Shown here in pieces: positions 1 through 64,000 of a DNA stretch of 64,000 nt. The position numbers and the translations under genes are program-made. Origin of the DNA: Eledone cirrhosa (Eukaryota); NCBI GenBank assembly GCA_964016885.1, contig OZ024741.1, forward strand, positions 90,644,001 to 90,708,000, given 5' to 3'. The notes under the pieces are model-generated. The model ran no database searches. It was not told where the DNA came from and was given only the letters and a program-made list of their open reading frames with translations. The first letter of the stretch is position 1; each line of letters begins with the position of its first letter.

Positions 1-310
1 AACAATATCAACATCAGTGACAACAAGAATAACAACAACAATAACAGCAATAATGACAACACCACCAACACGGATAATTCCACAAAGAAACCGAAAATCT
101 CCTTTGCACAGACAGTTCAGAAAAAGGAGGGATTAACATATCTCGACATAACAAATGCCGAACAACTTTTAAAGGACGCTAGGAGATATGTTACCTTCGA
201 AAAGAATGGTGCTTTCAGCATCAATTCTCCGGTAGAAATTCGCTTTCAAAACTGCTCTCAAAACGATAGTTTTTAGGACAGTTTCTAATTCTACCCGAAA
301 ACCAGTCCAA

Positions 311-1594
311 TTGTCACAGAAAGAAATTGAACTGGTTTTCAAAAATTCAATGAATGATATTTCATTCATTCAAAGAAGCAAACTCTTTGGGAGTATTTCG
401 GTACTCATGAAGGATCAATTGACGGCCCAAAATTACTCTGTGTCACCAATTGTATCCAACCTGTATACCTTTTTCCCTACATACATGGGAAAAAGGACAC
501 AAAAGATTAGAATCACGAGTGTCACACCAAAGGTAAACATATGGTGGATACTGTGCGGCTTCATCAATTTTGATGAAGACAAAATACTTTCAGTAGGAAA
601 GTCCCCCAGAGATGTATTCAATGGGACTAGCGTTGAAGTTCTGATGCAAATGAGCCCAGAGCGAATAGTTATGATCCCACAACGTGTACTCCTGGACGGA
701 CTCACCTACATAAACTTTTCGGTTGAGGGTAGGCGGCCTTCATGTTACCACTGCTTAATTAATGAGTCAAAAAAGGATCTTCTGCCGACACCTATCAAAA
801 CAACACAACCACCAACACCACCACAACAACAACAACACCAACACACAAAAATAACCACAACAAACACAGTCCCACCTAACTCCACTCCACCTAAAACCAC
901 TGCAAAATCACATACAGACACAACAGCTCCCCAAGACATACCTCTCCCCAATCAGACAGACGATACAACAGATGAAGCTATCTCGCCATCACCCAATGAA
1001 GACGAGGGAGAACCCCATCGCTCGAAAAGAAAGAAAATACATCACAAAAGCAAAAAACCAGCAAACACTACCACAAACATACAACCACCAACACAAACAA
1101 CAAAAACATCACAAACAAAACCCCCACCTCCTGAAAACAAAATACCTACAACAAAACGAAAGCACACACAAGAACTACAGACAAAAACAAACACAACACA
1201 AGAAAATTACACTTACACTTACATAAACACTGAAAACAAAACACTAATGGAGACCATCACGAACATCCCTTCGGTTTTCACCGAAGGGAAAACTTTCGGC
1301 CACTCTATTAAAAATAACAAAAAACTGAACCTAAAACTGATTAGGGTCCCTATACAAACTTATAGGTCCCTAAATGAAACATTTGAAAAGGATGTGGGGA
1401 ATTCCTGCGGGAAACCACTTAACCGCGTCCTTCTCAAATGTCTTCCCACCCCAGACACCCCCATCCCACCATACCCCACCCCACCAAACATCTCCGTCCC
1501 CACCCTGCCGGAAACCACCACCCACCCAGACAACCCCTCCAACACCCCCATGGAAATCGTGCAGCCTGGTCCTCAGAAGACGAAGGGTGAGTGA
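311..1594 (+). pseudogene. Family B ORF1 (nucleic-acid-binding, gag-like), knuckle truncated, N-terminus frameshifted
   Basis: 427-aa ORF with CYHC but no H/C of a full knuckle, then a P/T-rich linker and a C-terminal block homologous to family A ORF1. N-rich upstream sequence lies in another frame. Confidence 0.75.
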
Positions 1595-1627
1595 TCTCTT
1601 TTCCTCTTTTAACTTTTCAGCACCAAC

Positions 1628-2785
1628 ATGGCCAATATAAGAGTTGGATGTGTGAACGTACGCGGCCTGGGGATGCCCTGGAAACAGGGCAAACACTTAA
1701 ACGACCTCAGGTCGCACAGTATGGATGTAGTAGCCATTTGCGAGTCCAGGACCCACAGCGAGCGACAGCTAGCCCCCATCTTCGATGAATTTTAGATCTA
1801 CGCATCTCTCTGTCGGCCGGGGGGTGGGGGCGGGGTTGCCGTTTTGCTGCGAAAACATCTGGGCCTCGTAACACAGACGGTACATCTGGACCCGGAGGGT
1901 CGACTGGTGGTCCTAGATGTTGACGGTAGTGAAAGGTGGAGCCTTCAGGCTGGTGGCTGCATATGCCCCATCCGGGACACCGCGGCCAGACTTCTTCAAA
2001 CGTCTAGAGACTTTTCTGGGAACATCGCGCTCCTTGCTTTTAGTGGGGGACTGGAATGGAATCCTAGATGCACGTTGCAGAGGCAATTAGAAGTGGCAAC
2101 AAGTCCACGATTCGGTCTTTGAAGGACAAAAACGGACGCGTGTTACGTGAGCCGAAGCAGATGTGTGCGGCCTTTCAGCGGCACTTTGCTCAACTATTCG
2201 GGCGGGGCGGCGCGCCGGGAGGGGCTATGGATTTCGGTCCATACCTCGACGGCCTACCGCGACTCTCTGACAGCGAGGCAAAGTTCTGCGAAAAGCCGAT
2301 TTCAGCCGCTGAAATAGGGGACGCGCTGAGCCAACGCGGCAAAAGCAAATCTCCAGGTCTCGACGGTCTACCGTACGAATTTTACGTAGCAATGCCGGAC
2401 TTATTCTCCGGTCTCTTGGAAGCGGTCTACTGCAACTGGAAACAGAACGGGAGAATTCCCAGTTCTGTAACCGAGGGCGTAGTCACACTAGTCAGGAAGG
2501 ACGAGAATAAGGGGGATGACATAGGCAACTTCCGGCCCATAACTCTGCTAAATACAGAGTTACAGATTTTGGCCAAGGTGTTGGCAAAGAGGCTGGCGCT
2601 TGTCGTCGGGAACCTGGTGGGAGAAGCGCAAACATGCGCAATCCCGTCCAGGTCCATACACGACAACCTCCACCTCATGCGATACATCATAGAGAGGGTA
2701 GGGTGTAAACCCGGCTTCGGTGGGGCCCTGATTAACTTGGATCAGTCTAAGGCTTTCGATAGGGTTGACCATCGTTACCTGGATG
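1628..2785 (+). pseudogene. Family B ORF2 remnant (APE N-terminus + RT N-terminal half)
   Basis: APE and RT motifs are collinear with family A ORF2. There is an internal stop, frameshifts and a deletion of several hundred bp at 2070-2074 (GCACG). Confidence 0.85.
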
Positions 2786-3251
2786 CGTTTGAAAGGGCTG
2801 AAGACGAGCACTTACCTCTTCGGTGATGCCCTGATTGACTTTTTCAAATTTCATTTGAAAATAAAATCAGAGTAGAGAGGGAAGTGCTCTCTTCCCAGCA
2901 TTTTGTTGAAAGATGGGTGAGAGAAGCAAGAATGGCCCGAGTGAATGGGCCTACTCTGAGTATATATCTGTAAATTAAAGGTGGGAAACTGGGAGAGGGC
3001 ACTTGCCTTGGTGCTCAGGGTCATTGTGGCTTTTTACTGGGCTTTCTCCACAAATGTCCCTCCGAAGTCTCCCCCCTATTGGGGAATTTTTCATTGTTAT
3101 TTTTTTGTTACATCCTCTGTTTTTGTTTTTTACACGCAGAAATGCCCATTTGTACCGTCCTGCATTGTCCTGCACTGTCCTTAATGTCTACTTTATGTAA
3201 ACCCTTGTGGTTAATAAAGAAATCATTATTATTATTATTATTATTATTATT
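2786..3251 (+). mobile_element. 3' terminal fragment of family A Tx1 element (unit 0) with (ATT)9 tail
   Basis: Near-identical to 8829-9293 (end of ORF2, 3' UTR, AATAAA at 3213, (ATT)9 at 3225-3251). Confidence 0.95.
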
Positions 3252-3466
3252 GAATGCCATGGTTGACGGAGGCTCGGCTCTGTAAGGTATAGTAATTTTT
3301 AACCGTTAAAACAATTGTAAATTGTTTAAAACTTGAACCAAATTGTTGATAAAGACACCCTCCTCCTCGTGAGAGGGGTCTTTCTGTCCGTTATTTGGCC
3401 CTTCGGGGTTAAATAACCAGTTATTGGGGTTTTGTACCCAATATTCATTTTAAACAAAAAAACAAC

Positions 3467-5570
3467 ATGGCTACGAAAAAGAAATTTCATACGTCACTCC
3501 CACTCATTCCGTCTTCTTCTTCCTCAATCATCACTACAGCAGAGAGAAGATTGTCTCTCTCCCTCCCTTCTTTAAATGTGTCTCTCTCCCTCCCTTCTCT
3601 TTCGCAAGTGACGAAAGAAAAGAAAAGTCTCGTGCAAAGCGTGCAAGGTTTCTCCACGACGACGACGACAGCGACGAAACAGGTGTGCGGGAAATACGAA
3701 AACCCAGTTCATTCGTCTGACGTCAGGAATAATAGCAGTAGCAGCCGTAATAACAACAGCAACAGTGACAATGAAAACAACAGTAGCAGCCGCAACAGCA
3801 TCACCAGCAGCATAAAACAACAACAGCATTAGCAGCAGCAACACCAACAACAACCACAGCAACAGCGGCGGAGGCAGTAGTCGTAGTACCTGCAGCAACA
3901 ACAAAAGTACCAGCAGCTCTGACGACAACAACAACCATAGCAGCAAAGAAAAACCAATCTCATTTGCAGGCATTGCGAAAAACTTGGAAACAATCCTCAT
4001 AACAAATGAGGAATTAGAGGAAGCGAAGAAGATGGTGACAAAGAATGGACACCGAGCAATCTGCAAGGCAGCGGAAAAGTTTTTCGAAACCCAACAGCAC
4101 TGTACGGTCACGTACCGTACAGTAAGTACAAAATCCCGTAGGGTGGAAAGAGCCACAGAGGCTCAGATACAAAAAGCCTTGGGGTCTGTGTGGCAGCGGA
4201 AAACGCACATCACCCGAGGCAAAAAATATGCCACCGTAGACGTACTTTTTGCCACACCCCAGGAGGCAAAGGCCCAATCAGTAGTGACCCTAAGGAGCGA
4301 GGAAATGGTGTTGGTGCCCTCCTACTGCGGGCAAAAAATTGTGAGGGTCAAACTGACCCACGTCCCCCCCGGAATGGCCCCTTCTTGGCTGGCCGCGTCT
4401 GTCCTCGTCGGAATCGAGGACAAAACAACTGTACTGCAAGTACAGAAAAAAGTAAGAGAAGATTGGGTCGGCACCTCCATTGAGATGCTAATCCAAACCA
4501 ACCAGGAGTGCATCGAAGCTATCCCGGATGTGATAGACTTCGATAACGGCACTCAACTGCCCATAAGTGTTGAGGGAAAACGCCCGAAATGCTTTCGCTG
4601 TGGATCGAAGACTCACCTCAGGGCCTTCTGCAACGAGAAGACCCTGAGAAAGGAGAAAACCCCCCTCCTTCCGAATCCGGCTCCACGGCTACCAGCAACA
4701 GGACAAGCGGCAACCAGGAACGATAGGTCCGTGGCACCCATACCCACGCCACGGAAATCAAAAACAGCAGCAGCAGTGGAAATATTAACAACAACAACAG
4801 CAATACCAAATGCAGCTGCAACAGAGACTCCAGTGCAAACATCACCAACAATAACAAGTGAAAGAGTGGAGCTGGTACCCCTCCCCGACCTCACAGAATC
4901 AGACATGGAGTGTGAGGTGGGAGAGGGATGGCAAAAGGTCGTAAGAAGGCACAAACGCAGAAGCAGCGCATCGTCGCCTTTGAAAAGGGAGGAAAGAAAT
5001 GAGAAAAGGGTAAAGTCTACTGCAAAGAGACCCACAGCAGCAACAACACCAACACCATCACCACCCACACTAGCACCACCATCACCACCGGCGACAACCC
5101 CACCGCCAACAACACCTTCAACACCACCACCACAAGCACCAACATCGCAAACACAACAACAAAACACACACACCCAGCAACAACGACAAGAAAATAGCAG
5201 AACCACACCCCACCCCCAGAAAAACAAATGCACGGCAATAAATACACACAACAAGAAACTAATGACTTACATAATTGAACACACAGACATTTCACAACAG
5301 GACTACATAATACCAGCACCAATCAAAACGCCAACTAACATAAGACTGCTAAAAATAGCACAGAAACAATACACAAACATTAAAACGAAATTCCCCAACG
5401 CAGTTGGTGATTTCAGGGACCTAGGAGGAACCATCAATCGAAGAGTATATTCAGACATTCTCTTAGAAGAGCCGACGACCAGCCGAAGGGACGATTCAAC
5501 GGTCCCTTCACCAGACGATCAAGTGAAAAGGGATGTAAAAACCATCCCTCCTCTACCAAAAGTACGGTAA
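3467..5570 (+). pseudogene. Unit 1 ORF1, frameshifted
   Basis: Split into 3467..3832 and 3984..5570 by an extra A (cataaaacaa vs cataaacaac in other units). Confidence 0.9.
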
Positions 5571-5605
5571 GTGGTCTTTCCCATCTTTTCCACTCTATTT
5601 TAAAC

Positions 5606-8600
5606 ATGACCTCACTCAGAATAGGCAGCATAAATGCGCGTGGCTTGGGGTCGTCATGGAAGCAGGGTCACCTGCTCAACGACCTCAGGTCACTAAACAT
5701 AGATGTAGTGGCCATCAGCGAGACCAGAATCTCCGAAGCACGGGCCTTCACACCGATCTTCGGCGGCTACGATGTGTACGCATCTCCCAACCGTCCTGGA
5801 TCGGGTGGAGGAGTTGCTGTGCTTTTTCGGAGAGGTTTGGATCTCGCCATACGGGCCATCTTCCTGGACCCAGAGGGTAAGCTGGTGGTGCTGGACGTGA
5901 CCAGGGCAAGCTTTCAGGCTAGTGGCCGTCTATGCCCCGACAGGAGCAGGGCGGCCTGATTTCTTCCGGCGTCTGGAGACCTTTCTTGGAACGTCCCGCT
6001 CTTTAGTGTTAGTGGGCGACTGGAACGGGATCTTAGATGCATGCTGGGACTGTGTGGGATTAGCGGATAGGGGTGGAGGGTGCAAGAGCCTCACCAACCT
6101 TCTCAGGCGTTTTGAACTGTCTGACAGGTACCGATTGGATTTCCCGAATGCGCCAACGTGGACTTGGACAAATCGCATAGGGTCATCCAGATCATATCTA
6201 GATAGAGTATTTTGTAGGGAAATAGATAGGTCTAGCATAGGCTGTCCACAATTCAAGATAGTCAGCTACACGGACCACAAATTCGTGATCTGTGTGCTTG
6301 ACTTAGATAGGCTTCATAGACGAGGACCCGGCTACTGGAAGCTAAACGCGTCCTTACCAGCGCGCAAGGCCTACAGAGACCGGATTAGCGAACTAGTTAA
6401 GCGGGCGTTGACAGGGGCCATCGTCAACAACAAGTGGTGGTTTGCTCTGAAAAGAGCGATTAGAATAGAATCCATTAGGTTTAGTAAGGCTTTAGCAATA
6501 GAGAAAAATAGAGCAGAGGGAGAACTAGTTAGAAAATTAGACGAGGCGCTTAGAAAAGGCATTGCGACCGACGTGCTTGCGGCGAAATTGGCCCTTGACC
6601 AATTCTTCAATGCAAAGCACGAAGGCTGCGTTGTCAGAGCAAGGGTGCGTGCTCTCAGACACGAGGGGACGAAAGCTGTTCAATGGGCCCGAGTGGCGGA
6701 GGCGCATCGTGGCAACAAAGCCACGATCCGGTCTTTGGTGGACCACGACGGGCGAATGCTACTCGATCCCGGGCAAATGTGTGAAGCTTTTCAGCGACAC
6801 TTCGCTCAGCTGTTCGGGGGCACCGGTGGGCCGGGTCGAGGGATGGACTTTAGTGTCTACCTCGACGGACTGCCGTGGCTCTCGGCCACTGAGGCGAAGT
6901 GTTGCGAAAGGCCGATAACAGCCGCTGAAGTAAGGGAGGCAATGACTGGCTGCACAAGGGGTAAATCGCCTGGTTTGGATGGTCTGCCCTATGAACTTTA
7001 CGTACAGATGACAGACTTGTTCGGAGGCATCTTGGCGGACGTCTAATGCAACTGGCAACAGAACGGGAGAATTCTCAGTTCTGTGAGCCGAGGAGCTGTG
7101 GCACTGCTGAGAAAGGATCCGAACAAGGGGGATAACATAGAACATTTCCAGCCCATAACTCTGCTAAACACAGAGTTTAAGATTTTGGCCAAGGTGCTAG
7201 CAAAGAGGTTGGCGCTTGTCGTTGGTGGTCTGGTGGGAGAGGCGCAGACATGCGCCATTACCGACAGATCCATCCACGACAACCTCCACCTCATGCGATA
7301 CATCGTAGAGAGGGTAGCTAGGGAACCTGACACGGGTGGGTCCTTGATCAATTTAGATCAGTCGAAAGCTTTCGATAGGGTCGACCATCGTTACCTAGCG
7401 GCAGTCCTGAGGGCGGCTGGCTTTGGGCCCGTCTTCAGAGGCTGGATCGCTGCCATGCACAGCGACATCTGCTCTGTGGTGAGAGTGAACGGTCACCTGT
7501 CGGAACCGTTCAACATCATGCGCTCGGTCCGCCAAGGATGTCCCCTCTCGTCCCTCTTGTACGTATTGACTCTCGAGCCATTACTGCACAAACTGGAGAC
7601 GTTGAGGGGCGTCCCGCGCGAACTAGGATGCGGAAGATCCGTGTCAGCATATGCGGACGATGTCACCGTAGTGGTGTCGAACGCCAAACACATCGAGGCG
7701 ATCGGCACTACACTAAGAGAATACGAAGCGGTGACAGGAGCAATGATCAACCAGCAAAAAGTCAGTGGGCCTGCAGCTCGGCACCTGGAGAGGCAGGTCC
7801 ATGCCGTCCAACAGCGTCGTCGGACGCTGGACGGACGGACCGGTTAAATTGCTAGGGGTCTGGTTCGGTCCGGACCTCCAGACGGACAAAAACTGGGACG
7901 AGGTGACGAGCAGGGTGGCTTCTCTCACCCAGAAATGGGCGGAGAGGAAGCTATCCCAGAAAGGTCGAGCGGAGGTGGCTAACGCGTACATCGCGTCTGT
8001 CATCTGCTACCGCCTGACCGTCGTACCTTGTCCTAAGCCTCGCCTGACTGCGCTGGAGCGTTTGCTCTTTCGCTTTTTGTGGAAGGGACGTGCTCCGATG
8101 GTCAGGCGGTCCATCTGTTGTCAACACCCGCTACGTGGAGGGCTGGGCATGCCGTGGCTGATGATGCGCAGGCACGCGCTCAGGCTACGACATCTCCACC
8201 TCTTCCTCGACGGTGATCAGGTGTGGTCGCCGTTTGCTAGACGCGTATTTCCCCAGCTCGTTTCCTTGACGGAGCTGCAGTCCTGGGTCAAGCGAAGACC
8301 GAGAGGGAGCGCCTGGAGACTGGAATGTCTTCAGGCGCTCACAGCCCTCGACCAATCGGGCAATGTGATCGGTGGAAACTCCACCTCGGCGTTCTATAGA
8401 GGATTAGTGGAGGGGAAGAGCGACGACGTACTTGGGGAAACTCTAGGCGTCGACGAAAATCAACTAGCCAATCTCTTCGGAAGAACTTTCGGGCCAGGGC
8501 CTATGGACAACTTCCAGAAATCTCTGGCCTGGCAGTGCTACCGAGGAGCCTTGCCAGTTCGGGATAAACTCTACAGGCATGGAGGTGCCGTCAGCCGGGC

Positions 8601-9018
8601 ATGTCCGAGATGCGCGCAGGGCGACGAAACCGTCCTGCACGCACTCGTCCAGTGTCCGAAAATTGCTGACTTGTGGGTTTATGTCGAACGCCTGCTGTCG
8701 CGTTTAGGACGGATCCGGCTATCATCTGAGTCCATCGTGAGGATTGCCCCGCCCTCCTCCTTTAGCCGGGAAGGGCAGGCAGTTTTTATCTGTCTGGTGG
8801 CCATGGCGAAAGAGATAGTATGGTGGACACGTTTGAAAGGGCTGAAGACGAGCACTTACCTCTTCGGTGATGCTCTGATTGACTTTTTCAAATTTCATTT
8901 GAAAAGGAAAATCAGAGTAGAGAGGGAAGTGCTCTCTTCCCAGCATTTTGTTGAAAGATGGGTGAGAGAAGCAAGAATGGCCCGAGTGAATGGGCCTACT
9001 CTGAGTATATATCTGTAA
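5606..9018 (+). pseudogene. Unit 1 ORF2 (APE-RT-zf), disrupted
   Basis: Four ORF pieces (5606, 5922, 7083, 7765) concatenate to the 1139-aa ORF2 of units 2/3. Confidence 0.95.
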
Positions 9019-9506
9019 ATTAAAGGTGGAAAACTGGGAGAGGGCACTTGCCTTGGTGCTCAGGGTCATTGTGGCTTTTTACTGGGCTTTCTCCACAAAT
9101 GTCCCTCCGAAGTCTCCCCCCTATTGGGGAATTTTTCATTGTTATTTTTTTGTTACATCCTCTGTTTTTGTTTTTTACACGCAGAAATGCCCATTTGTAC
9201 CGTCCTGCATTGTCCTGCACTGTCCTTAATGTCTACTTTATGTAAACCCTTGTGGTTAATAAAGAAATCATTATTATTATTATTATTATTATTGAATGCC
9301 ATGGTTGACGGAGGCTCGGCTCTGTAAGGTATAGTAATTTTTAACCGTTAAAACAATTGTAAATTGTTTAAAACTTGAACCAAATTGTTGATAAAGACAC
9401 CCTCCTCCTCGTGAGAGGGGTCTTTCTGTCCGTTATTTGGCCCTTCGGGGTTAAATAACCAGTTATTGGGGTTTTGTACCCAAAATTTCATTTTAAACAA
9501 AAAAAC

Positions 9507-11600
9507 ATGGCTACGAAAAAGAAATTTCATACGTCACTCCCACTCATTCCGTCTTCTTCTTCCTCAATCATCACTACAGCAGAGAGAAGATTGTCTCTCT
9601 CCCTCCCTTCTTTAAATGTGTCTCTCTCCCTCCCTTCTCTTTCGCAAGTGACGAAAGAAAAGAAAAGTCTCGTGCAAAGCGTGCAAGGTTTCTCCACGAC
9701 GACGACGACAGCGACGAAACAGGTGTGCGGGAAATACGAAAACCCAGTTCATTCGTCTGACGTCAGGAATAATAGCAGTAGCAGCCGTAATAACAACAGC
9801 AACAGTGACAATGAAAACAACAGTAGCAGCCGCAACAGCATCACCAGCAGCATAAACAACAACAGCATTAGCAGCAGCAACACCAACAACAACCACAGCA
9901 ACAGCGGCGGAGGCAGTAGTCGTAGTACCTGCAGCAACAACAAAAGTACCAGCAGCTCTGACGACAACAACAACAGCAGAGAAAAACCAATCTCATTTGC
10001 AGGTATTGCGAAAAACTTGGAAACAATCCTCATAACAAATGAGGAATTAGAGGAAGCGAAGAAGATGGTGACAAAGAACGGACACCGAGCAATCTGCAAG
10101 GCAGCGAAAAATTTTTTCGAAACCCAAGAGCACTGTACGGTCACGTACCGTACAGTAAGTACAAAATCCCGTAGGGTGGAAAGAGCCACAGAGGCCCAAA
10201 TACAAAAAGCCTTGGGGTCTGTATGGCAGCGGAAAACGCACATCACCCGAGGCAAAAAATATGCCACCGTAGACGTACTTTTTGCCACACCCCAGGAGGC
10301 AAAGGCCCAATCAGTAGTGACCCTAAGGAGCGAGGAAATGGTGTTGGTGCCCTCCTACTGTGGGCAAAAAATTGTGAGGGTCAAACTGACCCACGTCCCC
10401 CCCGGAATGACCCCTTCTTGGCTGGCCGCGTCTGTCCTCGTCGGAATCGAGGACAAAACAACTGTACTGCAAGTACAAAAAAAAGTAAGAGAAGATTGGG
10501 TCGGCTCCTCCATTGAGATGCTAATCCAAACCAACCAGGAGTGCATCGAAGCTATCCCGGATGTGATAGACTTCGATAACGGCACTCAACTGCCCATAAG
10601 TGTTGAGGGCAAACGCCCGAAATGCTTTCGCTGTGGATCGAAGACTCACCTCAGGGCCTTCTGCAACGAGAAGACCCTGAGAAAGGAGAAAACCCCCCTC
10701 CTTCCGAATCCGGCTCCACGGCTACCAGCAACAGGACAAGCGGCAACCAGGAACGATAGGCCCGTGGCACCCATACCCACTCCACGGAAATCAAAAACAG
10801 CAGCAGCAGTGGAAATACTAACAACAACAACAGCAATACCAAATGCAGCTGCAACAGAGACTCCAGTGCAAACATCACCAACAACAACAAGTGAAAGAGT
10901 GGAGTTGGTACCCCTCCCCGACCTCACAGAATCAGACATGGAGTGTGAGGTGGGAGAGAGATGGCAAAAGGTCGTAAGAAGGCACAAACGCAGAAGCAGC
11001 GCATCGTCGCCTTTGAAAAGGGAGGAAAGAAATGAGAAAAGGGTAAAGTCTACTGCAAAGAGACCCACAGCAGCAACAACACCAACACCATCACCACCCA
11101 CAATAGCGCCACCATCACCACCGGCGACAACCCCACCGCCAACAACACCTTCAACACCACCACAACCACCAACATCGCAAACACAACAACAAAACACACA
11201 CACCCAGCAACAACGACAAGAAAATAGCAGAACCACACCCCACCCCCAGAAAAACAAATGCACGGCAATAAATACACACAACAAGAAACTAATGACTTAC
11301 ATAATTGAACACACAGACATTTCACAACAGGACTACATAATACCAGCACCAATCAAAACGCCAACTAACATAAGACTGCTAAAAATAGCACAGAAACAAT
11401 ACACAAACATTAAAACGAAATTCCCCAACGCAGTTGGTGATTTCAGGGACCTAGGAGGAACCATCAATCGAAGAGTATACTCAGACATTCTCTTAGAAGA
11501 GCCGATGACCAGCCGAAGGGACGATTCAACGGTCCCTTCACCAGACGATCAAGTGAAAAGGGATGTAAAAACCATCCCTCCTCTACCAAAAGTACGGTAA
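9507..11600 (+). CDS. ORF1 protein (697 aa): S/N-rich N-terminus, RRM-like region, CCHC zinc knuckle, P/T linker, C-terminal domain
   Basis: ATG at 9507 matches the other units. CFRCGSKTHLRAFC = CX2CX4HX4C, typical of Tx1/L1-clade ORF1. Confidence 0.9.
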   Translation: MATKKKFHTSLPLIPSSSSSIITTAERRLSLSLPSLNVSLSLPSLSQVTKEKKSLVQSVQGFSTTTTTATKQVCGKYENPVHSSDVRNNSSSSRNNNSNSDNENNSSSRNSITSSINNNSISSSNTNNNHSNSGGGSSRSTCSNNKSTSSSDDNNNSREKPISFAGIAKNLETILITNEELEEAKKMVTKNGHRAICKAAKNFFETQEHCTVTYRTVSTKSRRVERATEAQIQKALGSVWQRKTHITRGKKYATVDVLFATPQEAKAQSVVTLRSEEMVLVPSYCGQKIVRVKLTHVPPGMTPSWLAASVLVGIEDKTTVLQVQKKVREDWVGSSIEMLIQTNQECIEAIPDVIDFDNGTQLPISVEGKRPKCFRCGSKTHLRAFCNEKTLRKEKTPLLPNPAPRLPATGQAATRNDRPVAPIPTPRKSKTAAAVEILTTTTAIPNAAATETPVQTSPTTTSERVELVPLPDLTESDMECEVGERWQKVVRRHKRRSSASSPLKREERNEKRVKSTAKRPTAATTPTPSPPTIAPPSPPATTPPPTTPSTPPQPPTSQTQQQNTHTQQQRQENSRTTPHPQKNKCTAINTHNKKLMTYIIEHTDISQQDYIIPAPIKTPTNIRLLKIAQKQYTNIKTKFPNAVGDFRDLGGTINRRVYSDILLEEPMTSRRDDSTVPSPDDQVKRDVKTIPPLPKVR

Positions 11601-11635
11601 GTGGTCTTTCCCATCTTTTCCACTCTATTTTAAAC

Positions 11636-14600
11636 ATGACCTCACTCAGAATAGGCAGCATAAATGCGCGTGGCTTGGGGTCGTCATGGAAGCAGGGTCA
11701 CCTGCTCAACGACCTCAGGTCACTAAACATAGATGTAGTGGCCATCAGCGAGACCAGAATCTCCGAAGCACGGGCCTTCGCACCGATCTTCGGCGGCTAC
11801 GATGTGTACGCATCTCCCAGCCGTCCTGGATCGGGTGGAGGAGTTGCTGTGCTTTTTCGGAGAGGTTTGGATCTCGCCATACGGGCCATCTTCCTGGACC
11901 CAGAGGGTAAGCTGGTGGTGCTGGACGTGACCAGCGGAGACGGGCAAGCTTTCAGGCTAGTGGCCGTCTATGCCCCGACAGGAGCAGGGCGGCCTGATTT
12001 CTTCCGGCGTCTGGAGACCTTTCTTGGAACGTCCCGCTCTTTAGTGTTAGTGGGCGACTGGAACGGGATCTTAGATGCACGCTGGGACTGTGTGGGATTA
12101 GCGGATAGGGGTGGAGGGTGCAAGAGCCTCACCAACCTGCTCAGGCGTTTTGAACTGTCTGACAGGTACCGATTGGATTTCCCGAATGTGCCAATGTGGA
12201 CTTGGACAAACCGCATAGGGTCATCCAGATCATATCTAGATAGAGTATTTTGTAGGGAAATAGATAGGTCTAGCATAGGCTGTCCACAATTCAAGATAGT
12301 CAGCTACACGGACCACAAATTCGTGACCTGTGTGCTTGACATAGATAGGCTTCATAGACGAGGACCCGGCTACTGGAAGCTAAACGCGTCCTTACCAGCG
12401 CGCAAGGCCTACAGAGACCGGATTAGCGAACTAGTTAAGCGGGCGTTGACGGGGGCCATCGTCAACAACAAGTGGTGGTTTGCTCTGAAAAGAGCGATTA
12501 AAATAGAATCGATTAGGTTTAGTAAGGCTTTAGCAATAGAGAAAAATAGAGCAGAGGGAGAACTAGTTAGAAAATTAGACGAGGCGCTTAGCAAAGGCAT
12601 TGCGACCGACGTGCTTGCGGCGAAATTGGCCCTTGACCAATTCTTCAATGCAAAGCACGAAGGCTGCGTTGTCAGAGCTAGGGTGCGTGCTCTCAGACAC
12701 GAGGGGACAAAAGCCGTTCAATGGGCCCGAGTGGCGGAGGCGCGTCGTGGCAACAAAGCCACGATCCGGTCTTTGGTGGACCACGACGGGCGCATGCTAC
12801 TCGATCCCGGGCAAATGTGTGAAGCTTTTCAGCGACACTTCGCTCAGCTGTTCGGGGGCAGCGGGGGGACGGGTAGAGGGATGGACTTTAGTGTCTACCT
12901 CGACGGACTGCCGCGGCTCTCGGCCACTGAGGCGAGGTGTTGCGAAAAGCCGATAACAGCCGCTGAAGTACGGGAGGCAATGACTGGCTGCACAAGGGGT
13001 AAATCGCCTGGTTTGGATGGTCTGCCCTATGAACTTTACGTACAGATGCCAGACTTGTTCGGAGGCCTCTTGGCGGACGTCTACTGCAACTGGCAACAGA
13101 ACGGGAGAATTCCCAGTTCTGTGAGCCGAGGAGCGGTGGCACTGCTGAGAAAGGATCCGAACAAGGGGGATAACATAGACAATTTCCGGCCCATAACTCT
13201 GCTAAACACAGAGTTTAAGATTTTGGCCAAGGTGCTAGCAAAGAGGTTGGCGCTTGTCGTTGGTGGTCTGGTGGGAGAGGCGCAGACATGCGCCATTCCC
13301 GACAGATCCATCCACGACAACCTCCACCTCATGCGATACATCGTAGAGAGGGTAGCTAGGGAACCTGGCACGGGTGGGTCCTTGATCAATTTAGATCAGT
13401 CGAAAGCTTTCGATAGGGTCGACCATCGTTACCTAGCGGCAGTCCTGAGGGCGGCTGGCTTTGGGCCCGTCTTCAGAGGCTGGATCGCTGCCATGCACAG
13501 CGACATCTGCTCTGTGGTGAGAGTGAACGGTCACCTGTCGGAACCGTTCAACATCATGCGCTCGGTCCGCCAAGGATGTCCCCTCTCGTCCCTCTTGTAC
13601 GTATTGACTCTCGAGCCATTACTGCACAAACTGGAGACGTTGAGGGGAGTCCCGCGCGAACTAGGATGCGGAAGATCCGTGTCAGCATATGCGGACGATG
13701 TCACCGTAGTGGTGTCGAACGCCAAACACATCGAGGCGATCGGCACTACACTAAGAGAATACGAAGCGGTGACAGAAGCAATGATCAACCAGGAAAAGTC
13801 AGTGGGCCTGCAGCTCGGCACCTGGAGAGGCAGGTCCATGCCGTCCAACAGCGTCGTCGGGCGCTGGACGGACGGACCGGTTAAATTGCTAGGGGTCTGG
13901 TTCGGTCCGGACCTCCAGACGGACAAAAACTGGGACGAGGTGACGAGCAGGGTGGCTTCTCTCACCCAGAAATGGGCGGAGAGGAAGCTATCCCTGAAAG
14001 GTCGAGCGGAGGTGGCTAACGCGTACATCGCGTCTGTCATCTGCTACCGCCTAACCGTCGTACCTTGTCCTAAGCCTCGCCTGACTGCACTGGAGCGTTT
14101 GCTCTTTCGCTTTTTGTGGAAGGGACGTGCTCCGATGGTCAGGCGGTCCATCTGTTGTCAACACCCGCTACGTGGAGGGCTGGGCATGCCGTGGCTGATG
14201 ATGCGCAGGCACGCGCTCAGGCTACGACATCTCCACCTCTTCCTCGACGGTGATCAGGTGTGGTCGCCGTTTGCTAGACGCGTTTTTCCCCAGCTCGTTT
14301 CCTTGGCGGAGCTGCAGTCCTGGGTCAAGCGAAGACCGAGAGGGAGCGCCTGGAGACTGGAATGTCTTCAGGCGCTCACAGCCCTCGACCAATCGGGCAA
14401 TGTGATCGGTGGAAACTCCACCTCGGCGTTCTATAGAGGATTAGTGGAGGGGAAGAGCGACGACGTACTTGGGGAAACTCTAGGCGTCGACGAAAATCAA
14501 CTAGCCAATCTCTTCGGAAGAACTTTCGGGCCAGGGCCTATGGACAACTTCCAGAAATCTCTGGCCTGGCAGTGCTACCGAGGAGCCTTGCCAGTTCGGG

Positions 14601-15055
14601 ATAAACTCTACAGGCATGGAGGTGCCGTCAGCCGGGCATGTCCGAGATGCGCGCAGGGCGACGAAACCGTCCTGCACGCACTCGTCCAGTGTCCGAAAAT
14701 TGCTGACTTGTGGGTTTATGTCGAACACCTGCTGTCGCGTTTAGGACGGATCCAGCTATCATCTGAGTCTATCGTGAGGATTGCCCCACCCTCCTCCTTT
14801 AGCCGGGAAGGGCAGGCAGTTTTTATCTGTCTGGTGGCCATGGCGAAAGAGATAGTATGGTGGACACGTTTGAAAGGGCTGAAGACGAGCACTTACCTCT
14901 TCGGTGATGCTCTGATTGACTTTTTCAAATCTCATTTGAAAAGGAAAATCAGAGTAGAGAAGGAAGTGCTCTCTTCCCAGCATTTTGTTGAAAGATGGGT
15001 GAGAGAAGCAAGAATGGCCCGAGTGAATGGGCCGACTCTGAGTATATATCTGTAA
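11636..15055 (+). CDS. ORF2 protein (1139 aa): AP endonuclease, reverse transcriptase, C-terminal zinc finger
   Basis: APE motifs SINARGL, ISET, VYAP, GDWN, LDRVF, TDH. RT motifs KSPGLDG, RPITLLN, DQSKAFD, QGCPLS, YADD, LLGV. C-terminal CPRC..ETVLHALVQC. The GPGYWKLN linker is typical of Tx1/L1. Confidence 0.97.
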   Translation: MTSLRIGSINARGLGSSWKQGHLLNDLRSLNIDVVAISETRISEARAFAPIFGGYDVYASPSRPGSGGGVAVLFRRGLDLAIRAIFLDPEGKLVVLDVTSGDGQAFRLVAVYAPTGAGRPDFFRRLETFLGTSRSLVLVGDWNGILDARWDCVGLADRGGGCKSLTNLLRRFELSDRYRLDFPNVPMWTWTNRIGSSRSYLDRVFCREIDRSSIGCPQFKIVSYTDHKFVTCVLDIDRLHRRGPGYWKLNASLPARKAYRDRISELVKRALTGAIVNNKWWFALKRAIKIESIRFSKALAIEKNRAEGELVRKLDEALSKGIATDVLAAKLALDQFFNAKHEGCVVRARVRALRHEGTKAVQWARVAEARRGNKATIRSLVDHDGRMLLDPGQMCEAFQRHFAQLFGGSGGTGRGMDFSVYLDGLPRLSATEARCCEKPITAAEVREAMTGCTRGKSPGLDGLPYELYVQMPDLFGGLLADVYCNWQQNGRIPSSVSRGAVALLRKDPNKGDNIDNFRPITLLNTEFKILAKVLAKRLALVVGGLVGEAQTCAIPDRSIHDNLHLMRYIVERVAREPGTGGSLINLDQSKAFDRVDHRYLAAVLRAAGFGPVFRGWIAAMHSDICSVVRVNGHLSEPFNIMRSVRQGCPLSSLLYVLTLEPLLHKLETLRGVPRELGCGRSVSAYADDVTVVVSNAKHIEAIGTTLREYEAVTEAMINQEKSVGLQLGTWRGRSMPSNSVVGRWTDGPVKLLGVWFGPDLQTDKNWDEVTSRVASLTQKWAERKLSLKGRAEVANAYIASVICYRLTVVPCPKPRLTALERLLFRFLWKGRAPMVRRSICCQHPLRGGLGMPWLMMRRHALRLRHLHLFLDGDQVWSPFARRVFPQLVSLAELQSWVKRRPRGSAWRLECLQALTALDQSGNVIGGNSTSAFYRGLVEGKSDDVLGETLGVDENQLANLFGRTFGPGPMDNFQKSLAWQCYRGALPVRDKLYRHGGAVSRACPRCAQGDETVLHALVQCPKIADLWVYVEHLLSRLGRIQLSSESIVRIAPPSSFSREGQAVFICLVAMAKEIVWWTRLKGLKTSTYLFGDALIDFFKSHLKRKIRVEKEVLSSQHFVERWVREARMARVNGPTLSIYL

Positions 15056-15315
15056 ACTAAAGGTGGAAAACTGGGAGAGGGCACTTGCCTTGGTGGTCAG
15101 GGTCATTGTGGCTTTTTACTGGGCTTTCTCCACAAATGTCCCTCCGAAGTCTCCCCCCTATTGGGGAATTTTTCATTGTTATTTTCATTGTTATTTTTGT
15201 TACATCCTCTGTTTTTGTTTTTTTACACGCAGAAATGCCCATTTGTACCGTCCTGCATTGTCCTGCACTGTCCTTAATGTCTACTTTATGTAAACCCTTG
15301 TGGTTAATAAAGAAA

Positions 15316-15347
<32 letters not shown>

Positions 15348-15562
15348 GAATGCCATGGTTGACGGAGGCTCGGCTCTGTAAGGTATAGTAATTTTTAACC
15401 GTTAAAACAATTGTAAATTGTTTAAAACTTGAACCAAATTGTTGATAAAGACACCCTCCTCCTCGTGAGAGGGGTCTTTCTGTCCGTTATTTGGCCCTTC
15501 GGGGTTAAATAATCAGTTATTGGGGTTTTGTACCCAAAATTTCATTTTAAACAAAAAACAAC

Positions 15563-17656
15563 ATGGCTACGAAAAAGAAATTTCATACGTCACTCCCACT
15601 CATTCCGTCTCCTTCTTCCTCAATCATCACTACAGCAGAGAGAAGATTGTCTCTCTCCCTCCCTTCTTTAAATGTGTCTCTCTCCCTCCCTTCTCTTTCG
15701 CAAGTGACGAAAGAAAAGAAAAGTCTCGTGCAAAGCGTGCAAGGTTTCTCCACGACGACGACGACAGCGACGAAACAGGTGTGCGGGAAATACGAAAACC
15801 CAGTTCATTCGTCTGACGTCAGGAATAATAGCAGTAGCAGCCGTAATAACAACAGCAACAGTGACAATGAAAACAACAGTAGCAGCCGCAACAGCATCAC
15901 CAGCAGCATAAACAACAACAGCATTAGCAGCAGCAACACCAACAACAACCACAGTAACAGCGGCGGAGGCAGTAGTCGTAGTACCTGCAGCAACAACAAA
16001 AGTACCAGCAGCTCTGACGACAACAACAACAGCAGAGAAAAACCAATCTCATTTGCAGGTATTGCGAAAAACTTGGAAACAATCCTCATAACAAATGAGG
16101 AATTAGAGGAAGCGAAGAAGATGGTGACAAAGAACCGACACCGAGCAATCTGCAAGGCAGCGAAAAATTTTTTCGAAACCCAAGAGCACTGTACGGTCAC
16201 GTACCGTACAGTAAGTACAAAATCCCGTAGGGTGGAAAGAGCCACAGAGGCCCAAATACAAAAAGCCTTGGGGTCTGTGTGGCAGCGGAAAACGCACATC
16301 ACCCGAGGCAAAAAATATGCCACCGTAGACGTACTTTTTGCCACACCCCAGGAGGCAAAGGCCCAATCAGTAGTGACCCTAAGGAGCGAGGAAATGGTGT
16401 TGGTGCCCTCCTACTGTGGGCAAAAAATTGTGAGGGTCAAACTGACCCACGTCCCCCCCGGAATGACCCCTTCTTGGCTGGCCGCGTCTGTCCTCGTCGG
16501 AATCGAGGACAAAACAACTGTACTGCAAGTACAGAAAAAAGTAAGAGAAGATTGGGTCGGCTCCTCCATTGAGATGCTAATCCAAACCAACCAGGAGTGC
16601 ATCGAAGCTATCCCGGATGTGATAGACTTCGATAACGGCACTCAACTGCCCATAAGTGTTGAGGGCAAACGCCCGAAATGCTTTCGCTGTGGATCGAAGA
16701 CTCACCTCAGGGCCTTCTGCAACGAGAAGACCCTGAGAAAGGAGAAAACCCCCCTCCTTCCGAATCCGGCTCCACGGCTACCAGCAACAGGACAAGCGGC
16801 AACCAGGAACGATAGGCCCGTGGCACCCATACCCACTCCACGGAAATCAAAAACAGCAGCAGCAGTGGAAATACTAACAACAACAACAGCAATACCAAAT
16901 GCAGCTGCAACAGAGACTCCAGTGCAAACATCACCAACAACAACAAGTGAAAGAGTGGAGTTGGTACCCCTCCCCGACCTCACAGAATCAGACATGGAGT
17001 GTGAGGTGGGAGAGAGATGGCAAAAGGTCGTAAGAAGGCACAAACGCAGAAGCAGCGCATCGTCGCCTTTGAAAAGGGAGGAAAGAAATGAGAAAAGGGT
17101 AAAGTCTACTGCAAAGAGACCCACAGCAGCAACAACACCAACACCATCACCACCCACAATAGCGCCACCATCACCACCGGCGACAACCCCACCGCCAACA
17201 ACACCTTCAACACCACCACAAGCACCAACATCGCAAACACAACAACAAAACACACACACCCAGCAACAACGACAAGAAAATAGCAGAACCACACCCCACC
17301 CCCAGAAAAACAAATGCACGGCAATAAATACACACAACAAGAAACTAATGACTTACATAATTGAACACACAGACATTTCACAACAGGACTACATAATACC
17401 AGCACCAATCAAAACGCCAACTAACATAAGACTGCTAAAAATAGCACAGAAACAATACACAAACATTAAAACGAAATTCCCCAACGCAGTTGGTGATTTC
17501 AGGGACCTAGGAGGAACCATCAATCGAAGAGTATACTCAGACATTCTCTTAGAAGAGCCGATGACCAGCCGAAGGGACGATTCAACGGTCCCTTCACCAG
17601 ACGATCAAGTGAAAAGGGATGTAAAAACCATCCCTCCTCTACCAAAAGTACGGTAA
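15563..17656 (+). CDS. ORF1 protein (697 aa, CCHC knuckle)
   Basis: Near-identical to 9507..11600. Confidence 0.9.
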   Translation: MATKKKFHTSLPLIPSPSSSIITTAERRLSLSLPSLNVSLSLPSLSQVTKEKKSLVQSVQGFSTTTTTATKQVCGKYENPVHSSDVRNNSSSSRNNNSNSDNENNSSSRNSITSSINNNSISSSNTNNNHSNSGGGSSRSTCSNNKSTSSSDDNNNSREKPISFAGIAKNLETILITNEELEEAKKMVTKNRHRAICKAAKNFFETQEHCTVTYRTVSTKSRRVERATEAQIQKALGSVWQRKTHITRGKKYATVDVLFATPQEAKAQSVVTLRSEEMVLVPSYCGQKIVRVKLTHVPPGMTPSWLAASVLVGIEDKTTVLQVQKKVREDWVGSSIEMLIQTNQECIEAIPDVIDFDNGTQLPISVEGKRPKCFRCGSKTHLRAFCNEKTLRKEKTPLLPNPAPRLPATGQAATRNDRPVAPIPTPRKSKTAAAVEILTTTTAIPNAAATETPVQTSPTTTSERVELVPLPDLTESDMECEVGERWQKVVRRHKRRSSASSPLKREERNEKRVKSTAKRPTAATTPTPSPPTIAPPSPPATTPPPTTPSTPPQAPTSQTQQQNTHTQQQRQENSRTTPHPQKNKCTAINTHNKKLMTYIIEHTDISQQDYIIPAPIKTPTNIRLLKIAQKQYTNIKTKFPNAVGDFRDLGGTINRRVYSDILLEEPMTSRRDDSTVPSPDDQVKRDVKTIPPLPKVR

Positions 17657-17691
17657 GTGGTCTTTCCCATCTTTTCCACTCTATTTTAAAC

Positions 17692-20600
17692 ATGACCTCA
17701 CTCAGAATAGGCAGCATAAATGCGCGTGGCTTGGGGTCGTCATGGAAGCAGGGTCACCTGCTCAACGACCTCAGGTCACTAAACATAGATGTAGTGGCCA
17801 TCAGCGAGACCAGAATCTCCGAAGCACGGGCCTTCGCACCGATCTTCGGCGGCTACGATGTGTACGCATCTCCCAGCCGTCCTGGATCGGGTGGAGGAGT
17901 TGCTGTGCTTTTTCGGAGAGGTTTGGATCTCGCCATACGGGCCATCTTCCTGGACCCAGAGGGTAAGCTGGTGGTGCTGGACGTGACCAGCGGAGACGGG
18001 CAAGCTTTCAGGCTAGTGGCCGTCTATGCCCCGACAGGAGCAGGGCGGCCTGATTTCTTCCGGCGTCTGGAGACCTTTCTTGGAACGTCCCGCTCTTTAG
18101 TGTTAGTGGGCGACTGGAACGGGATCTTAGATGCACGCTGGGACTGTGTGGGATTAGCGGATAGAGGTGGAGGGTGCAAGAGCCTCACCAACCTGCTCAG
18201 GCGTTTTGAACTGTCTGACAGGTACCGATTGGATTTCCCGAATGTGCCAATGTGGACTTGGACAAACCGCATAGGGTCATCCAGATCATATCTAGATAGA
18301 GTATTTTGTAGGGAAATAGATAGGTCTAGCATAGGCTGTCCACAATTCAAGATAGTCAGCTACACGGACCACAAATTCGTGACCTGTGTGCTTGACATAG
18401 ATAGGCTTCATAGACGAGGACCCGGCTACTGGAAGCTAAACGCGTCCTTACCAGCGCGCAAGGCCTACAGAGACCGGATTAGCGAACTAGTTAAGCGGGC
18501 GTTGACGGGGGCCATCGTCAACAACAAGTGGTGGTTTGCTCTGAAAAGAGCGATTAAAATAGAATCGATTAGGTTTAGTAAGGCTTTAGCAATAGAGAAA
18601 AATAGAGCAGAGGGAGAACTAGTTAGAAAATTAGACGAGGCGCTTAGCAAAGGCATTGCGACCGACGTGCTTGCGGCGAAATTGGCCCTTGACCAATTCT
18701 TCAATGCAAAGCACGAAGGCTGCGTTGTCAGAGCTAGGGTGCGTGCTCTCAGACACGAGGGGACAAAAGCCGTTCAATGGGCCCGAGTGGCGGAGGCGCG
18801 TCGTGGCAACAAAGCCACGATCCGGTCTTTGGTGGACCACGACGGGCGCATGCTACTCGATCCCGGGCAAATGTGTGAAGCTTTTCAGCGACACTTCGCT
18901 CAGCTGTTCGGGGGCAGCGGGGGGACGGGTAGAGGGATGGACTTTAGTGTCTACCTCGACGGACTGCCGCGGCTCTCGGCCACTGAGGCGAGGTGTTGCG
19001 AAAAGCCGATAACAGCCGCTGAAGTACGGGAGGCAATGACTGGCTGCACAAGGGGTAAATCGCCTGGTTTGGATGGTCTTCCCTATGAACTTTACGTACA
19101 GATGCCAGACTTGTTCGGAGGCCTCTTGGCGGACGTCTACTGCAACTGGCAACAGAACGGGAGAATTCCCAGTTCTGTGAGCCGAGGAGCGGTGGCACTG
19201 CTGAGAAAGGATCCGAACAAGGGGGATAACATAGACAATTTCCGGCCCATAACTCTGCTAAACACAGAGTTTAAGATTTTGGCCAAGGTGCTAGCAAAGA
19301 GGTTGGCGCTTGTCGTTGGTGGTCTGGTGGGAGAGGCGCAGACATGCGCCATTCCCGACAGATCCATCCACGACAACCTCCACCTCATGCGATACATCGT
19401 AGAGAGGGTAGCTAGGGAACCTGGCACGGGTGGGTCCTTGATCAATTTAGATCAGTCGAAAGCTTTCGATAGGGTCGACCATCGTTACCTAGCGGCAGTC
19501 CTGAGGGCGGCTGGCTTTGGGCCCGTCTTCAGAGGCTGGATCGCTGCCATGCACAGCGACATCTGCTCTGTGGTGAGAGTGAACGGTCACCTGTCGGAAC
19601 CGTTCAACATCATGCGCTCGGTCCGCCAAGGATGTCCCCTCTCGTCCCTCTTGTACGTATTGACTCTCGAGCCATTACTGCACAAACTGGAGACGTTGAG
19701 GGGAGTCCCGCGCGAACTAGGATGCGGAAGATCCGTGTCAGCATATGCGGACGATGTCACCGTAGTGGTGTCGAACGCCAAACACATCGAGGCGATCGGC
19801 ACTACACTAAGAGAATACGAAGCGGTGACAGGAGCAATGATCAACCAGGAAAAGTCAGTGGGCCTGCAGCTCGGCACCTGGAGAGGCAGGTCCATGCCGT
19901 CCAACAGCGTCGTCGGGCGCTGGACGGACGGACCGGTTAAATTGCTAGGGGTCTGGTTCGGTCCGGACCTCCAGACGGACAAAAACTGGGACGAGGTGAC
20001 GAGCAGGGTGGCTTCTCTCACCCAGAAATGGGCGGAGAGGAAGCTATCCCTGAAAGGTCGAGCGGAGGTGGCTAACGCGTACATCGCGTCTGTCATCTGC
20101 TACCGCCTAACCGTCGTACCTTGTCCTAAGCCTCGCCTGACTGCACTGGAGCGTTTGCTCTTTCGCTTTTTGTGGAAGGGACGTGCTCCGATGGTCAGGC
20201 GGTCCATCTGTTGTCAACACCCGCTACGTGGAGGGCTGGGCATGCCGTGGCTGATGATGCGCAGGCACGCGCTCAGGCTACGACATCTCCACCTCTTCCT
20301 CGACGGTGATCAGGTGTGGTCGCCGTTTGCTAGACGCGTTTTTCCCCAGCTCGTTTCCTTGGCGGAGCTGCAGTCCTGGGTCAAGCGAAGACCGAGAGGG
20401 AGCGCCTGGAGACTGGAATGTCTTCAGGCGCTCACAGCCCTCGACCAATCGGGCAATGTGATCGGTGGAAACTCCACCTCGGCGTTCTATAGAGGATTAG
20501 TGGAGGGGAAGAGCGACGACGTACTTGGGGAAACTCTAGGCGTCGACGAAAATCAACTAGCCAATCTCTTCGGAAGAACTTTCGGGCCAGGGCCTATGGA

Positions 20601-21111
20601 CAACTTCCAGAAATCTCTGGCCTGGCAGTGCTACCGAGGAGCCTTGCCAGTTCGGGATAAACTCTACAGGCATGGAGGTGCCGTCAGCCGGGCATGTCCG
20701 AGATGCGCGCAGGGCGACGAAACCGTCCTGCACGCACTCGTCCAGTGTCCGAAAATTGCTGACTTGTGGGTTTATGTCGAACACCTGCTGTCGCGTTTAG
20801 GACGGATCCAGCTATCATCTGAGTCTATCGTGAGGATTGCCCCACCCTCCTCCTTTAGCCGGGAAGGGCAGGCAGTTTTTATCTGTCTGGTGGCCATGGC
20901 GAAAGAGATAGTATGGTGGACACGTTTGAAAGGGCTGAAGACGAGCACTTACCTCTTCGGTGATGCTCTGATTGACTTTTTCAAATCTCATTTGAAAAGG
21001 AAAATCAGAGTAGAGAAGGAAGTGCTCTCTTCCCAGCATTTTGTTGAAAGATGGGTGAGAGAAGCAAGAATGGCCCGAGTGAATGGGCCGACTCTGAGTA
21101 TATATCTGTAA
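17692..21111 (+). CDS. ORF2 protein (1139 aa, APE-RT-zf)
   Basis: All catalytic motifs intact (TDH, YADD). Confidence 0.97.
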   Translation: MTSLRIGSINARGLGSSWKQGHLLNDLRSLNIDVVAISETRISEARAFAPIFGGYDVYASPSRPGSGGGVAVLFRRGLDLAIRAIFLDPEGKLVVLDVTSGDGQAFRLVAVYAPTGAGRPDFFRRLETFLGTSRSLVLVGDWNGILDARWDCVGLADRGGGCKSLTNLLRRFELSDRYRLDFPNVPMWTWTNRIGSSRSYLDRVFCREIDRSSIGCPQFKIVSYTDHKFVTCVLDIDRLHRRGPGYWKLNASLPARKAYRDRISELVKRALTGAIVNNKWWFALKRAIKIESIRFSKALAIEKNRAEGELVRKLDEALSKGIATDVLAAKLALDQFFNAKHEGCVVRARVRALRHEGTKAVQWARVAEARRGNKATIRSLVDHDGRMLLDPGQMCEAFQRHFAQLFGGSGGTGRGMDFSVYLDGLPRLSATEARCCEKPITAAEVREAMTGCTRGKSPGLDGLPYELYVQMPDLFGGLLADVYCNWQQNGRIPSSVSRGAVALLRKDPNKGDNIDNFRPITLLNTEFKILAKVLAKRLALVVGGLVGEAQTCAIPDRSIHDNLHLMRYIVERVAREPGTGGSLINLDQSKAFDRVDHRYLAAVLRAAGFGPVFRGWIAAMHSDICSVVRVNGHLSEPFNIMRSVRQGCPLSSLLYVLTLEPLLHKLETLRGVPRELGCGRSVSAYADDVTVVVSNAKHIEAIGTTLREYEAVTGAMINQEKSVGLQLGTWRGRSMPSNSVVGRWTDGPVKLLGVWFGPDLQTDKNWDEVTSRVASLTQKWAERKLSLKGRAEVANAYIASVICYRLTVVPCPKPRLTALERLLFRFLWKGRAPMVRRSICCQHPLRGGLGMPWLMMRRHALRLRHLHLFLDGDQVWSPFARRVFPQLVSLAELQSWVKRRPRGSAWRLECLQALTALDQSGNVIGGNSTSAFYRGLVEGKSDDVLGETLGVDENQLANLFGRTFGPGPMDNFQKSLAWQCYRGALPVRDKLYRHGGAVSRACPRCAQGDETVLHALVQCPKIADLWVYVEHLLSRLGRIQLSSESIVRIAPPSSFSREGQAVFICLVAMAKEIVWWTRLKGLKTSTYLFGDALIDFFKSHLKRKIRVEKEVLSSQHFVERWVREARMARVNGPTLSIYL

Positions 21112-21371
21112 ACTAAAGGTGGAAAACTGGGAGAGGGCACTTGCCTTGGTGGTCAGGGTCATTGTGGCTTTTTACTGGGCTTTCTCCACAAATGTCCCTC
21201 CGAAGTCTCCCCCCTATTGGGGAATTTTTCATTGTTATTTTCATTGTTATTTTTGTTACATCCTCTGTTTTTGTTTTTTTACACGCAGAAATGCCCATTT
21301 GTACCGTCCTGCATTGTCCTGCACTGTCCTTAATGTCTACTTTATGTAAACCCTTGTGGTTAATAAAGAAA

Positions 21372-21403
<32 letters not shown>

Positions 21404-21618
21404 GAATGCCATGGTTGACGGAGGCTCGGCTCTGTAAGGTATAGTAATTTTTAACCGTTAAAACAATTGTAAATTGTTTAAAACTTGAACCAAATTGTTG
21501 ATAAAGACACCCTCCTCCTCGTGAGAGGGGTCTTTCTGTCCGTTATTTGGCCCTTCGGGGTTAAATAATCAGTTATTGGGGTTTTGTACCCAAAATTTCA
21601 TTTTAAACAAAAAACAAC

Positions 21619-23715
21619 ATGGCTACGAAAAAGAAATTTCATACGTCACTCCCACTCATTCCGTCTCCTTCTTCCTCAATCATCACTACAGCAGAGAGAA
21701 GATTGTCTCTCTCCCTCCCTTCTTTAAATGTGTCTCTCTCCCTCCCTTCTCTTTCGCAAGTGACGAAAGAAAAGAAAAGTCTCGTGCAAAGCGTGCAAGG
21801 TTTCTCCACGACGACGACGACAGCGACGAAACAGGTGTGCGGGAAATACGAAAACCCAGTTCATTCGTCTGACGTCAGGAATAATAGCAGTAGCAGCCGT
21901 AATAACAACAGCAACAGTGACAATGAAAACAACAGTAGCAGCCGCAACAGCATCACCAGCAGCATAAACAACAACAGCATTAGCAGCAGCAACACCAACA
22001 ACAACCACAGTAACAGCGGCGGAGGCAGTAGTCGTAGTACCTGCAGCAACAACAAAAGTACCAGCAGCTCTGACGACAACAACAACAGCAGAGAAAAACC
22101 AATCTCATTTGCAGGTATTGCGAAAAACTTGGAAACAATCCTCATAACAAATGAGGAATTAGAGGAAGCGAAGAAGATGGTGACAAAGAACCGACACCGA
22201 GCAATCTGCAAGGCAGCGAAAAATTTTTTCGAAACCCAAGAGCACTGTACGGTCACGTACCGTACAGTAAGTACAAAATCCCGTAGGGTGGAAAGAGCCA
22301 CAGAGGCCCAAATACAAAAAGCCTTGGGGTCTGTGTGGCAGCGGAAAACGCACATCACCCGAGGCAAAAAATATGCCACCGTAGACGTACTTTTTGCCAC
22401 ACCCCAGGAGGCAAAGGCCCAATCAGTAGTGACCCTAAGGAGCGAGGAAATGGTGTTGGTGCCCTCCTACTGTGGGCAAAAAATTGTGAGGGTCAAACTG
22501 ACCCACGTCCCCCCCGGAATGACCCCTTCTTGGCTGGCCGCGTCTGTCCTCGTCGGAATCGAGGACAAAACAACTGTACTGCAAGTACAGAAAAAAGTAA
22601 GAGAAGATTGGGTCGGCTCCTCCATTGAGATGCTAATCCAAACCAACCAGGAGTGCATCGAAGCTATCCCGGATGTGATAGACTTCGATAACGGCACTCA
22701 ACTGCCCATAAGTGTTGAGGGCAAACGCCCGAAGTGCTTTCGCTGTGGATCGAAGACTCACCTCAGGGCCTTCTGCAACGAGAAGACCCTGAGAAAGGAG
22801 AAAACCCCCCTCCTTCCGAATCCGGCTCCACGGCTACCAGCAACAGGACAAGCGGCAACCAGGAACGATAGGCCCGTGGCACCCATACCCACTCCACGGA
22901 AATCAAAAACAGCAGCAGCAGTGGAAATACTAACAACAACAACAGCAATACCAAATGCAGCTGCAACAGAGACTCCAGTGCAAACATCACCAACAACAAC
23001 AAGTGAAAGAGTGGAGTTGGTACCCCTCCCCGACCTCACAGAATCAGACATGGAGTGTGAGGTGGGAGAGGGATGGCAAAAGGTCGTAAGAAGGCACAAA
23101 CGCAGAAGCAGCGCATCGTCGCCTTTGAAAAGGGAGGAAAGAAATGAGAAAAGGGTAAAGTCTACTGCAAAGAGACCCACAGCAGCAACAACACCAACAC
23201 CATCGCCACCCACACTAGCGCCACCATCACCACCGGCGACAACCCCACCGCCAACAACACCTTCAACACCACCACCACAAGCACCAACATCGCAAACACA
23301 ACAACAAAACACACACACCCAGCAACAACGACAAGAAAATAGCAGAACCACACCCCACCCCCAGAAAAACAAATGCACGGCAATAAATACACACAACAAG
23401 AAACTAATGACTTACATAATTGAACACACAGACATTTCACAACAGGACTACATAATACCAGCACCAATCAAAACGCCAACTAACATAAAACTGCTAAAAA
23501 TAGCACAGAAACAATACACAAATATTAAAACGAAATTCCCCAACGCAGTTGGTGATTTCAGGGACCTAGGAGGAACCATCAATCGAAGAGTATACTCAGA
23601 CATTCTCTTAGAAGAGCCGACGACCAGCCGAAGGGACGATTCAACGGTCCCTTCACCAGACGATCAAGTGAAAAGGGATGTAAAAACCATCCCTCCTCTA
23701 CCAAAAGTACGGTAA
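21619..23715 (+). CDS. ORF1 protein (698 aa, CCHC knuckle)
   Basis: Open ORF, one extra Pro codon as in unit 1. Confidence 0.9.
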   Translation: MATKKKFHTSLPLIPSPSSSIITTAERRLSLSLPSLNVSLSLPSLSQVTKEKKSLVQSVQGFSTTTTTATKQVCGKYENPVHSSDVRNNSSSSRNNNSNSDNENNSSSRNSITSSINNNSISSSNTNNNHSNSGGGSSRSTCSNNKSTSSSDDNNNSREKPISFAGIAKNLETILITNEELEEAKKMVTKNRHRAICKAAKNFFETQEHCTVTYRTVSTKSRRVERATEAQIQKALGSVWQRKTHITRGKKYATVDVLFATPQEAKAQSVVTLRSEEMVLVPSYCGQKIVRVKLTHVPPGMTPSWLAASVLVGIEDKTTVLQVQKKVREDWVGSSIEMLIQTNQECIEAIPDVIDFDNGTQLPISVEGKRPKCFRCGSKTHLRAFCNEKTLRKEKTPLLPNPAPRLPATGQAATRNDRPVAPIPTPRKSKTAAAVEILTTTTAIPNAAATETPVQTSPTTTSERVELVPLPDLTESDMECEVGEGWQKVVRRHKRRSSASSPLKREERNEKRVKSTAKRPTAATTPTPSPPTLAPPSPPATTPPPTTPSTPPPQAPTSQTQQQNTHTQQQRQENSRTTPHPQKNKCTAINTHNKKLMTYIIEHTDISQQDYIIPAPIKTPTNIKLLKIAQKQYTNIKTKFPNAVGDFRDLGGTINRRVYSDILLEEPTTSRRDDSTVPSPDDQVKRDVKTIPPLPKVR

Positions 23716-23750
23716 GTGGTCTTTCCCATCTTTTCCACTCTATTTTAAAC

Positions 23751-26700
23751 ATGACCTCACTCAGAATAGGCAGCATAAATGCGCGTGGCTTGGGGTCGTC
23801 ATGGAAGCAGGGTCACCTGCTCAACGACCTCAGGTCACTAAACATAGATGTAGTGGCCATCAGCGAGACCAGAATCTCCGAAGCACGGGCCTTCGCACCG
23901 ATCTTCGGCGGCTACGATGTGTACGCATCTCCCAGCCGTCCTAGATCCGGTGGAGGAGTTGCTGTACTTTTTCGGAGAGGTTTGGATCTCGCCATACGGG
24001 CCATCTTCCTGGACCCAGAGGGTAAGCTGGTGGTGCTGGACGTGACCAGCGGAGACGGGCAAGCTTTCAGGCTAGTGGCCGTCTATGCCCCGACAGGAGC
24101 AGGGAGGCCTGATTTCTTCCGGCGTCTGGAGACCTTTCTTGGAACGTCGCGCTCTTTAGTGTTAGTGGGCGACTGGAACGGGATCTTAGATGCACGCTGG
24201 GACTGTGTGGGATTAGCGGATAGGGGTGGAGGGTGCAAGAGCCTCACCAACCTGCTCAGGCGTTTTGAACTGTCTGACAGGTACCGATTGGATTTCCCGA
24301 ATGTGCCAATGTGGACTTGGACAAATCGCATAGGGTCATCCAGATCATATCTAGATAGAGTATTTTGTAGGGAAATAGATAGGTCTAGCATAGGCTGTCC
24401 ACAATTCAAGATAGTCAGCTACACGGACAACAAATTCGTGATCTGTGTGCTTGACTTAGATAGGCTTCATAGACGAGGACCCGGCTACTGGAAGCTAAAC
24501 GCGTCCTTACCAGCGCGCAAGGCCTACAGAGACCGGATTAGCGAACTAGTTAAGCGGGCGTTGACGGGGGCCATCGTCAACAACAAGTGGTGGTTTGCTC
24601 TGAAAAGAGCGATTAGAATAGAATCGATTAGATTTAGTAAGGCTTTAGCAATAGAGAAAAATAGAGCAGAGGGAGAACTAGTTAGAAAATTAGACGAGGC
24701 GCTTAGCAAAGGCATTGCGACCGACGTGCTTGCGGCGAAATTGGCCCTTGACCAATTCTTCAATGCAAAGCACGAAGGCTGCGTTGTCAGAGCAAGGGTG
24801 CGTGCTCTCAGACACGAGGGGACGAAAGCCGTTCAATGGGCCCGAGTGGCGGAAGCGCGTCGTGGCAACAAAGCCACGATCCGGTCTTTGGTGGACCACG
24901 ACGGGCGCATGCTACTCGATCCCGGGCAAATGTGTGAAGCTTTTCAGCGACACTTCGCTCAGCTGTTCGGGGGCAGCGGGGGGCCGGGTAGAGGCATGGA
25001 CTTTAGTGTCTACCTCGACGGACTGCCGCGGCTCTCGGCCACTGAGGCGAAGTGTTGCGAAAAGCCGATAACAGCCGCTGAAGTACGGGAGGCAATGACT
25101 GGCTGCACAAGGGGTAAATCGCCTGGTTTGGATGGTCTGCCCTATGAACTTTACGTACAGATGCCAGACTTGTTCGGAGGCCTCTTGGCGGACGTCTACT
25201 GCAACTGGCAACAGAACGGGAGAATTCCCAGTTCTGTGAGCCGAGGAGCGGTGGCACTGCTGAGAAAGGATCCGAACAAGGGGGATAACATAGACAATTT
25301 CCGGCCCATAACTCTGCTAAACACAGAGTTTAAGATTTTGGCCAAGGTGCTAGCAAAGAGGTTGGCGCTTGTCGTTGGTGGTCTGGTGGGGGAGGCGCAG
25401 ACATGCGCCATTCCCGACAGATCCATCCACGACAACCTCCACCTCATGCGATACATCGTAGAGAGGGTAGCTAGGGAACCTGGCACGGGTGGGTCCTTGA
25501 TCAATTTAGATCAGTCGAAAGCTTTCGATAGGGTCGACCATCGTTACCTAGCGGCAGTCCTGAGGGCGGCTGGCTTTGGGCCCGTCTTCAGAGGCTGGAT
25601 CGCTGCCATGCACAGCGACATCTGCTCTGTAGTGAGAGTGAACGGTCACCTGTCGGAACCGTTCAACATCATGCGCTCGGTCCGCCAAGGATGTCCCCTC
25701 TCGTCCCTCTTGTACGTATTGACTCTCGAGCCATTACTGCACAAACTGGAGACGTTGAGGGGAGTCCCGCGCGAACTAGGATGCGGAAGATCCGTGTCAG
25801 CATATGCGGACGATGTCACCGTAGTGGTGTCGAACGCCAAACACATCGAGGCGATCGGCACTACACTAAGAGAATACGAAGCGGTGACAGGAGCAATGAT
25901 CAACCAGGAAAAGTCAGTGGGCCTGCAGCTCGGCACCTGGAGAGGCAGGTCCATGCCGTCCAACAGCGTCGTCGGACGCTGGACGGACGGACCGGTTAAA
26001 TTGCTAGGGGTCTGGTTCGGTCCGGACCTCCAGACGGACAAAAACTGGGACGAGGTGACGAGCAGGGTGGCTTCTCTCACCCAGAAATGGGCGGAGAGGA
26101 AGCTATCCCTGAAAGGTCGAGCGGAGGTGGCTAACGCGTACATCGCGTCTGTCATCTGCTACCGCCTAACCGTCGTACCTTGTCCTAAGCCTCGCCTGAC
26201 TGCGCTGGAGCGTTTGCTCTTTCGCTTTTTGTGGAAGGGACGTGCTCCGATGGTCAGGCGGTCCATCTGTTGTCAACACCCGCTACGTGGAGGGCTGGGC
26301 ATGCCGTGGCTGATGATGCGCAGGCACGCGCTCAGGCTACGACATCTCCACCTCTTCCTCGACGGTGATCAGGTGTGGTCGCCGTTTGCTAGACGCGTTT
26401 TTCCCCAGCTCGTTTCCTTGACGGAGCTGCAGTCCTGGGTCAAGCGAAGACCGAGAGGGAGCGCCTGGAGACTGGAATGTCTTCAGGCGCTCACAGCCCT
26501 CGACCAATCGGGCAATGTGATCGGTGGAAACTCCACCTCGGCGTTCTATAGAGGATTAGTGGAGGGGAAGAGCGACGACGTACTTGGGGAAACTCTAGGC
26601 GTCGACGAAAATCAACTAGCCAATCTCTTCGGAAGAACTTTCGGGCCAGGGCCTATGGACAACTTCCAGAAATCTCTGGCCTGGCAGTGCTACCGAGGAG

Positions 26701-27137
26701 CCTTGCCAGTTCGGGATAAACTCTACAGGCATGGAGGTGCCGTCAGCCGGGCATGTCCGAGATGCGCGCAGGGCGACGAAACCGTCCTGCACGCACTCGT
26801 CCAGTGTCCGAAAATTGCTGACTTGTGGGTTTATGTCGAACACCTGCTGTCGCGTTTAGGACGGATCCAGCTATCATCTGAGTCTATCGTGAGGATTGCC
26901 CCGCCCTCCTCCTTTAGCCGGGAAGGGCAGGCAGTTTTTATCTGTCTGGTGGCCATGGCGAAAGAGATAGTATGGTGGACACGTTTGAAAGGGCTGAAGA
27001 CGAGCACTTACCTCTTCGGTGATGCTCTGATTGCCTTTTTCAAATTTCATTTGAAAAGGAAAATCAGAGTAGAGAAGGAAGTGCTCTCTTCCCAGCATTT
27101 TGTTGAAAGATGGGTGAGAGAAGCAAGAATGGCCTGA
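23751..27137 (+). CDS. ORF2 protein (1128 aa), probably endonuclease-dead
   Basis: TDH->TDN at 24429-24431; CGA->TGA at 27135 removes the last 11 aa. Confidence 0.85.
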   Translation: MTSLRIGSINARGLGSSWKQGHLLNDLRSLNIDVVAISETRISEARAFAPIFGGYDVYASPSRPRSGGGVAVLFRRGLDLAIRAIFLDPEGKLVVLDVTSGDGQAFRLVAVYAPTGAGRPDFFRRLETFLGTSRSLVLVGDWNGILDARWDCVGLADRGGGCKSLTNLLRRFELSDRYRLDFPNVPMWTWTNRIGSSRSYLDRVFCREIDRSSIGCPQFKIVSYTDNKFVICVLDLDRLHRRGPGYWKLNASLPARKAYRDRISELVKRALTGAIVNNKWWFALKRAIRIESIRFSKALAIEKNRAEGELVRKLDEALSKGIATDVLAAKLALDQFFNAKHEGCVVRARVRALRHEGTKAVQWARVAEARRGNKATIRSLVDHDGRMLLDPGQMCEAFQRHFAQLFGGSGGPGRGMDFSVYLDGLPRLSATEAKCCEKPITAAEVREAMTGCTRGKSPGLDGLPYELYVQMPDLFGGLLADVYCNWQQNGRIPSSVSRGAVALLRKDPNKGDNIDNFRPITLLNTEFKILAKVLAKRLALVVGGLVGEAQTCAIPDRSIHDNLHLMRYIVERVAREPGTGGSLINLDQSKAFDRVDHRYLAAVLRAAGFGPVFRGWIAAMHSDICSVVRVNGHLSEPFNIMRSVRQGCPLSSLLYVLTLEPLLHKLETLRGVPRELGCGRSVSAYADDVTVVVSNAKHIEAIGTTLREYEAVTGAMINQEKSVGLQLGTWRGRSMPSNSVVGRWTDGPVKLLGVWFGPDLQTDKNWDEVTSRVASLTQKWAERKLSLKGRAEVANAYIASVICYRLTVVPCPKPRLTALERLLFRFLWKGRAPMVRRSICCQHPLRGGLGMPWLMMRRHALRLRHLHLFLDGDQVWSPFARRVFPQLVSLTELQSWVKRRPRGSAWRLECLQALTALDQSGNVIGGNSTSAFYRGLVEGKSDDVLGETLGVDENQLANLFGRTFGPGPMDNFQKSLAWQCYRGALPVRDKLYRHGGAVSRACPRCAQGDETVLHALVQCPKIADLWVYVEHLLSRLGRIQLSSESIVRIAPPSSFSREGQAVFICLVAMAKEIVWWTRLKGLKTSTYLFGDALIAFFKFHLKRKIRVEKEVLSSQHFVERWVREARMA

Positions 27138-27431
27138 GTGAATGGGCCGACTCTGAGTATATATCTGTAAACTAAAGGTGGAAAACTGGGAGAGGGCACT
27201 TGCCTTGGTGATCAGGGTCATTGTGGCTTTTTACTGGGCTTTCTCCACAAATGTCCCTCCGAAGTCTCCCCCCTATTGGGGAATTTTTCATTGTTATTTT
27301 CATTGTTATTTTTGTTACATCCTCTGTTTTTGTTTTTTTTACACGCAGAAATGCCCATTTGTACCGTCCTGCATTGTCCTGCACTGTCCTTAATGTCTAC
27401 TTTATGTAAACCCTTGTGGTTAATAAAGAAA

Positions 27432-27475
<44 letters not shown>

Positions 27476-28019
27476 GCGCTCTGGGTACAAATCCTTCCTT
27501 GGTCAGTCAAATAATGTACCGTTCAATCATTAGAGTCGATTTAATGAACTAACTCTTCACTCACCAAATGTTCGGCTTTCTTACCATGTTAGAAATGATT
27601 GTTATCATTATTTTGTTTTTGTAATAAGTTAGAGGAGCCAAAGCTATCATGGATATACTAAATGGATGGATCTGCGTAAAAATAAGTTTCGTGATGAAAG
27701 TCATAAATAACATTACCAAAGAGCTCCCTGAGAAGGCGCTTGTTATTTATGTTGTAGTAGATGGTAATTTGATGAAACTTAAATTTCAGATGCCATTATT
27801 AAACGAGCATTTAAGAGAAAGTCTTTCATACCTGATTTAGTGAATATTTTGCTAGTATGGATAAGCTCGTACAAAGCTGGTGATAGGCTCAGTCGGGATT
27901 TAAAATTCAGGCCTTATTTCAACGTGCTTATCAAGTATTTTATTAATTTGTGCTAAACATGTGTATATAATTTATGTATGGTTATATAAATGTACAGAGA
28001 AAATCGTTATAACGTCGGG

Positions 28020-28135
28020 TAGAATGCTTTGCGGTATTCATTCCACCTCTCTTCTCTCAGAGTTCAAATCCCACCGAAGTCAATTTTGCTTTCGAGGTCG
28101 ATAAAAATAGTACCAGTCTAGTACTGGGGTCGATT
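28020..28135 (+). mobile_element. Degraded tRNA-derived SINE fragment
   Basis: gagttcaaatcccaccgaagtcaattttgctttc..gtcgataaaaatagtaccagt matches the SINE at 38604-38797. Confidence 0.65.
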
Positions 28136-28159
28136 CTTTTCCTATATCTCTTTCTCACG

Positions 28160-28890
28160 TCACACACACACACACACAGCCTCGGCGGACAGGATGGAGA
28201 AGGCGTTCCCACGGAGGACGGCAAGGGTGATGCGCTGGAAAAGCCACTCCAACTCGCGGGGTTCATACCTGCGGCTGGCCAGCTCAGCGCCTATGGTGGT
28301 GAGTAGGGAGGTAGCCCTAGAGCCGAGGACACCAGAAGTCTCCACTGCCAGGGATACAACCGTAAACCTGTCGGAGAGCGACCGGTATTTGAGGAGTTTG
28401 GCCTCCTCAGCCCGACGTGCAACAGAACCTGGGTTAGTCGCAGACTGCACCAGGTTGCGGCTGCAGAAAGTGTCGGTGCAAGTAGCATCCCAGACGAGGG
28501 GTTTGCCACCGTGGAACGGGAAGATGGTCATGCCATCTGGCCTTTTGCCGTCCCCTCGGTCCAGCCCCACCGACTCGAGCTGGGAAGGGAAGCCCGCAGC
28601 GTCCAAGCCATGCTTGAATCCACGGTGGATCCGCAGCGACATTGGTGTGGATCGCAGATATGGAGGCTGAGCCTCAAGGAAACGCCGATGCGCAGGCTAT
28701 TGTTGTCTAGCTGGTGTGGAAGGCGGCCGGCACTGTGGCGACAAGAAAGCGGGTGGAGGCCGAAAGAATCCACGGTGGATCCGCAGCGACATTGGTGTGG
28801 ATCGCAGATATGGAGGCTGAGCCTCAAGGAAACGCCGATGCGCAGGCTATTGTTGTCTAGCTGGGTGCCAGTGGAGAAGGAGGGCAAGGT
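28160..28890 (-). mobile_element. CRE-like non-LTR retrotransposon 3' fragment (zinc motif + restriction-like endonuclease)
   Basis: CRCG..HPLSC, RPDG, LVWDAT, AEEAKLLKY, AVETSG, QRITLAVLRGNA: PD..D-type RLE typical of CRE-clade elements. It runs into (TG)n. Confidence 0.8.
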
Positions 28891-28964
28891 ATGGAGCCAG
28901 ACTGTGTTTTATAATAATAGCAGGCTCTGGCTGACTGGACCAGCAAAAGCCCCCCAATATACAA

Positions 28965-29718
28965 ATGCTCAACGTAATTGGGACGTCATCAAGTGCAGGT
29001 CTACCTTCAGTCGGATCGAGTCACGCTTGGACCAACACCGCCTTGCCTGTTTCAGCTCCGCCTTGCAGTCAAACAGCAGTAGCTGGCTCAATTCGGTGCC
29101 CTCTTCATCAACAGGTACCCTTCTTGATGGCGGGTGCACTCGCATCGGAGTGGCTCAACACCTCGGCCTCCGCGTTTATGAGCCACATAAATGCCGTCGT
29201 GAAGCTGTCGTCGTCTGCACCCACTGTCATGCCGCAAGAGTGCCGATCGCACCCCCCCCCCCCCCCCCAACATGCTGCTCTCAACGACATAATGAAAATG
29301 AGCCGCGAGGCAGCCTGCTTCCCTTCACAACTGGAGCCAACAAACCTCAGGGAGACGGCAAGGAGGTAAATCCCTCATTTGGGATGCGACATGCTGTGAC
29401 ACGTTCTCCACCACCAACTTAGTCGCCTCGGCCACAAAACCTGGTACCGTGGTCCGCAAGGCAGAAGATAGGAAGACAAGCAAATACTGGGGCATGTCCG
29501 GCCGCTTCCTCTTTTTATCGATCGCCGTTGAAACCTCAGGCGTCGTCGGACCCCGGCCAGCTGACCTCCTCCATAAAATCAGATCTATAGTAGTCCGTAT
29601 TAGGAAGGAGTGTTGTGAGGTGGGGTTACAGCTGCAGCGAGTGTCGCTGGCCATTGTCCTCGGAAATGTCTCTGCCATTTTATTCGCGGGGCGCAGCCAG
29701 AACACCACTCTGACATAG
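28965..29718 (+). mobile_element. Second, divergent CRE-like RLE fragment (frameshifted)
   Basis: SSSWLNSVP, RIGVAQHLG, HAALNDI, AEDRKTSKY, AVETSG, QRVSLAIVLGN. Confidence 0.75.
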
Positions 29719-30113
29719 GTGTAGTGTCTATCACCTTCTCCTCTTCCCCTTTTCTTTCTTACTTTATCTCATAGTCATTGCTCTTCCCATCCTTTTCCTA
29801 TCATTTATGGCATTTATATTCCTTTCCAATGCTGCTTTCTTTTTCTGTGTTTGACTTATTTATAATTTTATACTTATTTCATGTTTTTCAAATAATTATT
29901 TATTAATTGTATTATTTGTATTAATATATGTATTAATATGTATTCATTGTATAATGCCCTTGTCCCTACCTTCATTATCTTTTACGTAACTTTCTCTGTT
30001 CGGCGACATGTATTGTAACTTTAATGTTTACTCTATTCTATGTGCAAGATAGTGTGGCCAATAAGGAAATCATTTTAACAAATACATAAATAAAGGTTTC
30101 TTATATTAATAAT

Positions 30114-30300
30114 AATTGTTTCTACTTTTGGCACAAGGCCAGCATATCCCAGTGCATTACTGGTACTTTATTTTATCGACCCCGTAAGGATGAAAGGCAA
30201 AGTTAACCTCAGCGGGATTTGAACTCAGACCATAAAGGGCCGTAACTCTTTGCTGCAAAGCATGGCGTCCGACTCTCTACCGATACTGCCAATCCACCGC
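30114..30300 (-). mobile_element. tRNA-derived SINE (family S1)
   Basis: Reverse strand has an A box (TGGCAGTATCGG), a B box (GAGTTCAAATCC), a core and a tail ...GGCCTTGTGCCAAAAGTAGAAACAATTATT. Near-identical copies at 38604, 56672 and 63820. Confidence 0.85.
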
Positions 30301-31532
30301 ACCAACAAACATAAATAATAAATTACTTTTTCCGTTACAAGAATTATAAATCAAAGGAAAAATATATCTTTTTTTATATGATCTAGCTTGTTGGTCTGGA
30401 TACAACATGACCAAACTGTTAAAATGTTAGACTCGTAATCACGATGTGTGGCACCTTGAGCAAGTTCTATTTACCATAAACTAGAAGTGACCCAAATCTT
30501 GAGTGTGAAATTGGGTTGACAGGAAATATTTGGAAGCCCGTCGGTTGGATCGTGCCTGTAATTTGTGAAATTATGCCACACCGAATCTTCCTGGAAATTA
30601 CGCTCAGGTACAAGCGCCTCTGGAATACACAGCCGTTAATTGAATGAAGAAAGTGACGGAGGTCCATTTGCTTACTAGTAATATTCGCAATATTACAAAT
30701 TTTAACTGTTGTCATAAACACAAGAAACAAAGTCGATCAAAGCCGCATTGTATTGCAGAAATGTGAACCACTATCTATAATCGACAGCCCCAAGCTGATA
30801 AAGCTTGATAGCAACTAAAAAAAAAAGAAAAAGGCGTATAAGTGATTGCTCAGTCTACTAGAAATAGCAGCGAAAAATCCTTCAACTCACATTATAACGT
30901 CTTAGACAAGGCAGGGTACATTAAATAATATCTTAAAACAAAACGATGTGGTCATGGGAGGAAAGCATATGATCATAATCCAGCAGGATCTGTCTAAACC
31001 TGGAATTCAACAGTATTAAGTTTTAAAATCAATGTTCCAAGTATAATATAGTAGTTAAAGGGAGAGTACTTCTCTAAAGGGAGGTAACTTGCAATAATTG
31101 TTATTTCTTTAAGGGAATATGGTTAAATCTTAATTATTCCTGATTATTGACTGACTTTAAAATGTCATTTATATTAGGCCTCTGTTTTATATATACGTTA
31201 AATGACGCTGACAATGACTGTAATATATTAACAGTTGTATAAATAAGGCCACAAATTGTTTATAATTCTCACAGATTGAAAATATAAACACAAATAATAT
31301 ATAAACACAAATATAAACATAAAATATAAACACAAATAATATATAGAATTAATTATTGCTAGGAAGCTTATAAATATAATAGACAAAAATATATAATCAA
31401 AGCTAGAGAGATAAAAAATTCAAAACATCAATTCACCACCAAGTGCGTCAATGGGGCACACACCACATGGCTCATCAGAAATTTTTGAGGCAAGCCAACA
31501 CACTCGTGAAACCAGGTCGAAAACGAGCAGAT

Positions 31533-31537
<5 letters not shown>

Positions 31538-31610
<73 letters not shown>
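31538..31610. repeat. (GA)n microsatellite
   Basis: Direct reading. Confidence 0.95.
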
Positions 31611-31613
<3 letters not shown>

Positions 31614-31699
31614 ATATGAAAGCGTGGTGGGACACCAAATCGAGCAAAACAGGTAAAGGGGGGTCACAGCAGGACAGTCTATCGACTCTCGTCAAAACT

Positions 31700-32690
31700 C
31701 AATTGAAATTAGAAAAATAAATGTATGCATGTATTAATTACACACGCATATAGATATTTTCTTAGGCTAAAAACAGAAGTGATACCCCAATAACGTGCCG
31801 CATCTCAAACCGTAGCAAATACAGAAAGTTACGCTTTAAAAGGCGATTGGGAGTGTAAATCTCTGGCCAAATTAAGAGTAAAATATTTAATACACGCGGG
31901 TTAATTAGTTATTTCAAAACTAATATCAATTCCACGTGTTAAGAACTCAATTAATTAAAAAAAATAAGTGTATGCATGTTATTATATACACATGCTTATA
32001 TATATTTTCTTAGGCTAAAAACAGAGAAATGACAACAAAAAAACCTCCATATTTCATAACAGTAATAAATACGGAAAGTCATGTTTATAAGGTACCTGGA
32101 AATAAATACCTCTGGCCAAATCAAGAGTAAAATATTTAATACAATAACAGAGATAGCTTAAAGCTAAACTCCGACTGGTAACCATCTCACTCAACAAACA
32201 TTAGGTTATATGTTAGTATAAACCCAATTTAAGTGTTTGGGGTGCTAACTATATGTATTTTGTGGAAAGCCAGTTGTATTATTTTATGAGATATAATTAA
32301 AGTTAAAATATATCTCTCTTTCCAAACAATTGTTTCATTATAAATTTTCTACAAATTGGGAGAATGTTTCCAGTTTATGTAGAAGCCTAACATATATTCA
32401 TGTAAGAATATATTTAGGTGGGCACTTATAAATCTTCAGTGGAAGCCCATTAAACTTTGATATAATAAAAAATTCTTACCGCAGTTAAAAATCGTGTCTG
32501 CTAAGCTGCTCCTTCACGCATTGAATGACCGCCAAATTTGAAATTCCAGCAGTCTTTTGACTGAGGAAGTATCATAGCGTCACTAAGCGGGAAAGGGAGA
32601 CAACCACGATTCACGAGAAAATAAAATAATAAACACGTGGGTTAATTAGTTTTTTCAAAAACATTATCAATCCAACGTGTTAAGAACTCA
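31700..32690. repeat. Diverged ~250-bp tandem repeat interrupted by a hammerhead-bearing insert (~32145-32475)
   Basis: cttaggctaaaaacag and ctctggccaaat..aagagtaaaatatttaataca recur ~250 bp apart; acacg.gggttaattagtt...aagaactca resumes at ~32633. Confidence 0.6.
32320..32444 (-). ncRNA. Type I hammerhead ribozyme (Penelope/retrozyme-type terminus)
   Basis: Minus strand: TTCCA-CTGAAGA-[long stem II, TTATAA/TTATAA]-GAAAC-AATT-GTT-TGGAA. Confidence 0.7.
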
Positions 32691-32699
32691 TATATATAT

Positions 32700-33492
32700 A
32701 TCGGTCGTAAGGTGTAGCAAATGGCGAAATGTTGAGTGAAATCGTATGGAACATGTGAGAGGTGTAAAAAATCGTATTTTGAAGAGTTAAACGGCTGCCA
32801 CGCCGTCCCTGACCAAAAAATGCAAAGTGTAAAGTTACTATAAGATGTGCAATGATAGGTTCTATCGTAGTATAAAAGTTGAACCAAATAAACTGATTTA
32901 TGTGTAAGGTGGAGCCGAAGTTTCGAATTTGAACGAAATCGGTTGAAAAATGTGGAAGCTAGAGCCGAAAAGGCGGAAATTTGAGCGAGAGGTGGTATTT
33001 TCGAATATTTAAGCGGCTGCCACGCCGTTCCTGAACAAAAAATCCAAACTGTAAAGCCACTTTAAGACGTTAAATAATCAGATCTAGCGTAGTGTAAAAT
33101 TTGAACAAAGTACGTTGATTAATGTGGGAGCTAGAGCCTAAAAAGTGGAAATTTGAGTCTAAAAGTGGTATTTTTTAATATTTAAGCGGCTGCCACGCCG
33201 TCCCTGAACAACAAATGCAAAATATATAGCTATTACAGGATGTGCAATGATCAATTATATTTTGCTTTAAAATTTGAACGAAATCGGTGGCAAAATGTGG
33301 GAGCTAGAGCCAAATATCTTATTTTTCGATACCTAAAAAAAGGTGATACGCTGATATATAGAAAACACTCCCCGATGACTAATCTATGAGCCTGTAAAGT
33401 TTCATGAAAATCGGTCGTAAGATGTAGGCCCCTATAGATAATACACAGACACACAGACACACACACATACTTAATTTTATATATATACAGAT
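32700..33492 (+). mobile_element. Non-autonomous Helitron/Helentron-like element with three internal ~170-220-bp repeats
   Basis: taa.cggctgccacgccg.cctga recurs at ~32790, 33010 and 33183. aaatttgaacgaaatcgg / aagtttcatgaaaatcgg motifs and a (CA)-rich subterminal tract resemble DINE-1/Lep1-type elements. The class call is inference. Confidence 0.4.
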
Positions 33493-33559
33493 ATAAGAAT
33501 GACTTCACTTGTAGTGTTATTGCAGGAAGGTATACGATGCTGACGATAGCTAATAAGCT

Positions 33560-33770
33560 TGAAACTAGTACATCGTTCCTGTGTCAGTGTTGAACAAAAA
33601 AGCGGCGATGGTTGCTAAACACTGTACGGCTTAATTCGGGCTGTTTGTTTGTTTACAAACAAACCGAGCATTATAATAAATGTTCGGTAAACCGATACGT
33701 ACATATATATATATGTGTGCATGTATGTATATATATATACATACTACTGTACGTCTGTATACATATATGT
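33560..33770. repeat. Interspersed repeat, second copy at ~49440-49640
   Basis: aactagtaca.cgttcct.tgtcagtgttgaacaa...accgagcattataataaatgttcggt is shared. Confidence 0.75.
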
Positions 33771-33840
33771 ATGTACGTATACATACATACTTACATGAGC
33801 CGTACTAAGAGTGAGAAATGAAATTTCGTTTCATTCTTTT

Positions 33841-33842
<2 letters not shown>

Positions 33843-33881
<39 letters not shown>

Positions 33882-33900
33882 AATGACTTCACTTGTAGTG

Positions 33901-33979
<79 letters not shown>
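33843..33979. repeat. (TA)n microsatellites with embedded inverted 21-mer
   Basis: Direct reading. Confidence 0.9.
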
Positions 33980-33980
<1 letters not shown>

Positions 33981-34636
33981 CACTACAAGTGAAATCATTA
34001 TTTTCCTTTTTTTCAAATATATATATATATTTGAAAAAAAAGGAAAAGGATGATTTAATTTTATAATATTATAATATTATAAAATTAAATAAAAAATTTG
34101 TTAACACTACAAGTGAAGTCATCCTTTTCCTTTTTTTCAAATATACCTAACTGTACCAAGGATGTCACACATTTTCCAATATGTGGCCTGATATGATTGG
34201 CCTGATATGATTTCCAGATATAAGGTATGACTCTCTTTATTATTATTTTTTTTTATATGAAATACTGATTGATCTTCCTTGTATCCCATGTCTGATTTAG
34301 CCTTAGAGAATAACTATGTGTGTATATGGGTGGTCCATACATGTATTTATTATGTTTTAATATCTCTGTGTGCATTGGTTGTGTATACATATAGTTACTC
34401 TTTTAATATCCAATTGAGTTCTTATACACGTGGTTAATACCTATCAGGTTTAAATGACCAGCGTGTATATTGTTTTATTTTAAGATGACCTCCCTTTACC
34501 CTTTTGGGGACAGCGTGTATTTTATCTTTGGGAGGACTGCTGGATTTTCTAATCTACCAGTCTCTTCTTAGCGCTGAGGGAGATCATCACCAATCTATTA
34601 ATGTCGATATAATTCTTATATCGATATTATTTGGGC

Positions 34637-34740
34637 ATCCACTGATGAGTGTATAAGAGCCCGCTTGTGTATAAAACTATGGATTATATACAAGTTTATC
34701 CCAAATTGTAAAAATCTTATAACGAAACGGCCGTCTGGAA
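34637..34740 (+). ncRNA. Type I hammerhead ribozyme with extended stem II
   Basis: TCCA-CTGATGA(34642)-GTgTATAAGA..TCTTATAAC-GAAAC(34724)-GGCC-GTC-TGGA; internal hairpin CTTGTGTATAA/TTATATACAAG. Confidence 0.85.
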
Positions 34741-34934
34741 GGAAAGAGATATTTATTTAATAATGTCTCATATAAAATAATACAACCAGCTATCCACGTA
34801 ATACTGATTAGTTAGCACCCCAAACACTAAATTGGGAAAATACTTTGGTATATCCTAATGTTTGTTGAGTGAGATGGAGTTGGTCAGAGTATCGCTTAAG
34901 GCTTTCTCTGTTTATGTATTGTATATATATATAT

Positions 34935-35450
34935 AAAGGTGAAGCTGGAAATAGCACGGAAATATATATTTTAGGGTCTGTTTTTCTTTTTTTACTTTCT
35001 TTTTCTTCAAAGTGACATTATTGAAAATATGACATTATTGAAAAAATGAGAGGGACAATTCTTTTTAAAAAGTTTTATAATGTATATAAAGCATATAAAG
35101 TATAACCGGTTTCGATGTATTAGTAAAATTCTTCTCATCAAATGTTGAGTATTGCAATTAAAAAGAATTAATAGGAATTAAAAACTAAAAATTAAATATT
35201 TTAAAATTAAGTGTGGAAGTAAGTTTTTTTTTTTAAATATTCAACATTTGATAAGAAGAATTTTACTAATACATCGAAACCGGTTATATTTTATATACTT
35301 TATATACATTATAAAACTTTTTAAAAAAGAATTGTCCCTCTCATTTTTTCAATAATGTCACCTTGACGAATCAAAGAAAGGAAAAGAAAGTAAAAAAAGA
35401 AAAACAGACCCTAAAATATATATTTCCGTGCTATTTCCAGTTTCACCTTT
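34935..35450. repeat. ~215-bp inverted repeat (fold-back Penelope-like terminus)
   Basis: 34935-35153 is the reverse complement of ~35237-35450; each arm carries a degenerate hammerhead core. Confidence 0.85.
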
Positions 35451-35495
35451 TCTCTATATCCACTGTTTTGTATAGAACCTTACTTACCTTTTCTA

Positions 35496-35688
<193 letters not shown>

Positions 35689-35769
35689 TGGCTCCCGGGC
35701 ATCTTGTCTTGAAAGTCCTCAGAATCCAACCTGCCAGTCGTCAGCACATTGTAATTTTGGTGATATGTG

Positions 35770-38550
35770 CATGAAACGATGCATCATTGCTCATGTCAAT
35801 ACTCAGGTCCGGTATTGATTTTGACTCGGGGATTTCGATTCCTTCTGGTCCAATGTACCTTTGTTATTGTGTTTGTGGTCCTGTGATCCTATGTTTGAGG
35901 GTTGATAACGCAGGGCTTGAAACTTACTATGTGCATTAAATTGCATATTGTTGCTTTTAGTTCATTCGTATATGGCATCTAAATGTTGTGAGAGTGTAAC
36001 ATCAGCCGGTTTCTCGATTGCCTGTGCTACTTTCGTGTCATCAGCATAACCAATGAGGGAGATTGTCCGTATTACAGAGGGCATGTCTCAGAGAGCCACC
36101 ACAAACAGTAAGGGTGCTTGTTATTGATGTTTCCTTTGAGAGGGCCGCGTTGGCTGCAACAATCTGACTTCTGTCTTTTAAGAAGTCATGAAACCATTCA
36201 CCTAGTTTTCCAGTTATGCCAAAGATACGTGACCAACCTTGTTGAAGGCCTTGGCAGAGTTAAGATATATCACATCCACGTTCGAATGGACTAACAGCTG
36301 TTTGATCCAGTCATAATACTGTAAGAGCTGCGTAAGGCAACTTGTACCCTGGCGAAAGCCATGCTGGGTGTCAGTTAGGAGACCATTTTTCTCTAGAAAT
36401 GTAATCAGTTTCTTTCTGATGATTCGTTCCATGACTTTACAGGTATGTGAGGTCAGGGAGACATCTGCTCTACCTTTTTTCTTTGTGTATTATGTTCTGC
36501 CTTCTTTTAGTTTTCGAGTAGTTTACCACTTGCAAGGGCTCTTTGGAAGAGGATCTGCAGTAGTTTTGCTTATGTTCGCTTGCATGGTTTTAGGAAGATT
36601 GCTGGGAAAGCATCAGTGCCAGCAGCCGAATTTGGTCTCATTAATGATTGATATTACAACTTTCTGCTTTATATCTTTATGGTTGATGGTTGCCATTTCT
36701 CTGTGTAATACAGTGGTGTTAAATAACTCATCTGGCTTATTTATTTGCATGTGTCTCATTGGAAGTGTGAAAACACTTTTTTGTTGCTCGTTCATTATTT
36801 TCCTTATTCCTAGGGATTTGCGGTCAGTGATCCACTTTTATGGGAACATTGACCCTATTCCGTCATGTACCGGGGCGGTGTCTTTTACAAATTTAAAGGA
36901 GGCCTTAAGGTTTTTCTTTATTTTTTCTGTCTCTTTCTGCCCTCTTCTTTTCATAGGAGGGTTCATTTTCAATTTCAAACAGTGCCTGCTCCAAACAGAA
37001 TTCCTTCTTGCTATTTACTTGTATATGTAGCTGATTTGAGATCTTTGTTCTCCTTCTCAAAGATTTTCCTGTCTCTGGGAATAATATGTACTTTCCGGGG
37101 CAAACTTAGAGCGTATGGCTTGTATTATTTTAATGAATTGATGAAGCTGCAAGTTGATAGACTGTCTCTCCAGTTTTGCTTCAGGATCTCACCCTGAATC
37201 TTTTTCCAGTTAGCTTTCTGGAAGTTGAAGCTGGATAGAGACCGAGTGCTTCCTGTCGGCTGCATATCTACAGTCTTTCTCGGACTATAAAATACTAGTT
37301 CTACTATGTTATGGTCCGAGAAAATCGTTGATGTCACTCTCATATTGTGGATGAGCTCCTTGTTATTTGTGAAGCAGAGATCCAGGATATTCTCAGCTCT
37401 GGTTGGATGCAGTACCATTTGTTCCCTGAAAAGTTTGTTTGTAAGATCCAACAAGGATTCTGTCTGCTTTTGTTCAGGCGCCATCATTCCTGAGAGGGGC
37501 TGGCCTACGGGCCATTTGACTTTGAGGAGGTTAAAATCTCTCAGCAGCAGGATGTCGAGACTCTGATACAAATTGATTAGCACTTCTTCAATCCTTCCGA
37601 AGCTATCTTCAAACTTGTCTTCATGTCTGGGAGCATCTGGTGGTCGATATGTGACATATTACCATTTTGAGTGGCTTTACGTGTATTATTAGACCTAGTT
37701 GGAATGTGAGAACAGTACTAATGGTGTGACACCATCATGGATGTACAAAGCAACTCCACTATGAGTTCTCACCCCCCTGTCAGTACGAAATACAACATAC
37801 TTTGGTATGTGTATTTCCACATTTGCTATGCTAGCTGTCAGGTGAGTTTCAGTTAGTGCCTTGCAAATTGTTTGATTGCTTGTGGTTAGGTCACTTACCT
37901 AGGGGATCTTACTCATGTTGATCAGTTTTACCAGGCCCCTGTCATTTGGTAGTAGCACTGGTGTGAGATTTGGAGTGTCAGTGGTGGCCGCTGATATGAT
38001 ATTTGCGTGGATATCAATGGTGGCCACTCTGTGTCCTTTATTTGTGGTGGTCGAGAATATTGGTGTAACTGACTTTGGCTTTGTATCTGATGTGGCCAAG
38101 TCAGCTGTATTGCTTCTGCATACTGTCCCCTCTTCATCGGGGCAGTATGTGCAACCATAGCATACTTCCTGGGCAGTGACCCTGTGTGCTGTGTTGTTTA
38201 CCCATCTTGACTTTGGCTGGAATATTTGAATCTGGGGTATGCAAAACTGCAGCCTGTCACAGCTATCCCGTTACCAGCAGGTCACGTTCTTGTAGAATTT
38301 AAAGAGTACTTGGGCTTTTTTATTTCCTGGGTTTCTGTGTTTCCTAGTTTTAGTCTTCTTTGCCTTAACATTTATCTACTGGTATCTTCTTGCCTGTTTA
38401 TTTTCATTTATGGGGGGTCCCCCCAGGGGTTCTTTTTTTTACCTTTGCCACATTCCAGTATTTCATTTTCTTTTATTTCACTGATTTTGTCTGCGTCGCA
38501 GGCCATCTCACTTTCAGCGGCTCTCAGATCATTCCAGGCATCACTGTGTC
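35770..38550 (-). mobile_element. Degraded CR1-like LINE (APE + RT remnants)
   Basis: Minus strand: PTRAENILDLCFTN, SDHN, QHGFRQGTSCLTQLL, DVIYL.SAKAFNKV, YADD (~36040). Many stops and deletions. Confidence 0.8.
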
Positions 38551-38603
38551 CTTAAGGGCTCGTATTATTATTTTTTTTGTCTTTTTGTCTTTTTTTGTCT
38601 CAA

Positions 38604-38797
38604 GGGCGGTGGATTGGCAGTATCGGTAGAGAGTCGGACACCATGCTTTGAAGCATAGAGTTACGTCCCTTTATGATCTGAGTTCAAATGCCGCCGAGGT
38701 TAACTTTGCCTTTCATCCTTACGGGGTCGATAAAATAAAGTACCAGTAATGTACTGGGTAATTGCTGGCCTTGTGCCTAAAATAGAAACAATTATTA
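38604..38797 (+). mobile_element. tRNA-derived SINE (family S1) with 23-bp TSD
   Basis: A/B boxes; ATTATTATTTTTTTTGTCTTTTT at 38564-38586 and 38791-38813. Confidence 0.9.
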
Positions 38798-39740
38798 TTT
38801 TTTTTGTCTTTTTCTTTCGTCTCCTCTGTGAAGGTATGGCTCAGCAGATCCATGTGTGGCCTAATGAACGTATAGGCGTGATTAAATTTGTACGTTTTTT
38901 GCTTAATCTGTGCCAATGTTCTCAAAAAGCCACAGCTTTTATGGATCTCCTTGATTAGCTTGTTTGACGGTGAACCACCGGCCAAGCTCCAAAATCACTG
39001 AAAATAATGAAAGAAAAAATAAAATAGAAATAAAACATTATTTACTTAAAGAAAAATCATCACAATGTATCGAACTTGGAGTAAATTAAATTATGAAAAT
39101 ATTACTTACTTGATGTTGATTCAAAATAATTACCATGAGGGGAAGATATATTTCAGAAATGTATCATATGAATAAAATACAGAAAAATACAGGCCGTACT
39201 TTCAAAATTCAGATCTTACATTAATGTGTATACTTTTACTTTACAATGCCGTGAAACTGGTTTTGAAACAAGGAGATAAGAGTTTTAAAGATTTTCGCAA
39301 GCGTAGAAAATAGCGACCACCGGTGACCAGCTTATTGTATATATATATATATATATAATAGAAGCTTTCACCGTATTTTTTGACTAAAGAAATTTTAGCC
39401 TGATAGTGGGGTTTAGAATACTCAGAGAAATGCAAAAAGATGAGTATTGACGTACATGGGAGTCGAACCCACATTATTTCTCTGAGGAACTGGAATTCCA
39501 GTCCCTCGGAGAAATAACAACACAACCAGGAGCTGGACATATCGATGTATTGACGGAGTAAAACACACTTCAACAACATGTGTACCTGTCTCTCCCACAC
39601 CAATTCGGATATATATATATATATATATATAATATATATATATATTATATATATAGTAATAATAATAAATTTGAAGACTAAAATCCAAAGAGGGCTCGAT
39701 AAGGATAAATATATATCAAATATATAAGAACCGTAGAGCA

Positions 39741-39890
39741 AATATTTATTAAAATAACAGATTAAAGTTTAAGCAAAGAATCGCTGCTTTCACCCTTAAC
39801 GGGATCTTCTGAAACTAGTTAGTTTCAGAATATCCCGTTAAGGGTGAAAGCAGCGATTCTTTGCTTAAACTTTAATATGTTATTTTAATA

Positions 39891-39896
<6 letters not shown>
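39741..39896. repeat. Near-perfect 156-bp palindrome (77-bp arms)
   Basis: Arms 39741-39817 / 39820-39896, two mismatches. Confidence 0.9.
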
Positions 39897-39942
<46 letters not shown>

Positions 39943-40421
39943 CGGTGCCCCAGCATGGCCTCAGCCGGAAGGCTGAAACAGGTAAAAGAATAGGAACCAG
40001 TAAGACCTCGACGGCTAATTCTGGACTAAATGAAAATTTATCCTGGTATATAAATAGCCGAGCTTCTCAAGGGATAATTCCATATATGGTCAAAGTGATT
40101 GTCACAAGGATTGGTCACAAGTTAGTAGTAATTCTGTGATGACAAATTAGTGGGGGAGAGGGTGGCTAAACCTGCCAGTAGGAGAAAAAGGGGAGGGGGT
40201 GGAGTAGACCAAATCATGCGTTGGTAGTGCCGGCTACAGCTGGGCATGAGGTCAAAGAAGATACTAGGGAGGGGGGGGGAAGTGAAACGGTAAGTAGAAC
40301 AATGAAGGGTAAAAATATATATATGAAAAAAAATACTGAGAGTGATAAAAAGCGAATAAATGTAAAGAAAAAAATATAAGCAATTTCTACGACCTAAGTC
40401 TCTAGCTATTGCTAGGCTAGA

Positions 40422-40487
<66 letters not shown>

Positions 40488-40976
40488 AATAAGGAAATAA
40501 AGAAATAAAAAAATAAAAAAATAAATAAATAAACTAGGTGGGACGGAATAGGAAAGGACCCTTTTAAGAGGTATAAGTACGTATATCATACGGTGACGGG
40601 TCAACAATGGGGGCCAAAATACTAAAGAAACTACCACGGAAATTAATAAAGGTTTCTACCCCGGGCACAAGGCCAGTAACCACCCAGTGCAGAAAAGTAA
40701 ACTAGTACGAGAATGATTCTGAGTCCCGAAAAAAATATACTAATGCTAACTCTAATGGTACCGCCATGCTACAAAAGTTCTTATACAAGCTACATGAAAG
40801 TTCGTACGAGGTAAAAGTAGAATACGGAAAAATAAATTCAGAATCCACCCCGCCCAAAAGAAAAGAGAAGAAAGAAATACTGAAACGAGAAATTAAGGCA
40901 TAGGTGCCACTAAGAAATATAGAAGGCACGGAAAAAAGGGGGAGCGGTCGGATAAGGGGGCAAGTATCCGAGGTCT

Positions 40977-41510
40977 CGTTTATCCTCCATATTGCTGAAC
41001 CATGAGATTACTTCCTGGGTGTTGATCCATAGGCAAAGTCGGGCGTGTTGCTTGAGTTTTGCTATCACGCGGTCTAGGATTTTTTTGCTGATTCTCCCTA
41101 TGTCGGACTTCGTTGGGTTAATAAGCCTGATAGAGGGTTTACGGTCAAAATCGGATAAGTGGTCCTTCAGTGTGAAGTAGGGTGTCCGTGGGTCTAGGGG
41201 TTCCGTGCGGTCGGCGACCCCGAGGTTGGAGGTAATTTGTTGTCCATCTCGATTTCTGTTCTCGTTGCATGAGTGGTTGGCCTTTTTATAGTGGTTGGCC
41301 TTTTTATAGGTGGAGTTTAGGCTGCTCCTGATCAGTGTGTGGTATCTGTCATGGTTGACAAAGTATAGGTTCCCAGTTTTATCCGAATGCACCATGATGT
41401 CATTGGTGTTATTATACTCTGTTAAGTTGCTACGGAGTTTTTGTAGGAATCGGTTGCGTCTGGGTTTGAATTTAATGTTCTTGACCAGTTGGAAGAGGTC
41501 ATTCTCGAAG
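40977..41510 (-). pseudogene. Penelope-like reverse transcriptase N-terminal fragment
   Basis: Motifs in ORF 40910..41395. Confidence 0.75.
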
Positions 41511-41816
41511 GGATACCAACATAGACATACCTTCCGAAACCCGGCCCGGCGTCACGCCACCACACTTTCGGGCCACATATGGGACCTCAAGGACAACAAC
41601 ATCACCTATGATCTCACTTGGAGATTACTGTCCAGAGCCAACTCTTACACGGGAGGACGCCGTCCGTGCAATTTATGCTCGGAGGAAACTTTACAAATGC
41701 TGTTTTCGACGGACCAACTCCTAAACAAGAAAGATGAACTGGTTACTGCATGTAAACATAGATTGCGTAGGACTTACCTCGCCCTCAAACCCCATAATGA
41801 CCCGGGAGGGGGGTAG
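41510..41816 (+). pseudogene. Penelope-like GIY-YIG endonuclease C-terminal fragment
   Basis: 3' half of ORF 41310..41816; homologous to 52478-52800. Confidence 0.75.
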
Positions 41817-42586
41817 ACTAGGGCTATAACACCCCACTTGCCGATTTTGTAATGGGTAACCCCTGCTTGCCAAGGGAGACGTAAGATCTTCTTTTTATTC
41901 TTTTATCGCTTCCTCTATATTTCCTTCTTCCCCCATCCCTCCCTAGTCCTTCTACCCCAGTTCTTTTTCTTTGTCGGCGTATTTTTCTCGCCCACCCGAG
42001 GCAGCCCTTTGGCCCCTTGTAGCCTCAGTACCCCCACCCCTCCCCTATTCTATGATAGATTTGGCGGACTCTGCTTTTTATAGCAGTTGTGTTAGACCTC
42101 GGATACTTGCCCCCTTATCCGACCGCTCTCCCTTTTTTCCGTGCCTTCTATATTTCTTAGTGGCACCTATGCCTTAATTTCTCGTTTCAGTATTTCTTTC
42201 TTCTCTTTTCTTTTGGGCGGGGTGGATTCTGAATTTATTTTTCCGTATTCTACTTTTACCTCGTACGAACTTTCATGTGGCTTGTATAAGAACTTTTGTA
42301 GCGTGTCGGTACCATTAGAGTTAGCATTAGTATATTTTTTTCGGGACTCAGAATCATTCTCGTACTAGTTTATTTTTCTGCACTGGTTGGTTGCTGGCCT
42401 TGTGCCCGGGGTAGAAACCTTTATTAATTTTCGTGGTAGTTTCTTTAGTATTTTGGCCCCCATTGTTGACCCGTCACCGTATGATATACGTACTTATACC
42501 TCTTAAAAGGGTCCTTTCCTATTCCGTCCCACCTAGTTTATTTACTTATTTTTTTATTTTTTTATTTATTTCTTTATTTCCTTATT

Positions 42587-42652
<66 letters not shown>

Positions 42653-43001
42653 TCTAGCCTAGCAATAGCTAGAGACTTAGGTCGTAGAAATTGCTTATAT
42701 TTTTTTCTTTACATTTATTCGCTTTTTATCACTCTCAGTATTTTTTTCATATATATATTTTTACCCTTCATTGTTCTACTTACCGTTTCGACTTCCTCCC
42801 CCTCCCCCTCCCTAGTATCTTCTTTGACCTCATGCCCAGCTGTAGCCGGCACTACCAACGCATGATTGGGTCTACTCCACCCCTCCCTTTTTCTCCTACT
42901 GGCAGGTTTAGCCACCCTCTCCCCCACTAATTTGCCATCACAGAATTACTACTAACTTATGACCAATCCTTGTGACAATCACTTTGACCATATATGGAAT
43001 T

Positions 43002-43095
43002 ACCCCTTGAGAAGCTCGGCTATTTATATACCAGGATAAATTTTCATTTAGTCCAGAATTAGCCGTCGAAACGGCTTGAGCTCAGCCGTCGGGGT
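43002..43095 (+). ncRNA. Type I hammerhead ribozyme, U3-A8 core variant
   Basis: ACCCC-TTGAGAA-G..CGGCTA[loop]TAGCCG.C-GAAAC-GGCT tgagctc AGCC-GTC-GGGGT. Confidence 0.7.
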
Positions 43096-43186
43096 CTTAC
43101 TGGTTCCTATTACCCACTCTACTACCCTAAGTATTGAGTACTTTGGTGCGTTATGGTCCACCTGGTTCCTTACCACATTTCCTTCG

Positions 43187-43187
<1 letters not shown>

Positions 43188-43224
<37 letters not shown>

Positions 43225-43271
43225 CTATTTCAGTATATATATATATACATATATATATATATACATATATA

Positions 43272-43358
<87 letters not shown>
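43188..43358. repeat. (TA)n microsatellite
   Basis: Direct reading. Confidence 0.9.
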
Positions 43359-43359
<1 letters not shown>

Positions 43360-43414
43360 CTATTTCAGTAGCAGCTGAATCTTCACACAGTTGAGATCTT
43401 TATAGACCATAGAT

Positions 43415-45785
43415 CATTGCTTCCCAACCAGGGGGCCATGGCCCACCAGTGGGCCATAGCAAATTATTGGGGGAGCCACTGGAATTAACTAAAAATCACA
43501 AAATTTCATACATAAAAAAGAAGAGTAGTTTCCTAACATAATTTTTTCTTTTTCTTGCTTCAAATTTTTATATTTAACTTTTTATCAACTTTCTACCTTT
43601 TCTAATTATGATTTTACTTCACTTGATAGTTATTTAAATCTGGATATAACAATTTATGTTTTAGTAAAGAAACTTATTTTTATAACAGGATATATATTAT
43701 TTATTTTAGTAAATTTCTCATTGACAAAATTACTCTGACTATTTTGAAGTACTTTTCATTATTTATTTTAGTAAATTTATCATTTAAAACTGGATATAGA
43801 AACTTTTTTTTATTTATTTTAGTGAATTTCTCAATGTCAGAAAAACAGAAAAAAAGAAAGTATGATGATACATATCTTCAAATGGGATTTGTTTGCATGC
43901 AAAAGAACAATATTGATTTGCCTCAATGTGTAACTTGTTTCAAGGTACTGACTATGAGGCCTTCTAAGCTCAAATTACATCTTTCAAAATGTCACTCTAA
44001 CTACTTGGAAAAGATGAATCTTTTTTTAAAAGGAAATCAGATGGTTTAAAAAAATCAAAAGCTTGATGTAAGTGGTACTATTCATGAGACCAAGGCCACT
44101 ATTGTTGAAGCTTCCTATTGTGTTGATTATCTGATTGCTCAACAAAAGAAGGCACATTCGATTGCTGAGGAACTGATTTTGCCTTGTGCCAAAGAGATGG
44201 TGAAACTTGTTGTTGGAGAAAGTGCTTCAAAGAAGTTAAATGATATATCCTTGTCAAATAACACGATAAAACGAAGGATAAATGATATATCGGAAGATTT
44301 GAAGGATCAAATCGTTGAGCAAATTAAGGATTCACCATGGTTTGCATTGCAGCTTGATGAATCAACTGATGTTTCCATGTGTTATCAACCCATAGTCTTC
44401 TGTCGCTATTTGTTTAATGGTCATATGAAAGAAGAGTTTCTTTACTGTCATTCGCTGGAGGGCACAACAAAAGCTGTCATGGAATCAATTTCTACATTTA
44501 TTGACAAGCAAGGAATTCTTTGGCAACGTCTCATAGGCATAACAACAGATGGAGCACCAGCAATGCTTGGATCAAGATAAAGCACCACAAGTAGTAGGAG
44601 TACATTGCTTCATACACAGGGAAGCCCTTGCATCAAAATCATTGCCTCAAAAATTAAATAATTTCTTCAAAGACATTGTCAAAATTGTAAATTTTATCAA
44701 ATCATCAGCTCTGAATACTCGTTTGTTCAAACAACTTTGTGATGACCTGGGAACAAAGCATACAAATCTTCTTTACTACACAGCTGTCCGTTGGTTGTCA
44801 GCTGGTCAATTTTTGGAAAGGTTTTTCTCGCTTAGCAATGTGGTGAAAAAGTTTGTTGAAGAGCAAAAGAAGCAAGATATTCTGGAAACATTTCAACATG
44901 ATCAATTTGACCTTCTTGCTTATCTTGTTGACATTTTCGACATACTCAATAGTTTGAATTTAAAGTTGCAAGGGAAAATTTGCAATATTCTGTCACATAC
45001 AGATACTATCCGTGCTTTTCTAGGAAAATTAGTATTATACAAGCAAAAGGTTCACCAAGGTAATGTTATAATGTTTCCAAAAATGACATCTATTCTAAAT
45101 GGAGAGCAACTCCCAATGACCACAGAACTTGAAATAACAGAGCATCTGTCACAACTTGAGGATGAGTTTCAGAGGTACTTCCCAGTTCTAAGTTAACAAA
45201 ATCTTGAGTTGACAAGAAATTCCTTTCTTTGTGATGTGGGAGTTGTACCAGAAGCTGCTCAAGAAGAATTCCTTGAACTAATTAATGACTCAACAGCAAA
45301 GAATTTGTTTAAGACAGAAGAATTGAATGAATTCTGGTGTTCTATGAAAGTGTCCTACTCAAGAATAACTGACATGGCGATCTATGTGTTGCTGCCATTT
45401 TCATCTACTTATCTATGTGAGAGCGGGTTCTCTGCTATGTTAGGAAATCAAAGGCAAGAAACAAATTGGCAGTTGAAGATGACTTGAGGTGTGCTCTTAC
45501 CTCTATTCTTCCAAGATTCCAGAAACTAGTTGAAAACAAACAATTACAGAAATCTCATTAATTTGTTCTTTGAAATTAAATAATGTTCTTATTTTAATGT
45601 TTTTTGTTGAAAAAGGGTTTATAATAAATTTTAAATGATTTGATTGAAATAAAAAGACATGCCGAAATTATTTCTACATAAAAAAATTATATCAAAAATT
45701 ATATCAAAAATTTATTTTTGGGAAGGCCATACTGTTTTGCTATATCATTAAGGTGGAATTTATTATAAAAGTTTGGGAACCGCTG
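43415..45785 (+). mobile_element. hAT (Buster/Charlie-type) DNA transposon, full length, decayed
   Basis: 8-bp TSD CCATAGAT (43407-43414 / 45786-45793, central TA typical of Buster); imperfect TIRs CATTGCTTCCCAAC / GTTTGGGAACCGCTG. Confidence 0.9.
43834..45561 (+). pseudogene. Buster-type hAT transposase, frameshifted
   Basis: RKYDDTYLQMGF, PQCVTC, LSNNTIKRRI, LQLDESTD, TTDGAPAM, HCFIHREAL, VRWLS, LPFSSTYLCESGFS spread over four ORF pieces. Confidence 0.9.
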
Positions 45786-46210
45786 CCATAGATCAAACGC
45801 GTTTTGTGACTATAACCCAATTCTAATGCTTATGCTATTGTGTCTTTATGTGCCTGTGAAATTATACCCTTAACTACATCTGCAGCCTACTGTATTTAAA
45901 ACCGTCACGGTCCTTGTAAACACGTGTTTTCCTGGTTTTCGTTGTTATTGACTTTTGTATGAAATCCACGTGTTGTCTATGCATTCTATTCTCGGCCCTT
46001 CCAAAGTCGAATAATTAATTAATGTTATTTTGAAACCATGAATTCATTTCGTGTATTATTGAGTGTTGCTCTGACAAATTCAGATGATTCGACTCGTGTT
46101 ACCAAATATATATTCACTTCTATTTATGAATATATTTCCATAATTAGTCGAGGGATTTGAAATGTGAATTTATTTCATCATTTCAAATCGAACTTTACTG
46201 TTAGAGGGCC

Positions 46211-46385
<175 letters not shown>

Positions 46386-46489
46386 TAAATATGTATAATC
46401 AAACAATCAATGGCTTATGAATCTAATGTTACGTAAGAAAATGTCTGGCAAACACTTAGGTTTTCTTTTTTATCACGGATACCTATATT

Positions 46490-46765
46490 CAAGGGCCCTG
46501 TTTCAGGGGGGTACCAGGGGACAAGTCTCCCCCACTGTTTCAAACGTCTATATTAATTTTTTTGTTTATTTGATATAATAAATTCTTTTTAAGCTTATTT
46601 TTTTTTTATATCTGAACTCCATTTGAATATATAAAATTTAATTAGCGTAAAATGTTACTTATGTGATAGGGTCCGGGTAAGGCACCATAAGCAATTTATG
46701 CTCCTTTAAGAATCAACAAATGTTGGTTTGTCCCCCTCACATTTTTAAGGCAAACGAGGCCCTTG
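46490..46765. mobile_element. hAT-type MITE (276 bp)
   Basis: TSD CCTATATT (46482-46489 / 46766-46773); TIR CAAGGGCC..GTTT / AAAC..GGCCCTTG. Confidence 0.85.
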
Positions 46766-47693
46766 CCTATATTGAATAAGAATTTTGTTGATATCTTCAA
46801 AAACATAGTGAAGGCGCGTCACCTAGTATTTAGGGTTTTGGACTCAAGGCTGTGTTATGTTCTTGATCAAAATAATTTATTCCACGTTGCTCTTACTGCC
46901 AGAGGTTACGACCGCCAGATAATATCATCAATGGAAAAAAGAAAAAAAAACTATAGAAACATTGTTTCCTTTGTCTAATCTGACGATCGGCTCCTTTCCT
47001 TTCCTTTTCCTTTTTTCAAACACCACGCAATCTAGTCTTCGCAGGGTTCATGAAACACTTTAAAATTCGTACCGTTTTGCGAAACATTAAAAATTGATGC
47101 GAACTATAATTGATATTAGAAAAAGGAAGGACGCTTAATCCCTGCTGGAGTCGTACGGGCGCCGTTCTGACCCATATGGCGTCTCATAGGCATTTTAAAG
47201 CTGGCGGCATTTATCCTACCCAGGTCTGAACACAGCCAAATTCTTCCAGAGAAGGAAAGAAAATGATAAAGAGAAATAGTCTTAATCGATTTCAATACTT
47301 TATTTATTGACTTTAAAATGATGAACGGCAACGTTGGTAGCATTTGAAATGAGAGTGCAATGAGCTGGAATAAATACCGAAGTATTTAATCCGACGCTAT
47401 AACAACACTGCCAATTTGCTGCCTTAATTTGTAATACATTTCTTATAAAGGCTAAATCGGATTTGTACATTTAGACTAAGAAGATTTTTACATTTAAACA
47501 AAACAGGAATAAAGTGTATATGGAAGAGGATAAACTATAATCTCTGTTATTTATATATTTTTATCCTCTTTTATGTAGTCACTATATTAACATAAAGTTT
47601 TTTTTATTTTGCTTTCAGGATGTAAACAAATATGTACAGCTTACTCCCTGATGTTTATAAAATCAGTATCCACTATTGGAGCAATATCAATTA

Positions 47694-48000
47694 CAGTGTA
47701 CCACCGGTATTCGCGGATCCGACAGTCCCGTTTATTGGCGGAATTTTTCCTTAGAACCTAACTAATAATTGTTCGTGGAAACCGCCGCATATCTGTGGAA
47801 TCGTAAATATCTTCGTGATTTTTTTATGGCATTTTAGGTGGCAATATAAATTTTTTCACACTAAATTATTAATAATATACCGTATTTGCAGGCCTATATT
47901 TTACGTTATGTTTTGACGTTCATAGACATTTTAATGGAACACGATCAATATTCGCGGTTTTTCACTTTTCGTAACCACCGCGAATACTGGAGGACAACTG
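47694..48000. mobile_element. Tc1/mariner (pogo/Tigger-like) MITE (307 bp)
   Basis: TA on both flanks; imperfect TIRs CAGTGTACCACCGGTATTCGCGG / CCGCGAATACTGGAGGACAACTG. Confidence 0.75.
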
Positions 48001-48331
48001 TATATTGTAAGAATATAGGAACGATCAACATGACATAAACACACTCATGCATTGCTGTCCACATCCACCCTCATGATGACACCTTTCTACTTTCCCCAGG
48101 GGGCCCATGGTAGCATTGCGGAAGCCCACTGTAGTTCTTTAGGGGCCAATGCTTTGTTTTCAAAAAATATCTTTTAAAAAAAGTCTTAAAGAAAGAATAA
48201 AAATATTTTAAAAGTAAGTAAAACAATTAAGTGAAGGAAAAATAGAAACCAAAATATATGATAGTGGTGGCAGTTGGAATCACTCTAGTTTACTGTATTC
48301 ACGCATGCATACATAGACACACACACATACA

Positions 48332-48391
<60 letters not shown>

Positions 48392-49087
48392 TATATTGCA
48401 AATTATAGATAAATTAAGCAATATTTCAACATATTGGTATGCAATTTTTATTTCCTAAAAATAGTTCAAAATGCTTTTTTGCACTCGATTGCTCGCAATT
48501 TTTTTTTCAATCAAAACCTCGATCTCAGAGAGAGTATAATTTTCAAAATTTTCAAACGATTGCATCATATAAGATCGTACAGTCAACAAAGCATTTATTC
48601 CTTCTTTTCCAGAGATCTAAAATATTGATAATAGATTAAAGTTATGTTAGATACCTATGGACATTCATATTATAAATATAAAAATAACATACTAACCTTT
48701 AAGTAATCGATATTTTTTGAGTAATGGATAAAGCAGAGCGTTTCAAAGACATTTTTATGACACAATGAATTATTATTTTTGTATTTTCATATATTAAACT
48801 TTAAATTGCTTTTAGAATGGTTGTATAAATGACATCATCGCATTTCATTTTGAATCGTTTTAAAAAGGTTATGTTACATTATAAGCCCAATTTACTTTAC
48901 GGTATTCATTATACTTTTATTCGGACTAAATTATATAGAAAATATATAAACGGGAATTGATTATGCTATACTCTTATGCGAACTATATTCTTATCCGAAT
49001 AACTCTTAAGCGGACGCATGCACTGTACAAAAAATAGTACATAAATTCGGGAATTGTTTATGCTATACTCTTAAGCGGACTCGACTG

Positions 49088-49150
49088 TATATATATATAT
49101 ATACACACACAAATATATATATGTATTTATATATACATATATATATATAC

Positions 49151-49243
<93 letters not shown>

Positions 49244-49287
49244 TATATATATATATACACACATATATACAATATATATATATACAC

Positions 49288-49328
<41 letters not shown>

Positions 49329-49343
49329 CATACATATATATAT

Positions 49344-49416
<73 letters not shown>
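49088..49416. repeat. (TA)n/(CA)n microsatellite
   Basis: Direct reading. Confidence 0.95.
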
Positions 49417-49419
<3 letters not shown>

Positions 49420-49628
49420 GGAAAAAATGAAACGAAATGAAACTAGTACAGCGTTCCTTTGTCAGTGTTGAACAAATGAGCAACGATGGTTGCTAGACAC
49501 TACGGCTTAATACGGGATGTTTGTTTACAAACACACCGAGCATTATAATAAATGTTCGGTGAATCCATACGTACATATATATATGTGTGCATGTATGTAT
49601 TTATATATACATACTACTGTACGTCTGT

Positions 49629-49708
<80 letters not shown>

Positions 49709-49727
49709 CGCATATATATATATATAT

Positions 49728-49782
<55 letters not shown>

Positions 49783-49796
49783 CATATATATAGTGA

Positions 49797-50010
49797 AGGC
49801 GTGTGGCTGAGTGGTAAGAGAATTGGATTCGCAATCGTGAGGTTGTGAGTTCGATTCCTGAACCAGGCGATGCGCTATGTCCTTGAGCAAGACACTTTAA
49901 TTCACGTTGCTCCTTCTACCTGGAGTTGCGACCGATAGATAGTATTAGCAATTGGAAAGATCAACCGAAACATTGTTTCCTCGGTCCGATTTGACGAAAG
50001 TCGATCGTTC
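49797..50010 (+). mobile_element. tRNA-derived SINE (family S2)
   Basis: TGGCTGAGTGG A box, GAGTTCGATTCC B box, tgtccttgagcaagacact core; inverted copy at ~60870-61045. Confidence 0.8.
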
Positions 50011-50053
50011 CTAAAAAAAAAAAATACATATGTATATATATATATATATATAC

Positions 50054-50119
<66 letters not shown>

Positions 50120-50264
50120 TAATTATATATATGTCGTGGGTGTTTTTTGCAAATTCCACCACCTTAACCACTAATTGAATTTACATGTCTTTAACCCATT
50201 GATGTCAAAATTATATGGCCAGCAGCTTGTGTGTATGTGTAGGTATATATTTATATATATATAA

Positions 50265-50302
<38 letters not shown>

Positions 50303-50306
<4 letters not shown>

Positions 50307-50510
50307 GAAGGAAATGTTGGAAAGGAACCAGGTGGACCATAACGCACCAGAGTACTCGACACTTAGGGTAGTAGAGTGGGTAATAGGAAAAGAGTTAGAA
50401 CCCCGACGACTGAGCTCCGGCTGTTTCGACAGCTAGATCTGAAAGACAGTTTGATCAAATCTAACTGTCGAAACGGCCGGAGCTCAGCCGCCGGGGTCTG
50501 ACTCTTTTCT
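50303..50510 (-). mobile_element. Penelope-like terminal fragment related to 43065-43188, folded back
   Basis: Reverse complement of 43065-43188; ~50-bp arms at 50387-50438 / 50459-50509; flanked by (TA)n. Confidence 0.75.
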
Positions 50511-50547
50511 TATATATATATGCGGGTGTGTGTGTCTATAATTAGTA

Positions 50548-50589
<42 letters not shown>

Positions 50590-51223
50590 AAGCAAGGGGA
50601 AGAAGAATACTGCATGGTTGCACATGGATTACATATTATAAAAATTAGTCCCTCATCAGTGATTTTGCCAACCATCATTGGTATTTCATCGCATTAAAAA
50701 TCAGATACCTCAGGTTGGTGCCAGCAATAACTAAAATAAGCTATTGGGACAAGTGAAACGCGTAAAGCGAGTGAGACAAGTAAACAGCAGAAGGAAAAGC
50801 AAACCGAAGGTTGGAAAACAGCAAGCCACATGATAGTTATCCGATCAGCATAAGCTGGGTGAATTTCATGAACGGTCAGAGAAGCAGACCGTACGTCGTG
50901 AATGCGGTGTGAGAAAGAAGGAACCCCACTACTAGCGAACGGGAGGAAGTGAGAAGGGGGAGAAACAGAGAGTGAGTGAGTGGAAGTGCGAGGAAGAGGT
51001 CAGTCGAGAGAAAACGTGTAACTGACAGAGAGGGTGAAGAAGGTAAGAGAAACAGAGAGAACGAGGGAGCAGTAAGAGAGAAAGAGAGAAACAGATAATC
51101 GCAGTTTAGTTAAATCATATATGAAAAACTATATACATACACACATACACAAACATACATACAGAGGAGAGAGAGGGAGAGATGAAGAGAGAGAGAGATG
51201 AGAGAGAGAGAGATGAGAGAGAT

Positions 51224-51254
<31 letters not shown>

Positions 51255-51925
51255 AAGGCACATATACACACACATATATATATTATATATATACAATTCT
51301 TCGGTCTAAAATCCTTAGGGAGAATGAGTCCCCAAGTTGAAAACATCTATATATATATATATATACATATATATAAATCTATATATACACATGTACATGT
51401 ACACACATACACACACTCCAGGTATATATATATATATTGAGTGAGTGTGAAAGACCAAAGGTCTTTGGATGTGTATATTTCGCAAAGTACTTTATATCTT
51501 TTATTGGAGAAGATAAGAACGGTCACTTTCATACATTCACAATAATCTAAAAATTCAATTATAACATTCTGTATTAACATTTGGTATTACTGCATACTGT
51601 CAGTAATATATACACTATATATACACTATAATTAGTAAAAAATACACATTTTTCCAAAAAATTTGATTACACTGATTTGTTTTCACTTACGTATTTTTTT
51701 AAAATGTTATATATTCATTATAAATTTAAATGATAGCATTCTATATATGGGTGGGACCCCTTTTACTCCTGGCAACCAATACGTTTAGAGCCAGTTCGCC
51801 ACTGTATACATACATACAAATAAACAAACAAACTACATACCTGCACGCACAAACACTTGTAAAGATAATAGATATGATTAAGTCTGGAATAGCGAGAATA
51901 TTTAAGAAACGAGCTTACACTCTAC

Positions 51926-52057
<132 letters not shown>

Positions 52058-52184
52058 ACAAGAATATATACATATATATATATATAATCTCGGGTACTTT
52101 ACCCGCCCTAGATATATATATAATAGTAGAACACTGGGGGGTTACATCCGTAGTAATAGAGCACTCAGTCCATGGGACGAGTTT

Positions 52185-53130
52185 AGTAGAAGTATTTCCA
52201 CAACAGTTAGTTCACCATACTGAGAACAAATGTTTCACCTTATTCGGATCCCCAGCTCGGTCTAAATGAAAACTAATGTAGGAAACATTTTTTTAGCTCT
52301 CTTAGATAGACACTTCCCCATAGGTCACAAATACCGCTCCATCTTTAACAGACACAGGATGAAACTAAGATACTGCTGTGCTAAGGATATGAAGGCTCAC
52401 ATAACCAACAGCCCTAAGAGCAGCACCCCACCAGGATGCTCTTGCCGAAAGCTTGAAGCCTGCCCCCTTCAACAACAATGCAATACACCCGCTGTAATTT
52501 ACGAAGCTGTGGTCACTTCCAACCGACCAAAATACAACAGGAGGTTAAATCCTATTTAGGTATGGCGGAGGGCCGGTTTCAGGAACGCTTCCTGAACCAT
52601 CAATCGACCTTCAGATACCCGGACAAACGATCGTCCACGAAACTCGCGAGCTACGTATGGTCCCTCAAAGACTGAGGCGTCGATTACTCCATCCAATGGA
52701 AAGCTATCACTAAGTCTACAGCCATACGCAACGGAGAATCCGTCTTGTGGGCTGTGCATTGAAGAAAGGATCAATATCCTGAGAGATAACGTAATAGCGA
52801 TTGCCCAAATTCAAAGATTGAATTTTTCTCACGTTGTCCACACGTCTGGAAATACCTATTACATAATTACAATGCTCCAGATTGACTAACATCAACAATC
52901 CATAATATTCTGATAACACGAATAATTTATTCCGGGTATCCACATTTATCTCCCTCACATCGATCTATTATGGGTTACCTCCCCCAGGAGAAATGACTGT
53001 TTCTGCACATGCGTATTCGTACAGTTGTGTTTCCTTTCCGTACAACTTCATGTAGACCGAGCTGAGGATCCGAATAAGGTGAAACATTTGTTCTCAGTAT
53101 GGTGAACTAACTGTTGTGGAACTACTTCTA
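52185..53130 (+). mobile_element. 5'-truncated Penelope-like element (GIY-YIG domain) with inverted copy of its 3' end
   Basis: CSC..CPL..C..VIYEAVV, YLGMAEGRFQERFLNH, LASYVWSLKD, CGLCIEE; 52186-52270 is the reverse complement of 53047-53130. Confidence 0.85.
53056..53098 (+). ncRNA. Minimal type I hammerhead ribozyme
   Basis: GAG-CTGAGGA-tCC gaataa GGt-GAAAC-attt-GTT-CTC. Confidence 0.55.
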
Positions 53131-53149
53131 TATATATAATATAATATAT

Positions 53150-53201
<52 letters not shown>

Positions 53202-53205
53202 GAGG

Positions 53206-53286
<81 letters not shown>

Positions 53287-54889
53287 TATATGAAAACATA
53301 TAAACAAAATAATACGTTTGTATACAATAAACATATGGGTGGCAAAGAAAAATATTTCCTCGTAACGGAACGAAAACAATTTTATTTTTCTCTAAATATA
53401 GTATAGAATTGTCAGTATGTTTTGAGAATGTCAGGCACCACTGTTTCAAGATTTCTTAATCTTTCGTCAGTGACACTCACTAAGAACGCACTGGTATACA
53501 ATAGACTATAGTCAATATAGAATTGTGTGTGATGATTACTTTCTGGATATGCTCATTTATATAGCAAATAGAAAACATCGATGGAAATGGTCATTTGCAT
53601 ATAGTGCGATCTTTGCTGGTTATATTGTCTGACATTCTCAAAACATACTGGCAACTCTATAATATATTTTTGCCAGCATAGTGGAATGGAGCAATGTGAA
53701 ATATAGTATCTTGCTCAAGTAATCGACACACCACCGGGAATCAAATTCCCGACCTGGCAATTGTAAATCGAACAGCCCAGCCATTACGTCATTGGGTTCC
53801 AGAGACTGTAATGCATTGGGGTAAAACCAGCTTCAAGGAGCACAACGCTCTCCTCGTTACTGACAGGCATCCAAACCTTAAGTCAACGTAGAAGATTCTA
53901 CGGCGTTACTCAACTGGTTGCCATTTGCAGCAAAAATTCCATCAAATTGTAATTTAACGTCTTCCAATGAGTGGGGCACATTATATAAAATATCATGGAT
54001 ATCTTTATATTTGAAAACAAACAAATAAACAAAAATGACAGACAGGCAACGCTGAGCTGAATGTGATTATAAAACTGCTTATTCAGAGTTGATCTCCGTT
54101 AATCATCAACAACAAAAATATTCGCAGTTGAACGAAATGACACAACCCGAACGGAAAATGTGTTTCAGATTGTGCTCGCTAGAAACTGAAGCTAGAAAAC
54201 AACCGGTGTATTTTTGTAAATATAATAAAAGGCCGAAAGTAGAGTGACCAGGTACACAGACAAGTGAGATTATTGCGGCTGTTTCCCCGCTTGAACATCT
54301 GAAAGTTGATGCTCGCAGGAAAAAAAAAAGAAAAAAAATGAAGAGCATATAGGGAACGAGGAATCGGGTAAGGATTTTCACAGAAGAGTGAAATTCATTA
54401 ATATATGTATTGTTGTAGTTGTTGCTATTTAGGTCCAGGTTTTAGCAGATCGAAGACTGTCTTGTAGCCATTATCATCCCTCCTTATTTCCAGAACACTC
54501 GTACTTTATCCAATGTGGCTTTCATCTTTTATAAGATGGTGAGGTGTGATTTAAAAGGGATTTGACTGCTATTTCTAACAGATAAAAAGTGACAACGTAG
54601 TCACTCCCTCATTAGTAGTTGGTTATGTGGGTCGTTATAGTATAGAGTGGAGTGCTAGATCTTTCGCCTAACGCTTTCAATCTATAAATTTCTGCGATTC
54701 TGTCACAACACGTAAAGAGAGAGGAGTAGTTTGACTACCTCATACTACTCCTCTCTCTTTACGTCTGTTGCCGGATGAATGTATGTGTATGTAAAAGGAA
54801 AGAAGGGGATGGTGAACAAAATACGCTGTGTGTGAATGTATGTCTATGCGTGTGTGTTTGTGTAAATCTTTCACTATTATGAGGAAATG

Positions 54890-55025
54890 GGGACACATGC
54901 GCTGGCCACCCCGCGGCCCCGGCGGACAAAATAGGGAAGGCGTTTCCCCGGAGGATAGTGAGGGAGACGCGCTGGAAGAGCCATTCCAACTCGCAAGGTT
55001 CACATCTGCGAGTAGCAAACTCTGT
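54890..55025 (-). mobile_element. Short CRE-like 3' fragment
   Basis: EWLFQRVSLTILRGNAFPILSA. Confidence 0.7.
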
Positions 55026-55949
55026 GCTGGGAATGTCTGCATAAATAACATGTAAATGTCACTGACCTCCTAAAAAAATAAACCGGTCTGTGAGAATAAT
55101 TTGTTTTTATTTTTTATTTTATTTATTATTTTATTTTTCAAAAATTATAATTCGAATGAAGACAAAATGAAAACACGAAACATTCCACAAACAAGCAGTG
55201 TATGGACGACGGTGAGAATATGATTACCTTGAAAATTCATTGATTTAGTCAAAGCAGATGTGAGAATAATATCGAAAATCGGTGAACAAATAATAATTCT
55301 ATAAACTTCTATAAATTATTCAAGGTAAATGGAAAAAATGTCTGAAAGGTTGGTTTTGTGAAGAAATACAGAGAGAGAAGCGGGCAACGGGCGGAAAGGG
55401 AGAGATAGACGAAAACGGGGCAGAAACACATACAGAGTGACGTGGAGACGGAAAAAGAGACGGAGAGACAGAGAGTGAGAGGAAGGAAGAGAGAGAGAGG
55501 AAGATGGAGTGAGGAAGAAAGAGGGAGGAAGAAAGAGAGGAGGAAAGACAGAGGAAGAAAGAGAAAGGAAGAGAGAGGACGAGAGAGGTGTTCTGTCCAG
55601 CGACAACAGTCATATACGTGTATACACATATACGTATTTTTCTAAGGTGAGAGTCAAATTCTTTTAAAGTTTTTTTTCCTTCTATCTCTTTCACGTCGTG
55701 TGTTGCGTCCTTCCTCACCACACCTCCCATGCTGCTATGCCAATAGTCATAGCATTCCATTCGTATGGTCAAGGAGGAAGAGGAAAGGTGGAGAGAAGAG
55801 ATCAGGCAGAAGTGGAGCACAGGAGAGGACTGTCAGCAGCAGCAGCAATAGTGAACTGAAACATGTGTACGTGTGAGCGTTGATGTTCTTCTATCTATTT
55901 CACTCATTGCCTCCGTCTCTCTCGCCCTCTCCATCTCTCACTATTATAT

Positions 55950-56480
55950 GCAAATGAGAGCCCACGCGCTGGTCGACCCCGCGGTCCCGGCGGACTGACT
56001 AGAGAAGGCGTTTCCCCGGAGGATAGCGAGGGTGACGCGTTGGAAGAGCCATTCCAGCTAGCGAGTCTCACACATGCGGGTAACCAACTACGTACCGATG
56101 GTGGTGAGTAGGGTGGTGGTGCTAGGGAAAAAGACACAAGAGGTCTCCACTGCTACGGGCTCCATCGCAAACCTGTTGGAGTGACTGATATTTGGTGTGT
56201 TTACCCTCCTCGGCCTGATGTGCAGCAGAGACTGGATTAGTTACAGACTGCACCAAGTTGCCGCCGAAGAAAGTGTCGCTGCATGTGGCATCCAGATGAA
56301 GTGTTTACCACTGCGGAACGGGTAGACGGTCATAATCTAGTCTTTTGTCGTCCCCTCGGTCCAGCCCCACCGGCTCGAGCTGGGATGGGAAGCCTGCAAC
56401 AACCAAGCCATGCTTTATAATCTCGTTGAGAGCAGCATGGCGTGGGAGGCGACTGGCATGTAGCGACAGGACAGCAGGGG
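55950..56480 (-). mobile_element. CRE-like RLE fragment
   Basis: Nucleotide similarity to 28180-28615 (gtcccctcggtccagccccacc..ctcgagctggga). Confidence 0.8.
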
Positions 56481-56671
56481 GAGGGATAGTTGTGATAAAA
56501 GCTTAAGTTAAAACACCGAGTTTCAAAATTTGATCAACTTTTATTTGAAGCTATTTTTTTCTTTACTAATTTGAAATAAACTAAAAGAAATGGTGTAAAG
56601 ATTGGACTCTCAATAATGTGGTCTCAGCGTGAATCCGAGTATAAAGTTTCTCACTATCATTTATAAAATAC

Positions 56672-56854
56672 AATTGTTTCTACTTTTGGCACAAGGCCAG
56701 CAATTAATCAGTGCATTACTAGTACTTTATTTTATCGACCCCGTAAGGATGAAAGGCAAAGTTAACCTCGGCGGGATTTGAACTCAGATCATAAAGGGCC
56801 GTAACTCTATGCTGCAAAGCATGGCGTCAGACCTTCTACCGATACTGCCAATCC
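56672..56854 (-). mobile_element. tRNA-derived SINE (family S1)
   Basis: Near-identical to 30114-30300. Confidence 0.85.
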
Positions 56855-56867
56855 CCAGTATAATAAT

Positions 56868-56950
56868 TGATTTTACTTTTGGCACAAGGCCAGCAATTCC
56901 TCAGTATATTACTGGTACTTTATTTTATCGACCCCCATAAGGATGAAAGG
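56868..56950 (-). mobile_element. 5'-truncated S1 SINE with 13-bp TSD
   Basis: CCAGTATAATAAT at 56855-56867 and 56960-56972. Confidence 0.8.
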
Positions 56951-57963
56951 ATGACTCCACCAGTATAATAATGGCTTGAAATGTTATATGTCATTTCTAT
57001 GGAATGGAAGGACCTTCGTCGGTTTCGATGACGAGCGTTCCTGTAGTTTGATCAACAGCCATTACAGGCAAAGTCCATCCAACGGGCTTCCAAAGAGTTT
57101 GTCTACTCTATTTCACTCACAAAACATGGGTCGACTCGATGCTAAGGTAAATCACACTTGCCCAAGATGCTGCACAGTGAGATTGAACCAGGGAACCTCT
57201 TAACCATTTGGTCATGTTGCATCCACTTGCTGCACTTTGTTTGTGAGTTGTTTGTTTGCGTGTGTGTGTGTACATGTGTATGTATGTGTGCGCATGGGTG
57301 TTTTTGTGTCTATTTCCGAGCGTGTCTGTATGTGTGTGTGCATGTAGGTGTGTGTTTGTGCATGTAAGTGCAAGGGGATTTATGTTTGTTTCTATGCATT
57401 TACGTATATGTTTATCCACATGAAACTTATCCACATGAAACTACAAACTAGAAACAACAGAAGATGATAGTTCGTGGCTCAAATCAGAACATCAGACATA
57501 CATGTGCAACATTTTCCAGTCAGTTGACCACGTACTTACAAGGATCCAGGACAATACATTACAATAGAATACATTCAACAAAATTAGAGAAAATATTAGT
57601 TAATAATACATCAATTGTATATAGAATCCAACATCAAACTAGGAGATTAACTGTGGAGGTTTTACTAATACAGAAATATAAAACAAAAAATCAATTACAA
57701 TATACGGGAAATTAACTATGAAACCACGACGCTTTAACCGTTGAATAATTCTTTTTTAAATCTAGTTTTGAAGATTCCAGGACAATTTGCGGCAGCTGAA
57801 AACATGCAAACCACACGCTTCTGAAGATGGGTCTATAAAGATAAAAACTAATAAAGAATTATGAAAAATCCTGAAAAAAGGATTAAACTTGAACAGAGTC
57901 ATGGGTTTAATTTAGCCACATTCACGCAGGCGTACGCATAGAAACACGCACATATACTGCCCC

Positions 57964-58070
<107 letters not shown>

Positions 58071-59039
58071 TAAGCAAGACAAATGCTGCTCTAAGAAACA
58101 CTACTTTAGATTATCATAAAAAATTAATAAATGGGTAACCAAAAATCTGCAATACCAGGTCAACCTGTGGAAAAGCTGGAGCAAACTCCACCATCGTCAC
58201 TGGTAAAAACAAATTAGTTTAACATCAGAGTTCCTATATTAAGAACACATAAGAACAGATACTACACTTTGATCTAAGCGAAAAAGAATATCTCGACAGA
58301 GCTGTTCTGTTAGAGAACGCATCACATGTGGCAGATAGCGATACGGCCACCAGGTATGATGGTTAGTTGCGATACAAGCGGCTCCTGCTGGATGAATAAG
58401 TGGTAAACGACTTGAGGAGCTGGAGCAATGGGTGACACCTGTAGCTCTCAAGAAAACTCTCACAATCTAGGAATGTAGATATGACGAAGCGAGTAAAAGC
58501 CACTGATTCAGTTGTTAAATGCTACAGGCGAAAGAGGCTTGGTGTGGCGCCGGATGGCAGAGGGACCCTTGGTTCAATCAATAGGTCAAAGATGCCACCC
58601 GAGCAAAGGAGGCCTATAAAGCTTGACTTGGAAATAAGTCCTCCGTCATGCACTTGCGGTACAAGCAGGCACGATGAATCGCAGCAGAGACAGTAAAGGT
58701 GCCCAAAGTTAAAACATGGGAGGACTTTGGGGTGGAATCCGATATCAGGCCAGCAAATAAAGTGTTCTGGCAGACCATCCACCGATTTTGTAATAAGAAG
58801 TCCTCCTCTACACCTGCTATCAGGAATGCGTCTGGGGTTCTCCTCTTCAGATAGGTGCATCTTTGCGAGGTGGAGAGCTACTTTGCTGATCTCCTAAACC
58901 TTATCACAACAGCATATTCTGATGCACACGATCTGCATCTGGGAGTGATGACTAATCTTTCGGAGGCTGAGGCGCCAAGAGCGATTAATGTCGATGGAGA
59001 GGATGAAATTCGGTCTGCGAGGCCTTAAATAGATCCAAC

Positions 59040-59161
59040 AAGACCGAAGTGTGGCTTTGTTGGCACGCCGAGCATCCACCACTCGAGCGCATCGAACGAC
59101 TTCCATCTTTTCATGTCTAAGAGTGTGCACCTTATCTCTAACAATACAACCTTCGTACTTC
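59040..59161 (-). mobile_element. Old Tx1 ORF2 fragment
   Basis: KYEGCIVRDKVHTLRHE..ARRANKATLRS aligns to KHEGCVVRARVRALRHE..ARRGNKATIRS of family A. Confidence 0.8.
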
Positions 59162-59295
59162 AAGAAGAAGAAGAAGAAGAAGAAGAAGAAGAAGAAGAAG
59201 AAGAAGAAGAAGAAGAAGAAGAAGAAGAAGAAGAAGAAGAAGAAGAAGAAGAAGAAGAAGAAGAAGAAGAAGAAGAAGAAGAAGAAGAAGAAGAA
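59162..59295. repeat. (GAA)n microsatellite
   Basis: Direct reading. Confidence 0.95.
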
Positions 59296-60339
59296 ATTAT
59301 AAAATTTATAAATAATTCAAAAGAATCAGCGTTAAGTATTTGCTTCAGATGTTCTTAGTTAAAATCAAACAAACAAGACTATTTTAATTTCGAAATAAAT
59401 GTAGAGCATACACGAAATTAACAGAACAAGAACCATAAAGCAAGATTTATGAACAAATTCACTAAATGATTATTCTGTTTAATTCTTCTACTTCCTGTTC
59501 TCTTGTATGTTACTATTGCATGTATATGTATGTATGTTTTTATGTGTGCATGTATGTATATATGTGTGTTTGTATGTATGCATGTAAGTATGTATGTATG
59601 TATGCATGCATGCATGCGTGGACGCCTGACGAATGTATTTATGTAAATAGATATGTATGTATGAGTGAGTGAAGTGAAAGTAATCTATTCACAAACTAAC
59701 CTACTTATTTCAGTTTCCTTTGATGTTAAACGGATAATAAGATGTACGTCTTATACGTCTTATTCGCGTAAAGAAGGTCATAACTCGTGATCCTTCATTT
59801 TTTTCAGGGCCTTCGAGATTGGTTGGAGAAAGGGAGGGCTAAACAAGGCTAAACGAATCATGTCTTTAATTCACTATTGGCTGACAAGTTGAATTGTCAA
59901 CGGAACACAGAAATGCTTTGATGTATACATCGCCTGGCTAGCTTCATTTGCATACCGAGCGATTTTAAGCTCTTAACATGGTGGATACCTAAATGTATTC
60001 GTTAGTGAATAATAATAATATTATAATCATATAATATTATTAATATTCGGTTTGTTTGCAAGCAACCAGCCTCATAAACACCACGTGTTAGATTGCCAAC
60101 GTCTTCCCATTGTTCGAGAAGTAGCTGAGAGAAAACAATATTTAACCAGAATTCGGAATACTATCTTCGTGACATGATCGCAGAAGCAGGCGGGGGGGGG
60201 GGTACTGCTTGTGCTAGAAGAGGCAGCTGAAGGGGTTAGCCTCTTGTGAACACAACCAAAACAAAATACATAAGCTTCACTCAAGATGGCGAATCCTGCA
60301 CACTTAACTGATCCCCTCTGAAGAAGGTTGAGCATGAGA

Positions 60340-60850
60340 CATACTTTGGAATAGACATATCATCCACTGAGAAAGATGTGATGATCCATATTGCCAAAGT
60401 TAAGGTCAATAAGAAAATCGCCACTAAATGAAAAAATAAAGCGGAACTTCTTCAGAGCAACGATGGAAACTGTTCTACTGTACGGATCACCAGTATGGAC
60501 AATGACTCGAAAGTTTGTGAACAAACTGGACGAAGATTCACTCACATGTTGTGTACAGTGAAAGTAACATCCGACAAAGGAAGAACTATATGGTCATATA
60601 TCGAATATAACCAAAATAATTAGTGAGCGGAGGACGATATGCCAGATACTACTACTGAAGCAAGAATGAGATGATGAGCTGCCTACAGTTGTGGATACCT
60701 AGATATAGTAAGGCCCTAAGGAGGTGACCGAGAATGAACAAAGTCCATCAGCAGTCTCGGGATCCTGCTGGAGATTGACGATCTCAAGAATGCCATGGAA
60801 GATTGTGACGTCTGGAAGAGAAGAGTAGAACTGGTCTGGGCAATCCAATA
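60340..60850 (+). mobile_element. Degraded RTE-like LINE 3' fragment
   Basis: Plus-strand translation FFRATMETVLLYGSPVWTMT...KLD resembles the post-RT region of RTE-clade ORFs. Confidence 0.6.
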
Positions 60851-60869
60851 TATATATATATATATATAT

Positions 60870-61045
60870 ATCGACAGTCGATTGACTTTCGTCAAATCTG
60901 ACCGAAGAAATAATGTTTCCATTGGTCGTTCCAATTGCTAATACTATCTTTCGGTTGAAACTCTAGGTAGAAGTAACGTGAAATAAAGTGTCTTGCTCAA
61001 GGACATAACGCATCGCCCGGTTCGGGAATCGAATCACAACCTTAG
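60870..61045 (-). mobile_element. S2 SINE
   Basis: Reverse complement of 49840-50005. Confidence 0.75.
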
Positions 61046-61049
61046 CATC

Positions 61050-62470
61050 CGGTGGATGAAGTGTCGTATATGTCTCTCTAATTCTTTAAGACTGCATATG
61101 CAGGACACATTCCTCGTCACTCTTAGTAAATCTGCAATTAGCATGTTAACTTTTATGTTATCCGAAATGACTGAGTTTCTTGGAGTCCAGGGGTTTGGCA
61201 TAATGCAAATGGAGGATTTGTGTTTTATTACTAATGGTTTCAAACCAGAGTTTTGTGTCTAGTACAGATAGTCTATGGTTGGAGTGTTTGGTAACTTTAA
61301 CGCTCTGGTGGATGGAGTTAGCTATTTGCTGGATGCTGTCCATCTTGTTTCTGTGTAATTCCTGACCGTTATCCTGTGGGGGTGTTTTCACTACTATGTT
61401 GATGCCATCTACGTAGCGGGAGTACATAATCAGGGTTATAGAGTTCTCATCTAAGCGTTCCTTAAGTCTTCTGTCCCACCATACCATAAAGAGATTAGCT
61501 ATGTCACCAGTAATGCTGACGTCAATGGCTGTCCTCTCCTCTTAAGAATATGTTTTGCCATTGAACTTAAACATATGTTCCTTAAGGCTTAGTTTTATAG
61601 TGTCCTCACCGCATGGGCGATTATTTTCGTTACTTGGTCGTGGTTTTCGGGGGTCCGTATGGCTCTGGTCTACCTGCTTTATCTTTCTGTATGGGTCTTC
61701 TTGGCCATTGAGGTAATGGTAGGTGGTCTGCTTCTCTCTGGCTTTGATTTGAGGGGCAGAGGCTGCTAAGGTCGTGGGTGTCTAAATAATCCTTAACCCG
61801 TTTAAGTCTGAGTTCCAGCTCAATGGTGTCAATCCCACAGAATTCTACATCACTCTCGCTGACCATTTCTACGGATTTTCCACAGCAAAATCAACGTCGA
61901 TGAATGAGTATAGGGACACCACATCCATGTTATCTATTGTACAGCCTGTCAGGTCCCCAGATAGGGCATTCTGCTGAGAGAGTCTTCCGAGCTGTCATAT
62001 ATGTCTGTGGACATTTCGACTATGTGGCGTATGATCATCGAGATGAAGTAGAAGAGTCTGTAGTTACTGGCAATGTTGTCTCCATAGAATGGCCGTATTG
62101 GTGGTCCTGTGACTGAGTCACTATTTGTTTTGTGGTTTTTTCGAAGCCGATACAGCGTCGGTACGTCATTGTTCCAGACCTGGAAGTTGTTGGCTGTACG
62201 CTTGTTAGGTTGCATTATGCTAGACTACATCATCATGTGAGCGTTGAGGTTTTTCTCTCTTTCTTCATGCCCGTGTTGTGTTGTTTCTCTTGTGTTGATG
62301 GTGTGGGGTTTCATTGTCTGGATGGAGTTTGGCAGGCTATCTACTGACATCCTGCCAGGCATATCCGTTGGAAAGAATACAATTTCTCCATTTCGCGAGC
62401 GTTGTATGAGCTTATGTAAACCATTTGCGGATGTTTCACCATTCTATTTTATTTCCTACGATGTTGTTCC
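61050..62470 (-). mobile_element. Degraded Penelope-like reverse transcriptase
   Basis: VPTLYRLRKNHK, PPIRP, FKFNGK, YSRYVDG (YVDD-like), LSVLDT, HYAKP across broken ORFs. Confidence 0.7.
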
Positions 62471-62695
62471 AAATTCTGTCTATGTTTAGCCGTAGATATT
62501 ATGAATTGAACCTTCGTTTGTTCATCAGCTTGTGATGAGAGACAGGTACGTTTGTTAAACAATTATTACAATTGTTTCGATATCGAACAGTTCATCAATC
62601 AAGATGACGGGGCCAGACTCTTTTTCGACATCTCGTTAGATATGCGATTTTATATGTGCAAAGGCACATCTATGATATATATATATATATATATA

Positions 62696-62797
<102 letters not shown>

Positions 62798-63469
62798 CTG
62801 TAAATGAACAGGTTGGCACTAAAGCCACGCAATCTTCATTCCGTTTCATTTTCACCAATTTTACATTCGTAGGTTTTTCTTTTTAATAGCAGTCTTATCT
62901 GCCCCTTGCCTATTTGTTTGACTTGCATGCCTCCTCCCCCGTTTTAAACAAATCAACTGAAAGAGAAACAGATGGAATAAAGACAACATTCTCTATTTCT
63001 AAAGCAATATATTAATATGTTGTCGTGTTTGGTAGTTTCAATATTTAGAAAAGAAAATCGTAGTCATTCAATATGAATAGAAATGAACAAATAAAACACT
63101 CCCATTCATTAATGTTTGACTGCAAATAAATACTCAAAAAAAGCAAATCAGTCTTTTGAAATATCCTATAAAGAGGTCTGGCCCTTACTCATCCCACTCG
63201 TCCGGGTTCACCAAAATTTCTTATGAATTTATTATGACCCTATTATGTCATTTTCCTTCTCATCATGATTCGTCAATATATGTTATTTTAATGATGTCAA
63301 TGGGTAAGCATTTCTTTTACGTCTTCTATTCGTTATACAGGTGTTAACTTTAGACACCCACATCCCTACTTATTGATCTAATTACCTCCCTACCTAGGTA
63401 CCTACATCATCTATCTACTTACATAACTACTTCACCAAATCTCTCTCTTTCTCTCTCTCTGCCTCTCCG

Positions 63470-63562
<93 letters not shown>

Positions 63563-63814
63563 CATGCCACTGGCCATTAGAGCACTCAGGCTACTCGGGA
63601 TGGCCCCGAGTACCGCATGTGTCAGATCTATTTCAGATCAACAAGAAATGTCCAAGAATACAACAACCAACATTTATAATACTTGCTAATACTTTGTAAT
63701 ACCGAACAATTAAGAATAAATCGCGAATTCTTTTAATTCCCTACTATTCAAAGAATATAGTTGTGTTTTAACTTCATAACTTTATCATTTAGACTTAAAT
63801 AAACTTTGCTTTTC

Positions 63815-64000
63815 ATAATAATTGTTTCTACTTTAGGCACAAGGCCAGCAATTACCCAGTGCATTACTGGTACTTTATTTTATCGACCCCGTAAGGATGA
63901 AAGGCAAAGTCAACCTCGGCGGGATTTGAACTCAGATCGTAAAGGGACGTAACTATGCTGGAAAGCATGGTGTCCGACTCTCTACCGATACTGCCAATCC
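63815..64000 (-). mobile_element. S1 SINE (5' end at window edge)
   Basis: Near-identical to 30114-30300 and 56672-56854. Confidence 0.85.

What the first reader, a model, noticed from the sequence alone, without database searches (positions are those of the whole stretch)
38564..38813. S1 SINE shares the Tx1 3' end and its TSD starts with ATTATTA: candidate LINE-SINE partnership
Seen: Tx1 end CCTTGTGgtTAAtAaAGAAAtcATTATTATT aligns without gaps to SINE end CCTTGTGccTAAaAtAGAAAcaATTATTATT. This SINE is flanked by a 23-bp duplication ATTATTATTTTTTTTGTCTTTTT (38564-38586 / 38791-38813) that begins with the ATT repeat at the tail junction. Established: stringent SINE-LINE pairs share 3' tails, best known for CR1/L2/RTE, whereas mammalian L1 partners use poly(A). 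Inference: an abundant tRNA-SINE mobilised by a Tx1-clade enzyme through a specific 3' tail, and an independent read-out of its ATT target preference.
Basis: partly seen in the sequence, partly recalled or inferred. Interest (0 to 1): 0.75.

Follow-up and report, generated by a model that had tools for sequence, protein, structure and literature searches.

The report
SINE riding an ATT-seeking Tx1 LINE
A very abundant short repeat in this probably octopod genome ends like one group of self-copying Tx1-type jumping genes and lands at the same ATT sites, so those genes likely copy it, possibly by recognising a small predicted RNA hairpin; I did not find such a tail-sharing animal Tx1 pair in the papers searched.

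Summary
The 23-bp duplication is exact but ends 15 nt before the SINE head. The SINE (at least 141,428 copies) shares 16 of 22 terminal bases with the window's LINE; the family majority shares only 14-15. The ATT 'tail' is mostly target DNA (inside the duplication in 32 of 37 copies), so it is no evidence of tail homology. Duplications average 17 bp and start pyrimidine^ATTA (31 of 31). All ten Tx1-type tails beat shuffles for at least two of three SINE queries; CR1-A, RTE and Dong-like tails do not. Stems around a five-base loop change in compensating pairs. A sister Tx1 lineage has another loop and another target, and the SINE follows the ATT lineage in both. Against: the window's family is not the best match; the hairpin is not predicted in full-length RNA of the dominant SINE subfamily; full-length LINEs sit in long ATT tracts, SINEs in short motifs. 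Verdict: likely mobilised by the ATT-targeting Tx1 lineage (0.75); recognition through the hairpin is less sure (about 0.5). The scan found this pairing before elsewhere in this genome.

The parts
38602..38790 (+). SINE, short subfamily (189 nt): tRNA-like head, body, LINE-like tail
38615..38626 (+). Pol III A-box-like motif (consensus recalled)
   Evidence: sequence; ARAGORN and Rfam found no tRNA
38680..38692 (+). Pol III B-box-like motif (consensus recalled); this copy has a substitution at 38690 that most copies lack
38766..38778 (+). Predicted terminal hairpin: loop 38770-38774, three G-C pairs; the fourth pair is open in this copy
38564..38586 (+). 5' copy of the target site duplication, starting in ATT phase
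38587..38601 (+). Extra 5'-junction bases, mostly a partial re-copy of the duplication
38791..38813 (+). 3' copy of the duplication; holds the whole apparent ATT tail and a run of eight T (possible Pol III terminator, inferred)
3252..27433 (+). Four head-to-tail full-length Tx1-like LINE units of family A (3252-9269, 9294-15317, 15348-21373, 21404-27433) joined by (ATT)n
15551..17656 (+). ORF1 of the unit at 15348, with a C-x2-C-x4-H-x4-C knuckle; no Pfam family passes
17497..21111 (+). ORF2: APE endonuclease, reverse transcriptase, zf-RVT; closest solved structure is human L1 ORF2
21349..21361 (+). LINE terminal hairpin (loop 21353-21357), followed by a poly(A)-signal-like hexamer and (ATT)n
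236..3224 (+). Diverged, internally deleted Tx1-like element that heads the array and ends in the same tail
30117..30300 (-). Second SINE copy
56675..56950 (-). 5'-truncated SINE followed by a near-full SINE in tandem
63823..64000 (-). Fourth SINE locus, cut by the window end

Best explanation
This tRNA-headed SINE carries a 3' end related to the 3' UTR of a Tx1-like LINE lineage and is likely copied in trans by the ORF2 protein of that lineage's ATT-targeting branch. Shown: related tail, shared loop and spacing, 12-23 bp duplications that start pyrimidine^ATTA. Inferred steps: Pol III transcribes the SINE; ORF2 binds the small terminal hairpin (about 0.5); its endonuclease nicks the bottom strand at a T/purine step just 3' of an AAT-phase run; the short AUU end of the RNA pairs with the primer; the second nick falls about 17 nt away. 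Which family did the copying probably changed with time: older families for most copies, and perhaps the young family in this window for the youngest.
For: Tail: 3'-anchored scores of 13-30 for ten Tx1-type tails against 1-14 for five other LINE tails; CR1-A, RTE and Dong-like tails do not beat shuffles. Structure: the loop-closing pair is the same in all main families and the SINE; pair 2 is C-G in LINEs and G-C in the SINE; pair 3 is G-C or A-T; pair 4 is T-A, G-C or A-T across lineages. Pairing probability is 0.7-1.0 in most LINE tails. Natural control: sister lineage F (3,791 hits) mostly has one loop change and ends in TATC-type repeats; only 10 SINE ends are followed by that target, against 141,428 exact tails. 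Footprint: duplications in 37 of 83 unselected copies against 3.2 in permuted pairs, median 17 bp; 31 of 37 start with at least 4 nt of ATT phase; base -1 is C or T in 31 of 31 against 59% at random ATTA sites. Of 30 full-length family-A LINEs, 30 follow an ATT tract. Of 31 truncated ATT-lineage copies, 10 have duplications of at least 10 nt and 8 have ATT at the 5' junction; only 1 of 61 CR1 copies has ATT there. Both elements have young copies and both are abundant in a run from another organism label and study (X6).
Against: The shared stretch is short (22-38 nt in most alignments) and A-rich; part of it is the LINE's poly(A)-signal-like hexamer, which the SINE lacks. No LINE carries the SINE's exact stem: 27 of 27 hits were SINEs. 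Some of the best tail scores come from lineage F, which has the wrong target. In full-length RNA of the dominant short subfamily the hairpin probability is 0.01-0.02 (0.28 in the long subfamily); it is the best fold or within 0.3 kcal/mol only in a 66-nt context. Pair 4 is broken in family C and in half of the SINE copies. SINE sites have 4-10 nt of ATT phase (0 of 31 reach 15), while full-length LINE tracts are 15-83 nt. SINE-like duplications reaching into unique DNA are rare in truncated LINEs: 3 of 31, and 3 of 69 in a cruder pass against 5 of 61 for CR1. One CR1-B tail scored weakly above shuffles (5 of 150). The LINE survey is incomplete.
Confidence: 0.75

Rival explanations
1. The SINE is copied by an L1/Tx1-type LINE family that I did not sample, one that targets short ATT motifs; the sampled families are only its relatives.
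For: Tract-length mismatch between SINE and LINE sites. No exact stem donor. The survey rests on 400 kb of evenly spaced windows, 30 loci from the top RT hits and pattern searches.
Against: The 30 loci read from the top 40 hits of a search with a 42%-identical outside ORF2 were all family A. Single divergent copies in my loci carry the same hairpin.
Confidence: 0.12
2. The dominant CR1 family, which also ends in (ATT)n, copies the SINE through RNA-target pairing of the ATT repeat; the Tx1-like tail is a relic or a coincidence.
For: CR1-A is abundant (6,958 exact ends), young and ATT-tailed. CORE-type SINEs often pair with CR1 or L2 (PMC4824008 passages).
Against: Its tail scores 1-6, at or below shuffles. 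Its 5' junctions lack ATT (1 of 61). Long duplications occur in 5 of 61 copies, four of them in tandem or microsatellite flanks.
Confidence: 0.06
3. The likeness is chance or convergence on a short A-rich end beside a shared microsatellite.
For: Short match; the ATT part is target DNA; short-subfamily consensus against family A has z of only 1.8.
Against: All ten Tx1-type tails beat shuffles for at least two of the three SINE queries (at most 8 of 150 shuffles as good). Loop identity and target both side with one branch.
Confidence: 0.07

Closest known systems
SINEU / Tx1-Mar of crocodilians (Kojima 2015, PMC4494074; passages and sections 15 and 16 read)
   Same: A SINE inferred to be mobilised by Tx1-clade LINEs from shared target preference.
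   Different: SINEU has snRNA heads and poly(A) tails, and the sections read argue from target and 5' ends, not from a shared 3' tail. Here the head is tRNA-like, there is no poly(A), and a 3' hairpin region is shared.
Stringent L1-clade pairs: maize LINE1-1_ZM with ZmSINE2/3, Chlamydomonas L1-1_CR with SINEX-3_CR (Ohshima 2012, PMC3472496; text part 1 of 3 and Table S1 part 1 of 2 read)
   Same: L1-clade LINE with a conserved 3' hairpin, a conserved loop, variable compensating stems, and a SINE sharing it.
   Different: Plants and algae only; about 50 nt shared. The pair table as read lists three L1-tailed SINEs, none animal and none Tx1.
Stringent L2 pairs, eel UnaL2/UnaSINE and zebrafish ZfL2-1/2 (Hayashi 2014, PMC4176376; passages read)
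   Same: Model for the mechanism: stem recognised generally, loop specifically; swapping the stem is tolerated, swapping the loop is not.
   Different: L2 clade, tested by assay; here nothing is assayed and the stem is only 3-4 bp.
Microsatellite-targeting Tx1 families Kibi (TC), Koshi (TTC) and crocodilian TTCC/TTTC families (PMC4494074 section 15; PMC3812793 passages)
   Same: APE-type Tx1 LINEs that insert in simple repeats.
   Different: Targets here are (ATT)n and TATC-type repeats; no partner SINE is mentioned in the passages read.
Octopus tRNA-SINEs OK, OR1, OR2 (Ohshima and Okada 1994; not seen; cited in PMC4824008 and PMC4758252 passages; the name OK is recalled)
   Same: Abundant octopus tRNA-derived SINEs, one classed as CORE; this family may well be one of them.
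   Different: I could not obtain their sequences, so identity is untested; no partner LINE is named in the passages read.

Membership tests
L1/Tx1 group of LINEs | ORF2 with APE endonuclease, RT and C-terminal zinc motif, closest to L1 | tested here: met
   PF03372, PF00078, PF13966; human L1 ORF2 E 8e-53 against R2 1e-21
Tx1 clade proper | RT phylogeny groups it with named Tx1 elements | not testable with these tools
   No named Tx1 among 56 homologues; the Atlas gave no answer; tree holds unnamed outgroups only
Tx1 clade proper | Target-sequence preference | tested here: met
   30 of 30 full-length copies follow an ATT tract of 15 nt or more; the sister lineage ends in TATC-type repeats
Tx1 clade proper | ORF1 with a zinc knuckle, unlike mammalian L1 ORF1 (feature recalled) | tested here: met
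   CCHC motif visible in the translation; no Pfam family passes
tRNA-derived SINE | Short, non-coding, interspersed, with target site duplications | tested here: met
   189 or 218 nt; 141,428 exact tails; duplications in 37 of 83
tRNA-derived SINE | tRNA-derived head with A and B boxes | tested here: inconclusive
   Box-like motifs and complementary ends by eye; ARAGORN 0 genes and no tRNA family in Rfam
Stringent SINE-LINE pair | SINE 3' end homologous to the LINE 3' end | tested here: met
   short (22-38 nt in most alignments) and lineage-wide rather than family-specific
Stringent SINE-LINE pair | Shared 3' stem-loop with compensating changes | tested here: inconclusive
   Compensating pairs across families; predicted in most LINE tails but not in full-length short-subfamily SINE RNA; no formal pair count was run
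Stringent SINE-LINE pair | Same insertion footprint | tested here: inconclusive
   Same motif and strand, overlapping duplication lengths; tract length differs
Stringent SINE-LINE pair | The tail is required for trans-mobilisation | not testable with these tools
   needs a cell assay
CORE-SINE or MetaSINE superfamily | Conserved central domain | tested here: inconclusive
   No clear likeness by eye to the BivaMeta alignment excerpt; no CORE or OR1/OR2 sequence was available; the likeness to CORE is recalled only

The most novel reading that the evidence does not exclude
An animal Tx1 lineage uses stringent, hairpin-based RNA recognition, and one of the dominant octopod SINEs is its parasite. 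Sister lineages differ in both loop and target repeat, so loop identity would decide which enzyme copies an RNA and where it lands: a loop-to-target code testable with one base change.
Probability: 0.4. Interest if true: 0.72.

Novelty: new variant of a known kind. Interest (0 to 1): 0.52.

Why it matters
It would name the engine behind a large SINE expansion in octopods (SINEs are 11.6% of the O. vulgaris genome in PMC13282606). It would also add an animal case to the three plant and algal L1-clade pairs that support stringent recognition as ancestral (PMC3472496). Two sister lineages in one genome with different loops and targets give a ready-made swap experiment, and the SINE insertions define the short target motif that LINE copies buried in microsatellites hide.

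Tried and rejected
An exact SINE-type stem in a LINE: none, 27 of 27 hits were SINEs. Lineage F as the mobiliser: rejected by target, 10 of more than 141,000 ends; two of the ten show 16-17 bp duplications, but the count is near my rough chance estimate. The Dong-like element: rejected by opposite strand polarity and no tail match. RTE and CR1-B: different terminal repeats. The first passes at LINE duplications had unreliable 5' boundaries; one search is the cleaner pass, and five of its 31 'truncated' copies are 5' subfamily swaps. The LINE part had a pattern slip and was rerun. Outgroup Tx1 tails: the metagenome scan found no relative. No RNA holder was listed. Runs X10, X15 and X20 gave too little cover to use. 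Tail conservation among SINE copies and the 60 of 69 ORF2-anchored ends with the motif are partly circular, because most loci were chosen by tail patterns, so I give them little weight. The careful tree did not finish; the quick tree is used. A formal count of stem covariation with controls was not run, so covariation rests on family labels only.

Full report
Setting. The window is G000:C2:90644001-90708000 in a 3.0-Gb genome. It is probably an octopod: one weak homologue carries an Octopus name, and the LINE clades I met (CR1, RTE, Dong-like, L1/Tx1) match those listed as recently active in O. vulgaris (PMC13282606 passages). My clade labels for CR1, RTE and Dong come from recalled features, not from a reference comparison.

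Observation. The SINE spans 38602-38790, with three more loci in the window. The duplication at 38564-38586 / 38791-38813 is exact; 15 extra bases, mostly a partial re-copy of it, separate it from the head. The last 22 bases match the LINE end at 16 positions without gaps. The degenerate pattern hits 9 places in the window (0.07 expected) and 47,655 in the genome (control 0).

The LINE. Four full-length 6.0-kb units lie head to tail, joined by (ATT)n, behind a diverged and deleted fifth. ORF2 has endonuclease, RT and zf-RVT domains and is closest to human L1 ORF2 among solved structures. ORF1 has a CCHC knuckle. There are 1,603 exact matches to its 5' end, and 30 of 30 examined follow a perfect ATT tract of 15-83 nt. 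No named Tx1 reference was reachable, so 'Tx1' rests on target specificity and ORF1 type.

The SINE. Exact tails number 141,428. There is a long subfamily (218 nt) and a commoner short one (189 nt) that lacks part of the body-tail junction (54 and 198 tails, 28 unassigned). A-box-like and B-box-like motifs are visible, but ARAGORN and Rfam found no tRNA.

Test 1, a better tail elsewhere. I gathered 3' ends from the top RT hits (30 loci read, all one CR1 family), from 40 evenly spaced 10-kb windows and from pattern searches. CR1-A also ends in (ATT)n (6,958 exact ends), so an ATT tail is not diagnostic. In 3'-anchored alignments without the microsatellite, ten Tx1-type tails scored 13-30 and five other tails 1-14. 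CR1-A, RTE and Dong-like tails did not beat local shuffles; CR1-B was weakly above them (5 of 150) for two queries. Family A of the window is among the weakest against the short consensus (13; 8 of 150 shuffles as good). Families C and G and lineage F score 21-27 against it, and family D scores 27-28 against the long consensus over 37 nt. Each family was represented by one copy, and two of these carried a mutation that my search had selected. No LINE has the SINE's exact stem (27 of 27 hits are SINEs). The survey is not exhaustive.

Hairpin. The mismatches next to the shared heptamer are the arms of a 4-bp stem around a five-base loop (38770-38774; 21353-21357). On a quick ORF2 tree (34 rows: 31 thinned from 67 copies plus three outgroups; SH-aLRT 80 for lineage F, 90 for the ATT lineage) pair 1 is constant in all main families. 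Pair 3 goes from G-C to A-T in family A. Pair 4 is T-A in F, G-C in D, open in C and A-T in A. The SINE inverts pair 2 and has T-A or an open pair 4 (121 and 124 of 252 copies). Pairing probability is 0.7-1.0 in most LINE tails but 0-0.2 in three 80-nt contexts. In full-length RNA it is 0.01-0.02 for the short subfamily and 0.28 for the long one. In a 66-nt context the hairpin fold is the best fold or within 0.3 kcal/mol of it. The hairpin is therefore plausible but not established for the dominant subfamily, and no formal covariation count was run.

Natural control. Lineage F (3,791 hits) has the homologous hairpin, mostly with one loop change (9 of the first 100 listed keep the SINE-type loop), and ends in TATC-type repeats. 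The SINE's flanks resemble F at least as well as A, but its loop and its target follow the ATT branch: 10 SINE ends genome-wide are followed by the F target. This fits a tail taken from an ancestor of these families and kept in use by the ATT branch (inference).

Test 2, the target. Among 83 full-length SINEs not chosen by an ATT pattern, 37 have an exact duplication reaching at least 6 nt into unique DNA (permuted pairs: mean 3.2, maximum 8). Lengths are 6-23 bp, median 17. Of these, 31 start with at least 4 nt of ATT phase; in the overlapping set it was 30 of 36 against 0.25 expected. Base -1 is a pyrimidine in 31 of 31 (59% at random ATTA sites), and phase runs of 7 nt or more are enriched (12 of 31 against 5.6%). 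The implied bottom-strand nick is at a T/purine step, as for L1-type endonucleases (recalled).

Footprint of the candidates. CR1-A 5' junctions lack ATT (1 of 61) and long duplications are rare (5 of 61, four in repetitive flanks). Of 176 ATT-lineage ends, 31 were classed as truncated (74 internal deletions, 66 running off the locus, 5 reaching the reference start). Ten of the 31 have duplications of 10-25 nt with one mismatch allowed, mostly pure ATT; three reach into unique DNA; eight have ATT at the 5' junction. One 32-nt family-D fragment has an exact 13-bp SINE-like duplication (L213). Motif, strand and length agree with the SINE; tract length does not (0 of 31 SINE sites reach 15 nt). 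A shorter AUU end on the SINE RNA could explain this, but it is untested.

Timing. Nearest-neighbour identity is at least 98% for 39 of 41 family-A copies, 0 of 8 C, 4 of 14 D and 24 of 75 short SINEs; median SINE divergence from consensus is 5.8%. The SINE figure is biased upward, because 30 loci were the closest relatives of the focal copy. Most SINE copies thus look older than family A, while the youngest overlap it. Both elements are abundant in run X6, from another organism label and study.

Known work. Tx1-driven SINEs are known: SINEU, argued from target preference, with poly(A) tails (PMC4494074). Stringent L1-clade pairs with hairpins are known in maize and Chlamydomonas (PMC3472496). 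Loop-specific binding is shown for L2 (PMC4176376). Bivalve SINE surveys name other partners; 'Tx1' does not occur in the main text of PMC11481361. Seven searches showed no animal tRNA-SINE sharing a Tx1 3' end. I saw only passages of PMC3747384, PMC4758252, PMC4824008, PMC5786205, PMC3531059, PMC8967140 and PMC3812793, plus the supplement parts named. Repbase, Dfam, subscription papers (Ohshima and Okada 1994 and 2005; Kojima and Fujiwara 2004) and preprint supplements were not visible and could hold this pairing. Eight earlier notes of this scan describe the same pairing elsewhere in this genome; they are not independent support. One of them says the duplications are the same for LINE and SINE, which my data support only in part.

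Verdict. Real, and a new variant of a known kind. The partnership with the ATT-targeting Tx1-like lineage is likely (0.75). Recognition through the hairpin is about even. The specific role of the window's family is probably limited to the youngest SINE copies.

Noticed in passing
L348-L377, L059, L099, L236: A sister Tx1-like lineage (3,791 pattern hits; ORF2 about 60-70% identical to the window's) with a homologous hairpin, mostly one loop change, and TATC/CTAT-type terminal repeats.
   Followed up: partly
PMC5786205 supplement part 4: Squid Sepioth-SINE1 and 2A, whose 3' part is labelled of unknown origin, hold a perfect 4-bp stem around the same five-base loop, but about 35-40 nt from their end rather than 16.
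   Followed up: partly
L413, L319, L323, L336, L347: Family-A-like LINEs that match the window unit only over the last 3.73-3.75 kb and share a different upstream sequence: an apparent 5'/ORF1 replacement.
   Followed up: no
window 236-3224: The array's first element has a different ORF1, a 78%-identical ORF2 piece and an internal deletion joining it to a 95%-identical 3' end.
   Followed up: partly
L121; 3' flanks of L298-L316: An R4/Dong-like element (label from recalled features) ends in (AAT)n and often sits in the same tracts on the opposite strand; the 5' end of what may be another LINE family also recurs right after family-A tails.
   Followed up: partly
L091 (G000:C1:20000001-20010000): A multi-kilobase tandem repeat whose unit translates like a stretch at the C-terminus of the CR1-A ORF: a satellite probably born from a LINE.
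   Followed up: no
window 44050-45196 (+): Broken hAT-like transposase pieces (DUF4371 below cut-off; hAT label by recall).
   Followed up: no
window 28122-29422: Overlapping ORFs without a Pfam hit, with an exact 99-bp internal duplication (28616-28714 / 28766-28864) and a 78% copy at 55988-56415.
   Followed up: no
window 36010-37655 (-): Degraded CR1-like fragments.
   Followed up: no
L005, L011, L014, L027 and the focal copy: SINE 5' junctions often carry partial re-copies of the duplicated target, suggesting repeated re-priming at second-strand synthesis.
   Followed up: no
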